Program-made: the position numbers and the translations under genes | DNA from: a virus | Lineage: Duplodnaviria > Heunggongvirae > Uroviricota > Caudoviricetes | Reading direction: 5' to 3' (one strand) | Virus record (IMG/VR): IMGVR_UViG_2687453623_000006 | DNA: 39,437 nucleotides | In this document: in pieces, positions 1 to 39,437 of the stretch | Position numbering within the stretch: position 1 is the first letter of the stretch | How the letters are laid out: each line of letters starts with the position of its first letter | Notes under the pieces: model-generated | Databases searched by the model: none | The model's input: the letters and a program-made list of their open reading frames with translations, nothing else | Told to the model about the DNA's origin: nothing

Positions 1-342
1 CTACGCGACCTTTTTTGCACGCTCTTCACGGCGTGCCAAATATTCAGCCACTGTTTCAATCCGTCCCAATTCTTCCTGGGTACGCATGTTGTTTTCAACT
101 TCCCAAAGATCAACTGCCGCCTGGAGGTTTAGCCAAAAATCGACTGTGGTATCAAAAACTTTCGCCAGACGGAATGCCATCTCAGTGGTGAGTTTACGAT
201 TGTTATTGATCAGTGCACTGACGCTATTACGATGAACATGCAGCAACTCTGCTAACTCATTGATTTTCAAATCGAGCGGTTCCAGATATTCATAGAGAAG
301 AATATCTCCGGGTGTCGTCGGTTTTCTTGTTGCCTGTTTCAT
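1..342 (-). CDS. higA: HigA-family antitoxin (XRE-type HTH)
   Basis: 113-aa ORF with HTH core PGDILLYEYLEPLDLKINELAELLHVHRNSVSALINNNRKLTTEMAFRLAKVFDTTVDFWLNLQ typical of HigA antidotes; 35 bp downstream of a HigB-like ORF on the same strand. Confidence 0.8.
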   Translation of the reverse strand: MKQATRKPTTPGDILLYEYLEPLDLKINELAELLHVHRNSVSALINNNRKLTTEMAFRLAKVFDTTVDFWLNLQAAVDLWEVENNMRTQEELGRIETVAEYLARREERAKKVA

Positions 343-377
343 AGTTTTACCTTTCTCGTCAATACGACAGCTATGTT

Positions 378-680
378 TTAGTAGTTGTGTGGGTCTAAAA
401 ACAATTCTTCGGCCTTGCCATTAACCCATTTAAAAATCAGTCGGTACTGTTTATTCACTCTAATGGAGGAGTATTCCTGTAATTTCCCGGATAACTCTTC
501 GTATCGGTTCCCCGGAGGGGAGCGTAAATCCCGATGAGAAGTGGCAGCATTAATGATGTCCAACTTTCGTGATAACGTGGTATGGATTTCAGCAGGGATC
601 TTTCGATGTGGCGTTGAATGGACAAAAAAATCAGCCAACCAGGCATCACGAAAACTCCTTATATTTTTCTTTTGAGCCAT
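378..680 (-). CDS. higB: HigB-family toxin (RelE/ParE superfamily mRNA interferase)
   Basis: 100-aa ORF; IRSF near N-terminus, SPPGNRYEELSGK and WRxxF-like RLIFKW segment and C-terminal HNY match the HigB killer-protein pattern; toxin-first operon order with higA. Confidence 0.75.
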   Translation of the reverse strand: MAQKKNIRSFRDAWLADFFVHSTPHRKIPAEIHTTLSRKLDIINAATSHRDLRSPPGNRYEELSGKLQEYSSIRVNKQYRLIFKWVNGKAEELFLDPHNY

Positions 681-1069
681 TCCTCTCTCATCTCCTTGTC
701 CATTATTTAATCATTGTAATGCACACAAGCACTGTGCACAAGTGCAACAATCAACTCCATTTGCGCCATCCCTCCCCGCGCGCTAGCATGATATTTCACA
801 AAGGGAGGTCGTATGGATCTGTTGTACCGGGTAAAAACGCTTTGGGCCGCGCTGCGCGGTAATCATTACACCTTGATCAGACATGAGATAAATGAAGGGG
901 GATCCGTGAGATAAATAACGAATTGGAGTGGGTTAACATGGGTTCTGGTGAACAGAACTGAAATTCTTTTCCGCTATACGATAGATAAGTCGGGCATTGA
1001 AATCATCCTTCCTGGCAACTTAGAATCGAGTTTGCTGAAACATGACCCGTAACAAAAAGGATGATTCCA

Positions 1070-1231
1070 ATGACTACTCAAAACAATAAGCATGACAGCC
1101 TGGATTACTCAGAAAAGCCCAAAAGCAAGCACATTGTGACGTTCGAGCGCGATTCCGGTAGAAAAGGAGAATCGTCTTCCTCTGCCAATAAAACCACTAT
1201 GCCGGCAGCTCCTGCTCCAGGGAAAAAATAA
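1070..1231 (+). CDS. hypothetical small hydrophilic protein (53 aa), doubtful
   Basis: ATG at 1070 preceded by AAGGA about 9 nt upstream; below the ORF-track cutoff; stop abuts the stop of a convergent minus-strand gene. Confidence 0.2.
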   Translation: MTTQNNKHDSLDYSEKPKSKHIVTFERDSGRKGESSSSANKTTMPAAPAPGKK

Positions 1232-1234
1232 ACA

Positions 1235-1867
1235 TCATTCATCGTTCGTTGCACGAACGCGCCTGATCTCCACTCTGGCAATCTGATCTGCTGGAATATA
1301 GGTTGCCAGAGCTCCCCAGTACTTATCAACCACGCCTTTATACTCTTCCCATTCGTTACTTCCTGAAGGGCTGCTGTGCGTGACGTAAAGAACCATATCG
1401 CCTTTATTTCCCAGGGTAAACGGACCGTTAGGCCACTCTTCAAAGTTCCCTGGCAGCCGTGACATCATACCGGAACCATCGCGAAGAATCACTCTGACCT
1501 CGGTGACGCTGAAGCCTGTTTGATCAAACATTGCCTGCCATGCTGAGCTGGTATTGTCAGACCATGAAATATCATTATTCCACAGTAATCTGTACATCCA
1601 TTTGCGACCGTACCTGCGCCACCACGCACCGCATGTAACGGCACACAGAAGTGCTGGGGGGGTTGCCAGCCAGGCATTCAGACCTGCCCACATAACAGCC
1701 TGGTAAGCCATCATTGCTGTCAGGCCAAAAATCAGCGAAGAAAAAGTCACCTCAATGGGTTTGTGGTGATCCTTCAGCCCCACATTCGCAATAAAATACC
1801 CAATATAGCCACTGGTCAGGGTCACCAGTGTTGCCCATGGCAGATTTAATAACGAAACGTCAAACAT
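1235..1867 (-). CDS. membrane protein of unknown function (N-terminal transmembrane segments plus soluble C-terminal domain); prophage cargo candidate
   Basis: Long minus ORF (1235..1945); preferred start is the internal ATG at 1867 (MFDVSLL...) with GGGAGAA RBS; hydrophobic stretches LVTLTSGYIGYFIANVGL, FSSLIFGLTAMMAYQAVMWAGL, PALLCAVTCGAWW; same strand and just downstream of mor. Confidence 0.6.
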   Translation of the reverse strand: MFDVSLLNLPWATLVTLTSGYIGYFIANVGLKDHHKPIEVTFSSLIFGLTAMMAYQAVMWAGLNAWLATPPALLCAVTCGAWWRRYGRKWMYRLLWNNDISWSDNTSSAWQAMFDQTGFSVTEVRVILRDGSGMMSRLPGNFEEWPNGPFTLGNKGDMVLYVTHSSPSGSNEWEEYKGVVDKYWGALATYIPADQIARVEIRRVRATNDE

Positions 1868-1981
1868 ATTTTCTCCCTGCATCCTGAATATTACATAGAG
1901 AGCATAAAAAAAGCACGGTAAAGGGTCTACCGTGCTCTTATACAATAAGGAGATTTTTGAAAGGACTTTAACAAGCAGGAA

Positions 1982-2380
1982 TTATCTGGATTTGTTAACG
2001 TCTTTCGTCTCCTCTGGCAGATCTTCATCAAACAACCTGCCCTGCATCCGATCCAGTTCTTCTTTTCTGACCCGCTTAACCACGCTGTAGACCCACTGAA
2101 GCGAAACACCAAACTTGCGGGCCAGTTCGTGGTGGTTGCGTCCGTTAAACTCCCTGAAGATTTCCCGGTCGCGCTGACTGACCTTCCATACCATGCCCAT
2201 CGGGAAATAAACGTTTTGCCCGCCCCAGACCTGCATCATTCGGTTCGCGACGGCCTGACCAATCTGGTCGGCAATTGCGGGCTCAATATCAATAATCTCG
2301 CGAACGGTCTCAGAGGTATGCTGTGCCAGCTCCACCAGGAGTTCCGGCCCTTTACTTCGAAACTGATTCAGGTCGCTCAT
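1982..2380 (-). CDS. mor: Mor/C-family transcriptional activator
   Basis: 132-aa ORF with C-terminal HTH (HHELARKFGVSLQWVYSVVKRVRKEE) and size typical of Mu Mor; last recognisable early gene. Confidence 0.75.
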   Translation of the reverse strand: MSDLNQFRSKGPELLVELAQHTSETVREIIDIEPAIADQIGQAVANRMMQVWGGQNVYFPMGMVWKVSQRDREIFREFNGRNHHELARKFGVSLQWVYSVVKRVRKEELDRMQGRLFDEDLPEETKDVNKSR

Positions 2381-2804
2381 GTTTGACTCCCGCAGCTCTG
2401 CGCTGCCACTTCTTCAGTTTCTCAATAACACTGCTTGCCTGTTCAGTACTGAGCCAGCGCAGGGCGCTGATGCCCGTTTCCCGCTTGATCCACCGCGCTA
2501 ATGCATTTTCTGAACGGTCACGAACAATGCCGGCAGCAGCCATTTCAAGCCATAGCGCACGGATTTTCCTGGACTGCGGATGGTTATCCAGCGGTAAACC
2601 GGAGCTGGCTTTTCCGGCAGGCTTAACGCGAAAGCCTTTCCTTTTCATGGATTCCAGCACGCAGTTTAGTTGTGTGGTATCCATTCCTTTGGTTGAGGCT
2701 TTACCGGTCAGCCCCTGTAACATCTGGCGGTAGGTGTCTTCATCCATACCCAGTTCATTACGGGCAATATGAATGAGCTGGATAAGACGTTGTTTAGTCA
2801 TCAT
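2352..2804 (-). CDS. gemA: GemA-like protein (Mu gp16 family)
   Basis: ORF 2352..2843; preferred start ATGATG at 2804 with AAGGAG RBS; N-terminal MTKQRLIQLIHIARNELGMDEDTYRQML resembles GemA; lies immediately upstream of mor as in Mu. Confidence 0.6.
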   Translation of the reverse strand: MMTKQRLIQLIHIARNELGMDEDTYRQMLQGLTGKASTKGMDTTQLNCVLESMKRKGFRVKPAGKASSGLPLDNHPQSRKIRALWLEMAAAGIVRDRSENALARWIKRETGISALRWLSTEQASSVIEKLKKWQRRAAGVKHERPESVSK

Positions 2805-3009
2805 CGTTGCTCCTTTTACCTGCGCCACCGATATAATCGACATATAAAGGAAGCGCCACAGGCCAGCACAGGAACATCACCGACCAGCTAATCCAGTAGC
2901 CAGCACCACTGTAACGTGAATAAAACCCTGAACGGCGGTGCAGTTCAGCAGTACACCAACCGACAAAACAATACCAGAACAGGGCACATACAACAGATTC
3001 AGCCGTCAT
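2794..3009 (-). CDS. small hydrophobic protein (about 71 aa), hypothetical
   Basis: Internal start of ORF 2794..3165 (MTAESVVCALFWYCFVGW...) gives a tightly packed small gene with two hydrophobic segments. Confidence 0.3.
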   Translation of the reverse strand: MTAESVVCALFWYCFVGWCTAELHRRSGFYSRYSGAGYWISWSVMFLCWPVALPLYVDYIGGAGKRSNDDD

Positions 3010-3229
3010 TCTGAATATCCCCCCAACTGATATGAATATTACGGGCAGCAATGACAGGGTCGTTATTCCACCATGCACCTGACATGTATTTTTCAACCTG
3101 TTCGCGTCCGGCAATAACACCAATTGTGATCCCCGGCCTGACGTTCTTAAAAAAGGCGCGGGCAAAAAGGTATCTGGCAGATATTCGGCAGGCTTTTAAT
3201 TTCCGGCTTTTACCTGATAGCGTAATCAT
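2999..3229 (-). CDS. hypothetical protein (76 aa)
   Basis: ORF packed between the DUF2786-like gene and the small membrane ORF in the early operon; no recognisable motif. Confidence 0.3.
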   Translation of the reverse strand: MITLSGKSRKLKACRISARYLFARAFFKNVRPGITIGVIAGREQVEKYMSGAWWNNDPVIAARNIHISWGDIQNDG

Positions 3230-3909
3230 CTGGCCTCCAGTTTCTGTTGTTCCTGCCCACTGACCGGGCGGTGCAGTCTGACGTTCTGCCCTTCAAGAAA
3301 CCCCGCATAGCGCGAGGCGTCGCCATTGCGGCTTCTTCCCGGTTTACGCGCCCTGGTGGTTTGCGTCTGCGGGTATTTATGTTCCAGCCACTGCTGCATC
3401 AGTTCACGTTCGTCATCGGTCAGGGCGAAGGACTGTATTTCACTGATAACGGCCAGCACCCAGCCTTCAGCAAACTGGTCACCACGGCTGGTACGGGTGG
3501 CAGTTTTTATTCTTTTGTTCTGTGCGCTGATATATTGCTGACGCGCCTTTTTCAGCTGGCGGGCCAGCACTTCCCAGGTGTACGCAGCCAGTGCAGCCCG
3601 TTCCCGGTTGCCGTAGAACCCCACACCCGGATATGTGCCGGGGTGAATGATGGAGTTAACACCAAATGCCTCGCGGATGATGTTCATCAGGCCCAGCATG
3701 TAGCGCGGTGGACGGAGGCTGCCTGTCGGCCAGTAGTGACTGATGGTTTCATCAATATCACTCATGGCGATGTCGGAATGTGTGATGCCGTGAACATCCA
3801 TCAGTTTACGGGCACGGCGCAGTGCCAGAGCGGCCTCGTGAGGGTTGCCGGATGCGGCCAGCGCCAGCAACTTTTTCAGTTTCTCAATGTGTTTATCCTG
3901 GTCTGTCAT
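3226..3909 (-). CDS. DUF2786-like phage protein
   Basis: 227 aa; N-terminal IEKLKKLLALAASGNPHEAALALRRARKLM is the characteristic DUF2786 motif; start overlaps the upstream stop. Confidence 0.55.
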   Translation of the reverse strand: MTDQDKHIEKLKKLLALAASGNPHEAALALRRARKLMDVHGITHSDIAMSDIDETISHYWPTGSLRPPRYMLGLMNIIREAFGVNSIIHPGTYPGVGFYGNRERAALAAYTWEVLARQLKKARQQYISAQNKRIKTATRTSRGDQFAEGWVLAVISEIQSFALTDDERELMQQWLEHKYPQTQTTRARKPGRSRNGDASRYAGFLEGQNVRLHRPVSGQEQQKLEAR

Positions 3910-4211
3910 TGTTCAGTATCTCCGGTGTACATGACGCCCAGCCGTGCGGCAAGGCGTTCCAGTTTTTTCTGTTTGTGGAAGTCAATCAGCCGGTCCATTC
4001 CCTGAAGGCGCAGCTGCTCTGTCATGATTTCCACGTCTGCCAGCTCTGCCGCGAGGTCACTTTCGCTGCCCTGTCCGTTCAGGTTGCGGGCGGCACTGGC
4101 CGCCAGTTCAGCGGCCTCTTCTGTCAGTTTCAGGGCCTGTGCGTCCGGCCCGAAACGCTGCAGGGCCAGACGGTAGAGGGCGGTGCGGGTGAGTTCGGTG
4201 TTCCGTGTCAT
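3906..4211 (-). CDS. hypothetical protein, possible MazG-like all-alpha NTP pyrophosphohydrolase domain
   Basis: 101 aa; acidic helical motifs LTEEAAELAASAARNL and SDLAAELADVEIMTEQL resemble the EExxE/ExxD metal-binding helices of MazG/HisE-type domains; weak. Confidence 0.4.
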   Translation of the reverse strand: MTRNTELTRTALYRLALQRFGPDAQALKLTEEAAELAASAARNLNGQGSESDLAAELADVEIMTEQLRLQGMDRLIDFHKQKKLERLAARLGVMYTGDTEQ

Positions 4212-4220
4212 GCCGCGCCC

Positions 4221-4493
4221 TCAGTGTTTCCGGTCGACGGTGATGTGCAGGCCGCCTTCTGCAGTGGTTTCCATCCGGTACGGCACCTCATGCTCTGCCG
4301 TGTGGGTGAGTGTGTTCATCAGTACCTGCAGGGCAGCCTCCTTTCCGTTGGTCGCCACAATGGCCTGTGTGGCCATGCTGATTAGCGCCGTCAGGACGTG
4401 CTTCACATCGGTGAGGTCGCGGCATTCACACTCGTTGACATAGTGTTCAACAAGGGTTCGGGTGCGCTGTCGTGCTTCCTGTGGGGTAATCAT
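4221..4493 (-). CDS. hypothetical early protein (90 aa)
   Basis: ORF in the co-directional early gene string; start overlaps the upstream stop (ATGA-type coupling). Confidence 0.4.
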   Translation of the reverse strand: MITPQEARQRTRTLVEHYVNECECRDLTDVKHVLTALISMATQAIVATNGKEAALQVLMNTLTHTAEHEVPYRMETTAEGGLHITVDRKH

Positions 4494-4684
4494 TGCGCGT
4501 CCTCCCTGTCAGGGCGGGAGAATTCCATGACGGGCACGTCCGCCGAAAAATGCTGGCTGCAGTACGGGCAGACCAGGGTGACACGTACTGCAGGTATGTG
4601 ATACTTACCGGACATCACGGCGATGGCGCTGTGAAAACGCAGGGCTGTTATATCCCTCTCGCACTGAATACATTTAAATATCAT
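4490..4684 (-). CDS. small zinc-ribbon-like protein (64 aa)
   Basis: Two Cys pairs, CIQC and CPYC, spaced about 33 residues apart; GAGGAG upstream of the start. Confidence 0.4.
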   Translation of the reverse strand: MIFKCIQCERDITALRFHSAIAVMSGKYHIPAVRVTLVCPYCSQHFSADVPVMEFSRPDREDAQ

Positions 4685-4781
4685 AATTTAATTCTCCTCT
4701 GTTTCCGGCGTGCAGAAGCCCACGGCGCTGACGCCGGAATAAAAAAGAAAATGTTTTTATTAAATAATTAACGTGGTGTGT

Positions 4782-5312
4782 TTACTGCACATCCTGCTCA
4801 AAAGGAATTATTGAAAAATCCTCAATGTCGCTTTTAATGGAAATACCGGGAATATTTTTCACGGCCTCTTTTTCATTCAGAATGGCATCTTTATTTATTT
4901 CCTCCTTTACACGAATAAAGCGCTCAAGCCCCAGACGTCTCAGCAGTTCAATGACATTATCCGCCCCGCGAATGCTGACTGACGGCGGACGGTTTCGCCA
5001 CTGCACCTCGCCGGTGGTGAGGTTAGCGAACTTCACCTTCCCGTTGCCGGTCAGTTCATCACGGTGCGCCTCACACCATGTCTGGATACCGGACTGCAGT
5101 TCGGCCATGCGTTTTTTCAGGCTCTCGGTGAGCGGGGCATAACGTGCAGTGATGTCGCCAATGGTGTCATTCATTTCTGTTTCAGCCCTGACCAGTTCAC
5201 GTTGCGCGTCACCAAGCAGTCTGATTCCCTCAATGACCTCTTCGCGTGTCCCCGGCACCCAGAGTGCTGCTGCGGCTTTGATACGTTTTGCCCCTTTTGT
5301 ACTTTTTGCCAT
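4782..5312 (-). CDS. gam: Gam-like host-nuclease inhibitor (Mu Gam / Ku-like DNA-end binding)
   Basis: 176 aa; MAKSTKGAKRIKAAAA..., ETEMNDTI, WCEAHRDELT, RPPSVSIRG and C-terminal IEDFSIIPFEQ closely match Mu Gam. Confidence 0.8.
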   Translation of the reverse strand: MAKSTKGAKRIKAAAALWVPGTREEVIEGIRLLGDAQRELVRAETEMNDTIGDITARYAPLTESLKKRMAELQSGIQTWCEAHRDELTGNGKVKFANLTTGEVQWRNRPPSVSIRGADNVIELLRRLGLERFIRVKEEINKDAILNEKEAVKNIPGISIKSDIEDFSIIPFEQDVQ

Positions 5313-5339
5313 ATTTTATGACTCCTCCTGTTGTGCTGA

Positions 5340-5609
5340 TTACCACAAAGATTCCGGCCACACGACGCGACAGCCGTGCAGTTCGAAAACGCCCTGACGG
5401 AAATATCCCCTGTGGTCATGTCCGGTATACAGATAACAGGCCTTTCCCTGCTCAAGCATGCGCATGCAATGCGCACTCCGGGAAACGCGGATGACAGGTT
5501 TGTTACCCCTGATGGTGATGCTTTGTACATCCGTGTTCGTCGCCTTAAGCGCCATAATGGCTGACTGCACTTTGCTGATTTGCTGGTTGATACCTGTGGT
5601 GGATTTCAT
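5340..5609 (-). CDS. hypothetical early protein (89 aa) in the position of Mu kil
   Basis: ORF immediately downstream of the B gene on the same strand; no recognisable motif. Confidence 0.35.
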   Translation of the reverse strand: MKSTTGINQQISKVQSAIMALKATNTDVQSITIRGNKPVIRVSRSAHCMRMLEQGKACYLYTGHDHRGYFRQGVFELHGCRVVWPESLW

Positions 5610-5611
5610 TA

Positions 5612-6778
5612 TTAAACCCCTTTGACAACGTCAGCGTTGACCTGTGGAACCCCGATTTCAGCGGCCAGATTCATGGCGGCTATCACCAGGTTACTGACGG
5701 CCAGCGGATACAGCAGGCTGACCATATTTTTACGATGACTTCCCGGATTGCTCAGGCGGGCACGTATGGCATCCACTGCGCTGGCGTCCATAATGTCCGT
5801 CAGTTGTTTACCGGCCCGTTGCAGTTTGAACGTCAGAAATTCTTCAAGGTTATTGTCCAGAGGCAGAAGTTCGACCACCTCACAACGCTGAACGACTTCA
5901 CGGACTTCCATATTGCGTTCAGACAGTTTTGTCGCCAGTTCCGGCTGGCCAATCAGCACGATGGACAGCAGTTTTTTGAAACCGGACTCCAGCTCAAAAA
6001 AGCGTTTGAGGTGTTTCAGTGTCGGAATGGGCAGACTGTGGGCCTCCTCAATCACCAAAACGTGGCTGAACCCCGCCTGGCTGCTGTCTTTCAGGACGCG
6101 ATGCAACTGGCGAAAGCGGGCGTCCTGACTGCGTCTGATGCTTTCCAGTGGTGCGATGGTACTGATAATGGCTTCGGCAATCGCTGCTGCCTTCAGGGTT
6201 TTCCCTTTCACATCGTTGTCTTCCATAGCGATGATGTATGGCTCGATAACAATTACCGGCGCATTCTCGCGGTTGATACGTTCAGTCAGGTCGCGGCGCA
6301 GCGTGGATTTACCCGCACCGGACTCACCGATGACGGCCATAAACCCACCATGACGGGCTGTCTGGTACAACGCCTCACGCACGTAGCGAATGTCCGGGGT
6401 GGTGAACACATCATCAGAACCCTGCATGGCTTCATCGGCGAACGGGTCACGGAAAAGACCAAACGCTTTTTTGGTTGCTGGAAATAACACCTGTTTTTTG
6501 AGTAACATATTCTCTTCCTCACTGAGGCTCGTTTTATCTGTGGTACCCGCTGTACGGGGCGTGGCTGCGCCCTGTACAGCATCAAAACTCTTCGTTGTAT
6601 CAATCCCCTGAGTTTCCAGCCAGGACGCAAGACGCCGGCGCACTTCTCCGGGGCTGGTGCGGGGCCACGCGTTATGATTCACAATCTGGGCCAGCGTGGC
6701 CTCAGAAACATCGACAGCTCTCGCCACCACCGCCTGTGGGATACGGGCCTCTTTCAGTTGCTGCTTCAGTACCAGCAT
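5612..6778 (-). CDS. transposition ATPase B (AAA+ / TniB-like)
   Basis: Walker A GESGAGKST, Walker B-like HVLVIEEAH; preferred ATG at 6778 with GAGGAGG RBS 11 bp after transposase stop (the track ORF extends to a GTG at 6817). Confidence 0.75.
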   Translation of the reverse strand: MLVLKQQLKEARIPQAVVARAVDVSEATLAQIVNHNAWPRTSPGEVRRRLASWLETQGIDTTKSFDAVQGAATPRTAGTTDKTSLSEEENMLLKKQVLFPATKKAFGLFRDPFADEAMQGSDDVFTTPDIRYVREALYQTARHGGFMAVIGESGAGKSTLRRDLTERINRENAPVIVIEPYIIAMEDNDVKGKTLKAAAIAEAIISTIAPLESIRRSQDARFRQLHRVLKDSSQAGFSHVLVIEEAHSLPIPTLKHLKRFFELESGFKKLLSIVLIGQPELATKLSERNMEVREVVQRCEVVELLPLDNNLEEFLTFKLQRAGKQLTDIMDASAVDAIRARLSNPGSHRKNMVSLLYPLAVSNLVIAAMNLAAEIGVPQVNADVVKGV

Positions 6779-6788
6779 GTTTTCCTCC

Positions 6789-8558
6789 TCAGTTGCCGTT
6801 AACAATGCTGATAACACTGCTGCGTGCCGGCGTGGTCAGCGTGGCCATGACTTCATCCAGTGCAGCTTCCGGTACGCCGTCCGGGTACTGTGCCGTTAAC
6901 TGGCGGTAATGTTCCGGCGTCCAGGTAAGGCCGTCGGCGCTGAACTTATCGCGCAGGGCTTTCGCGGCCTCCACATGAGTCATGGGACGTTGTTCAGTGC
7001 GCGGCCCGCGTACGTCAGAGGCCTGACCACGCTTCGGCATATAGGCCGGAAGTGTGGTGTCGTCGATATGTTTATACGGGTCAAGCCGCCCGCCGAACGG
7101 CAGCGCCTTCGCCTTGCGTGCGGCAGCTGCATCTGCGGCGTTGTCTGTACCGGTGACCAGCGCTTCGGTTTCTTTTGCCGCCATCTGCGCCGGGGTTTCC
7201 GGCAGGGCTTTGTAACTTTCGCCAAATACCGCCGCGCCTTCAGCAAAGCCAAACTCGTTCTTTCTGACCTCTTCGACCAGGAAGAACGTCTCGTGGCCGT
7301 CCTCACCGGTCAGAACCACCTGTGCCACATCGCTGCGCCACGGGTTACGGGTAATCATCAGTTTTTCACCAACCAGTACGCCCGGTACCGTTGATACGTC
7401 AAATTCAGTGCCCCGGAACGAGACACGAAGTTTTGGCGTGACTTTGCGGAGTTCTGGTGCCGCCACAGCCAGTTCACGACATACCTCAACGGAAGGCGCT
7501 TTTTTCAGCTGCTCAGCAGTAATCTTCAGCCAGATATCCGTGCGGGTTTTACCGTGGCGGCTGTGAACAGCCGTGGCGTTAAAGTGGCTGCGCCATTTCG
7601 CGGCCAGCGCGTTGAGTTCTTCCAGACTGTGAACCGGCCGGAACTTCAGACCCGGCTCCAGCTTGCGTTCGATAATGTCCCGCGCCTTTTCCACCTGTCC
7701 GGTGGCGCGGGCGTTATGCGGCTTGTGCGCTATCAGGTCGATGCCCAGTGAGCGGCACATGTTTTTCGTCATACCCGCGGTGTTTGCCGAGCCGGGGTCG
7801 AGATAGAGTATTTTCGGCACACCGTGCAGCACGTCTGCGCCGCCACGCTCCTGCATGGCGTTGATAAGCACAGAACACAGGTTCTCACCTGATTCCGCGC
7901 CCGTCACATACTCAACGTAAATCCAGCCGCTGGCATGGTCGGTAATCTCGTAACTCCACACGCGGTCACTGGCGATACGGGCAAGGTTAGCGGGCTTGTT
8001 CTTGTAGAACTTCGCGCTGTCCATCACCTGCAGCCCTTTATGTCCATTGCTCAGGTAGTAAAGCGTGCAGAGTGAGGCGTCAATCTGCCAGACATGATTG
8101 GGATGCAGACTGGCCACTTCGGTATGCGGCGCAGGGGCATCCAGTTGTTCCGGGTGCAGGCCATAGTTACGCAGGGCTCGGCTGATGGCATCTTCGGACA
8201 ACGGGAAAAACTCACCGGTGGTTTCATCTGTTCTGCCTGCGGATATAAAGCCGTTAGCCCGCAGGGTTTCCACTGCATCCGCGATGGAATAGAGACGCTT
8301 ACCGTTCTTGCGGGTGGCCTCACGCAGTGTGGCAGATATCAGCGCGGCTTCGTCGCGGGTCAGGGCGCTGCGCCCGGCATCGGCGCGTTTTTTGCGTTTA
8401 TCAGTCACAGATACCTCCTTCAGCCTGCGCAGCAGAGTGGCGCGGGACATGCCAAGTTCAGCACAGGCAGCGTCGTATACTGCGCCGCGTTTACCATGCC
8501 CCGCGTCACGTGCCGCGCGGGCGACATAAACCAGTCGTTCAGTCAGGGCAGCATTCAT
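6789..8558 (-). CDS. DDE transposase (Mu A functional equivalent, integrase-core type)
   Basis: 589 aa; N-terminal DNA-binding region followed by catalytic-core-like segments HVWQIDAS and ILYLDPGSANT; immediately upstream of the AAA+ B gene. Confidence 0.8.
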   Translation of the reverse strand: MNAALTERLVYVARAARDAGHGKRGAVYDAACAELGMSRATLLRRLKEVSVTDKRKKRADAGRSALTRDEAALISATLREATRKNGKRLYSIADAVETLRANGFISAGRTDETTGEFFPLSEDAISRALRNYGLHPEQLDAPAPHTEVASLHPNHVWQIDASLCTLYYLSNGHKGLQVMDSAKFYKNKPANLARIASDRVWSYEITDHASGWIYVEYVTGAESGENLCSVLINAMQERGGADVLHGVPKILYLDPGSANTAGMTKNMCRSLGIDLIAHKPHNARATGQVEKARDIIERKLEPGLKFRPVHSLEELNALAAKWRSHFNATAVHSRHGKTRTDIWLKITAEQLKKAPSVEVCRELAVAAPELRKVTPKLRVSFRGTEFDVSTVPGVLVGEKLMITRNPWRSDVAQVVLTGEDGHETFFLVEEVRKNEFGFAEGAAVFGESYKALPETPAQMAAKETEALVTGTDNAADAAAARKAKALPFGGRLDPYKHIDDTTLPAYMPKRGQASDVRGPRTEQRPMTHVEAAKALRDKFSADGLTWTPEHYRQLTAQYPDGVPEAALDEVMATLTTPARSSVISIVNGN

Positions 8559-8561
8559 TGG

Positions 8562-9473
8562 TTATGCCTCCAGCCCGTTAATCTGTGGCGTCGGCTCAGT
8601 CAGCCATGAAGGCGCTGCATTGCCTGTTGGCTCGTCCGGCAGGTCAAATGTGGAGCGCAGGCTACGCGCTGTGCTTTCCAGTTGACAGACCAGGCCTGCC
8701 ATGAAGTCTCTGGGGGTATCAATCATGTTTTCAGCACAATATGCGCACAGCGTCTCAAAAGCGCTGGACAGTCGAACGGCGATGGCAGATTCCGCCTCAA
8801 CCGCTAACGCGGTCACTTCTGCCCGCAGTTTCTTCACCTCTTCATCAGGCTCAGGTGGCTGAATACGGGATTTCTTCTCCAGTCTGGTGGAGAGTGAGTC
8901 TATTTTTTCATTTTTGTCGGCGAGTACGCGCTGTTGTGCTGCGTTGGTTTCGCGCGCTTCGCGCAGGGCCTGACGCAATTCACGTACTGACATGCGATCA
9001 ACATCGTCAAGCGTCAGTCCGGCAACTGTGCCACCGTCGGCCAGTTCAGCAAGGTCGTCGTCATCTTCAGCAACAAGTTCAAATAATTTTGCCTTACCTA
9101 AAAGCGACAACGTTGTCGCTTTTGGCTCTAGTTTTGGTGAAAGGTATTTCAAAGATGCTTTCATCATTCGTTGTGCTGCGCGCACATGCAGACCAAGTTG
9201 TTCTTCTACAATTCCAACAAAGTCCCCGTGAGGTTCATTTTCTTTGAGAATAATAAGTCGTTTACCTGCTTCCAGCATGGCCTCAGCGCTCTGTGCCATA
9301 TAAAACCGAGCCTCATGAACTATGCGATCACGCTCATAGGGCTGACCATCGCCAAACTGCTGCATGATCTCCATACGATGCTGTGTCATGGCGTTCAGAC
9401 TGACATTGAGATCATCCGACAGCGGTACCTCGGCGTTCAGTTCAGTGTTAATCGGTGATTTGGTGCGTCCCAT
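8562..9473 (-). CDS. DUF3102-like phage protein with acidic/coiled-coil C-terminal half
   Basis: 303 aa; EARFYMAQSAEAMLEAGKRLIILKENEPHGDFVGIVEEQLGLHVRAAQRMMKAS resembles the DUF3102 core (HGxF/W ... AQRxM); directly upstream of transposase. Confidence 0.45.
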   Translation of the reverse strand: MGRTKSPINTELNAEVPLSDDLNVSLNAMTQHRMEIMQQFGDGQPYERDRIVHEARFYMAQSAEAMLEAGKRLIILKENEPHGDFVGIVEEQLGLHVRAAQRMMKASLKYLSPKLEPKATTLSLLGKAKLFELVAEDDDDLAELADGGTVAGLTLDDVDRMSVRELRQALREARETNAAQQRVLADKNEKIDSLSTRLEKKSRIQPPEPDEEVKKLRAEVTALAVEAESAIAVRLSSAFETLCAYCAENMIDTPRDFMAGLVCQLESTARSLRSTFDLPDEPTGNAAPSWLTEPTPQINGLEA

Positions 9474-9483
9474 TTATTACTCC

Positions 9484-9798
9484 TTACAAACGACTACCTG
9501 AAATGACACGTTGGTTGATTTCGTTAATGCGATCCTGTGCACGTGCCATCTCGTTACTGTGGGCCATAGCGATCTGCAGTAACTGGATGCCCGGCGCGAA
9601 ACGCCCGTTTTCCAGTTTCAGGGCCAACCCTTCTTCAATGAGGGTGTTGAGTGCCCGGTTGATGTTTGCCGGTGACTCGTGCAGTGCTGCCGCCAGTTCA
9701 CCGTTGGAAATACCGTTCAGGGCATGACCGCGCAGCGCTTTGAGTACCCGGAGGATGCGACTGCCGGAGCTTGAAACATTCGTCTTACTCATCTGCAT
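9484..9798 (-). CDS. winged-helix DNA-binding protein
   Basis: 104 aa; RILRVLKALRGHALNGISNGELAAALHESPANINRALNTLIEEGLA resembles an IclR/MarR-type N-terminal wHTH. Confidence 0.45.
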   Translation of the reverse strand: MQMSKTNVSSSGSRILRVLKALRGHALNGISNGELAAALHESPANINRALNTLIEEGLALKLENGRFAPGIQLLQIAMAHSNEMARAQDRINEINQRVISGSRL

Positions 9799-9844
9799 AC
9801 CTCTTTTGCGATATGTGATAACCTTTTACAAAGACTCAAAATCT

Positions 9845-10033
9845 TCAGGCTGCCTGAGCTGTTGATTTCAGCCCCAACTTCACGGCGATTTCATGGGATT
9901 TACCGTAACGGGCTTTGGTCTGCCCATTGAGAACGCGGTATACCTCATTGCGGTTGTAGCCGTTTTCTTCTGCCCAGCGGGTGAAAGTGATCCCGCGCTG
10001 GCGGAAGAGAGCTTTGACTTGTTCTGCAGTCAT
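9845..10033 (-). CDS. ner: Ner-like small DNA-binding regulator (Cro functional analogue)
   Basis: 62 aa; first gene of the leftward early operon, divergent from the repressor; ATG at 10033 with AAGGAG RBS; HTH-like GITFTRWAEENGYNRNEVYRVLNG. Confidence 0.55.
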   Translation of the reverse strand: MTAEQVKALFRQRGITFTRWAEENGYNRNEVYRVLNGQTKARYGKSHEIAVKLGLKSTAQAA

Positions 10034-10133
10034 CGTTGTCTCCTTTGTTGATGCAATGATGTTTGCCTTATGTGTGATAGATTATGGTGCAGATTACCTC
10101 ACCAGTCAACTTAAAGAGTGCAGAAAAACTCAC
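10034..10133. promoter_or_regulatory. divergent early/repressor promoter-operator region
   Basis: 100-bp AT-rich spacer between divergent ner-like and repressor starts; position equivalent to the Mu Pe/Pc operator region; individual sites not resolved. Confidence 0.4.
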
Positions 10134-10472
10134 ATGATCGGGTTACGTATTAAAGAAGAAAGAGAGCGTCTATCTCTTACACAGCAAGGGTTGGCTGATG
10201 CTATAGGTGTGGCAAAGAGAACTTTCATTGATTGGGAAAAAGATCGCACTTCTCCTACTGCAGTGCAGTTATCTGCACTATCAGAAATCGGTGTAGATAT
10301 TTTGTATGTAGTTACTGGGGTGCGGAGTCAGCCTGTTGTTGCACCTTATGTGTCACAAGAAAAGAAAGAGTTAATGGATGCATTCGACGAAATGAGCCCC
10401 GAACAACGGAGGGCAATTCTTGAGGTCGGCAAAGTCTTCATTCAACCCAAACCAAGCAAACTCGCAGGCTGA
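10134..10472 (+). CDS. XRE-family HTH repressor (lysogeny repressor candidate)
   Basis: Track ORF 9981..10472; HTH domain begins at the internal ATG 10134 (MIGLRIKEERERLSLTQQGLADAIGVAKRTFIDWEKDRTSPT); divergent from the early operon. Confidence 0.65.
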   Translation: MIGLRIKEERERLSLTQQGLADAIGVAKRTFIDWEKDRTSPTAVQLSALSEIGVDILYVVTGVRSQPVVAPYVSQEKKELMDAFDEMSPEQRRAILEVGKVFIQPKPSKLAG

Positions 10473-10557
10473 TTTTGACCTGGACACAAAGGACAGGTGG
10501 TTGATCTGGATGCTTTCAGAAAACATCGCCAGTGACATAGTGGAAGTTGTTTGGTTT

Positions 10558-10590
10558 ACCGGAAAGCATTGTGCTTTCCGGTTTTGTTTC
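10558..10590 (+). terminator. Rho-independent terminator downstream of the repressor
   Basis: Perfect 11-bp stem ACCGGAAAGCA/TGCTTTCCGGT with 3-nt loop followed by TTTTGTTTC. Confidence 0.5.
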
Positions 10591-11353
10591 AGAAGTTGCA
10601 GATTACCAGTTCACGGCGCGGCGTAGATTTCCCCGCCAGACTGTAGTTGATGTTCACTGTCTGTATGTTCAGTCCAGTGAACACCTCGCGCATCTGTGGG
10701 ATATCGTTCACCGAAATTATCATTTTTCCTCTGATGCACCGGGCCAGCTCTGCCAGCCGCGAGTAGTTCCCTTCAGGAAAATCCACACCATAGCCTTCCG
10801 TACCCAGGTACGGTGGGTCGCAGTAGAACAGTGTGTGCGGACGATCATAACGCTCAATGCACTGTTGCCAGTCCATGTGTTCTATGACTGTTCTGGAAAG
10901 CCGCAGGTGTGCTGCTGACAGTTCTTCTTCAATACGCAGCAGGTTGAAGCGTGGCGGGGATGTGGTGGAGGTACCGAAGCTGTGCTCTGCCACCTTGCCG
11001 CCAAACGCCTGCTTCTGAAGGTAGTAGAACCGTGCCGCACGCTGGATATCCGTCAGTGTTTCTTCCGGGGTGATCTGCAGCCATTTGTAGATCTGACGGC
11101 TGACCAGCGCCCATTTGAACTGGCGGACAAATTCTTCCAGGTGATGCTTTACCACCCGGTACAGATTCACCAGTTCACCGTTGATATCATTGATGACTTC
11201 GATCTTGCCGGGTGTCTTAAGAAAATAGAGCGCTGCTGCCCCACAAAACGGCTCCACATAACATTCATGCGCCGGAAACAGCGGCAGGATGTGTTTTGCC
11301 AGGCGACGTTTGCCACCAATCCATGGAACGATGGGTAATGTCTTCATTTTCAT
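10589..11353 (-). CDS. dam: Dam-family DNA N6-adenine methyltransferase (orphan)
   Basis: 254 aa; N-terminal WIGGKRRL, SAM-binding motif EPFCGAAALYF, catalytic motif DPPY; no adjacent restriction endonuclease. Confidence 0.8.
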   Translation of the reverse strand: MKMKTLPIVPWIGGKRRLAKHILPLFPAHECYVEPFCGAAALYFLKTPGKIEVINDINGELVNLYRVVKHHLEEFVRQFKWALVSRQIYKWLQITPEETLTDIQRAARFYYLQKQAFGGKVAEHSFGTSTTSPPRFNLLRIEEELSAAHLRLSRTVIEHMDWQQCIERYDRPHTLFYCDPPYLGTEGYGVDFPEGNYSRLAELARCIRGKMIISVNDIPQMREVFTGLNIQTVNINYSLAGKSTPRRELVICNF

Positions 11354-11544
11354 AATCTGTAAGCCTTTTACAATTATTAAAAATATGGCAGGCTAGTCTG
11401 GTCTCGCGAGACTGACTGAACCTCGGTCGGCTCACAGCCACTTCTGTGGGACGATGGCCAGCCCGGTGGGTCCGAAGCACCGGGCTGGTCGTTCTTTCAT
11501 GATGCGGCAGGGATAGTGGGATTTCTGTTAATGTGGTTTAGGGA

Positions 11545-11760
11545 TTATCCGGGGCGATTTTCTGACCTTATCCGGTCCAGGGCATAAGTAATACCTTCTG
11601 CAAAAACAGAAGTATCAAACTGCTTTTGTATTCCCTGAAAATGAAAAGCGGCACGACAGACACTCAGTTCTCCGCGATGTAACCGGATAATATCTTCCAG
11701 AACATTGTTCACTGCTTCAGCACGGCGCTGATGTTCTGTTAACGTTAATCGGGGATTCAT
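11545..11760 (-). CDS. hypothetical protein (71 aa)
   Basis: ATG at 11760 preceded by AAGGAG at good spacing; no recognisable motif. Confidence 0.4.
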   Translation of the reverse strand: MNPRLTLTEHQRRAEAVNNVLEDIIRLHRGELSVCRAAFHFQGIQKQFDTSVFAEGITYALDRIRSENRPG

Positions 11761-12163
11761 GATGCACTCCTTAAATGATGATTTTTATGCACTCACCGGC
11801 AAAATATTCTGCCGATTACTGAACACGCATCCGGCACCTCAGGTTTTGATTTATTCTGGTTTTTTCGATATCCCGGACCAGGTTGATCACGACCAGAAAA
11901 AGTGCCGGTATTTTATTGATACGCTGATATGGCTTCGGGATAACAGCTATATTCGTTACTCTCAGTTGCTGGCTGTGGGAGCGGCTGATGTCGTCCTCAC
12001 GGAAAAAACGCTCCGTCTGCTCAATGCCACGCCGACCCTTCTGCAGCCCCGGCCCGCACCATTTAAAGAGTCACTTCTGGATGCAGTAAAAACCGGTGAA
12101 AATGCAGTCATCGCTGAATGCGTATCCCGGATTATGCGTTACGTGTTTAATGAACGTAAGTGA
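11759..12163 (+). CDS. hypothetical protein (134 aa)
   Basis: Start codon overlaps the start of the divergent 71-aa ORF; GGGGA upstream; 3' end overlaps the convergent P-loop gene by 25 bp. Confidence 0.3.
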   Translation: MMHSLNDDFYALTGKIFCRLLNTHPAPQVLIYSGFFDIPDQVDHDQKKCRYFIDTLIWLRDNSYIRYSQLLAVGAADVVLTEKTLRLLNATPTLLQPRPAPFKESLLDAVKTGENAVIAECVSRIMRYVFNERK

Positions 12164-12882
12164 GGTTTATCCGCTGTCTGCATAATCCCGATAGCCAGTG
12201 CGAGGGGAAGTAATTCCGGGGAAACTCTTTCAAACAGCGACTCCCATTCTCCTCTCGCCATCACTCTGTCCAGCCCGCCCCCCAGTTGCATTTCAGCAAT
12301 CTTCCTGATTTCCCGGAACAACGCCGCTTTGATCTCTTCGTGCTCAGCTTTATTTTCCGGTGTCAGAATGTATTCGTCGAAGAACCGGGGAGGCTGGTTA
12401 ACGGGGAGCGTGTTCACCGGGATGTGTTCCTGTTTCCCGTACTTCGGGGCAGAAAAACATTCTGTTGGCTGACCGGTGAGTTTACGTAGCTCCTTCATGA
12501 GCAGCTCCTGATCGTAAACTGTCATCAGTGCCGCAATGGTGGCATGCAGTGCATCGGGCAGTATCCAGGGTTGCCGGCCCGTGGGGCATATAACATCCAG
12601 CAGCTCATTCGTCCGACAGATACGCTCCTCGCCGTATGACAACAGGCCCTGTCCCGTGTATTCCTCCAGCCTGATCACTGTGCCACCCCGTGGCTTCTGC
12701 CAGGTCGTCAGATCATCGCCACTCATACGCCGCTCATCATCTACGTCTGCAGCATCGACAATGACGCTGCCCCCGAATTCCTGTTTCACCACTTCCTCTA
12801 TCCGCGCCAATATGTAACTTTTACCGCTGCCCACAGGACCGGACACGGTGACAGTGATGACCGGATTCAGTGTCTGCGTCAT
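12139..12882 (-). CDS. P-loop NTPase of unknown function
   Basis: 247 aa; Walker A GPVGSGKS at residues 15-22, candidate Walker B VIVDAADVDDE; GAGGAG RBS; transcribed divergently from the late operon. Confidence 0.55.
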   Translation of the reverse strand: MTQTLNPVITVTVSGPVGSGKSYILARIEEVVKQEFGGSVIVDAADVDDERRMSGDDLTTWQKPRGGTVIRLEEYTGQGLLSYGEERICRTNELLDVICPTGRQPWILPDALHATIAALMTVYDQELLMKELRKLTGQPTECFSAPKYGKQEHIPVNTLPVNQPPRFFDEYILTPENKAEHEEIKAALFREIRKIAEMQLGGGLDRVMARGEWESLFERVSPELLPLALAIGIMQTADKPHLRSLNT

Positions 12883-13012
12883 ATCGTATTCTCCTCTGTG
12901 AATAATTCATCGTTTATCCTGCACATCCCGTATCCCCGGCTCTCTTAACGCGCTTTAAAATCCTTCGCGCCCTGTATTTGTGATGCTGTCTCCACCAGAC
13001 AAGGAGACACAC

Positions 13013-13363
13013 ATGAAAAACCTGAAAAAATTCATTCCCCCTGTTAAAAAACCTCGCCTCAGCGGCTGGCTGCTGACCTCAGTGCTGTTGCTGGGCACCA
13101 TCGCTCTGGTCTCGCCACAGCAGTTGCCTGTTGTGATCTACAAGCTGGCACTCATCACGCTGGCAGCAGTGCTGGGTTACTGGCTTGACCGTTCGCTCTT
13201 CCCCAAAGCCCGTCCCGGTCAGTACCTGAAACATGACGACAGGCTGATGGCTGATGGGCGTTTCCCGGTACAGACCGGCCTTCACCTGGTGTTTTCTGCT
13301 GCGTTAATCCGCCGTGCACTGATTGTTGCAGCGGTCTGTCTGGCTGTTGCGATGGGGCTTTAA
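13013..13363 (+). CDS. putative holin / lysis membrane protein
   Basis: Track ORF from GTG 12980; preferred ATG 13013 with AAGGAG RBS; three hydrophobic segments; immediately upstream of the endolysin. Confidence 0.45.
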   Translation: MKNLKKFIPPVKKPRLSGWLLTSVLLLGTIALVSPQQLPVVIYKLALITLAAVLGYWLDRSLFPKARPGQYLKHDDRLMADGRFPVQTGLHLVFSAALIRRALIVAAVCLAVAMGL

Positions 13364-13365
13364 TC

Positions 13366-14103
13366 ATGAACTGGCCGCAGATCACCTGGATTGTATGCAT
13401 GTCCCTGAAACTGGCTTTCGAAGCCTTTAGGGTCTTCATCAGAACCGAACGCCTGTCAGTCCGCGCCGGGACCTTTCTGGTTCATATGGCACGGGTATTC
13501 TTTGTCGCAATGTTGCTCTGGTGTGGCGGCTTCTTCAGTCAGGCCCGCGCAGCGCAGCCTCCGCAGGCAGCGCTGCAGTATCGCGATGATGTGATCCGTA
13601 ATGCCCGGCTTGAATGGGGACTGTCTGCGCCGGTGGCTGATTTCGCTGCGCAACTGCATCAGGAAAGCGGCTGGCGACCTGATGCGATCTCGCCGGTTGG
13701 CGCTCAGGGACTGGCGCAGTTCATGCCCGCCACCGCCGACTGGATAAGTCAGTTGATGCCGGGGCTTAACAGCCGTGAGCCATTTAATCCGGCATGGGCC
13801 ATCCGGGCGCTGGTCAGCTATGACCGCTGGCTGTGGCAGCGCGTCAGCGCCGCCAGTGACTGCGAGCGTATGGCCATGACACTGTCGGGCTATAACGGTG
13901 GTCTGGGCTGGGTACAGCGGGACAGGCGGCTTGCATCACAAAAAGGGCTGGACAGCACCCGCTGGTTTGGTCATGTCGCCACGGTGAATGCCGGACGCAG
14001 CACTGCCAGCTGGCGGGAGAACCGTCATTATCCCCAGCGCATCCTGTTCACGCTGGCCCCGCGTTATCTCTCATGGGGAGGGGCAAGCTGTGTGGGTACG
14101 TAA
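13366..14103 (+). CDS. lytic transglycosylase endolysin (SLT domain) with hydrophobic N-terminal SAR/signal-like segment
   Basis: SLT motif QLHQESGWRPDAISPVGAQGLAQFMPATA; hydrophobic MARVFFVAMLLWCGGFF upstream of the catalytic domain; true start may be the internal ATG at 13486. Confidence 0.75.
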   Translation: MNWPQITWIVCMSLKLAFEAFRVFIRTERLSVRAGTFLVHMARVFFVAMLLWCGGFFSQARAAQPPQAALQYRDDVIRNARLEWGLSAPVADFAAQLHQESGWRPDAISPVGAQGLAQFMPATADWISQLMPGLNSREPFNPAWAIRALVSYDRWLWQRVSAASDCERMAMTLSGYNGGLGWVQRDRRLASQKGLDSTRWFGHVATVNAGRSTASWRENRHYPQRILFTLAPRYLSWGGASCVGT

Positions 14104-14131
14104 GTTACGGTCGCTGCCGTGGCGGGTCATT

Positions 14132-14743
14132 ATGCTGGCCATTCTCCTGAACACCTTCCTGCTGGCGATCTGGTGGCTGGGATACAGCACAGGCCACGAC
14201 CGGGCCTCCGCTGACGGTCAGGCGGCGCTCAGCCGCCTGCAGGCGGATTTTGACGGATACCGGGCAGAACAGGCCCGGCGTGAGGTGGCGGCGTTGCGCG
14301 CATGGTCTGAGCGTTATCAGGAGCAGGTAGCCGCCGGGCAACGGGCTGAAGCTGGTTATCTTGAGCAGATTGCTCAACTGGAGGACCAGAACAAACAACT
14401 ACAGGGGCAAATTAACGATGTCACACAGCGCTGGATTGATGAAAAAGGTAAGAGCCATCCCATTGAGTGCGTGTTTACTCGCGGTTTCGTGCGCCAGTAC
14501 AACGCCGCACTCGGATACGACAACGCATCCGTCGACACCGGTCATTCAGACTCAGTTGCCGCCGCTGGCACCGGCACTGGCGCAGCGACCGGGCAACCTG
14601 AAACCGCTGACGCCCGGTTACGCAATTCGGGTGTCTCCCAGCTTGACGTCCTTGCCAACATCATCGACAACGCAGGGCAATGTCGTCGCTGGCGAAACCA
14701 GATAAACGCGCTACTGGATGAACGGGAAGGATTACAGAAATGA
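14132..14743 (+). CDS. Rz-like inner-membrane spanin (i-spanin)
   Basis: N-terminal transmembrane helix MLAILLNTFLLAIWWLGY then coiled-coil-like region; start could alternatively be GTG at 14090 overlapping the endolysin stop. Confidence 0.6.
   Translation: MLAILLNTFLLAIWWLGYSTGHDRASADGQAALSRLQADFDGYRAEQARREVAALRAWSERYQEQVAAGQRAEAGYLEQIAQLEDQNKQLQGQINDVTQRWIDEKGKSHPIECVFTRGFVRQYNAALGYDNASVDTGHSDSVAAAGTGTGAATGQPETADARLRNSGVSQLDVLANIIDNAGQCRRWRNQINALLDEREGLQK
14439..14705 (+). CDS. Rz1-like outer-membrane lipoprotein spanin (o-spanin), embedded in Rz in another frame
   Basis: MKKVRAIPLSAC with lipobox LSAC followed by proline-rich mature peptide; entirely nested within the Rz ORF. Confidence 0.55.
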   Translation: MKKVRAIPLSACLLAVSCASTTPHSDTTTHPSTPVIQTQLPPLAPALAQRPGNLKPLTPGYAIRVSPSLTSLPTSSTTQGNVVAGETR

Positions 14744-15066
14744 CACTGCAGGTTGAATTCTGGACGGTGGTGAGTTTTTTGCTCACCTTCATGGGGTTTG
14801 TGGGAGGGCTCGCCAAATGGTTGTTCAGTAAAACAGAAGAACGCCAGGCGGCACGATTCGCCTCCCTTGAGCAGGCCCTGCAACAGTCCGCCTCCAACTG
14901 GGGCGAACTGGAAAAAGAATTTATGCGATTTAAAGCGGATTTACCGCTGAATTATGTCCGTCGCGAGGATTATATCCGTGGCCAGACAGTCATCGAGGCC
15001 AAACTGGACGCGCTCTACAACAAACTGGAAGTGGTACAGCAGTACCGCAATACCGGAGGTCAATAA
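14740..15066 (+). CDS. small membrane protein with coiled coil (Mu gp25-like position)
   Basis: 108 aa; N-terminal transmembrane helix FWTVVSFLLTFMGFVGGLAKWLF; start overlaps Rz stop. Confidence 0.4.
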   Translation: MTLQVEFWTVVSFLLTFMGFVGGLAKWLFSKTEERQAARFASLEQALQQSASNWGELEKEFMRFKADLPLNYVRREDYIRGQTVIEAKLDALYNKLEVVQQYRNTGGQ

Positions 15067-15377
15067 TGGTCGATATTACCCGGGTACGCCGCGAATCCCT
15101 GCGCTGGAGTCTGCTGGTTGCCCTGAACAAAACCCGCCCTTATACCGCCAGCGAGACGCTGCTGCTGGAAGTGTCCCGCGCCATCTACCCGGACACCACG
15201 CAACTGGAGCTGCGCCGTGAGCTTGATTACCTGGCAGATCGCAAGATGGTGGAACTGGAGAAGAGGCCTTCCGGTGACTGGTTTGCCGATCTGAGTCGCC
15301 TTGGTGTGGATATTGTGGAATACACCGTGGAATGCGGCCCCGGTATTGCCCGCCCGGAAAAATACTGGAGTGAGTGA
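15066..15377 (+). CDS. hypothetical late protein (Mu gp26-like position)
   Basis: 103 aa; translationally coupled (ATG overlaps upstream stop). Confidence 0.4.
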   Translation: MVDITRVRRESLRWSLLVALNKTRPYTASETLLLEVSRAIYPDTTQLELRRELDYLADRKMVELEKRPSGDWFADLSRLGVDIVEYTVECGPGIARPEKYWSE

Positions 15378-15379
15378 TT

Positions 15380-15922
15380 ATGGGACGTCGCAGCAGCATT
15401 GATTCTCTGCCGAAGGAGGTCCGTCGCTGGCTTGAGCGGGCACTGACGGAGAATAATTTCACCGGCTATGCAGAGCTTGAAAGTCTGTTGAAGGAAAAGG
15501 GGTACAGCATCACCCGCTCTTCCCTGCAGCGGTTTGGCTACAAAATGGAGCAGCAACTGGCCCGGGTGCGGGCGGCAACCGAGGCAGCGCGTCTGCTTGC
15601 CCGGGAGGCCGGAGACGATCCTGATGACCGTTCAGCCGGGCTGATAACCCTCGTCCAGACCGAAATGACGGATATCCTGATGCGCCTGCAGGAGTCGCGG
15701 GAAAACGACGATCCCTTCGCCCGGGCAAAACTGCTGGCAACGGCTTCAAAAAATATCGCCACACTGACCCGCGCCTCGGTCAACCTCAAGCGCTATCAGG
15801 CAGAAGTCAGAGAGAGGGTTGAACGTGCTGCCGCTGCCGCCGAGAAAATTGCCCGTAAGGGCGGGCTCTCTGCGGAAGCCGTACAGGCACTGCGCCGGGA
15901 AATTCTGGGGGTGGTATCATGA
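15380..15922 (+). CDS. Mu gp27-like protein (DUF3486; small-terminase-like)
   Basis: Immediately precedes the large terminase; basic N-terminus and helical body; preferred ATG at 15380 (track ORF begins at GTG 15374). Confidence 0.55.
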   Translation: MGRRSSIDSLPKEVRRWLERALTENNFTGYAELESLLKEKGYSITRSSLQRFGYKMEQQLARVRAATEAARLLAREAGDDPDDRSAGLITLVQTEMTDILMRLQESRENDDPFARAKLLATASKNIATLTRASVNLKRYQAEVRERVERAAAAAEKIARKGGLSAEAVQALRREILGVVS

Positions 15923-17442
15923 CGGAGCTGCCGCCGCACATTCCTGACACCGCGAGTTATAAGGCCCCTCCCGTTCTGTTGCCCTACCAGCAGCGCTGGG
16001 TGGCAGATGCCTCTCCGCTTAAGGTGATAGAAAAGAGCCGTCGTACCGGTATTACATGGGCTGAGGCATCCGATAACGTACTGACCGCCGCCTCTTCTGC
16101 GCCAGCAGGCGGGATGAATGTGTATTACATCGCTTATAACCAGGACATGACCGTCGAATACATTCAGGCGTGTGCGATGTGGGCACGGGCATTCAACTAT
16201 GCGGCCAGTGAAATTGAAGAAGGATTCTGGGAAGAGGACGACGACGACAAACACATCAGGACTTACACCATCAAATTTCCTGACTCCGGCTTTCGTATTG
16301 TTGCGCTCTCCAGCCGCCCGTCTAACCTGCGTGGCCGTCAGGGTATTATTGTTATCGACGAAGCGGCGTTCCATGAGCAACTGGACGAACTGCTGAAAGC
16401 GGCGCTGGCGATGCTTATCTGGGGGGGAAAGGTACGCGTTATCTCCACCCATGACGGTGACGACAATCCGTTCAATACGCTTATCGGGGATATCCGTGCC
16501 GGACGTCAGGGAGGCAGCGTACATCGCATCACTTTCCGGGAAGCCGTATCTGAGGGGCTGTTCCGGCGCGTTTGTCTGCGCACCGGGAAGGAATGGTCGG
16601 AGGCATCCGAGCAGGCCTGGATGGCGTCGGTGTACAAATTCTACGGTGCCGGTGCATCCGAAGAGCTTGACTGTATTCCGGCCAACGGTGGCGGTGCCTG
16701 GCTGTCCCGAGCCCTGATAGAGTCCCGCATGTCCGCTGATACGCCGGTATTGCGTCTGACCTGCAAGGAAGGTTATGAACTGCTGTCTGATGAGGTTCGC
16801 TTCCGCGAGACGCAGGACTGGCTTGATGAGCATCTGAAACCATTACTGGAGGCGCTCCCCGCTGGTGCCCGCTCTTTTCTGGGGCGTGACTTTGGCCGTA
16901 GCGGGGATTTGTCGGTGGACTACCCGTTGTTGCAGGAGAAGAACCTGATACGACGCGTGCCATTCGTACTGGAGTTGCGTAACGTGCCGTTCAGGCAGCA
17001 GGAGCAAATCACCTGGTATCTGATGGATGGCCTGCCCGGTCTGCTGGGTGCAGCGTTTGATGCCCGTGGTAATGGTGCCTATCTGGCTGAATACGCCATG
17101 CAGCGCTACGGCTCCGGCCGGGTTCAGCAGGTGATGCCAACCGAAGGCTGGTACCGGGAGCATATGCCTCCGGTCAAAGCTGCACTGGAAGACGGTAACC
17201 TGGTGGACTTACCAAAGGATGAAGACACACTGGATGACCTGCGGGCCGTTCAGGTGGTGAACGGTGTCCCCCGCGTGCCGGAGCAACGCTCAAAAGCAAA
17301 GGCTGATGGTGGTAAACGTCACGGGGATTCAGCCATCGCACTGGCGCTGGCGTATTTCGCCAGCCGTGAAATTAACAAAGGGCCGGTGAAGGCAAGCTCA
17401 CGCCGTCGTCGTCAGGCGGCCCGTATGCTGGAGGGATTCTGA
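15919..17442 (+). CDS. terminase large subunit (Mu gp28-like)
   Basis: 507 aa; ATPase Walker B-like GIIVIDEAAF; followed directly by the portal gene; start overlaps upstream stop. Confidence 0.8.
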   Translation: MTELPPHIPDTASYKAPPVLLPYQQRWVADASPLKVIEKSRRTGITWAEASDNVLTAASSAPAGGMNVYYIAYNQDMTVEYIQACAMWARAFNYAASEIEEGFWEEDDDDKHIRTYTIKFPDSGFRIVALSSRPSNLRGRQGIIVIDEAAFHEQLDELLKAALAMLIWGGKVRVISTHDGDDNPFNTLIGDIRAGRQGGSVHRITFREAVSEGLFRRVCLRTGKEWSEASEQAWMASVYKFYGAGASEELDCIPANGGGAWLSRALIESRMSADTPVLRLTCKEGYELLSDEVRFRETQDWLDEHLKPLLEALPAGARSFLGRDFGRSGDLSVDYPLLQEKNLIRRVPFVLELRNVPFRQQEQITWYLMDGLPGLLGAAFDARGNGAYLAEYAMQRYGSGRVQQVMPTEGWYREHMPPVKAALEDGNLVDLPKDEDTLDDLRAVQVVNGVPRVPEQRSKAKADGGKRHGDSAIALALAYFASREINKGPVKASSRRRRQAARMLEGF

Positions 17443-18938
17443 TGGCGAGGGGTATCTGGGTTTCACCCGATGAATTTGTTGCTTTTTCTGAGCCTCAGAA
17501 ATCACTGACCGCGCAGATTGCCTCCCGCAGCCGCGCGATCGACTTTTACGGACTGGGCATGTATCTGCCCAATCCTGATCCCATTCTCAAGGCTCAGGGA
17601 CGGGATATCCGTATCTACCGCGAACTGCGCACCGACCCGCTGGTCGGGGGCTGTATCCGCAGACGTAAAGCAGCGCTCAAATCACTGGAGCGTGGACTGG
17701 AGCGCGGTCACGCTTCTGCCCGGGTCTTCCGTTTCATCCGCGACATGCTCGACGATCTGGATCTGTCCCGCATCATCGGTGAGATGAGTGATGCCGTGCT
17801 CTACGGGTATCAGCCCTGTGAAATCATGTGGGGCCGTTCGGTCAGGGCGTGGGCAGTGACGGATATTGTCGGCAAACCGCCTGAGTGGTTTCAGTTTGAT
17901 ACGGACAACTGCCTGCGCTTCCGGGCGCGTGATGCGGGTGTGGAGGGTGAGCTGCTGTCACCGTCAAAATTCGTGGTGCCGGCACAGGATGCCTCGTATG
18001 ACAATCCTTACGGTTTCCCGGACCTGTCCATGTGCTTCTGGCCGGTCGCCTTCAAGAAAGGCGGGATGAAATTCTGGCTCCGCTTTGCCGAAAAGTTTGG
18101 CTCCCCGTGGGTGATCGGTAAGCACCCGAGGGGTGCAAATGATGCAGAGATTGAAAAACTGCTGGACTCCATGGAGCAGATGGTGGAGGACGCGGTGGCC
18201 GCCATCCCCGATGACAGCAGCATCGAACTCAAAGCCGCGGATGGTAAGGCGGACAGCAGCGAGGTATTCCGCGAGCTGATCACACTGTCACGCAGTGAGA
18301 TCTCCATTGCATTACTTGGTCAGAATCAGACCACGGAAGCGAACAGTAACAAGGCCTCTGCACAGGCCGGGCTGGAGGTAACGGCTGATATCCGCGATGC
18401 GGATGCGGACATCATTCAGGCAGCAGTGAATCAGGTTATCAGAACGGTGGTCACCCTGAACTTCGGCGATGTGCCGTGTCCGGTCTGGGCCATGTGGGAA
18501 CAGGAGGCCATTGATGACACCCGTGCCACCCGCGACGAAAAACTCACCCGGGCGGGTCTGCGTCTGACCCCGCAGTACTTTAAGCGTGAGTACCAGCTGC
18601 AGGACGGCGATATTGACGAGACACCACCGTCGGAACGCCAGAATAACATGCTGCCGCTGTCATTTGCCGAGGCGATTGATGCCGATATTCAGGCTCAGCA
18701 GCAGCTTGACGACGCGCTGGACATTCTGATGAACGGAGGTGTGTTAAATGGCACGCTGGAACCCGTCCTGGCACCTCTGTTTAAGCGGGTCGAAAACGGG
18801 GTTAACCCGTCTGAGCTGCTGGGCGAACTGGCGGAGCTCTACCCTCAGATGAACACGGACGATCTGCAGGAACGGCTGGCCCGCATTCTCTTTGTGGCAA
18901 ATATCCGGGGACGTCTGCATGAGCGTGACAACGGCTGA
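17442..18938 (+). CDS. portal protein (Mu gp29-like)
   Basis: 498 aa; position between terminase and Mu F-like gene; ATG overlaps terminase stop (TGATG). Confidence 0.8.
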   Translation: MARGIWVSPDEFVAFSEPQKSLTAQIASRSRAIDFYGLGMYLPNPDPILKAQGRDIRIYRELRTDPLVGGCIRRRKAALKSLERGLERGHASARVFRFIRDMLDDLDLSRIIGEMSDAVLYGYQPCEIMWGRSVRAWAVTDIVGKPPEWFQFDTDNCLRFRARDAGVEGELLSPSKFVVPAQDASYDNPYGFPDLSMCFWPVAFKKGGMKFWLRFAEKFGSPWVIGKHPRGANDAEIEKLLDSMEQMVEDAVAAIPDDSSIELKAADGKADSSEVFRELITLSRSEISIALLGQNQTTEANSNKASAQAGLEVTADIRDADADIIQAAVNQVIRTVVTLNFGDVPCPVWAMWEQEAIDDTRATRDEKLTRAGLRLTPQYFKREYQLQDGDIDETPPSERQNNMLPLSFAEAIDADIQAQQQLDDALDILMNGGVLNGTLEPVLAPLFKRVENGVNPSELLGELAELYPQMNTDDLQERLARILFVANIRGRLHERDNG

Positions 18939-19740
18939 ACTGGCGTACTGCATGACGCTTCCCCCGAAGCGGGCAGTCAGTTACCTGAAGTCCAAAGGGT
19001 ATCAGATTACCTGGGACTGGGAAGAAATGTGGCAGGAAGCCCATGCCCGCGCCTTTACCGTCGCTAAAGTGACCCGCCTGGATATTCTGGAAGATATTCG
19101 CGGGGCACTGCAGCAGGCTGTCGATGAAGGAAAAACCGATCGCTGGTTCCGGCAGGAGCTGGAGCCGGTGCTGAAGCGTAAGGGATGGTGGGGACCACGT
19201 GACACGACTGACCCGGTAACGGGTGAGCCGGTCACCATTCAGCAGGGCAGCCCGTGGCGGCTCGACACCATCTTTCGCACCAATATGTCCGTACTCTACA
19301 GCGCCGGTCGTTGGGCGGAGCAGATGGAAAACGTCGACGACAGGCCGTACTGGATGTATACCGGCATCAACGACAGCCATACCCGCAGGAGCCATCTGGC
19401 GCTGCATGGTCTGGTGCTGCGCTGGGATGACCCGTTCTGGCAGGCATTTTACCCGCCGAACGGCTGGCGCTGCCGCTGTAGTGTGATTGCCCTGAGTGCG
19501 GCGGATGTCCGTGCCCGTGGCCTGAAGGTTATCAGCTCCGGCTCTGCCATGGGCCAGGAACTGAAACTGGTCTCAGAGAAAACCGGCGAAATGCGGAACG
19601 TGGCCACCTTTAATACCGGCACCACGAAGGTGACCACCGACGTCGGCTGGTCTTATGCACCGGGGGCAGCATACCGTCCCGACCTGGCCCGCTATCAGGG
19701 TACGCTTCAGCCACTGGCACAACAGGAACTGAGAGGATAA
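18919..19740 (+). CDS. head morphogenesis protein (Mu F / gp30-like)
   Basis: ORF 18892..19740; preferred ATG 18919; synteny after portal. Confidence 0.65.
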   Translation: MSVTTAELAYCMTLPPKRAVSYLKSKGYQITWDWEEMWQEAHARAFTVAKVTRLDILEDIRGALQQAVDEGKTDRWFRQELEPVLKRKGWWGPRDTTDPVTGEPVTIQQGSPWRLDTIFRTNMSVLYSAGRWAEQMENVDDRPYWMYTGINDSHTRRSHLALHGLVLRWDDPFWQAFYPPNGWRCRCSVIALSAADVRARGLKVISSGSAMGQELKLVSEKTGEMRNVATFNTGTTKVTTDVGWSYAPGAAYRPDLARYQGTLQPLAQQELRG

Positions 19741-19742
19741 CA

Positions 19743-20201
19743 ATGGCTTCCGATAACCTGGTCAGTATCACCATTAACGATAAGTCCCTGCGCCGGAGCC
19801 TCCGTGCGCTGGATCTTGCTGCCACAGACCTGGAGCCCGCGATGCGCAAAATCGCCGGAACCCTGCTGGCGGAAACACAGTTTAACTTTCTTGATGAGGG
19901 GCGTCCGGGGTGGATGCCCTCGCTGGCAGCGGAAGAACGTGACGGGCAGACACTGCAGGATACCGGGCGTCTGATGGGGTCAGTATCAACCGACCATGAC
20001 GACCGGCAGGCTGTTGTGGGGACCAACGTTGTTTACGGTGCCATTCACCAGTTCGGGGGTAAAACGGGGCGTAATGAGTCTGTTGAACTTCCGGCCCGCC
20101 CGTTCCTGCCGGTGACGGGGGATGGAGAACTACAGCCTGAAGTGGTAATCCCCATCCTCGATACCATTGTCCGCCATCTTGAATCAGCGGCCCGTCGCTG
20201 A
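19743..20201 (+). CDS. virion morphogenesis protein (Mu G-like)
   Basis: 152 aa; synteny between F-like and I-like genes. Confidence 0.6.
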   Translation: MASDNLVSITINDKSLRRSLRALDLAATDLEPAMRKIAGTLLAETQFNFLDEGRPGWMPSLAAEERDGQTLQDTGRLMGSVSTDHDDRQAVVGTNVVYGAIHQFGGKTGRNESVELPARPFLPVTGDGELQPEVVIPILDTIVRHLESAARR

Positions 20202-20415
20202 GTTTTCTCTCTTCAGGCGGGTGATTTATCATTGCCAGCGAATGAGGGGCTGTATTACCTTTATAAAGGCTTTACAGCCTCTGTTTTATAACCGCCTCCG
20301 GTTCACCGCATTGCTTTCCCTGTCCTTCTCCCCTGATGTTTTCTAAAGCAGATTAAAATCGCCGGGCCTGCATTTCTCACAAACTGTCTCCGACAACATA
20401 ACGCGGGACAGCAAA

Positions 20416-21531
20416 ATGTCAGCCATTCACATTTTTAAAGCCGGTACTCATACCGATATGCACGGCAAAAAACTGCCGTTCACGCCAGACGATCTTGCCG
20501 CCTGCGTGAAAGCCTATGACCCGTCCGTCCATGAAGCACCACTCGTGATTGGTCATCCCAGAACGGAAGACCCGGCGTGGGGCTGGGTGAAAGCCCTGTC
20601 GCTCAGCGGCGTCGATCTGATGGCAGAGCCTGCCCAGCTGGACCCGCAGTTTGCTGAGATGGTCACCGACGGACGATTCAAAAAAGTGTCCGCCTCTTTC
20701 TACCTCCCGGATTCACCGTCCAATCCGAAGCCCGGCGTGCTCTACCTTCGCCATGTGGGCTTTCTCGGGGCACAGCCACCTTCCGTCAAGGGGCTGAAAC
20801 AGGTGTCCTTCAGTGAGCAGGAAGAAGGTGTGGTGGAGTTCGCCGACTGGCAGGCCATCACGAATGCCTCCCTGTGGGGAAAGCTGCGCGATTTTCTGAT
20901 CTCCCGCTTCAGTCTGGACGAGGCAGAAAAAGTCCTGCCGGAATGGCAGCTCAACAGTCTGCGCGAAGAGGCGTACCGCGACACACTGTCGCAGGATGCA
21001 GCAGGTGCACAATTCAGTGAGACAGGCCCGGGGCCGTCTTCCGCAAGTAACGAGGAATCATCGATGACAAAAGAAGAGATTGAAGCCCTTCAGGAGGAGA
21101 ACCGCCGCCTGAAGCAGCAGGCTGCTGATCGCGATGCGCGTGATGCACAGGTCAGACAGGAGCAACTGCATAAGGACAATGTGGCCTTTGCAGAAAAACT
21201 GGTCGCAGAGGGCCGTCTGGCTCCCCGCGCCTCCTCCGTGGTGGTTGCCCTGCTGGATGCCGTCGCCGGTGGCGACAAGCCGGTGGAGTTTGCTGAGGGG
21301 GAAAGCCGCACACCGCTGGCCACCGCCTTTCGTTCATTGCTCTCCGACGGGGAGCCGGTGATGAATTTCGCCGAACAGGCCACAAAAGAGCGTGTCGGCG
21401 ACACGGTGAAGGTGGATGTGGCAGAGTTTGCGGAAGCCGATCCTGAGCGTCTGGCCCTGCATCAGAAAGCAGTGGCCCTGTCCAAAAAAGAAGGCATCAG
21501 CTATGAGGCTGCTGTCGCACGCTGCCTGTAA
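20416..21531 (+). CDS. head maturation protease / scaffold (Mu I-like)
   Basis: 371 aa; precedes major head gene; C-terminal acidic coiled-coil scaffold-like region; long upstream intergenic gap consistent with a late promoter. Confidence 0.7.
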   Translation: MSAIHIFKAGTHTDMHGKKLPFTPDDLAACVKAYDPSVHEAPLVIGHPRTEDPAWGWVKALSLSGVDLMAEPAQLDPQFAEMVTDGRFKKVSASFYLPDSPSNPKPGVLYLRHVGFLGAQPPSVKGLKQVSFSEQEEGVVEFADWQAITNASLWGKLRDFLISRFSLDEAEKVLPEWQLNSLREEAYRDTLSQDAAGAQFSETGPGPSSASNEESSMTKEEIEALQEENRRLKQQAADRDARDAQVRQEQLHKDNVAFAEKLVAEGRLAPRASSVVVALLDAVAGGDKPVEFAEGESRTPLATAFRSLLSDGEPVMNFAEQATKERVGDTVKVDVAEFAEADPERLALHQKAVALSKKEGISYEAAVARCL

Positions 21532-21545
21532 TTTAAGGAGAGAGC

Positions 21546-22499
21546 ATGTCTGATTACTTAAAAGGTAAACGTGTCGTTGATCCGGTACTGACCAGTATCG
21601 CCCGTGGCTATAAAAATGCCGCATTCATCGGCGAACGTATTTTCCCCGTCGTGCTGACGGACAAGGAAGGCGTGCGTGTACCGACCTTCGGGAAAACCGC
21701 CTTTGTGGAATATGACACCGAGCGTGCCGTCGGGGCGGACAGCAATGTTCTGGTCCGTGAAAAAACAGGCACGCTGGACCTGGTGCTGGGTGAACACGAT
21801 CTGGCTGCGCCGGTGGACTATCGCGAGCAGGCGGAGTCCATGTTTAACGAAGAGAGCAAGGCCATCCGTCGCGCCACGAATGGCGTGAACCTGCGCCGTG
21901 AACTTATCGCTGCCCGTCTGGCTCAGGATGAAAAGGTCTACCGTACCGGGCACGTCAAAAAACTGACAGCCAGTGATCGCTGGGCCGGTGGTAAGGGGGA
22001 CCCCATCGGGGTGATTGAAGCCGGTATGGAAGCGGTCCGTACGGCCACGGGGCTGCGTCCTAACCTGATGACCATGGGGGCCGGCGTGATGGCGCTGCTG
22101 AAGTTCCACCCGGCGATTCAGGCCGCCATCGGAGCCAACGAACGCAAGCGCATCACCACAGAAATCCTGCAGGACCTCTTTCAGATCGAAGAGATCGTCA
22201 TCGGTGCCCCAGTCTCCCTGCCGTCCATGAAAGCGGCAATGGATAAGAACAGCGTGCCGGCGGATATCTGGGGAGACAATCTGATGCTGCACTATGTCGG
22301 CAAACCGCAGCCGGGGGCGGACAGCGCGGACGAGAACGAGCCGTCCTTCGGCTACACCCTGCGTCGTAAGGGGATGCCTGTTGCCGACAAATACGACGGA
22401 GCCGGTGGCAAGGTGAAGTACTGCCGTTATACCGATATCTACAAAGTCGCCGTGGTTGGTGGCGATGCCGGGTATCTCATTACCGGTATCAGTAAATAA
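21546..22499 (+). CDS. major head subunit (Mu T-like)
   Basis: 317 aa; strong RBS AAGGAGAGAGC; synteny after I. Confidence 0.75.
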   Translation: MSDYLKGKRVVDPVLTSIARGYKNAAFIGERIFPVVLTDKEGVRVPTFGKTAFVEYDTERAVGADSNVLVREKTGTLDLVLGEHDLAAPVDYREQAESMFNEESKAIRRATNGVNLRRELIAARLAQDEKVYRTGHVKKLTASDRWAGGKGDPIGVIEAGMEAVRTATGLRPNLMTMGAGVMALLKFHPAIQAAIGANERKRITTEILQDLFQIEEIVIGAPVSLPSMKAAMDKNSVPADIWGDNLMLHYVGKPQPGADSADENEPSFGYTLRRKGMPVADKYDGAGGKVKYCRYTDIYKVAVVGGDAGYLITGISK

Positions 22500-22508
22500 G
22501 GAGGCGTT

Positions 22509-22847
22509 ATGGGAACCACTCAGCAGGTCATTCTGATCACAACCGTAACGGCAGGGGCAGCACTGGCACAGCAGCGTTTTGTCGGGGCAGATAATACCCC
22601 CTGTAAAGCCGGTGCCGCAGCGCTCGGGGTTGCCGAAGTGGATGCTGTTACCGGCGACAGCACGCCGGTGTGCGTTCTGGGCATTATTGCTGTCGAGGCC
22701 GGGGCCGCTGTCAGCCGTGGTGTGGCTGTTCAGTCAGATGCTCAGGCCAGAGCCGTGCCGCAGTCCGGCGACGGTAAATCCTGTGGTATTGCACTTGATG
22801 AAGCCGGGGGTGAAGGCGACGTCATTCGTATCCTGCGCGGGGTGTGA
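22509..22847 (+). CDS. DUF2190-like small head-associated protein
   Basis: 112 aa Gly/Ala/Val-rich protein immediately after major capsid gene. Confidence 0.5.
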   Translation: MGTTQQVILITTVTAGAALAQQRFVGADNTPCKAGAAALGVAEVDAVTGDSTPVCVLGIIAVEAGAAVSRGVAVQSDAQARAVPQSGDGKSCGIALDEAGGEGDVIRILRGV

Positions 22848-22848
22848 C

Positions 22849-23295
22849 ATGTACTGCACCCTGGAGGATTTGCTTGCGCAGGTGCCGGAGCGGACGCTTA
22901 TCGAGCTCACCAGTGAAGAGATGGACTTCGACTCACCTGCAACAGTGAATACCCGTGTGGTGGACAGCTGTATCCGCTATGCCGACGAGCTGATTGATGC
23001 CCATCTGCGCGGACGCTATATCCTGCCACTGGCAGAGATACCGACTGTTCTGCGGGACATTGCCATCACGCTGGTCCGTTACCGGCTCTACGCCCGCCGC
23101 CCGGAAGGTGACCTCCCGGATACGGTGAAGGATGACCACAAAGAAGCGCTGCGGCAACTCAGGGAGTTACGTGATAACAGGCTCACGCTGGGGCTGCCGT
23201 CCACTCAGAAAGATGTGCCTGAGCCTGGCGAGTTTCGTGTACGCAGTCGCCCGGCTACTTTCGGCGGTCGTGACGGTTTACTGGAGAAATACTGA
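22849..23295 (+). CDS. Mu gp36-like protein (DUF1320)
   Basis: Preferred start ATG 22849 right after the upstream stop (track ORF begins 22579 and overlaps); N-terminus MYCTLEDLLAQVPERTLIELT. Confidence 0.6.
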   Translation: MYCTLEDLLAQVPERTLIELTSEEMDFDSPATVNTRVVDSCIRYADELIDAHLRGRYILPLAEIPTVLRDIAITLVRYRLYARRPEGDLPDTVKDDHKEALRQLRELRDNRLTLGLPSTQKDVPEPGEFRVRSRPATFGGRDGLLEKY

Positions 23296-23759
23296 TGAAC
23301 GTTCTGCCCGTCCTTGATGCGGTACTGGCCCGGTTACGCGAGAAGCTGCCGCAACTGCAGGTGGAGTACTTCCCGGAGAAACCGGCTGAATATCGCCTGA
23401 ACCATCCGGTTGGCGCGTTGCTGTTGAGCTATGCCGGTTCGCGCTTTGACAGGCCGGATGATACCGGTGCGGTGATCCAGTCTCAGACTATCCAGCTCTG
23501 CGTCACGGTGGTCTTCCGCCAGCTCAACGGTAAAAAAGGGGCGATTAATGTCCTGGATGCTGTCCGCCGCATTCTCGGTGGCCACACCCCGCCCGGCTGC
23601 CGCCGCCGTATCTGGCTGACCCGCGAGGTGTTTATCGGTGAAGTCAGGGGGCTGTGGCAGTACGCCCTCGACTTCGCGACTGAAAGCGTCTTTATCGAAG
23701 ACAGCGATTTACCGTCCGGCCCGCTGTTAACCGAAGTGAACTATGAGGAAAGCGAGTGA
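23295..23759 (+). CDS. Mu gp37-like protein (DUF1834)
   Basis: 154 aa; synteny; ATG overlaps upstream stop. Confidence 0.5.
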   Translation: MNVLPVLDAVLARLREKLPQLQVEYFPEKPAEYRLNHPVGALLLSYAGSRFDRPDDTGAVIQSQTIQLCVTVVFRQLNGKKGAINVLDAVRRILGGHTPPGCRRRIWLTREVFIGEVRGLWQYALDFATESVFIEDSDLPSGPLLTEVNYEESE

Positions 23760-24010
23760 TGAAAGAATACCGCTATTCCGGCCCGGCCAGCGGCGTCACG
23801 CTGTCGGACGGAACCGAAATCCTGCTCTGGCCGGGGAAGACGGTTTCCCTGCCGGAGGAGCATGACTACGTGAAGGTACTGGTGGCGCTGAAACATCTGA
23901 CGCCGGTACCTGAAGAGACTAAACCCGCCGGCACACCGGCTGTGCAGTCACCAAAGCGCAGAAGCAGCAGTGACAGCGAAGTGAAAACGGAGGACACCCA
24001 TGGCAGCTAA
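23756..24010 (+). CDS. small hypothetical protein preceding tail sheath (Mu gp38-like)
   Basis: 84 aa; translational coupling on both sides. Confidence 0.4.
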   Translation: MMKEYRYSGPASGVTLSDGTEILLWPGKTVSLPEEHDYVKVLVALKHLTPVPEETKPAGTPAVQSPKRRSSSDSEVKTEDTHGS

Positions 24011-25427
24011 CTATCTGCATGGTCCCGAAACCATTGAGGTGGAAAACGGTGCCCGCCCGGTTAAAACGGTGAAATCTGCCGTTATTGGCCTGATTGGTAC
24101 CGCCCCGATGGGGGATGTCAATACGCTGGTACAGTGCCTGTCTGAGAAAGACGCAGCGGCATTTGGCAGCCAGTTCACCGGCTTTACCATTCCGCAGGCG
24201 CTGGATGCGATTTATGACCATGGTGCAGGCACCGTTCTGGTCATTAACGTCCTCGACCCGGCGAAACATAAAACGGCGATCGAGGATGAGGTGGTTACCT
24301 TTGACAAATCGACAGGGCAGGCCAGACTGGCGCATCCGGTTGTCGCTAATGTGGTGGTGAAAAACAGTGAAGGCAGCACCACCCACACGGCGAACACGGA
24401 CTACCGTGTTGATGCGCAGGCGGGTGTGCTCACGAACCTGGGCAAGGCTATTGAGGCCGGTGGCAGCGTGAAGGTGAGCTATGAGTACGCGGACCCGTCG
24501 AAGGTGACTGCGGCGGACATCATCGGCGGGGTGAACAGCGCCGGAAACCGAACCGGCATGAAGCTGCTTAACGACAGCTTCAACCTGTACGGCTATTTCG
24601 CCAAAATTCTGATTGCGCCGGTGTTCTGCACCCAGAAGAGTGTCGCAGTTGAGCTTATCGCCATGGCAGAGAAGCTGGGCGCGGTAACCTACATTGATGC
24701 GCCTGTCGGTACCACCTTTGCACAGGCTCTGGCAGGTCGTGGCCCGGAAGGCACCATCAACTTCAATACCAGCTCCGACCGCGTCCGTCTGTGCTATCCG
24801 CATGTGAAGGTATATGACCCGGTGACAAACACAGAGCGTCTGGAGCCGCTCAGCCAGCGTGCAGCAGGTCTGCGTGCCAGAGTCGATCTGGACAAGGGCT
24901 ACTGGTGGTCATCCTCCAATCAGGAGATTCTGGGGATCACCGGCGTGGAGCGCCAGCTGTCCGCGATGATTGATGACCCGCAGAGTGAGGTGAACCTGCT
25001 TAACGAACAGGGGATCACCACGGTATTCAGCAGTTACGGCAGCGGCCTTCGTCTGTGGGGTAACCGGACGGCAGCATGGCCAACGGTCACCCATATGCGT
25101 AACTTTGAGAACGTTCGCCGCACCGGTGATGTGATCAACGAGTCCATTCGTTATTTCAGCCAGCAGTACATCGACATGCCGATTACTCAGGCGCTGATTG
25201 ATGCACTGACGGAGTCGGTCAACGCCTACGGTCGCAAAATGACTGGTGATGGTGCGGTACTGGGCTTCCGTTGCTGGTTTGATCCGGCCCGCAATCCGGA
25301 GACGGAGCTGGCCGCCGGGCACCTGTTGCTGAGCTACAAATATACGCCACCACCGCCGCTGGAGCGACTGACGTTTGAGACTGAGATCACCTCGGAATAC
25401 CTGTTAACCCTGAAAGGGGGCAACTGA
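24000..25427 (+). CDS. contractile tail sheath protein (Mu L-like)
   Basis: 475 aa; immediately followed by tail tube gene. Confidence 0.8.
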   Translation: MAANYLHGPETIEVENGARPVKTVKSAVIGLIGTAPMGDVNTLVQCLSEKDAAAFGSQFTGFTIPQALDAIYDHGAGTVLVINVLDPAKHKTAIEDEVVTFDKSTGQARLAHPVVANVVVKNSEGSTTHTANTDYRVDAQAGVLTNLGKAIEAGGSVKVSYEYADPSKVTAADIIGGVNSAGNRTGMKLLNDSFNLYGYFAKILIAPVFCTQKSVAVELIAMAEKLGAVTYIDAPVGTTFAQALAGRGPEGTINFNTSSDRVRLCYPHVKVYDPVTNTERLEPLSQRAAGLRARVDLDKGYWWSSSNQEILGITGVERQLSAMIDDPQSEVNLLNEQGITTVFSSYGSGLRLWGNRTAAWPTVTHMRNFENVRRTGDVINESIRYFSQQYIDMPITQALIDALTESVNAYGRKMTGDGAVLGFRCWFDPARNPETELAAGHLLLSYKYTPPPPLERLTFETEITSEYLLTLKGGN

Positions 25428-25948
25428 TGTCAAAGATTGAGATAAACCGCATCACGAATGCCAACATCTATCTGGATGGTACTAACCTGCTGGGACGGGC
25501 TGAGGAAGTCAAACTCCCCGATGTCTCCATGATTATGCAGGAACACAAGGCGCTGGGGATGGTGGGTAAGGTGGAACTCCCGGCTGGTTTTGACAAGCTG
25601 GAAGGCGAAATCAAATGGAACAGCTTTTACCGCGATGCGATGCTGTCTGCCGCGAACCCGTACAGGTCGCTGGCACTGCAGTGTCGTTCCAGCGTCCAGC
25701 GCTACAGCTCGCAGGGGCTGATTGACGAAATCCCGCTGGTCACCTTCCTGACGATTATGTTCAAGAAGAACCCGCTGGGGACGTTCAAACAGCACGAGAA
25801 CGCCGAGTTCTCCAGTAGCTTCACCTGCACGTATATCAGACAGGTACTGGATGGTGAAGAGCTGCTGCAACTGGACTATCTGGCCAACATCTTCCGGGTC
25901 GGCGGTGTTGATCAACTGACTGACTACCGTATCAATATCGGGGGCTGA
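25427..25948 (+). CDS. tail tube protein (Mu M-like)
   Basis: 173 aa; position after sheath; ATG overlaps sheath stop. Confidence 0.75.
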   Translation: MSKIEINRITNANIYLDGTNLLGRAEEVKLPDVSMIMQEHKALGMVGKVELPAGFDKLEGEIKWNSFYRDAMLSAANPYRSLALQCRSSVQRYSSQGLIDEIPLVTFLTIMFKKNPLGTFKQHENAEFSSSFTCTYIRQVLDGEELLQLDYLANIFRVGGVDQLTDYRINIGG

Positions 25949-25950
25949 CG

Positions 25951-26232
25951 GTGAGTGTTGAACTGACGGATAAAGGAGGACGATGTGCGGCACTGGGCAT
26001 GTCAAATGGTACGTGGTTTACCCTCCTTGATATTCCGGGGGTGGAAACCCTTTTTAATACCCGTAAAACCAATGACCCGATTGACTGCACACGTTCAAAG
26101 GCCCGCAAACTGGCGGATTTGATTGAAGCATGGGAGCCTCCCGACCACTGGTTCTCCGGCATCGGCAAATCTGAGGGAAAGACGCTTCTCATCGCTTTCC
26201 TGCGTAACTGCAAGGGGTTTCGCACTTGCTGA
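25951..26232 (+). CDS. hypothetical protein (93 aa, GTG start) between tube and tail chaperone
   Basis: ORF starting GTG 3 bp after the tube stop; Cys-containing; no recognisable motif. Confidence 0.3.
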   Translation: MSVELTDKGGRCAALGMSNGTWFTLLDIPGVETLFNTRKTNDPIDCTRSKARKLADLIEAWEPPDHWFSGIGKSEGKTLLIAFLRNCKGFRTC

Positions 26233-26329
26233 CATCACAGGGGCTCCGGCCCCTTCTTCTTAATCTCCTTTAATATCCGTCACGCGCTTCTCCCGACATA
26301 CTGCCCTGAACTTACACAGGAGCACAATC

Positions 26330-26665
26330 ATGTCACAGACCCCATCCGATACTTTTAAATTGTCTTATCCCTTCACCACTGCTGCAGGCACCAGAATTGA
26401 GCTGGTTGAACTGAAACGCCTGACGGTAAAAGACCTGAAGCAGGTGCGCAAAATCAGCAAAAACCCGGCAGACTGGGACGAACCGCTGATTGCCCGCAGT
26501 ACTGGTCTTCTCCCGGAAGATCTCGACAATATGGATCTGGCTGATTACCTGCAGTTACAGAAACGATTTCAGCTCATCACGGGGATGGGTGAGAGCAACC
26601 AGGGCGCTGACGCAGGCGCAGGGGCTGCTGGCGAGATGGTTCCGGTTTCAGCCGGGGGAGATTGA
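26330..26665 (+). CDS. tail assembly chaperone (short form)
   Basis: 111 aa acidic protein upstream of the tape measure gene. Confidence 0.55.
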   Translation: MSQTPSDTFKLSYPFTTAAGTRIELVELKRLTVKDLKQVRKISKNPADWDEPLIARSTGLLPEDLDNMDLADYLQLQKRFQLITGMGESNQGADAGAGAAGEMVPVSAGGD

Positions 26666-26747
26666 TGCCCTCGATACTGACGATCTGGAGATGTGGCTGG
26701 AGCAGGCTGAAGAGCAAATCAAAAGCGAGTACGGCGACAAATCATAG
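26490..26747 (+). CDS. tail assembly chaperone C-terminal extension, reached by putative programmed frameshift
   Basis: Overlapping ORF in the +1 frame continues past the chaperone stop at 26665 to 26747; run CCGGGGGAGAUUGA at the junction. Confidence 0.4.
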   Translation: MPAVLVFSRKISTIWIWLITCSYRNDFSSSRGWVRATRALTQAQGLLARWFRFQPGEIDALDTDDLEMWLEQAEEQIKSEYGDKS

Positions 26748-26822
26748 TACAGACAGCCGCCAGTAGCGGCTGTTCTGCGTTATCCCCTCACGTCTTTTCA
26801 CCTTCCCCGGAGGTTAACCACT

Positions 26823-29800
26823 ATGTCGGGACAGTTTTCAGTCGGCGTTGTTATCGGCGGGATGATTGGCAGCACATTCCGTTCTGCAATGAGCGGTACC
26901 CGCCGTGCGCTTGATTCCCTGAGCGATACCTCACGCCGCCTGCAGGAACGTCAGAACGCTTTAACCCGTGCAACAGAACGTTATGGTCAACTGGGTTCTT
27001 CCCGGATGCAGCATCTCAACAGCGAGCTGCTGCGGGTAAGCCGCACCATGGAGCAAATTGAGCGCCAGCAGCGCCGTCTGTCAGCGGCATCCGCTACCAG
27101 TGATGCGCTGAAAGCTAACCGCATGGCGCTGTATGGTCAGGGGATTGAAGCGTATGGCATGGCACAGACTGTTTATCATACGGTTTCCCCTGCCGTTCAG
27201 CAGTCCATGTCTTTTCAGGACAAAATGATTGATATGTCGATCACCGCAAAATATGACAATAAAACGCGGGATGCACTTGCCGGACAGATAAAAGGCTGGG
27301 CGCTTAAATACAATCAGTATCAGGATGAGCTGCAGGAGGCGGTGGGTTCACTCATCAGCGACAATATTGATAATGTGTCAGATATCGGTTTTCTGATGCC
27401 GGATATTGCCCGCGCGGCAACGGCAACACGCACGTCTGCTCAGGACTGGGCAAAAGTGGCCGCAGTCTGGCAAAACTCCCTGAAAGGTGCGGCCAGAGAT
27501 TTTGGTGCCGTTCAGAATATTATGGCTTATGCCGGTGACCAGGGGTCATTTGAAATCCCGGATCAGGTCAAGTGGATGCAGTCCCTGGCCCCAATGATGG
27601 CGGGTCTTGCCAGTGGAAAAGAGGCTGTTGCTGAAATCGGGGCCAGTCTCCAGATAGCAAAAATCGGTGCAGGTTCCACCGACGAAGCAGCCAATAATTT
27701 TAAAAACTTTCTTACCAAAATTTTTGCCCGCGATACTCAGAAACAGTTTGCTGATCTGGGTATTGATTTGCAGGGATCTATTGCGAGTTATAAAGCTGCG
27801 GGGATCTCTCCGATTGAAGGGATGTTGAGTGTTATAGAACGTTACCTCAATGCCAAAAGCCCCGAAGCGCTGGCCGGCTTCAAATCAGCCATGAAAATAA
27901 AGAATGATACGGCAAGAGATGAGGCACTTCAGGCTCTGGCGAAAAACTTTGGTCTGGGCGATATGTTCGCGGATATGCAGGTCATGGCATTTATCCGCCC
28001 GATGCTGGCCAACATGGACAGATATCGAGAGATCCGTGCCGGTGCTCTCAGGGCTGCGGATAACGATTTGCTTGCCAGTGCTTATGATCAGCGGCTGAAA
28101 TCTCCCCTTGAAGCCACTAAAACACTTATGGTCAGCAGTCGCGATCTGGCAATTACGCTGGGCGATCAATTAGCTCCATCTTTTATTTCTCTGACTCAGG
28201 AACTGCTCCCACTCATTCAGGGGACAAAACACTGGGTAGCGACTCACCCGCAATTTGTCAGTGGGGCTTTTAAGCTCATCAGTGCGCTCCTTGCGATTAA
28301 GATAGCGACTGTTGGTCTCAAACTGGGGCTGAATCTCCTTATTTCCCCCTTTGTGAACGTCTGGAAAACTACTGTTTTACTCCGGACCAACTGGCATCGA
28401 CTGACTACCGCACTCGGAGAAGGTGGCAAATTACGCTGGCTTGTCACTGGATTCAGCCGACTGACCAGCGGAGGACTGAAACTCAGCAAAGTTCTGGCGG
28501 GCAGCCTCGTTCGCGGTTTTATGAGCGCTGCACGTGCCGTTCTCTGGATTGGGCGAGCGCTGATGATGAATCCCATCGGTCTCGTTATCACCGCTGTCGC
28601 GACAGCAGCTTACCTTATCTACCGCAACTGGGGGGCTGTCAGTGGTTGGTTTAAACAGCGCTGGGCTGACATTCAGGAAGCCTTTAACGGCGGCATTGTG
28701 GGAATTGGTAAGTTGCTGATTAACTGGTCGCCGGCAGGCCTGCTCTATAAAGCCTTTGCGGCTGCGCTGAAATATTTCGGCGTTGCTCTGCCGGCAAAGT
28801 TCACCGACTTCGGTGGCCATCTTATCGACGGTCTGATTAACGGTATCAAAAGCAAATGGGGGTCGCTCAAATCCAGTGTAACCGGAATGGGTGACAGCAT
28901 CAGTAGCTGGTTTAAACAGCGCTGGGCTGACATTCAGGAAGCCTTTAACGGCGGCATTGTGGGAATTGGTAAGTTGCTGATTAACTGGTCGCCGGCAGGC
29001 CTGCTCTATAAAGCCTTTGCGGCTGCGCTGAAATATTTCGGCGTTGCTCTGCCGGCAAAGTTCACCGACTTCGGTGGCCATCTTATCGACGGTCTGATTA
29101 ACGGTATCAAAAACAAATGGGGGTCGCTCAAATCCAGTGTAACCGGAATGGGTGACAGCATCAGTAGCTGGTTTAAACAGTGCTGGGCTGACATTCAGGA
29201 AGCCTTTAACGGCGGTATCGCGGGAACTGGTAAGCTGCTGATTAACTGGTCGCCGGCAGGTCTGCTCTATAAAGCCTTTGCAGCTGCGCTGAAATATCTT
29301 GGTGTTGATCTGCCGGCAAAGTTCACCGACTTCGGTGGCCATCTTGTCGACGGTCTGATTAACGGTATCAAAAACAAATGGGAGTCGCTCAAATCCAGTG
29401 TAACCGGAATGGGTGACAGCATCAGTGGCTGGTTCAGCGAAAAGCTGGGCATTCATTCGCCGAGCCGCGTGTTTATGGGCTTTGGTGACAATATCGCGCA
29501 GGGGGCCGCCATTGGCCTGCAGCGGACCACTCCGCTTGCAGCTCTGGCCGGGCAGCGAATGGCCAGTGAACTGCTCCCCAGAATGCCCGTGAGCATTCAG
29601 GGGCCAGAAATACGGGATAACACTTCAGGTGTTCGCTTCAGTATGCCGTTGCCCGATATCAATGGGTTTATGTCGTCTGCTAAAAATGCGATCGGAGCCG
29701 TAATCAATAGTTTGTCTTCCATGCCCGTTATTCCGCTCTCCACCCGGGCATCGATTTTACCAGGGCAACGTCTGGCAAATGAGATGACACCGGATGTTCC

Positions 29801-30035
29801 CCGTATCCCCTCGCCTGAAATCCTGGCTGCCGGATATTCAGGCCGTGGTGCAGCTGCAACCGGCGGTGGAACGTCTGGTGGTATCCAGGTCAGCTTTAAT
29901 CCTCAGTTTTTCCTCAATGGCAGGGAAACCACAGCGCCTGCAGGACTGACTGGTGCCCTGAATATGAGTCTGCATGAGCTGGAAAAAATGCTGGAGCGTC
30001 TGCTGGCTCAGAAACAACGTAAGGAGTACCGCTGA
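26823..30035 (+). CDS. tail tape measure protein
   Basis: 1070 aa, largest ORF, located between chaperone and baseplate genes; contains internal tandem repeats. Confidence 0.8.
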   Translation: MSGQFSVGVVIGGMIGSTFRSAMSGTRRALDSLSDTSRRLQERQNALTRATERYGQLGSSRMQHLNSELLRVSRTMEQIERQQRRLSAASATSDALKANRMALYGQGIEAYGMAQTVYHTVSPAVQQSMSFQDKMIDMSITAKYDNKTRDALAGQIKGWALKYNQYQDELQEAVGSLISDNIDNVSDIGFLMPDIARAATATRTSAQDWAKVAAVWQNSLKGAARDFGAVQNIMAYAGDQGSFEIPDQVKWMQSLAPMMAGLASGKEAVAEIGASLQIAKIGAGSTDEAANNFKNFLTKIFARDTQKQFADLGIDLQGSIASYKAAGISPIEGMLSVIERYLNAKSPEALAGFKSAMKIKNDTARDEALQALAKNFGLGDMFADMQVMAFIRPMLANMDRYREIRAGALRAADNDLLASAYDQRLKSPLEATKTLMVSSRDLAITLGDQLAPSFISLTQELLPLIQGTKHWVATHPQFVSGAFKLISALLAIKIATVGLKLGLNLLISPFVNVWKTTVLLRTNWHRLTTALGEGGKLRWLVTGFSRLTSGGLKLSKVLAGSLVRGFMSAARAVLWIGRALMMNPIGLVITAVATAAYLIYRNWGAVSGWFKQRWADIQEAFNGGIVGIGKLLINWSPAGLLYKAFAAALKYFGVALPAKFTDFGGHLIDGLINGIKSKWGSLKSSVTGMGDSISSWFKQRWADIQEAFNGGIVGIGKLLINWSPAGLLYKAFAAALKYFGVALPAKFTDFGGHLIDGLINGIKNKWGSLKSSVTGMGDSISSWFKQCWADIQEAFNGGIAGTGKLLINWSPAGLLYKAFAAALKYLGVDLPAKFTDFGGHLVDGLINGIKNKWESLKSSVTGMGDSISGWFSEKLGIHSPSRVFMGFGDNIAQGAAIGLQRTTPLAALAGQRMASELLPRMPVSIQGPEIRDNTSGVRFSMPLPDINGFMSSAKNAIGAVINSLSSMPVIPLSTRASILPGQRLANEMTPDVPRIPSPEILAAGYSGRGAAATGGGTSGGIQVSFNPQFFLNGRETTAPAGLTGALNMSLHELEKMLERLLAQKQRKEYR
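28647..29429 (+). repeat. three in-frame tandem copies of a 261-bp (87-aa) unit inside the tape measure gene
   Basis: Unit beginning TGGTTTAAACAGCGCTGGGCTGACATTCAGGAAGCC recurs at 28647, 28908 and 29169; encodes SWFKQRWADIQEAFNGG...MGDSIS three times; partial fourth copy diverges at 29430. Confidence 0.85.
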
Positions 30036-30919
30036 TGTTTGCCGTACTGGGTGATATTGAGTTTGAGCTGATTACCTACTGGGACGGCTTCGAGGCCACG
30101 TTCGGCGTCGATTATGCGGAGCATGCCCGCATCGGGGGTAAGCCTGGCCTGCAGTTCGTCGGCGACAGGCTGGACGAAATCCAGATAACTCTGGTTTTCC
30201 ATCAGCATTATTGTGTACCCGATGTGGAGCTGGCGAGACTGCGAACAGCCATGAAAGCCCATCAGGCACTGGCGCTGGTCTTCGGCAACGGTGACTATCG
30301 CGGCTGGTTCGTGATTACCGATGTGACTGCAACCAGCGAGCAGACTGACAGTACCGGCAACGTGCTGGCTGTCAGTGCCACCGTGTCTCTCCGGGAATAC
30401 ACCGGTGACCCGAAAAATCCTCTGCAACCACCGGCAATACGCACGAAGCTCCCGGGTGTCGGGGCGGTCTCCGGTGCCATTCCTTCACCTTCCGGGGTGG
30501 CGCAGTTCATCCGCAACGGCGTCAACTATGCGAAACAGGCGCAGTCTGTACTCCAGACCACTATCAGCGCCGTTCGGGTGACACAGAAAATGAAGGATAA
30601 CCCCGTTGTCGCACTGACCCGTGTGCCGGGGCTGATGAGCGGACTGGGTAATATCTCCGGGGCTCTGGGGAAAAGTGTTCCGGCGTTTAACGCACTCTCT
30701 GAATCCATGCCCGATGCCATCAGTCTGGCCAGAACAGCCAGCGAAGCAGCCACGTATGTACAGCAGGCACAGTCTGCGCTGAGTGGTGTGGACAAAAGAA
30801 ATATTGCAGGTGCTCTGGATACCGTTTCCGGGCAGCTTAACGCCGTCGGAACAGCATTCAACCGCATGTCTCCGGGATTAAGTGCAATGGCCGCCAGAAT
30901 ACTGACGAGGAGTGTGTGA
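30035..30919 (+). CDS. tail protein, P2 gpU-like N-terminal domain (Mu N position)
   Basis: N-terminus MFAVLGDIEFELITYWDGF...GKPGLQFVGD...ITL resembles gpU-family tail proteins; ATG overlaps tape measure stop. Confidence 0.55.
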   Translation: MFAVLGDIEFELITYWDGFEATFGVDYAEHARIGGKPGLQFVGDRLDEIQITLVFHQHYCVPDVELARLRTAMKAHQALALVFGNGDYRGWFVITDVTATSEQTDSTGNVLAVSATVSLREYTGDPKNPLQPPAIRTKLPGVGAVSGAIPSPSGVAQFIRNGVNYAKQAQSVLQTTISAVRVTQKMKDNPVVALTRVPGLMSGLGNISGALGKSVPAFNALSESMPDAISLARTASEAATYVQQAQSALSGVDKRNIAGALDTVSGQLNAVGTAFNRMSPGLSAMAARILTRSV

Positions 30920-31131
30920 TGTTTCTTGAACATGTTACCCGTGACGGAGAGCGCTGGGATTCGCTGGCATGGCAGTACTACGGTGACCCGCTGGGCTATC
31001 CCCGGATTATTGCCGCCAATCCGCACGTGGCCATCACGCCGGTGCTGCCCTCCGGGCTGTTGTTACTGATCCCGGTGATTGAGGCTGAAGAAGCCCGTAC
31101 AGAAGAGGATATTGCCCCATGGCTGAGATAA
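30916..31131 (+). CDS. tail protein X-like (P2 gpX family)
   Basis: 71 aa; motif RWDSLAWQYYGD typical of gpX. Confidence 0.6.
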   Translation: MMFLEHVTRDGERWDSLAWQYYGDPLGYPRIIAANPHVAITPVLPSGLLLLIPVIEAEEARTEEDIAPWLR

Positions 31132-32291
31132 ACAGCACTGCGCAAGTCACATCAGCGTTAACCGGCGTCAGCGATGTGCTGACACCGGTGTTCACTCTGT
31201 GGTATCTGCAGAAAAACATCACCTCTGATATCGCGCCTTATGTCACCCGTGTGACCTGGAGCGATAACATCAAAAATGAGTCCGATACCATTGAGGTGGA
31301 GCTGGACGACACCGATGGCCGCTGGCTGGATAAGTGGTATCCGGGCAAGGGTGACACGCTGACGCTGAAAATGGGCTATCAGGACGAGAAGCTGCTGTCC
31401 TGCGGTACGTTCTCTATAGACGAGATCGAAGTGAGTTCGCCCGCTTCCGTTGTTTCTATCCGTGGGGTGGCCACCTCGGTTAACAGTGCCCTGCGGACTA
31501 AAACCAGTCGTGGTTTTGAGAACACCACGCTGGCAGCTGTTGCGGGGCGGATTGCCAGAAAGCACCGGCTGAAACTGGTGGGCAGCATTGAGTCCATCAG
31601 AATCGACCGGGTGACCCAGTATGCTGAAACCGACGTGGGTTTTCTGCGCCGGCTGGCCAGCGAGTATGGTTATGCAGTGAAAGTGGTCAGTGACCAGCTG
31701 ATTTTTTCTCATCTGGCCACACTGCGCAGTCAGGAGCCGGTCAGGCAGTTAAAACCGCAGGATGTGGCCCGCTTTTCCCTGCGTGACACCATCAACCGGG
31801 TCTATAAATCTGCAAAGGTAAAACACCAGAAAAGCAGCAGTAAAAAACTGATCGTCTACGAAGCTGATGGTGGTACCCGTGAAAGCGACAAAAAGCTCAA
31901 AGGTGGTAAGGTTACCAGCGCTGACTCACTTAAAGTTAACAGCCGCGTCAGCGACCCGGACAGTGCCCGGATTAAAGCGGATTCAGCACTGGCCAGACAT
32001 AACGAATACCAGCAGAACGGCTCCCTGACGCTGACGGGAACACCTCAACTGACAGCAGGCAACAAAATTGAACTGGTGGGTTTTGGGCAGTTATCCGGGC
32101 CATGGCTCATAACCACTGCCCGCCATGCGTTTGACCGTAACAGCGGCTACACCACAGAGCTGGAAGTGGCACGGGGGCCGATCACACAGGGCAAGGCGAA
32201 GAAAGGTAAAAAAATCGGCAAAACCCGGATGCTGACCATCTATAAACCGGACGGCAGCACGTCCACAGTAATAAGAGAGAAGAAAAAATGA
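31119..32291 (+). CDS. baseplate hub / late control D-like protein (P2 gpD, Mu P position)
   Basis: 390 aa; synteny between gpX-like and gpV-like genes. Confidence 0.7.
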   Translation: MAEINSTAQVTSALTGVSDVLTPVFTLWYLQKNITSDIAPYVTRVTWSDNIKNESDTIEVELDDTDGRWLDKWYPGKGDTLTLKMGYQDEKLLSCGTFSIDEIEVSSPASVVSIRGVATSVNSALRTKTSRGFENTTLAAVAGRIARKHRLKLVGSIESIRIDRVTQYAETDVGFLRRLASEYGYAVKVVSDQLIFSHLATLRSQEPVRQLKPQDVARFSLRDTINRVYKSAKVKHQKSSSKKLIVYEADGGTRESDKKLKGGKVTSADSLKVNSRVSDPDSARIKADSALARHNEYQQNGSLTLTGTPQLTAGNKIELVGFGQLSGPWLITTARHAFDRNSGYTTELEVARGPITQGKAKKGKKIGKTRMLTIYKPDGSTSTVIREKKK

Positions 32292-32884
32292 CTGGTGTCA
32301 CTCGTCAGGTCGGTACGGTCAGTGCCGTTGATGCCGACAGGGTTCAGGCCCGCGTTCGTCTGCCTGAATGCGATAACCTGCGCACAAACTGGCTTAACGT
32401 GCTGCAGCGCAATACCCAGGATAACAAAGATTACTGGCTCCCTGACGTGGGGGAGCAGGTTGAGGTGCTGCTCGATGCCAACGGCGAGGATGGTGTTATT
32501 CTGGGCGCGGTGTATTCAGACGTCGATAAACCACCGTTCAGTGACAAAAATATCCGGGGAACCCGGTTTGCTGATGGTGCAGAGTACAGCTACAACCGGA
32601 AGACGCACACTCTGATCATCCGGGGCGGCATTGAGCATATTGTCATTGAGTGTGGTGCTGATGTGGTATTGAAAACACAGAAAGCCACGATTGACGCACC
32701 GGAAACCGAACTTACCGGAGATCTGCGTGTCAGGGGTAAGCTGATTTACGAAGGAGGCATGGCGGGTTCTGGTGGTGAAGGTGTTACCGCGACCATCCAT
32801 GGCAATATCGAGATTAAAGGGAATGCCCATGCCACGGGCAGTATGTTGTCTGATGGCGAAAACTCCAGCCACCACTCCCACTGA
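32288..32884 (+). CDS. baseplate spike protein (P2 gpV-like)
   Basis: 198 aa; Gly-rich beta-helix-like C-terminal region ending in His-rich tip NSSHHSH. Confidence 0.7.
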   Translation: MTGVTRQVGTVSAVDADRVQARVRLPECDNLRTNWLNVLQRNTQDNKDYWLPDVGEQVEVLLDANGEDGVILGAVYSDVDKPPFSDKNIRGTRFADGAEYSYNRKTHTLIIRGGIEHIVIECGADVVLKTQKATIDAPETELTGDLRVRGKLIYEGGMAGSGGEGVTATIHGNIEIKGNAHATGSMLSDGENSSHHSH

Positions 32885-32938
32885 GCTTTTTAAACGCCTT
32901 TAATATCAGCGTTCCCGCACGGGGGCAATACTGCCCCC

Positions 32939-33286
32939 ATGAAAACAACCTCAGTATTCTGGCAACCGACCCTGCAGGCTCCCGGCGAAATTGTCCGGGG
33001 GCTGGATGATATCCGGCAGGCGATTCAAATTATCCTGCGGACTCCCCGCGGCAGCGACCCGCATCGCCCGGAGTTCGGCAGCAATCTGCATCTTTATATC
33101 GACTGGCCTGTAGACCGGGCCATTCCGCATGTGGTGCGCGAATCCGTCGATGCCATCCGACGCTGGGAGCCCCGCTGCCAGCTTATGTCAGTTAAACCCG
33201 CCGTCGACGGCGAACATCTTACGCTCCGGGTGAGCTGGAAAGGCTCAGACGGACAGACCCGGACTCAGGAGTTGCTATGGCGCTGA
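32939..33286 (+). CDS. baseplate wedge protein (GPW/gp25-like)
   Basis: 115 aa; motif RGSDPHRPEFGSNLHLYID characteristic of GPW/gp25. Confidence 0.7.
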   Translation: MKTTSVFWQPTLQAPGEIVRGLDDIRQAIQIILRTPRGSDPHRPEFGSNLHLYIDWPVDRAIPHVVRESVDAIRRWEPRCQLMSVKPAVDGEHLTLRVSWKGSDGQTRTQELLWR

Positions 33287-34380
33287 CAGAACCCGATTTT
33301 ATTGAACGCGATGCCGACAAAATCACGGCAGAAATGATTGCGAAGTATGAAGCGGATACCGGCAAAACGCTGTACCCGGCACAGGCAGAACGTCTGCTGA
33401 TTGATCTGTGGGCCTATCGCGAAATGCTGGTCAGGGTTGCGGTACAGGAGGCAGCAAAGCAGAATCTGGTCGCCTTTTCACGAGAGCCGATGATTGATTA
33501 CCTCGGAGAACTGGTTGGTGTATACCGCCTTGCCGCGCAGCCTGCCACCACCACACTTCAGTTCTCTGTGGATGAGGCACTGACCATTGATGTGCTGATC
33601 CCGGCAGGCACCCGCGTCAGCGCTTCCGACAGCGTTATTTTTGCCACCGATACAGATGTGGTACTGAAGGCCGGATTGCTGCTGGTCAATGTCACGTCCA
33701 CCTGTACCGAACCCGGTACCGCTGGTAACGGCTGGCAACCTGCGCAGGTCAGTCAGTTACTCGATGAGATTGATAACGTCGACCTGCTGGTGAGCAATCT
33801 GACGGCCAGTTCCGGCGGTTCAGAACAGGAAGACGATGACAGGCTCCGGGAGCGTATCAGGCTGGCCCCGGAGTCATTCACCAATGCCGGAAGCCGTGGC
33901 GCATACCGCTTTCATGCCATGCAGGCCCATCCCAACATTGTCGATGTTGCTGTGCTTTCCCCGGTTCCCGGGACCGTAGATCTGTATCCGCTGCTCAGTA
34001 CCGGTCTGCCGGACGGCGGTGTTCTCACGCTGGTAGAGAGTTTCTGCTCTGATGAGAAAGTCAGGCCACTCACTGATACAGTGCGGGCTAAAACACCAGT
34101 GAAGGTGGATTACACCATTGAAGCCAGGATTACGATCTATCGTGATCAGGATGCCAGGTCTGTAAAAGATGCCGCTAACAGCGCCATACAGAACTGGGTG
34201 GCATCACGTGCCGCCACGCTGGGGCGTGATATTGTCCCCAGCCAGATTATCAGTGCATTGTCCGTTTCCGGGGTGTACCAGGTTGAACTGGTGACACCGG
34301 CACTGAGGGTGGTGGCAGAAAACGAATGGGCAAACTGTACGGCGATCACACTTAACATGAGTGGAGTGTCTGATGACTGA
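33277..34380 (+). CDS. baseplate J-like protein
   Basis: 367 aa; synteny after W-like gene. Confidence 0.75.
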   Translation: MALTEPDFIERDADKITAEMIAKYEADTGKTLYPAQAERLLIDLWAYREMLVRVAVQEAAKQNLVAFSREPMIDYLGELVGVYRLAAQPATTTLQFSVDEALTIDVLIPAGTRVSASDSVIFATDTDVVLKAGLLLVNVTSTCTEPGTAGNGWQPAQVSQLLDEIDNVDLLVSNLTASSGGSEQEDDDRLRERIRLAPESFTNAGSRGAYRFHAMQAHPNIVDVAVLSPVPGTVDLYPLLSTGLPDGGVLTLVESFCSDEKVRPLTDTVRAKTPVKVDYTIEARITIYRDQDARSVKDAANSAIQNWVASRAATLGRDIVPSQIISALSVSGVYQVELVTPALRVVAENEWANCTAITLNMSGVSDD

Positions 34381-34951
34381 GCCATTACAACTCCCGCCAC
34401 CGCTTGAGGGTGATATCAGTCTCAGGACGCTGGGAAGACTGGCAGGGCGGCTGGATAACATCGACCTGAGCGTACTGATGGTCTTTCTCGTCGATATCGT
34501 CGACAGTTCTGCGCTGCCATGGCTGGGCGAGCAGTTCTCACTGTCTGGCGATGGCTGGGAGCTGGCGGAATCGGACGATGTTCGCCGCATGCTTATAAAA
34601 GCAGCCATCGAACTACACCGGTATAAAGGGACGCCGTGGTCAATCCGGGAAGTTATCCGCCGTTTTGGCTTTGGTGAAGTGGATCTGATTGAAGGCACAG
34701 GTCGTCTCAGTTACGACGGCAATCGCAGCTATAACGGACTGTTTGTTCATGGAGATGCAGCCGCCTGGGCGGTTTATCGCGTTATTCTGAAACAGCCCAT
34801 TACTAACGATCAGGCCGCGATGCTGCGTCAGACGCTCGCTGCATTTGCACCGGCCCGCTGCCATCTGGCCAGCCTGGAGTATCAGTCTGTGGCCATTCGC
34901 TATAACAATACCGCCATCCATGATGGCAGTTATAACCACGGGAGCAGTTGA
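34373..34951 (+). CDS. tail protein I-like (P2 gpI family)
   Basis: Track ORF from GTG 34361; preferred ATG 34373 overlapping the J stop; precedes tail fibre. Confidence 0.6.
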   Translation: MTEPLQLPPPLEGDISLRTLGRLAGRLDNIDLSVLMVFLVDIVDSSALPWLGEQFSLSGDGWELAESDDVRRMLIKAAIELHRYKGTPWSIREVIRRFGFGEVDLIEGTGRLSYDGNRSYNGLFVHGDAAAWAVYRVILKQPITNDQAAMLRQTLAAFAPARCHLASLEYQSVAIRYNNTAIHDGSYNHGSS

Positions 34952-37146
34952 TTATGGGAAACCTGAATGAAACAGAAAAGTGGGAAGAAAAAATCTATCA
35001 ACTGGAGACATCAGATCCGGTTCTGGGTGGTGCTGACGGGATATCAAATCGAGCCCCCCGGCAACTGGCAAACAGGACGAAATGGCTGAAGAAAAAAACG
35101 GAGGAAGCCGCACAGTCACTGGCTGAACACGTACGTTCCCGTAACCACCCGGACGCGACACTGACAGCTAAGGGGTTCACCCAACTGAGCAGTGCCACCA
35201 ACAGCACCTCTGAAACGCTGGCCGCCACACCAAAAGCCGTCAAGGCTGCATACGACCTTGCAGCCGGCAAGGCACCCGTCAGTCACACTCACCCGTGGAG
35301 TCAGATAACGGGAGTGCCTGCTGCCTCGCTGACGGCAAAAGGCACCGTACAGCTGAGCAGTGCCACGGACAGTCAATCAGAAACTGAGGCTGCCACGCCG
35401 AAGGCTGTGAAAATCGCGTATGATCTGGCCCGGGGAAAATACACAGCCCAGGATGCAACAACGACCCGTAAAGGGATCGTACAACTGAGCAGTGCCACCA
35501 ACAGCACCTCTGAAACGCTGGCCGCCACACCAAAGGCCGTCAAGGCTGCATATGACCTAGCTGCCGGCAAGGCCCCCGTCAGCCACACTCACCCGTGGAG
35601 TCAGATAACGGGAGTGCCTGCTGCCTCGCTGACGGCAAAAGGCACCGTACAACTGAGCAGCGCCACGGACAGTCAATCAGAAACTGAGGCTGCCACGCCG
35701 AAGGCTGTGAAAATCGCGTATGATCTGGCCCGGGGAAAATACACAGCCCAGGATGCAACAACGACCCGTAAAGGGATCGTACAACTGAGCAGTGCCACCA
35801 ACAGCACCTCTGAAACGCTGGCCGCCACACCAAAGGCCGTCAAGGCTGCATATGACCTGGCTGCCGGCAAGGCCCCCGTCAGCCACACTCACCCGTGGAG
35901 TCAGATAACGGGAGTGCCTGCTGCCTCGCTGACGGCAAAAGGCACCGTACAACTGAGCAGCGCCACGGACAGTCAATCAGAAACTGAGGCTGCCACGCCG
36001 AAGGCTGTGAAAATCGCGTATGATCTGGCCCGGGGAAAATACACAGCCCAGGATGCAACAACGACCCGTAAAGGGATCGTACAACTGAGCAGTGCCACCA
36101 ACAGCACCTCTGAAACGCTGGCCGCCACACCAAAGGCCGTCAAGGCTGCATATGACCTGGCTGCCGGCAAGGCCCCCGTCAGCCACACTCACCCGTGGAG
36201 TCAGATAACGGGAGTGCCTGCTGCCTCGCTGACGGCAAAAGGCACCGTACAACTGAGCAGCGCCACGGACAGTCAATCAGAAACTGAGGCTGCCACGCCG
36301 AAGGCGGTCAAGGCTGCATACGACCTTGCAGCCGGCAAGGCCCCCGTCAGCCACACTCACCCGTGGAGTCAGATAACGGGAGTGCCTGCTGCCTCGCTGA
36401 CGGCAAAAGGCACCATACAATTGAGCAGTGCCATCAACAGCACGTCTGAAATACTGGCCGCCACACCGAAAGCGGTCAAGGCTGCATACGATCTGGCAAA
36501 CGGAAAACAACCGGCAGATGCCACGCTCACTGCTCTGGCAGGACTTGCCACTGCAGCAGATCGGTTGCCTTATTTTACCGGAGCAGACCGCGCAGCGCTG
36601 GCAACCCTTACAGCTATTGGTCGCGCTATTATCGCTAAGGGCAGTATAAAAGATGTCCTCAATTACCTTGGTTTGGGGGAAGGCTCTGCATTGCCTGTTG
36701 GTGTGCCTGTTCCGTGGCCCACCGCCACACCGCCAGCAGGCTGGTTACAGTGCAACGGAGCTACGTTCACCAAAGAACAATATCCTGTTCTGGCCAGAGT
36801 CTACCCGACCCTCCGTCTTCCCGATTTACGCGGTGAGTTTATCCGTGGATGGGACGACGGGCGCAAGATTGACGAGGGGCGTAAGTTGCTTTCATGGCAG
36901 AAAGGTACACTGGTCGGCGGTCATGACGATAACGATTCTTCGCTGGATATCTCGTACATGAGTAACGGAAATAATATTGACTATGGCGGCGATAAGGTGT
37001 TTGCGGGGAATTACCGTAGCGATTATTTGTGGTACGCAATTCTGGGTGGAACAAACAGTCGCGCAAAAGCCGAATTAAACGGAGCATTCTTTAACATAAC
37101 CCGCCCCCGCAATATCGCGTTTAACTATATCGTGAGGGCGGCGTGA
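34948..37146 (+). CDS. tail fibre protein (constant N-terminus, repeat-rich shaft, exchangeable C-terminal cassette)
   Basis: 732 aa; repeated LSSAT(N/D)S(T/Q)SET(L/E)AATPKAVK(A/I)AYDLA motifs; C-terminal region homologous to two inverted downstream cassettes. Confidence 0.8.
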   Translation: MIMGNLNETEKWEEKIYQLETSDPVLGGADGISNRAPRQLANRTKWLKKKTEEAAQSLAEHVRSRNHPDATLTAKGFTQLSSATNSTSETLAATPKAVKAAYDLAAGKAPVSHTHPWSQITGVPAASLTAKGTVQLSSATDSQSETEAATPKAVKIAYDLARGKYTAQDATTTRKGIVQLSSATNSTSETLAATPKAVKAAYDLAAGKAPVSHTHPWSQITGVPAASLTAKGTVQLSSATDSQSETEAATPKAVKIAYDLARGKYTAQDATTTRKGIVQLSSATNSTSETLAATPKAVKAAYDLAAGKAPVSHTHPWSQITGVPAASLTAKGTVQLSSATDSQSETEAATPKAVKIAYDLARGKYTAQDATTTRKGIVQLSSATNSTSETLAATPKAVKAAYDLAAGKAPVSHTHPWSQITGVPAASLTAKGTVQLSSATDSQSETEAATPKAVKAAYDLAAGKAPVSHTHPWSQITGVPAASLTAKGTIQLSSAINSTSEILAATPKAVKAAYDLANGKQPADATLTALAGLATAADRLPYFTGADRAALATLTAIGRAIIAKGSIKDVLNYLGLGEGSALPVGVPVPWPTATPPAGWLQCNGATFTKEQYPVLARVYPTLRLPDLRGEFIRGWDDGRKIDEGRKLLSWQKGTLVGGHDDNDSSLDISYMSNGNNIDYGGDKVFAGNYRSDYLWYAILGGTNSRAKAELNGAFFNITRPRNIAFNYIVRAA
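35150..36520 (+). repeat. in-frame tandem array of near-identical 300-bp (100-aa) units in the tail-fibre shaft, about 4.5 copies
   Basis: CTGAGCAGTGCCACCAACAGCACCTCTGAAACGCTGGCC recurs at 35185, 35485, 35785 and 36085; identical antisense ORFs in the track at 300-bp offsets. Confidence 0.85.
36661..36867 (+). repeat. inversion-site homology block A inside the tail-fibre gene (gix-like crossover site at its 5' edge)
   Basis: About 200 bp nearly identical in inverted orientation to 38086..38290 and 38599..38811; 5' edge ACCTTGGTTTGGGGG resembles the Gin/Hin crossover core (AAACC-NN-GGTTT). Confidence 0.7.
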
Positions 37147-37152
37147 TACCGT

Positions 37153-37767
37153 TCAGCTGGCAAGTGCCAGTGGCGCTTCCGGCCAGCTGATTTCAGGTGC
37201 CGTGCTGATATCCAGTGCGTTCAGCTCGTCGATATAATCCAGCACGGCGTTCAGTTTTGCCGTTTCTTCTGGTGTCAGACTGCGACCAGCACGCAGTTTG
37301 AGGTTGATAAGATCGACGGACGCCATCGCCTGTTTCACCCGTTGCTGGCGTTGCTGTCTGGCAACCTCCAGTTCTGCGGCTCGCTGCCGTTCAGTATCGG
37401 TTACCCACGCCTCACCGTTCCAGGTATCCCATGGCGTGGCCGGCTGTTTTGTGGTGGTGTCCGCCGGGTAATCACCCGGTTGGGTAATCAGAACGGGGTT
37501 ACCGTTCTCCGTGCTGTATACCGTCTCGCCGCGGTGATCAGGCACATGCTCCCACCCGTTCAGCGTGGCAGTCCGGCAAACCACGTAACCCGAAATTGCC
37601 TCCGGCGGTGCATCGGCGCACGAATGTGCCGGAGTACCCACCCCAAGGGCGAGATACTCCACAGAGGATGAGGTGTATTCCCGGGTTTCCTCGTCATAGT
37701 GATATACAGTGATCTCGCCCGCTACAGTGGCGATACCGTTTTCATCCAGAACTGCAGTGTTACTCAT
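37153..37767 (-). CDS. tail fibre assembly chaperone (Mu U-like), in currently silent orientation
   Basis: 204 aa; directly downstream of the minus-strand cassette at 37767..38249 with overlapping stop/start. Confidence 0.7.
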   Translation of the reverse strand: MSNTAVLDENGIATVAGEITVYHYDEETREYTSSSVEYLALGVGTPAHSCADAPPEAISGYVVCRTATLNGWEHVPDHRGETVYSTENGNPVLITQPGDYPADTTTKQPATPWDTWNGEAWVTDTERQRAAELEVARQQRQQRVKQAMASVDLINLKLRAGRSLTPEETAKLNAVLDYIDELNALDISTAPEISWPEAPLALAS

Positions 37768-38249
37768 TAAACTGCCCTCACAATGTAATTAAGTGCAATG
37801 CTACGGGGTCTGACAGTGATACCCTTCGCATACCCGCTTCTGATAGAGGTCAGAATAGTAGCCTGCATACCATTGTCTGACATTGCCACGACAGGATCGC
37901 TGAATGTTGTCCCGTCCGGCATTTTAAAGCTGCCCTCACGAAGGTCTGTAATGGAATCTTCATTGTTGAATCCCATGCCGACTATCCCCGAGGTTCCCGT
38001 AGTGTCCTGGTTATAATAATCCAGCATTGCTGTTCTTAACAGCGTTGCCCCTTGTGCGGACAGCAACTTACGTCCTGTATCAACTTTGCGCCCGTCGTCC
38101 CATCCACGGATAAACTCACCGCGTAAATCGGGAAGACGGAGGGTCGGGTAGACTCTGGCCAGAACAGGATATTGTTCTTTTGTAAAGGCGCGCCCGTCGC
38201 ACTTTAACCAGCCTGCTGGCGGTGTGGCGGTGGGAAACGGAACAGGCAC
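37767..38249 (-). CDS. alternative tail-fibre C-terminal cassette B (currently unfused)
   Basis: N-terminal 60 aa PVPFPTATPPAGWLKCDGRAFTKEQYPVLARVYPTLRLPDLRGEFIRGWDDGRKVD nearly identical to the C-terminal region of the expressed fibre, then diverges. Confidence 0.7.
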   Translation of the reverse strand: MPVPFPTATPPAGWLKCDGRAFTKEQYPVLARVYPTLRLPDLRGEFIRGWDDGRKVDTGRKLLSAQGATLLRTAMLDYYNQDTTGTSGIVGMGFNNEDSITDLREGSFKMPDGTTFSDPVVAMSDNGMQATILTSIRSGYAKGITVRPRSIALNYIVRAV

Positions 38250-38290
38250 ACCAACGGGTAGCGCCGAGCCTTCTCCTAAACCAACGTTTT
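38086..38290 (-). repeat. inversion-site homology block B
   Basis: Inverted copy of block A; gix-like core AAAACGTTGGTTTAGG on the minus strand at about 38262..38290. Confidence 0.65.
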
Positions 38291-38793
38291 TATGCGGCCC
38301 TTACGATGTAATTAAACGCAACATTGCGGGGGCGCATTGATATCCATGCCCCGGTAAAATTATCCTCCGCTGTCCTTTGAATACCCGTTATAGAGTTATC
38401 TGCTGATGCAGGAACATAATCGCTATTATTTCCTGCTTTAGGATTAGCTGGGTTTCCAACGGTTATAACAGAATCAGCAGTAGCAAAAGCGATACCTACT
38501 TTGACATTAGTATTCAGATCGTAACCGTAATAATCCTGCAAAGCTGTACGAATAAATGTTGCAGCCTGACCACTTAGCAATGAACGCCCCGTATCAACTT
38601 TGCGCCCGTCGTCCCATCCACGGATAAACTCACCGCGCAAATCGGGAAGACGGAGGGTCGGGTAGACTCTGGCCAGAACAGGATATTGTTCTTTTGTAAA
38701 GGCGCGCCCGTCGCACTTTAACCAGCCTGCTGGCGGTGTGGCGGTGGGCCATGGAACAGGCACACCAACAGGCAGTGCAGAGCCTTCCCCCAA
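38290..38793 (-). CDS. alternative tail-fibre C-terminal cassette C (currently unfused)
   Basis: N-terminus GEGSALPVGVPVPWPTATPPAGWLKCDGRAFTKEQYPVLARVYPTLRLPDLRGEFIRGWDDGRKVD matches the expressed fibre, then a distinct C-terminal domain. Confidence 0.7.
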   Translation of the reverse strand: MGEGSALPVGVPVPWPTATPPAGWLKCDGRAFTKEQYPVLARVYPTLRLPDLRGEFIRGWDDGRKVDTGRSLLSGQAATFIRTALQDYYGYDLNTNVKVGIAFATADSVITVGNPANPKAGNNSDYVPASADNSITGIQRTAEDNFTGAWISMRPRNVAFNYIVRAA

Positions 38794-38811
38794 ACCAACG
38801 TTTATCTCTCA
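38599..38811 (-). repeat. inversion-site homology block C
   Basis: Inverted copy of block A; gix-like core GATAAACGTTGGTTTGGGGG on the minus strand at about 38786..38811. Confidence 0.65.
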
Positions 38812-38864
38812 AATCCTCCCCACATTATCTCAGTACTTTAACCACTCAAAAGGGAGTATTTTTA

Positions 38865-39437
38865 ATGCTGATTGGCTACATACGTGTGTCAACAAATGAC
38901 CAAAACACAGATTTGCAACGCAATGCATTAATGTGCGCAGGATGTGAACAGATTTTTGAGGACAAAATGAGCGGAACCAAGTCGGAACGACCAGGCCTGA
39001 AACGCGCTTTAAAGTGCCTTAAAAGAGGGGATACATTGGTGGTCTGGAAGCTGGATCGGTTGGGTAGAAGAATGAAACACCTCATTGCTCTCACAGAAGA
39101 GCTACGCGCAAAAGGTGTCAATTTTCGCAGTCTGACGGATTCAATCGATACCAGCACTCCGATGGGAAGGTTCTTTTTTCATATGATGGGTGCACTGGCA
39201 GAAATGGAGCGTGAACTGATAGTTGAGCGCACGCTGGCAGGACTGGCTGCTGCGCGAGCACAAGGAAGAGTTGGAGGACGTCGCCCGAAACTGACGAAGG
39301 AGCAGCATGAGCAGATCGCAAGATTGCTCCAGAAAGGGTATGACAGAAAGCGGCTGGCAATTATCTATGATATTGGACTGTCAACGATCTACCGCTACCA
39401 CCCTGTTGGGACTGTCATAACGCAACCTGAAATGTAA
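38865..39437 (+). CDS. gin: Gin/Hin/Cin-family serine DNA invertase
   Basis: 190 aa from ATG 38865 (AAGGGAG RBS); MLIGYIRVSTNDQNTDLQRNAL with catalytic Ser, C-terminal HTH; near-identical in pattern to Mu Gin as recalled; adjacent to inverted-repeat-flanked fibre cassettes. Confidence 0.85.
   Translation: MLIGYIRVSTNDQNTDLQRNALMCAGCEQIFEDKMSGTKSERPGLKRALKCLKRGDTLVVWKLDRLGRRMKHLIALTEELRAKGVNFRSLTDSIDTSTPMGRFFFHMMGALAEMERELIVERTLAGLAAARAQGRVGGRRPKLTKEQHEQIARLLQKGYDRKRLAIIYDIGLSTIYRYHPVGTVITQPEM

Follow-up and report, generated by a model that had tools for sequence, protein, structure and literature searches.

The tail-fibre gene of this virus contains a run of near-perfect 300-bp tandem repeats, which raises the question of whether the array is genuine, whether it was amplified recently, and whether the fibre shaft that it encodes can change in length. 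The window, that is, the whole stretch of 39,437 nt analysed here, belongs to an E. coli prophage that its gene content identifies as Mu-like and transposable, and whose baseplate is of the P2 type. Pfam recognizes an rve transposase, an AAA ATPase (AAA_22), Portal_Mu and a sheath protein in its backbone, related prophages are annotated with Mor, Gam and gp16/GemA, and the prophages are inserted at varying sites (next to cheW, at yqhA, inside another prophage, and at ybaP/ybaQ). A DDE transposase accompanied by an ATPase, a Mu-type portal and variable insertion are the features of a Mu-like transposable phage. The window's own insertion junction (query window 1-1500) was not found in any complete genome searched.

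The fibre gene, of the P2 gpH / Mu S type, occupies positions 34954..37146 on the plus strand and encodes 730 aa when read from the ATG used in the RefSeq annotation of relatives; the open reading frame list places the start at a TTG at 34948. Its translation (P0053) is already present at NCBI as an exact match, WP_077872211.1. The gene order assigned by Pfam is that of P2 gpH and Mu S: a Baseplate_J gene (33277..34380), a Tail_P2_I gene (34361..34951), the fibre gene, and a fibre-assembly chaperone gene (37153..37767, minus strand; Caudo_TAP, E = 3.5e-28). The last of these is inverted here relative to the fibre gene, and in elppa9, after inversion, it lies behind the fibre gene and is read from the same strand. 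Within the fibre, Phage_fiber_2 (PF03406, Pf2) is matched in nine separate stretches (547.3 bits against a cut-off of 22, E = 9.4e-169), a Collar domain is found at aa 585-632 (E = 5.6e-15), and the C-terminal tip resembles that of T4 gp37 in a PDB sequence search (2xgf, E = 1.8e-13). The gene begins with a unique part (34954..35184) that shows only 20-25% identity at period 300 and no repeat. Its position after Baseplate_J and Tail_P2_I suggests that it is the baseplate-attachment end, as does the example of Mu, in which the N-terminus of the fibre docks on a wedge protein (PMC11915804). It is followed by the near-perfect array (35182..36305), by two terminal modules that have diverged (36253..36552), one of them a hybrid and the other the final Pf2 module, and by the currently expressed C-terminal cassette with the Collar domain and the tip (36682..37146), all on the plus strand.

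This order of domains suggests that the array lengthens the shaft. The PDB sequence search with the fibre matched only Mu S (over one motif) and relatives of the C-terminal tip, and neither this search nor the literature yielded a solved structure resolving the Phage_fiber_2 repeat of this fibre. The cryo-EM paper on Mu is silent on whether the motif region is modelled (PMC11915804), and a 2021 paper lists Phage_fiber_2 among the repeat families without a known structure. An AlphaFold2 model of aa 70-300, built from a 15-sequence alignment as a monomer of a presumed trimer, reached a mean pLDDT of 32.3 and a pTM of 0.15, too low for any structural reading.

The repeat itself is real. Tandem Repeats Finder reports its main array at 35182..36305 with a period of 300, 3.7 copies, 98% matches, no indels and a score of 2185, and it reports a second, overlapping array at 36070..36498 (period 168, 2.6 copies, 85%), whose period results from the terminal modules being taken together with the array. 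Another repeat search places 300-nt copies at 35148, 35448, 35748 and 36048 (86%) and an extra, out-of-register copy at 36216 (77%), and in the reading frame of the fibre the units start at 35185, 35485, 35785 and 36085. Each unit comprises a 56-aa module (a Pf2 core with a GKAPVSHTHPW linker) followed by a 44-aa module (a Pf2 core with a short linker). Accordingly, the LSSAxxSxSExxAATPKAVKxAYD motif occurs nine times in the fibre, at aa 80, 136, 180, 236, 280, 336, 380, 436 and 492, with spacings of 56, 44, 56, 44, 56, 44, 56 and 56, which bears out the 100-aa unit with two fibre-repeat motifs proposed in the initial annotation. The count of about 4.5 nearly identical copies given there is right as the number of motifs divided by two, but only 3.7 copies are near-perfect. 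The remainder is accounted for by the terminal 1.5 or so "half-units", which share 70-82% identity with the other modules and which include the hybrid, a 56-aa module with a B-type head and an A-type tail. Both terminal modules are kept in every allele examined, even in the one with three modules.

The amplification was very recent, as had been supposed. Compared in register, units 1 and 2 differ at eight nucleotides and units 2 and 3 at one, unit 3 and the partial unit 4 are identical over all 219 nt, and every one of these differences is synonymous. Since the A-type and B-type motif cores within one unit are only about 62% identical, the motif does not by itself demand that units be nearly identical. 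The array also leaves its imprint on the opposite strand, where open reading frames recur every 300 nt between 35279 and 36510: 84 aa at 35279, 35579 and 35879, 71 aa at 35373, 35673 and 35973, and 99 aa at 35677 and 35977. Their periodic coordinates follow the repeats, they lie inside the verified fibre coding sequence, and none matched Pfam even at E<=1. They are thus best read as by-products of the repeats and not as genes, in agreement with the original view that they are illusory.

A comparison among isolates, which had been suggested as a check, reveals that copy number differs between otherwise near-identical prophages and so supports the proposal that it can be altered by recombination. 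Over 34,842 nt, the prophage of EC11 shows 11 mismatches to the window (about 99.97% identity), and it is set apart further by a clean gap of exactly 600 nt, which amounts to two units. Complete genomes contain about 520 related prophages. In the 40 genomes ranked best, the 24.9 kb upstream match at 99.5-100%, and the arrays of these genomes contain five, seven or nine modules. With the 11-module allele (L012), which was compared only over the module variants in common and the opening 237 nt of the fibre gene, near-identical prophages carry 5, 7, 9 or 11 modules, their flanks being about 100% identical to the window where compared; among public proteins the range is 3 to 11 modules. The nine-module allele of the window is rare and long. 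Copy number can be judged only approximately from BLAST spans, which gave a wrong impression of two alleles with 336-nt units (L009 and L011); these were then read directly. An apparent identity of 94.6% for MS20675 was rejected as an alignment artefact of the repeats. In all relatives but one, the fibre open reading frame reaches the conserved C-terminus, the exception being PhiKM (L001), a partial genome record in which it stops early at 321 aa. As a separate observation, the RefSeq pipeline marks some intact short alleles as partial.

Module maps, in which the same variants recur in differing order and number, indicate how these alleles are related. The order in the window is 01-02-03-04-05-04-05-06-07, whereas elppa9, with nine modules too, reads 01-02-01-02-01-02-05-12-07; the same length with a different composition means that the two arrays expanded independently. 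Other alleles expand in registers of 336 or 168 nt, and a lineage 88% identical to that of the window has undergone a separate amplification with the same 56/44 pattern. We also considered whether the three-module allele might be an "absorbing" state, and rejected this, as alleles with 336-nt units (L009) show re-expansion in another register.

Could the array nevertheless be a product of assembly, over-expanded or miscounted so that the true number is lower? The count in the window (3.7 as opposed to 2.7 or 4.7) does rest on the assembly, and the identity of units 3 and 4 over their shared 219 nt makes it prone to miscounting; with unit 2 only 1 nt apart from them, the inner copies offer short reads no anchor. 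Moreover, among the 60 complete genomes that match best, just one equals the window in array length, the collection of complete genomes does not include the source genome, and some "complete" genomes may themselves hold unresolved repeats. However, the usual error of short-read assemblers is to collapse a repeat, not to expand it, the identical 730-aa product is encoded on a 5.07-Mb contig, and its 598-aa, nine-module N-terminal part recurs in two other assemblies, so that three assemblies carry it with three different C-termini. The 11-module allele, in turn, sits on a contig of 2.4 Mb, insertion of a single further inner unit into the KK19-02 allele would give the module order of the window, and many complete genomes show differing copy numbers. 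Against this evidence we regard an artefact as improbable. It is barely credible, on the other hand, that the repeats are old and stable in number and have been held similar by selection on the protein. The all-synonymous differences do indicate purifying selection on the module sequence, and the 56/44 pattern is common to the 88%-identical lineage and to the fibres of large, P1-size phage-plasmids. Selection on the protein would, however, leave synonymous differences in place, yet the inner copies have none or one; prophages that are 99.97% identical elsewhere differ in copy number; and different units have been amplified in different strains.

There is likewise only a slim chance that ectopic gene conversion, drawing on P2-like, lambdoid or P1-like fibre genes in the same cell, is the main process by which the array is remodelled. 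Donors would be at hand, in that the median number of matching places in genomes with a match is 3-5, one unit is matched at about 74% nucleotide identity by P2 gpH and others, and contigs of P1-size plasmids encode fibres with a 100-aa period at 67-83% identity. Some alleles do hold variants that were not observed in the window lineage, for example variants 17-18 in DETEC-S566. The copies in such outside fibre genes (74-83%) are nevertheless too diverged to have given identical units. Exchange within the array predicts that additions will duplicate modules it already has, and this is what is seen: the units added in the window, KK19-02, MS20675, elppa9 and the 11-module allele exactly repeat resident modules of the same array.

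We therefore consider it very likely that the locus is a genuine in-frame VNTR in the fibre shaft, the unit number of which is changed by unequal exchange or slippage and an inner unit of which was recently duplicated. With up to 100% identity to its neighbours over stretches of hundreds of bases, a unit would be liable to misalign, upon which whole units could be added or deleted, with the frame kept, either by replication slippage or by unequal sister-strand recombination dependent on RecA; exchange in a 168-nt or 336-nt register would generate the further alleles, and a very recent duplication of an inner unit the nine modules of the window. Given that the units are large (300 nt), recombination is as plausible a route as slippage, and the sequence does not separate the two. 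Every added unit would contribute 100 residues per chain to a presumably trimeric shaft placed between the baseplate-attachment end and a receptor-binding tip that the serine invertase swaps among three cassettes. Such an effect on the physical length of the fibre accords with a published account in which repeats enable fibres to adjust their length and count as a design principle for setting it (PMC6116203), and it may in turn affect adsorption or host range.

The switch at the tip is seen at the junction of the constant and variable parts of the fibre gene, where a 26-bp invertase crossover site (36656..36681, plus strand) lies in a 226-nt inverted repeat (36665..36890). The core TTGGTTTRGGRGAAGG occurs at three sites, one on the plus and two on the minus strand, with none expected by chance, and the sites are embedded in inverted repeats of 226-229 nt. 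Open reading frames, Pfam and the site search define two silent C-terminal cassettes on the minus strand, cassette 2 at 37767..38296 (site core 38269..38284) and cassette 3 at 38290..38810 (site core 38783..38798). Next to them, a serine DNA invertase of the Gin/Cin/Pin family (38865..39437, plus strand; Resolvase E = 1.2e-50, HTH_7 E = 1.7e-12) occupies the position at which a 190-aa recombinase is annotated in relatives. The shared N-terminal part continues into cassette 1 in the window (P0053), into cassette 2 in elppa9, P0052, AR_0085 and others, and into cassette 3 in DETEC-S566 and P0054, cassettes 2 and 3 being expressed in these relatives. A serine recombinase, inverted sites and both orientations among genomes are the marks of a switch of the Gin/Cin/Pin/Min type.

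Much of this architecture is familiar. In prophage Phi2 of EC958 (E. coli ST131), Pf2 repeats and an invertible Collar tip have been published (Forde et al. 2014, PMC4134206), and the window shares with it the stable 5' part of tandem Phage_fiber_2 repeats, the invertible 3' Collar part, the downstream chaperone and DNA invertase, and the crossover site, which agrees with that of Phi2, TCCTCAATTACCTTGGTTTAGGAGAA, at 24 of 26 positions and lies in an inverted repeat of about 227 nt (PMC4134206). That paper is concerned with inversion and does not describe variation in repeat copy number (PMC4134206), and we found no literature on copy-number polymorphism of this fibre array. Related prophages are present in ST131 genomes; the relatives of the ST131 type that were examined have only three modules and two tape-measure repeats, in contrast to the nine modules and three C-terminal cassettes of the window. 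Like Mu with its S/S' fibres (gp49/gp51-52; G segment, Gin), the element is a transposable myophage in which a constant N-terminal part is combined with an invertase-switched C-terminal part and a chaperone. Mu S, however, aligns to a single module (residues 103-149, E about 2e-7) and thus shows one Pf2 motif in the alignment as opposed to nine; each of the two cassettes of Mu is paired with a chaperone of its own, as against three cassettes and one chaperone gene here; and the baseplate and fibre genes of the window are annotated as P2-type (gpJ, gpI). The same Pf2 motif is found in P2 gpH, which matches the unit at 73.6% nucleotide identity, and the 100-aa periodicity recurs, for up to six or seven steps, in P1-type phage-plasmid fibres on contigs of about 92-102 kb; both kinds of fibre have other N-terminal domains, and their repeats are 67-83% identical to those of the window. 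Finally, the array resembles the VNTRs of elongated phage and bacterial surface proteins in its head-to-tail arrangement, its near-identity, its unit length (a multiple of three) and its copy-number differences between relatives, and departs from them in the large size of its units.

The window is accordingly another member of a known fibre architecture, in which copy-number change is an ordinary though well-documented route to a change in fibre length. In practical terms, short-read assemblies will collapse or miscount the locus and spurious antisense open reading frames will be called in it; such errors, and the "partial" flags, call for repeat-aware annotation and long reads. Biologically, the variation is the expected behaviour of repetitive fibre genes, and it provides a natural allelic series of 3 to 11 modules, in several registers and on a nearly constant phage background, which makes it testable whether the length of the shaft, apart from the receptor-binding tip, alters adsorption or host range among E. 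coli that differ in their surface layers. The tape-measure gene of the same prophage contains a 261-nt repeat that is equally polymorphic, and its repeat number co-varies with that of the fibre, an association that is confounded by clonality and is only suggestive. It is conceivable, though we think it unlikely, that the array is a selected contingency locus, a fast and reversible dial of fibre length that operates alongside the three-cassette switch and possibly the 261-nt tape-measure repeat. If this were true, a single lineage would match the reach of its fibre, the length of its tail and its choice of receptor to the thickness of the O-antigen or capsule of its hosts.

The tail-fibre gene (34954..37146, + strand in the ORF listing; ATG start, with an alternative TTG at 34948) carries at 35182..36305 (+) the near-perfect tandem repeat that the initial annotation had described, with a period of 300 nt, 3.7 copies, 98% matches and no indels according to Tandem Repeats Finder, which also reports an overlapping array at 36070..36498 (+; period 168, 85% matches). 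The estimate of about 4.5 copies holds if the nine Phage_fiber_2 (Pf2) motifs of the protein are halved, but not as a count of near-perfect copies. These motifs (Pfam E = 9.4e-169, nine stretches) are spaced by 56, 44, 56, 44, 56, 44, 56 and 56 aa, and each 300-nt unit thus comprises one 56-aa and one 44-aa module. In the long module the Pf2 core precedes GKAPVSHTHPWSQITGVPAASLTAKG, a weak match to Pfam PTR; in the 44-aa module the core is joined to a short linker. At the DNA level, cores of the A and B types are only ~62% identical. Last in the array come a hybrid, with a B-type head and an A-type tail, and a final, diverged module, with 70-82% identity to the others. In register, units 1 and 2 differ by 8 mismatches, units 2 and 3 by 1, and unit 3 and the partial unit 4 by 0 in 219, all differences being synonymous without exception. 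The periodic minus-strand frames are open, but because a Pfam search found no family match to them and they lie wholly within the verified fibre gene, we regard them as by-products of the repeat, as had been proposed.

For comparison of alleles, each distinct module sequence was named and the arrays were read directly. Over 864..35705 of the window (34,842 nt), the prophage of strain EC11 shows 11 mismatches; its alignment then skips exactly 600 nt, or two units. In the 40 best-ranked E. coli genomes, the 24.9 kb that precede the fibre gene match at 99.5-100%, yet the arrays of these genomes differ. EC11 has 5 modules (01-02-05-06-07); KK19-02 (01-02-03-04-05-12-07), MS20675 (01-02-05-04-05-12-07) and DETEC-S566 (01-02-05-17-18-12-07, with a 336-nt unit) have 7; the window (01-02-03-04-05-04-05-06-07) and elppa9 (01-02-01-02-01-02-05-12-07) have 9; and a contig of GCA_964046675 has 11 (01-02-05-04-03-04-05-04-05-12-07). 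The window allele corresponds to that of KK19-02 plus one additional 04-05 unit, whereas elppa9 reached nine modules through amplification of the other unit, so this length arose at least twice. The comparison among isolates therefore reveals arrays of 5 to 11 modules on a near-constant prophage background and, together with the few and silent differences between units, supports the very recent amplification suggested at the outset. A lineage of only 88% identity (LH50-c) shows a separate set of three near-identical 300-nt units, and in another the register is 336 nt, with six 56-aa modules. The fibre ORFs of these alleles are intact to the conserved C-terminus except in PhiKM (L001), where the genome record is partial and the fibre ORF stops early, at 321 aa. 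RefSeq labels the short 3-module genes of two ST131-type relatives (L007, 3753..4886; L008, 3753..4835) incomplete fragments; translated directly from the conserved start, they remain open to the normal C-terminus (445 and 428 aa), and to judge from these translations the labels look like an annotation artefact of the length difference, not true decay.

Could such arrays be products of misassembly? When the 60 best matches from 5,426 complete genomes are sorted by array span, a proxy for module number that misjudged two loci later read directly, 9 modules are indicated once (elppa9), 8 once, 7 in 34, 6 in 5 and 5 in 19. A 3-module allele occurs in about two thirds of an even sample from the 523 genomes covering the region; many of its carriers are ST131, so that these counts are not independent. 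In public proteins the number of modules runs from 3 to 11. The window's fibre product is identical to WP_077872211.1, encoded on a 5.07-Mb contig, and in two more assemblies its first 598 residues recur, joined there to the two remaining C-terminal cassettes. Given these varied alleles and recurrences, a pure assembly artefact is unlikely as a class, although for the window itself the copy number is that of the assembly. The best-supported mechanism is that identical in-frame units would permit misaligned homologous exchange or replication slippage to add or remove units, since added units are exact copies of their neighbours, change proceeds in whole-unit steps and in several registers, and it is faster than point substitution. 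The length change by unequal recombination that had been envisaged is thus upheld as regards whole-unit variation among relatives, while recombination and slippage fit equally as its cause. Judging from the domain order and the general principle that repeats let fibre length be adjusted (PMC6116203), each added unit would lengthen the putative trimeric shaft, every chain gaining 100 residues.

The window begins with E. coli core chromosome (1 to ~863-873; ybaQ/higA antitoxin, a RelE/ParE-type toxin (relE-like) gene and ybaP; 100% identity to many strains). Beyond the left prophage end near 864 lies a Mu-like transposable prophage with DDE (rve) transposase, AAA ATPase, Mu-type portal, sheath, tape measure and P2-type baseplate J and I genes; the annotation of relatives includes Mor, Gam and GemA-like genes, and the nearest phage record, Escherichia phage PhiKM, is filed under Bcepmuvirus. 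At the chromosome-prophage junction of the window, none of the complete genomes in the collection carries a prophage, and relatives occupy varied sites (cheW/tar, yqhA, inside another prophage, aroA, srlE), as expected of a transposable phage. The prophage also encodes a D12-class N6-adenine DNA methyltransferase (10589..11353, -; Pfam E = 5.9e-29).

Within the fibre, the array separates a unique N-terminal part from the receptor-binding end; in Mu, the N-terminus of the fibre docks on a wedge protein (PMC11915804). A 26-bp crossover site at the fibre gene (36656..36681) and two inverted partners (cores 38269..38284 and 38783..38798, within 226-229-nt inverted repeats) flank two silent Collar-domain cassettes and a single chaperone gene, with a serine invertase adjoining; among relatives the N-terminal part is joined to each of the three cassettes (3/3). 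The inversion system (36656..38810) sets three C-terminal cassettes against one fibre-assembly chaperone gene (37153..37767), which in the window's orientation lies on the strand opposite to the expressed fibre gene. Prophage Phi2 of E. coli EC958 has the same published architecture: its stable 5' part encodes tandem Pf2 repeats, its 3' part with the Collar domain can invert, and its crossover site is near-identical (PMC4134206).

An AlphaFold2 monomer model of the module region reached a pLDDT of 32, too low for use, and in a PDB sequence search such a motif was found just once, in the sequence of Mu S. A SHTHPW motif with H-x-H lies at 35290..35310, within the weak PTR match, and an equivalent site occurs in every 56-aa module. 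HxH metal sites are found in the fibre shafts of T4 gp37 and R-pyocin. By analogy, the H-T-H of each long module resembles these axial iron-binding sites, described in part in PMC6116203; if it binds metal, every added unit would bring one more metal site.

The tape-measure gene (26823..30035, +) holds a second in-frame tandem repeat at 28639..29434 (period 261 nt, 87 aa; 3.0 copies, 96% identity). Tape-measure length sets tail length. Since the repeat region is 261 nt shorter in several related prophages (e.g. CP196262, CP107128, CP103742) and in the ST131-type lineage, tape-measure length, and with it tail length, may vary as well. In strain S7, two tape-measure repeats occur together with a short, 5-module fibre, but co-variation is confounded by clonality. 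P1-size phage-plasmid contigs of ~92-102 kb encode fibres (P0001, P0004, P0006, P0011 and others; up to 964 aa) in which the 100-aa unit of the window's fibre recurs periodically at 67-83% identity, over as many as six or seven steps, and this likeness suggests that the double module is common to that fibre family and expandable there too.

By the tests run, the locus belongs to the Phage_fiber_2 family and the P2 H / Mu S fibre class, and has a Gin/Cin-type inversion switch and an in-frame variable-number tandem repeat. This kind of feature is already known, and the exact protein is in databases. It seems to us improbable that the length of the array serves as a selected and reversible dial in concert with the invertase switch and the polymorphic repeat of the tape measure. 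A literature search turned up no paper on such allelic series or independently recurring expansions of the array, and any novelty would lie in the allelic series documented here, with expansions recurring independently on a near-constant phage background.

Follow-up and report, generated by a model that had tools for sequence, protein, structure and literature searches.

Organisation of the tail-fibre locus

The DNA analysed, referred to here as the window, is a stretch of 39,437 nucleotides from a tailed phage (IMG/VR record IMGVR_UViG_2687453623_000006). Its right end is occupied by the following features.

34948–36668, plus strand: constant part (Sc) of the tail-fibre gene, with Phage_fiber_2 repeats, outside the invertible DNA
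36656–36681, plus strand: crossover site A, gix-like, TCCTCAATTACC-TT-GGTTTGGGGGAA, core TT at 36668–36669
36669–37146, plus strand: cassette A, the tip joined to Sc in the window (state 1), identified from its open reading frame and a Pfam Collar match
36669–38283, no strand assigned: invertible segment s1, 1615 bp, holding cassette A (plus), tfa (minus) and cassette B (minus)
37153–37767, minus strand: tfa, the sole tail-fibre assembly (chaperone) gene (Pfam Caudo_TAP PF02413, E=3.5e-28; PGAP product name)
37767–38283, minus strand: cassette B, a silent tip without its own start, fused to Sc in state-2 genomes
38271–38296, minus strand: crossover site B, plus-strand core AA at 38283–38284, reverse complement CGCATAAAAACG-TT-GGTTTAGGAGAA
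38284–38797, no strand assigned: invertible segment s2, 514 bp, equal to cassette C and precisely missing from two-cassette variants
38290–38797, minus strand: cassette C, silent here and joined to Sc in genomes of states 3 and 4
38785–38810, minus strand: crossover site C, core AA at 38797–38798, reverse complement GAGAGATAAACG-TT-GGTTTGGGGGAA
38865–39437, plus strand: gin-like serine DNA invertase gene, 190 aa, catalytic Ser9 in a YIRVSTNDQ motif
38886–38949, plus strand: candidate recombinational enhancer inside gin, from two G-N13-C 15-mers and alignment with Mu gin

The open reading frames run from 34948 to 37146 (plus) for the fibre, and from 37153 to 37767, 37767 to 38249 and 38290 to 38793 (all minus) for tfa, cassette B and cassette C. 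The frame of cassette B is open as far as site B at 38283, past the annotated end at 38249. Sc matches Pfam PF03406 in nine stretches (E=9e-169) and holds a 300-nt tandem array (35182–36305). The tip encoded by cassette A consists of a Collar domain, which matches T4 gp37 (2xgf), a variable part of about 67 amino acids and the conserved ending RPRNIAFNYIVRAA. All three tips are built in this way, with a Collar domain, about 67–80 variable residues and a conserved last 16 residues (RPRN-I/V-AFNYIVRA-A); the variable parts share only 24–35% identity with one another. The reading frames of A, B and C all run ...LGLGEGSALPVG... through the site, giving a constant 5' part and in-frame alternative 3' parts as in the Mu G segment, and fused Sc–tip fibres are annotated in genomes of states 2–4.

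Each cassette is headed by a related block of sequence. The inverted repeat of A with C (36665–36890 against 38576–38801) covers 226 nt and is 90% complementary, that of A with B (36665–36893 against 38059–38287) covers 229 nt at 88%, and blocks B and C form a 276-nt direct repeat (38014–38289 and 38528–38803). Chance falls far short of explaining repeats of such length and identity. Block A is on the plus strand with B and C inverted, and each opens with a 26-bp gix-like site with a TT/AA core. The preliminary description of a block of about 200 bp recurring in inverted orientation at the cassette heads is thus borne out, as is the placing of a gix-like site at the head of each block. The cores are however not of the clean AAACC-NN-GGTTT type it gave, being imperfect palindromes such as TTACC-TT-GGTTT and AAACC-AA-CGTTT. 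The half-sites resemble those of Mu gix (TTCCTGTAAACC / TTATCCAAAACC), and the three sites have an identical core, with A inverted relative to B and C, as in Din-family systems. The recombination site is only the outermost 26 bp of each block; the remainder, some 200 bp, codes for the conserved Collar domain (Pfam PF07484) present in every tip. The stop codon of cassette C falls within site B.

Directly to the right of the cassettes, where a Gin-like recombinase gene had been noted at the outset, lies an intact gene (38865–39437, plus strand) whose product is 77% identical to Mu Gin (139/181 residues). It carries the YIRVSTNDQ and DRLGR motifs, the Resolvase (Pfam, E=8e-51) and HTH_7 domains of Din-family recombinases, and matches the PDB entries for Gin (4m6f/3uj3) with E=2e-93. 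The distance from site C to the invertase start equals that of Mu gixR. The candidate enhancer begins 88 bp from the site C core and consists of two 15-mers (38886–38900 and 38935–38949) separated by a 34-bp spacer; against the equivalent place in Mu gin the alignment is free of indels, with 51 of 64 positions identical and 14 of 15 in each Fis-site-like 15-mer. This layout agrees with the described 65-bp enhancer, which has a Fis site at either end and lies about 100 bp from one crossover site (PMC3798978), and Fis binding is predicted from sequence similarity. The switch is predicted to depend on Fis and the enhancer.

Natural isomers and the mechanism of switching

The locus is very probably an enhancer-dependent inversion switch of the Gin/Din family, whose three crossover sites delimit two invertible segments that overlap. 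By analogy with Mu, the Gin homologue would bind the three 26-bp sites and assemble together with Fis on the enhancer within its own gene, cut at the common 2-bp core and rotate one pair of half-sites. Site A opposes B and C, so that recombination of A with B flips 1615 bp and of A with C 2129 bp; in the product of the latter B opposes C, making B×C inversion possible. The states are linked in a cycle, 1-2-4-3-1. State 1, that of the window, is Sc–A; state 2 is Sc–B followed by tfa; state 3 Sc–C, the remnant of B and tfa; and state 4 Sc–C, A and antisense tfa. Each sets one C-terminal tip in frame after the constant fibre body, giving three tips over four states.

The isomers were built in silico for exchange at the core dinucleotides, with 36400–39437 as the query region, and searched for in complete E. 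coli genomes. All four predicted isomers are present as single ungapped matches at 100% coverage and up to 99.9% identity. For state 1, 34 of the 40 matches listed are at full coverage, and for states 2, 3 and 4 this holds for 15 of the 15 matches listed. These whole-isomer counts are lower bounds only, since 83% of the query is common, on one strand, to states 1 and 4, and likewise to 2 and 3, so that these are cross-counted, and two-cassette variants also exceed 80% coverage. Segment s1 is found in both orientations, with exact junctions. Queries with the junctions themselves gave 80 records for Sc–A, 283 for Sc–B and 75 for Sc–C, numbers skewed by two-cassette variants and other prophages; with the former as a confounder, their use as switching frequencies was rejected.

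The clearest cases come from close relatives. In strain GN04979 the prophage is present three times, each time in a different host gene, and the copies represent states 1, 2 and 3. Every copy departs from its predicted isomer at three SNPs, identical in all of them, which move with s1. The hybrid sites have exactly the expected make-up, outer-A/inner-B, outer-A/inner-C and so on, which places the exchange inside the 7 nt TTGGTTT. In an independent lineage, AVS0973 (state 1), AVS0750 (state 3) and p11A (state 4) show no differences over 3038 nt once un-inverted. Four isomers, a 7-nt interval and a lineage with no differences amount to inversion with exchange at the core, as in the Din family, and the limitation of exchange to 7 nt around the core marks the recombination as site-specific and not homologous. 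The locus is a real, active tail-fibre inversion switch that has been flipped repeatedly in nature; from the other genomes, switching probably continues in the window's own copy. The proposal that a Gin-like invertase joins site A to B or C is matched by natural isomers carrying exactly the predicted junctions. Three host-range states in place of the two of Mu had also been proposed: three tips on one constant fibre body are indeed found, but there are four DNA states, with tip C in two arrangements, because A×C inversion turns site B round and so makes B×C possible. Overlapping segments (1615 and 2129 bp) between three sites, together with the four isomers observed, make the locus a multiple-inversion module. 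The three tips may confer different host ranges.

Two other accounts of the rearrangements have to be weighed. Inverted repeats of 226–229 nt at 88–90% identity are long enough for some RecA-dependent homologous recombination, in which case the adjacent invertase would be irrelevant or dead, and in one lineage a stretch close to site B has taken on the A/C sequence by conversion, so that the blocks do exchange information. Yet in all eight loci checked the exchange point falls within one and the same 7 nt, at the block's outer edge, and none of the eight has a chimeric block despite about 25 discriminating positions along it; the invertase, with 77% identity to Gin, is intact; and a two-cassette variant lacks the 514-bp unit exactly at the cores. 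This account is therefore very improbable. Still less credible is an origin of the isomers in faulty assembly, or a locus frozen as a relic in which switching has ceased. Each assembly gives one consensus orientation and the fibre gene is annotated as frameshifted in some copies, but each isomer is represented by dozens of independent complete assemblies with base-perfect junctions, states differ within one chromosome and between near-identical copies in different strains, and every part of the locus is intact.

The two-cassette locus just mentioned is L008. Precise variants of this kind hint that cassettes may come and go in units of 514 bp through site-specific excision and integration at the same sites.

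One chaperone gene for three tips

A single Caudo_TAP gene accompanies three tips, which departs from the Mu-type arrangement of one chaperone per tip. Mu and two canonical two-cassette loci of E. coli E2348/69, a strain which also carries a three-cassette homologue of the present module, have two chaperone genes each. The single tfa is genuine, and unusual since canonical two-cassette loci have two. Its start and the stop of cassette B overlap (TAATG), and the gene is equipped with a GAGGG Shine-Dalgarno sequence of its own. The orientation of tfa is sense only in states 2 and 3, and antisense only when tip A is expressed in state 1 or tip C in state 4. In state 3, the A×C product, tfa lies on the same strand as tip C, about 0.5 kb downstream, with the Shine-Dalgarno sequence kept. 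The earlier statement that cassettes A and C have no assembly gene in cis therefore holds for tip A, and for tip C in state 4, but fails for tip C in state 3.

A consensus scan of the minus strand for a sigma-70-like promoter for tfa found none. A weak GATAAT upstream of site C, picked out by eye, was rejected for want of an acceptable -35 and of conservation in E2348/69. With the sole tfa lying antisense to the late operon in two of the four states (1 and 4), and no minus-strand promoter found, fibres may be made without the chaperone in half of the states. Relatives of these tips precede a tfa in the non-invertible phages HK97 and HK106. As a test of whether tip A needs a chaperone, non-invertible relatives were set aside, tblastn matches outside near-identical copies being only about 50% identical and mostly confined to the Collar domain.

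How the three tips cope with this arrangement can be read in two ways. Tfa could be a generalist which reads the shared Collar domain, the last 16 residues or both, and which all three tips need; fibres of states 1 and 4 would then be poorly assembled unless Tfa came in trans from another prophage or copy. We consider this a serious possibility, a little short of an even chance. Between the window and E2348/69, Tfa is 59% identical over its full length while identity falls to only 14% in the variable parts of the tips next to tfa, and thus Tfa does not co-vary with the variable region; the parts it might read are better conserved, at 77–80% for the Collar domain and 56–94% for the last 16 residues. 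The tfa behind the HK97 and HK106 relatives fits the same reading, as do the several copies in different states often found within one genome, and a study of a Xenorhabdus tailocin considers the possibility that several fibre variants share one chaperone (PMC13280938). On the other hand, a general need for Tfa would make half of the states defective in a single lysogen, yet the one-tfa layout has survived the large divergence between the window and E2348/69, and the variable N-terminal domain of Mu Tfa is reported to bind its fibre specifically (PMC9608196).

Alternatively, the chaperone may be needed by tip B alone, through translational coupling, tips A and C folding without Tfa and being indifferent to its orientation, so that one tfa would suffice. 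The survival of the one-tfa architecture across divergent modules fits this reading. The start of tfa overlaps the stop of B and of no other tip, whilst A lies tail-to-tail with tfa at a 6-nt distance conserved in the window and E2348/69. Furthermore, a natural derivative (L016) retains only Sc–C and gin, with no tfa. It is however a single deletion derivative, canonical two-cassette loci retain one tfa per tip, and the conserved ends are common to all three tips. We give a need restricted to tip B the same weight as a generalist Tfa, a little short of an even chance.

A further proposal, which we think unlikely, is that the four DNA states correspond to four adsorption phenotypes rather than three, the presence of the chaperone being itself phase-variable. 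The sole tfa flips with s1, so that tip C would be accompanied by Tfa in state 3 but not in state 4, and tip A never. This could matter in adsorption because Mu Tfa remains on the mature fibre and aids receptor recognition (summarised in PMC9608196).

Distribution and significance

The element has matches in about 880 of 5426 complete E. coli genomes, ST131 included, often in several copies. Tail-fibre annotation consequently varies between assemblies merely through the state of the switch. Knowledge of the four isomers and of the exact crossover points avoids mis-annotation, as tail proteins labelled 'partial' or 'missing N-terminus' are silent cassettes, and also averts false calls of structural variation. 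In biological terms the switch would serve to hedge bets on host range, as known devices of its type do; the point of interest is how three tips cope with one orientation-dependent chaperone gene.

Comparison with known systems

The Mu G segment and Gin (AF083977) share with the window 26-bp sites with a 2-bp core, the logic of Sc/Sv fusion and a gin gene to the right of the segment; the right-hand site and in-gin enhancer of Mu occupy the same positions as site C and the candidate enhancer. In Mu, by contrast, there are two sites and two states, the repeats measure 34 bp, and each tip has a chaperone to itself (U or U'). The Mu tips, of about 335 amino acids, are unrelated in sequence to those of the window, and U and U' each share only 20% identity with the window Tfa.

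Min of plasmid p15B, Cin with the C segment of P1 and Pin with the P segment of e14 are likewise Din-family invertases acting on tail-fibre 3' cassettes. The P1-type plasmid p15B has six sites and hundreds of isomers, whilst P1 and e14 have two sites each, e14 with two tfa genes; the e14 crossover site is AAACCTTGGTTTGGGAGAAGG. Shufflons of the R64 type also use several overlapping invertible segments, exchanging the C-terminus of the adhesin-like PilV as the present locus does that of the fibre. They rely by contrast on the tyrosine recombinase Rci and 19-bp sfx sites, and are not known to involve a Fis enhancer or a phage fibre.

The preliminary description set three states against the two of Mu, a step beyond Mu that is not new. 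Judging from its title, the paper of Sandmeier et al. 1990 (cited in PMC5903667) already reported more than two crossover sites and overlapping segments for Min of p15B. The three-site, four-state design itself is not new, having been demonstrated experimentally in a P2-like prophage of E. coli O127:H6 E2348/69 (NC_011601.1, 1891695–1893703), where three homologous repeats give three alternative C-termini and where paired-end sequencing together with PCR revealed four coexisting variants (Goldberg et al. 2014, Genome Med 6:112, PMC4272514). That report makes no mention of the chaperone question. The E2348/69 invertase is 199 aa long against 190 aa in the window, its host element is P2-like whereas the prophage of the window is transposable, of Mu/BcepMu type, and has gin as its rightmost gene, and the variable parts of the tips are unrelated (13–28% identity).

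In other respects the two modules correspond closely. Both have a constant body, three Collar-type cassettes, one tfa between two of them (tail-to-tail or head-to-tail) and an invertase directly after. The three 215-bp repeats of E2348/69 begin ACCTTGGTTTGGGGGAAGGCTCTGCA, and its sites, …ATTACC-TT-GGTTTGGGGGAA and …AAAACG-TT-GGTTTGGGGGAA, are nearly equal to those of the window. The invertases are 80% identical and the Tfa proteins 59%, and inversions of 2008 and 1576 bp compare with 2129 and 1615 bp here. By these likenesses of sequence and layout, the locus is a further case of the known three-site tail-fibre switches, homologous to the module of E2348/69.

Organisation of the switch region

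The switch region (34948-39437) holds the tail-fibre gene, the assembly chaperone gene tfa, two silent ORFs and an invertase gene, gin:

34948-37146, + strand: tail-fibre gene, 732 aa; nine Phage_fiber_2 repeats and a Collar domain (Pfam)
37153-37767, - strand: tail-fibre assembly gene tfa; Caudo_TAP
37767-38249, - strand: cassette B ORF, promoterless; Collar domain at its start (Pfam)
38290-38793, - strand: cassette C ORF, promoterless; Collar domain at its start (Pfam)
38865 (ATG, the true start) to the final base of the window, + strand: invertase gene, 190 aa; Resolvase and HTH_7 (Pfam)

The repeat blocks which begin the three tip cassettes A, B and C had been proposed from the sequence, and a repeat finder bears them out: block A (36665-36890) is inverted relative to block C (38576-38801; 90% complementary) and block B (38059-38287; 88% complementary), with B and C direct repeats of one another. 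At the protein level the first 75 residues of the tips, the Collar domain, are 91-97% identical; identity falls to 24-35% over the next 67-80 residues, and the last 16 residues are alike again (RPRN(I/V)AFNYIVRA(A/V)). Because the Collar is shared at the protein level, the 200-bp block is conserved coding sequence and not the recombination signal as such.

A 26-bp imperfect palindrome sits at the outer edge of every block:

36656-36681, + strand: site A, TCCTCAATTACC-TT-GGTTTGGGGGAA
38271-38296, - strand: site B, reverse complement CGCATAAAAACG-TT-GGTTTAGGAGAA
38785-38810, - strand: site C, reverse complement GAGAGATAAACG-TT-GGTTTGGGGGAA

These crossover sites have the asymmetric core TT/AA in common, and site A points the opposite way to B and C. 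The frame ...LGLGEGSALPVG... is open, without stops, across each of the three, and cassette C has its stop codon within site B. The silent cassettes are annotated in various genomes as 'incomplete; missing N-terminus' pseudogenes, calls which are an annotation consequence of the switch.

Four states and their natural isomers

With three sites, exchange at the core dinucleotide would generate four possible arrangements of two invertible segments, s1 (36669-38283) and s2 (38284-38797).

Arrangements of the invertible segments
State 1: L s1 s2 R; the arrangement in this window
State 2: L -s1 s2 R; from A×B
State 3: L -s2 -s1 R; from A×C
State 4: L -s2 s1 R; from B×C in state 3, or A×C in state 2

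The four predicted isomers of 36400-39437 were built and searched for in 5426 complete E. coli genomes. All four were found there as single ungapped alignments covering the full 3038 nt, with identity reaching 99.9-100%; among the matches listed, coverage was full in 34 of 40 for state 1 and in 15 of 15 for each of states 2, 3 and 4. The observation in the preliminary description is confirmed; its count of three states gives way to four.

Strain GN04979 carries three prophage copies, in states 1, 2 and 3, each interrupting a different host gene. The same three SNPs relative to the predicted isomer occur in each, and these move with s1; state 4 is exemplified by strain KS21. The hybrid sites match the prediction exactly, those of state 2 being TCCTCAATTACC-TT-GGTTTAGGAGAA and TTCCCCCAAACC-AA-CGTTTTTATGCG. 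The base adjacent to the core distinguishes the outer half-sites, and inner B departs from inner A six bases in, which confines the exchange to 7 nt.

A second lineage is represented by three unrelated strains with differing insertion sites, in states 1, 3 and 4. Once the segments are turned back, these copies are identical at 3038/3038 positions, which rules out, as the source of the isomers, both assembly noise and homologous recombination distributed over the 226-nt repeats. The inversion mechanism is strongly supported.

Recombinase and candidate enhancer

The invertase is identical to Mu Gin at 139/181 positions (77%), carries the motifs YIRVSTNDQ (Ser9) and DRLGR, and has the Gin structures 4m6f and 3uj3 as its best solved relatives (E=2e-93). 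When site C and the 5' end of the gene are aligned with the right-hand site of Mu, gixR, and Mu gin, the sites and the start codons fall in the same alignment columns. Within gin, 38886-38949 matches Mu at 51/64 positions with no indels; the two G-N13-C 15-mers at its ends are each 14/15 identical to Mu, and the 34 bp between are less conserved. Din-family enhancers, as described in PMC3798978, are 65 bp long, with a Fis site at both ends, and lie ~100 bp away from one of the recombination sites. The layout of 38886-38949 is as described for these elements, making it a candidate enhancer on sequence grounds.

Derivatives and mobility of the module

Several loci from complete genomes carry altered versions of the module:

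NZ_CP145671.1, 479750-482673: two-cassette copy (L008)
NZ_CP029747.1, 3362627-3371292: two-cassette copy (L017)
NZ_CP091756.1, 3818884-3827540: one-tip derivative (L016), junction at locus positions 4651-4733
NZ_CP059332.1, 988734-992313: P2-like prophage with the same A/B/C cassettes at 93% identity (L009)

The two-cassette copies are versions of the same prophage, with both orientations represented. Missing from them is precisely the 514-bp unit s2 (cassette C), core to core, and their remaining site consists of inner B and outer C. Such copies either represent the ancestral form or arose by site-specific deletion between sites B and C, which are direct repeats. The one-tip derivative keeps only the constant fibre part joined to tip C, with gin directly after it. 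Nearly all of s1, including tfa, is gone; the deletion joins the two inverted repeat arms at points ~20-30 nt inward of sites B and C and leaves a short palindrome.

In three loci of one lineage (L012, L014 and L015), the first ~45 nt of block B beside site B are A/C-type sequence (s1 positions 1567-1609, equivalent to about 38235-38277 in the window), and the inner half-site at B reads GGTTTGGGGGAA in place of GGTTTAGGAGAA. This patch is the result of gene conversion between repeat blocks.

The presence of the same cassette set in the P2-like prophage indicates that the whole module moves between phage backbones. Its invertase (199 aa) is of the type found in E. coli O127:H6 strain E2348/69, which has a three-repeat module in a P2-like prophage (Goldberg et al. 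2014, PMC4272514). Its cassette B is degraded.

The host element and the fibre shaft

The element in the window is a transposable Mu/BcepMu-type prophage with a P2-type baseplate and tail:

5612-6817, - strand: AAA+ MuB-like ATPase
6789-8558, - strand: rve-type transposase
17442-18938: Mu-type portal

The window begins and ends exactly at gene boundaries, and the true transposon ends are therefore not included. The prophage ends ~35-80 bp past gin, the disrupted host gene differs in each genome, and up to three copies occur per chromosome (L004-L006, NZ_CP147551.1). The early/middle region also encodes a D12-class N6-adenine DNA methyltransferase (10589-11353, - strand; Pfam PF02086, E=6e-29).

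The fibre shaft (35148-36515) contains a 300-nt tandem array, substructured as 168/132 nt and present in 3.7 copies that are 98% identical, which specifies Phage_fiber_2 repeats. Prophages that are near-identical elsewhere differ in its copy number: fibre length is 732 aa in the window and 530 aa in strain EC11, and several genomes have an extra 336 nt. Two of the three GN04979 copies (L004 and L006; NZ_CP147551.1) have a fibre gene that is annotated as frameshifted.

A single chaperone gene

One tfa for three tips departs from the canonical pattern of one per tip, which is seen in Mu and in two ordinary two-cassette loci of E2348/69. The preliminary description was right that tfa is single, but its view that cassette C has none in cis holds for just one of the two states that express tip C: in state 3 tfa follows tip C on the sense strand, ~0.5 kb downstream, and has a GAGGG Shine-Dalgarno sequence of its own. 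States 1 and 4 are the only ones in which the gene is antisense, and no sigma-70-like promoter was detected on its strand.

It is quite possible, though short of probable, that one Tfa acts as a generalist for all tips. The Tfa proteins of the window and E2348/69 are 59% identical throughout, compared with 14% for the variable parts of the adjacent tips; conservation between the tips of the two modules is seen in the Collar (77-80% identity) and in the last 16 residues (56-94%). A comparable conclusion, of a common chaperone or none needed, was reached for Xenorhabdus tailocin fibres (PMC13280938). It is equally possible that tip B alone needs Tfa, as the start of tfa overlaps the stop of B and of no other tip. 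The one-tfa layout is moreover kept across the two diverged modules, as is the 6-nt tail-to-tail spacing between tfa and the cassette in the A position. Goldberg et al. (PMC4272514) do not discuss the chaperone.

Comparison with known systems

The supplement of Goldberg et al. (PMC4272514) gives the coordinates and repeat of the E2348/69 module. The repeat starts ACCTTGGTTTGGGGGAAGGCTCTGCACTGCC, which is nearly site A and its block in the window. The gene order there (fibre, cassette on the + strand, tfa on the - strand, cassette on the - strand, invertase) is that of state 4, the sites are near-identical to those of the window, and the invertases are 80% identical. According to a preprint on ST131 wound isolates, the fibre region is also rearranged in prophages labelled Entero_P88 and Burkho_phiE255, each of which has an invertase; an ST131 prophage record labelled Entero_P88 matches 38074-39437 of the window at 97.9%. 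Multi-site systems of the Gin family date back, according to a citation in PMC5903667, to Min of p15B. The switch in the window belongs to an already demonstrated kind.
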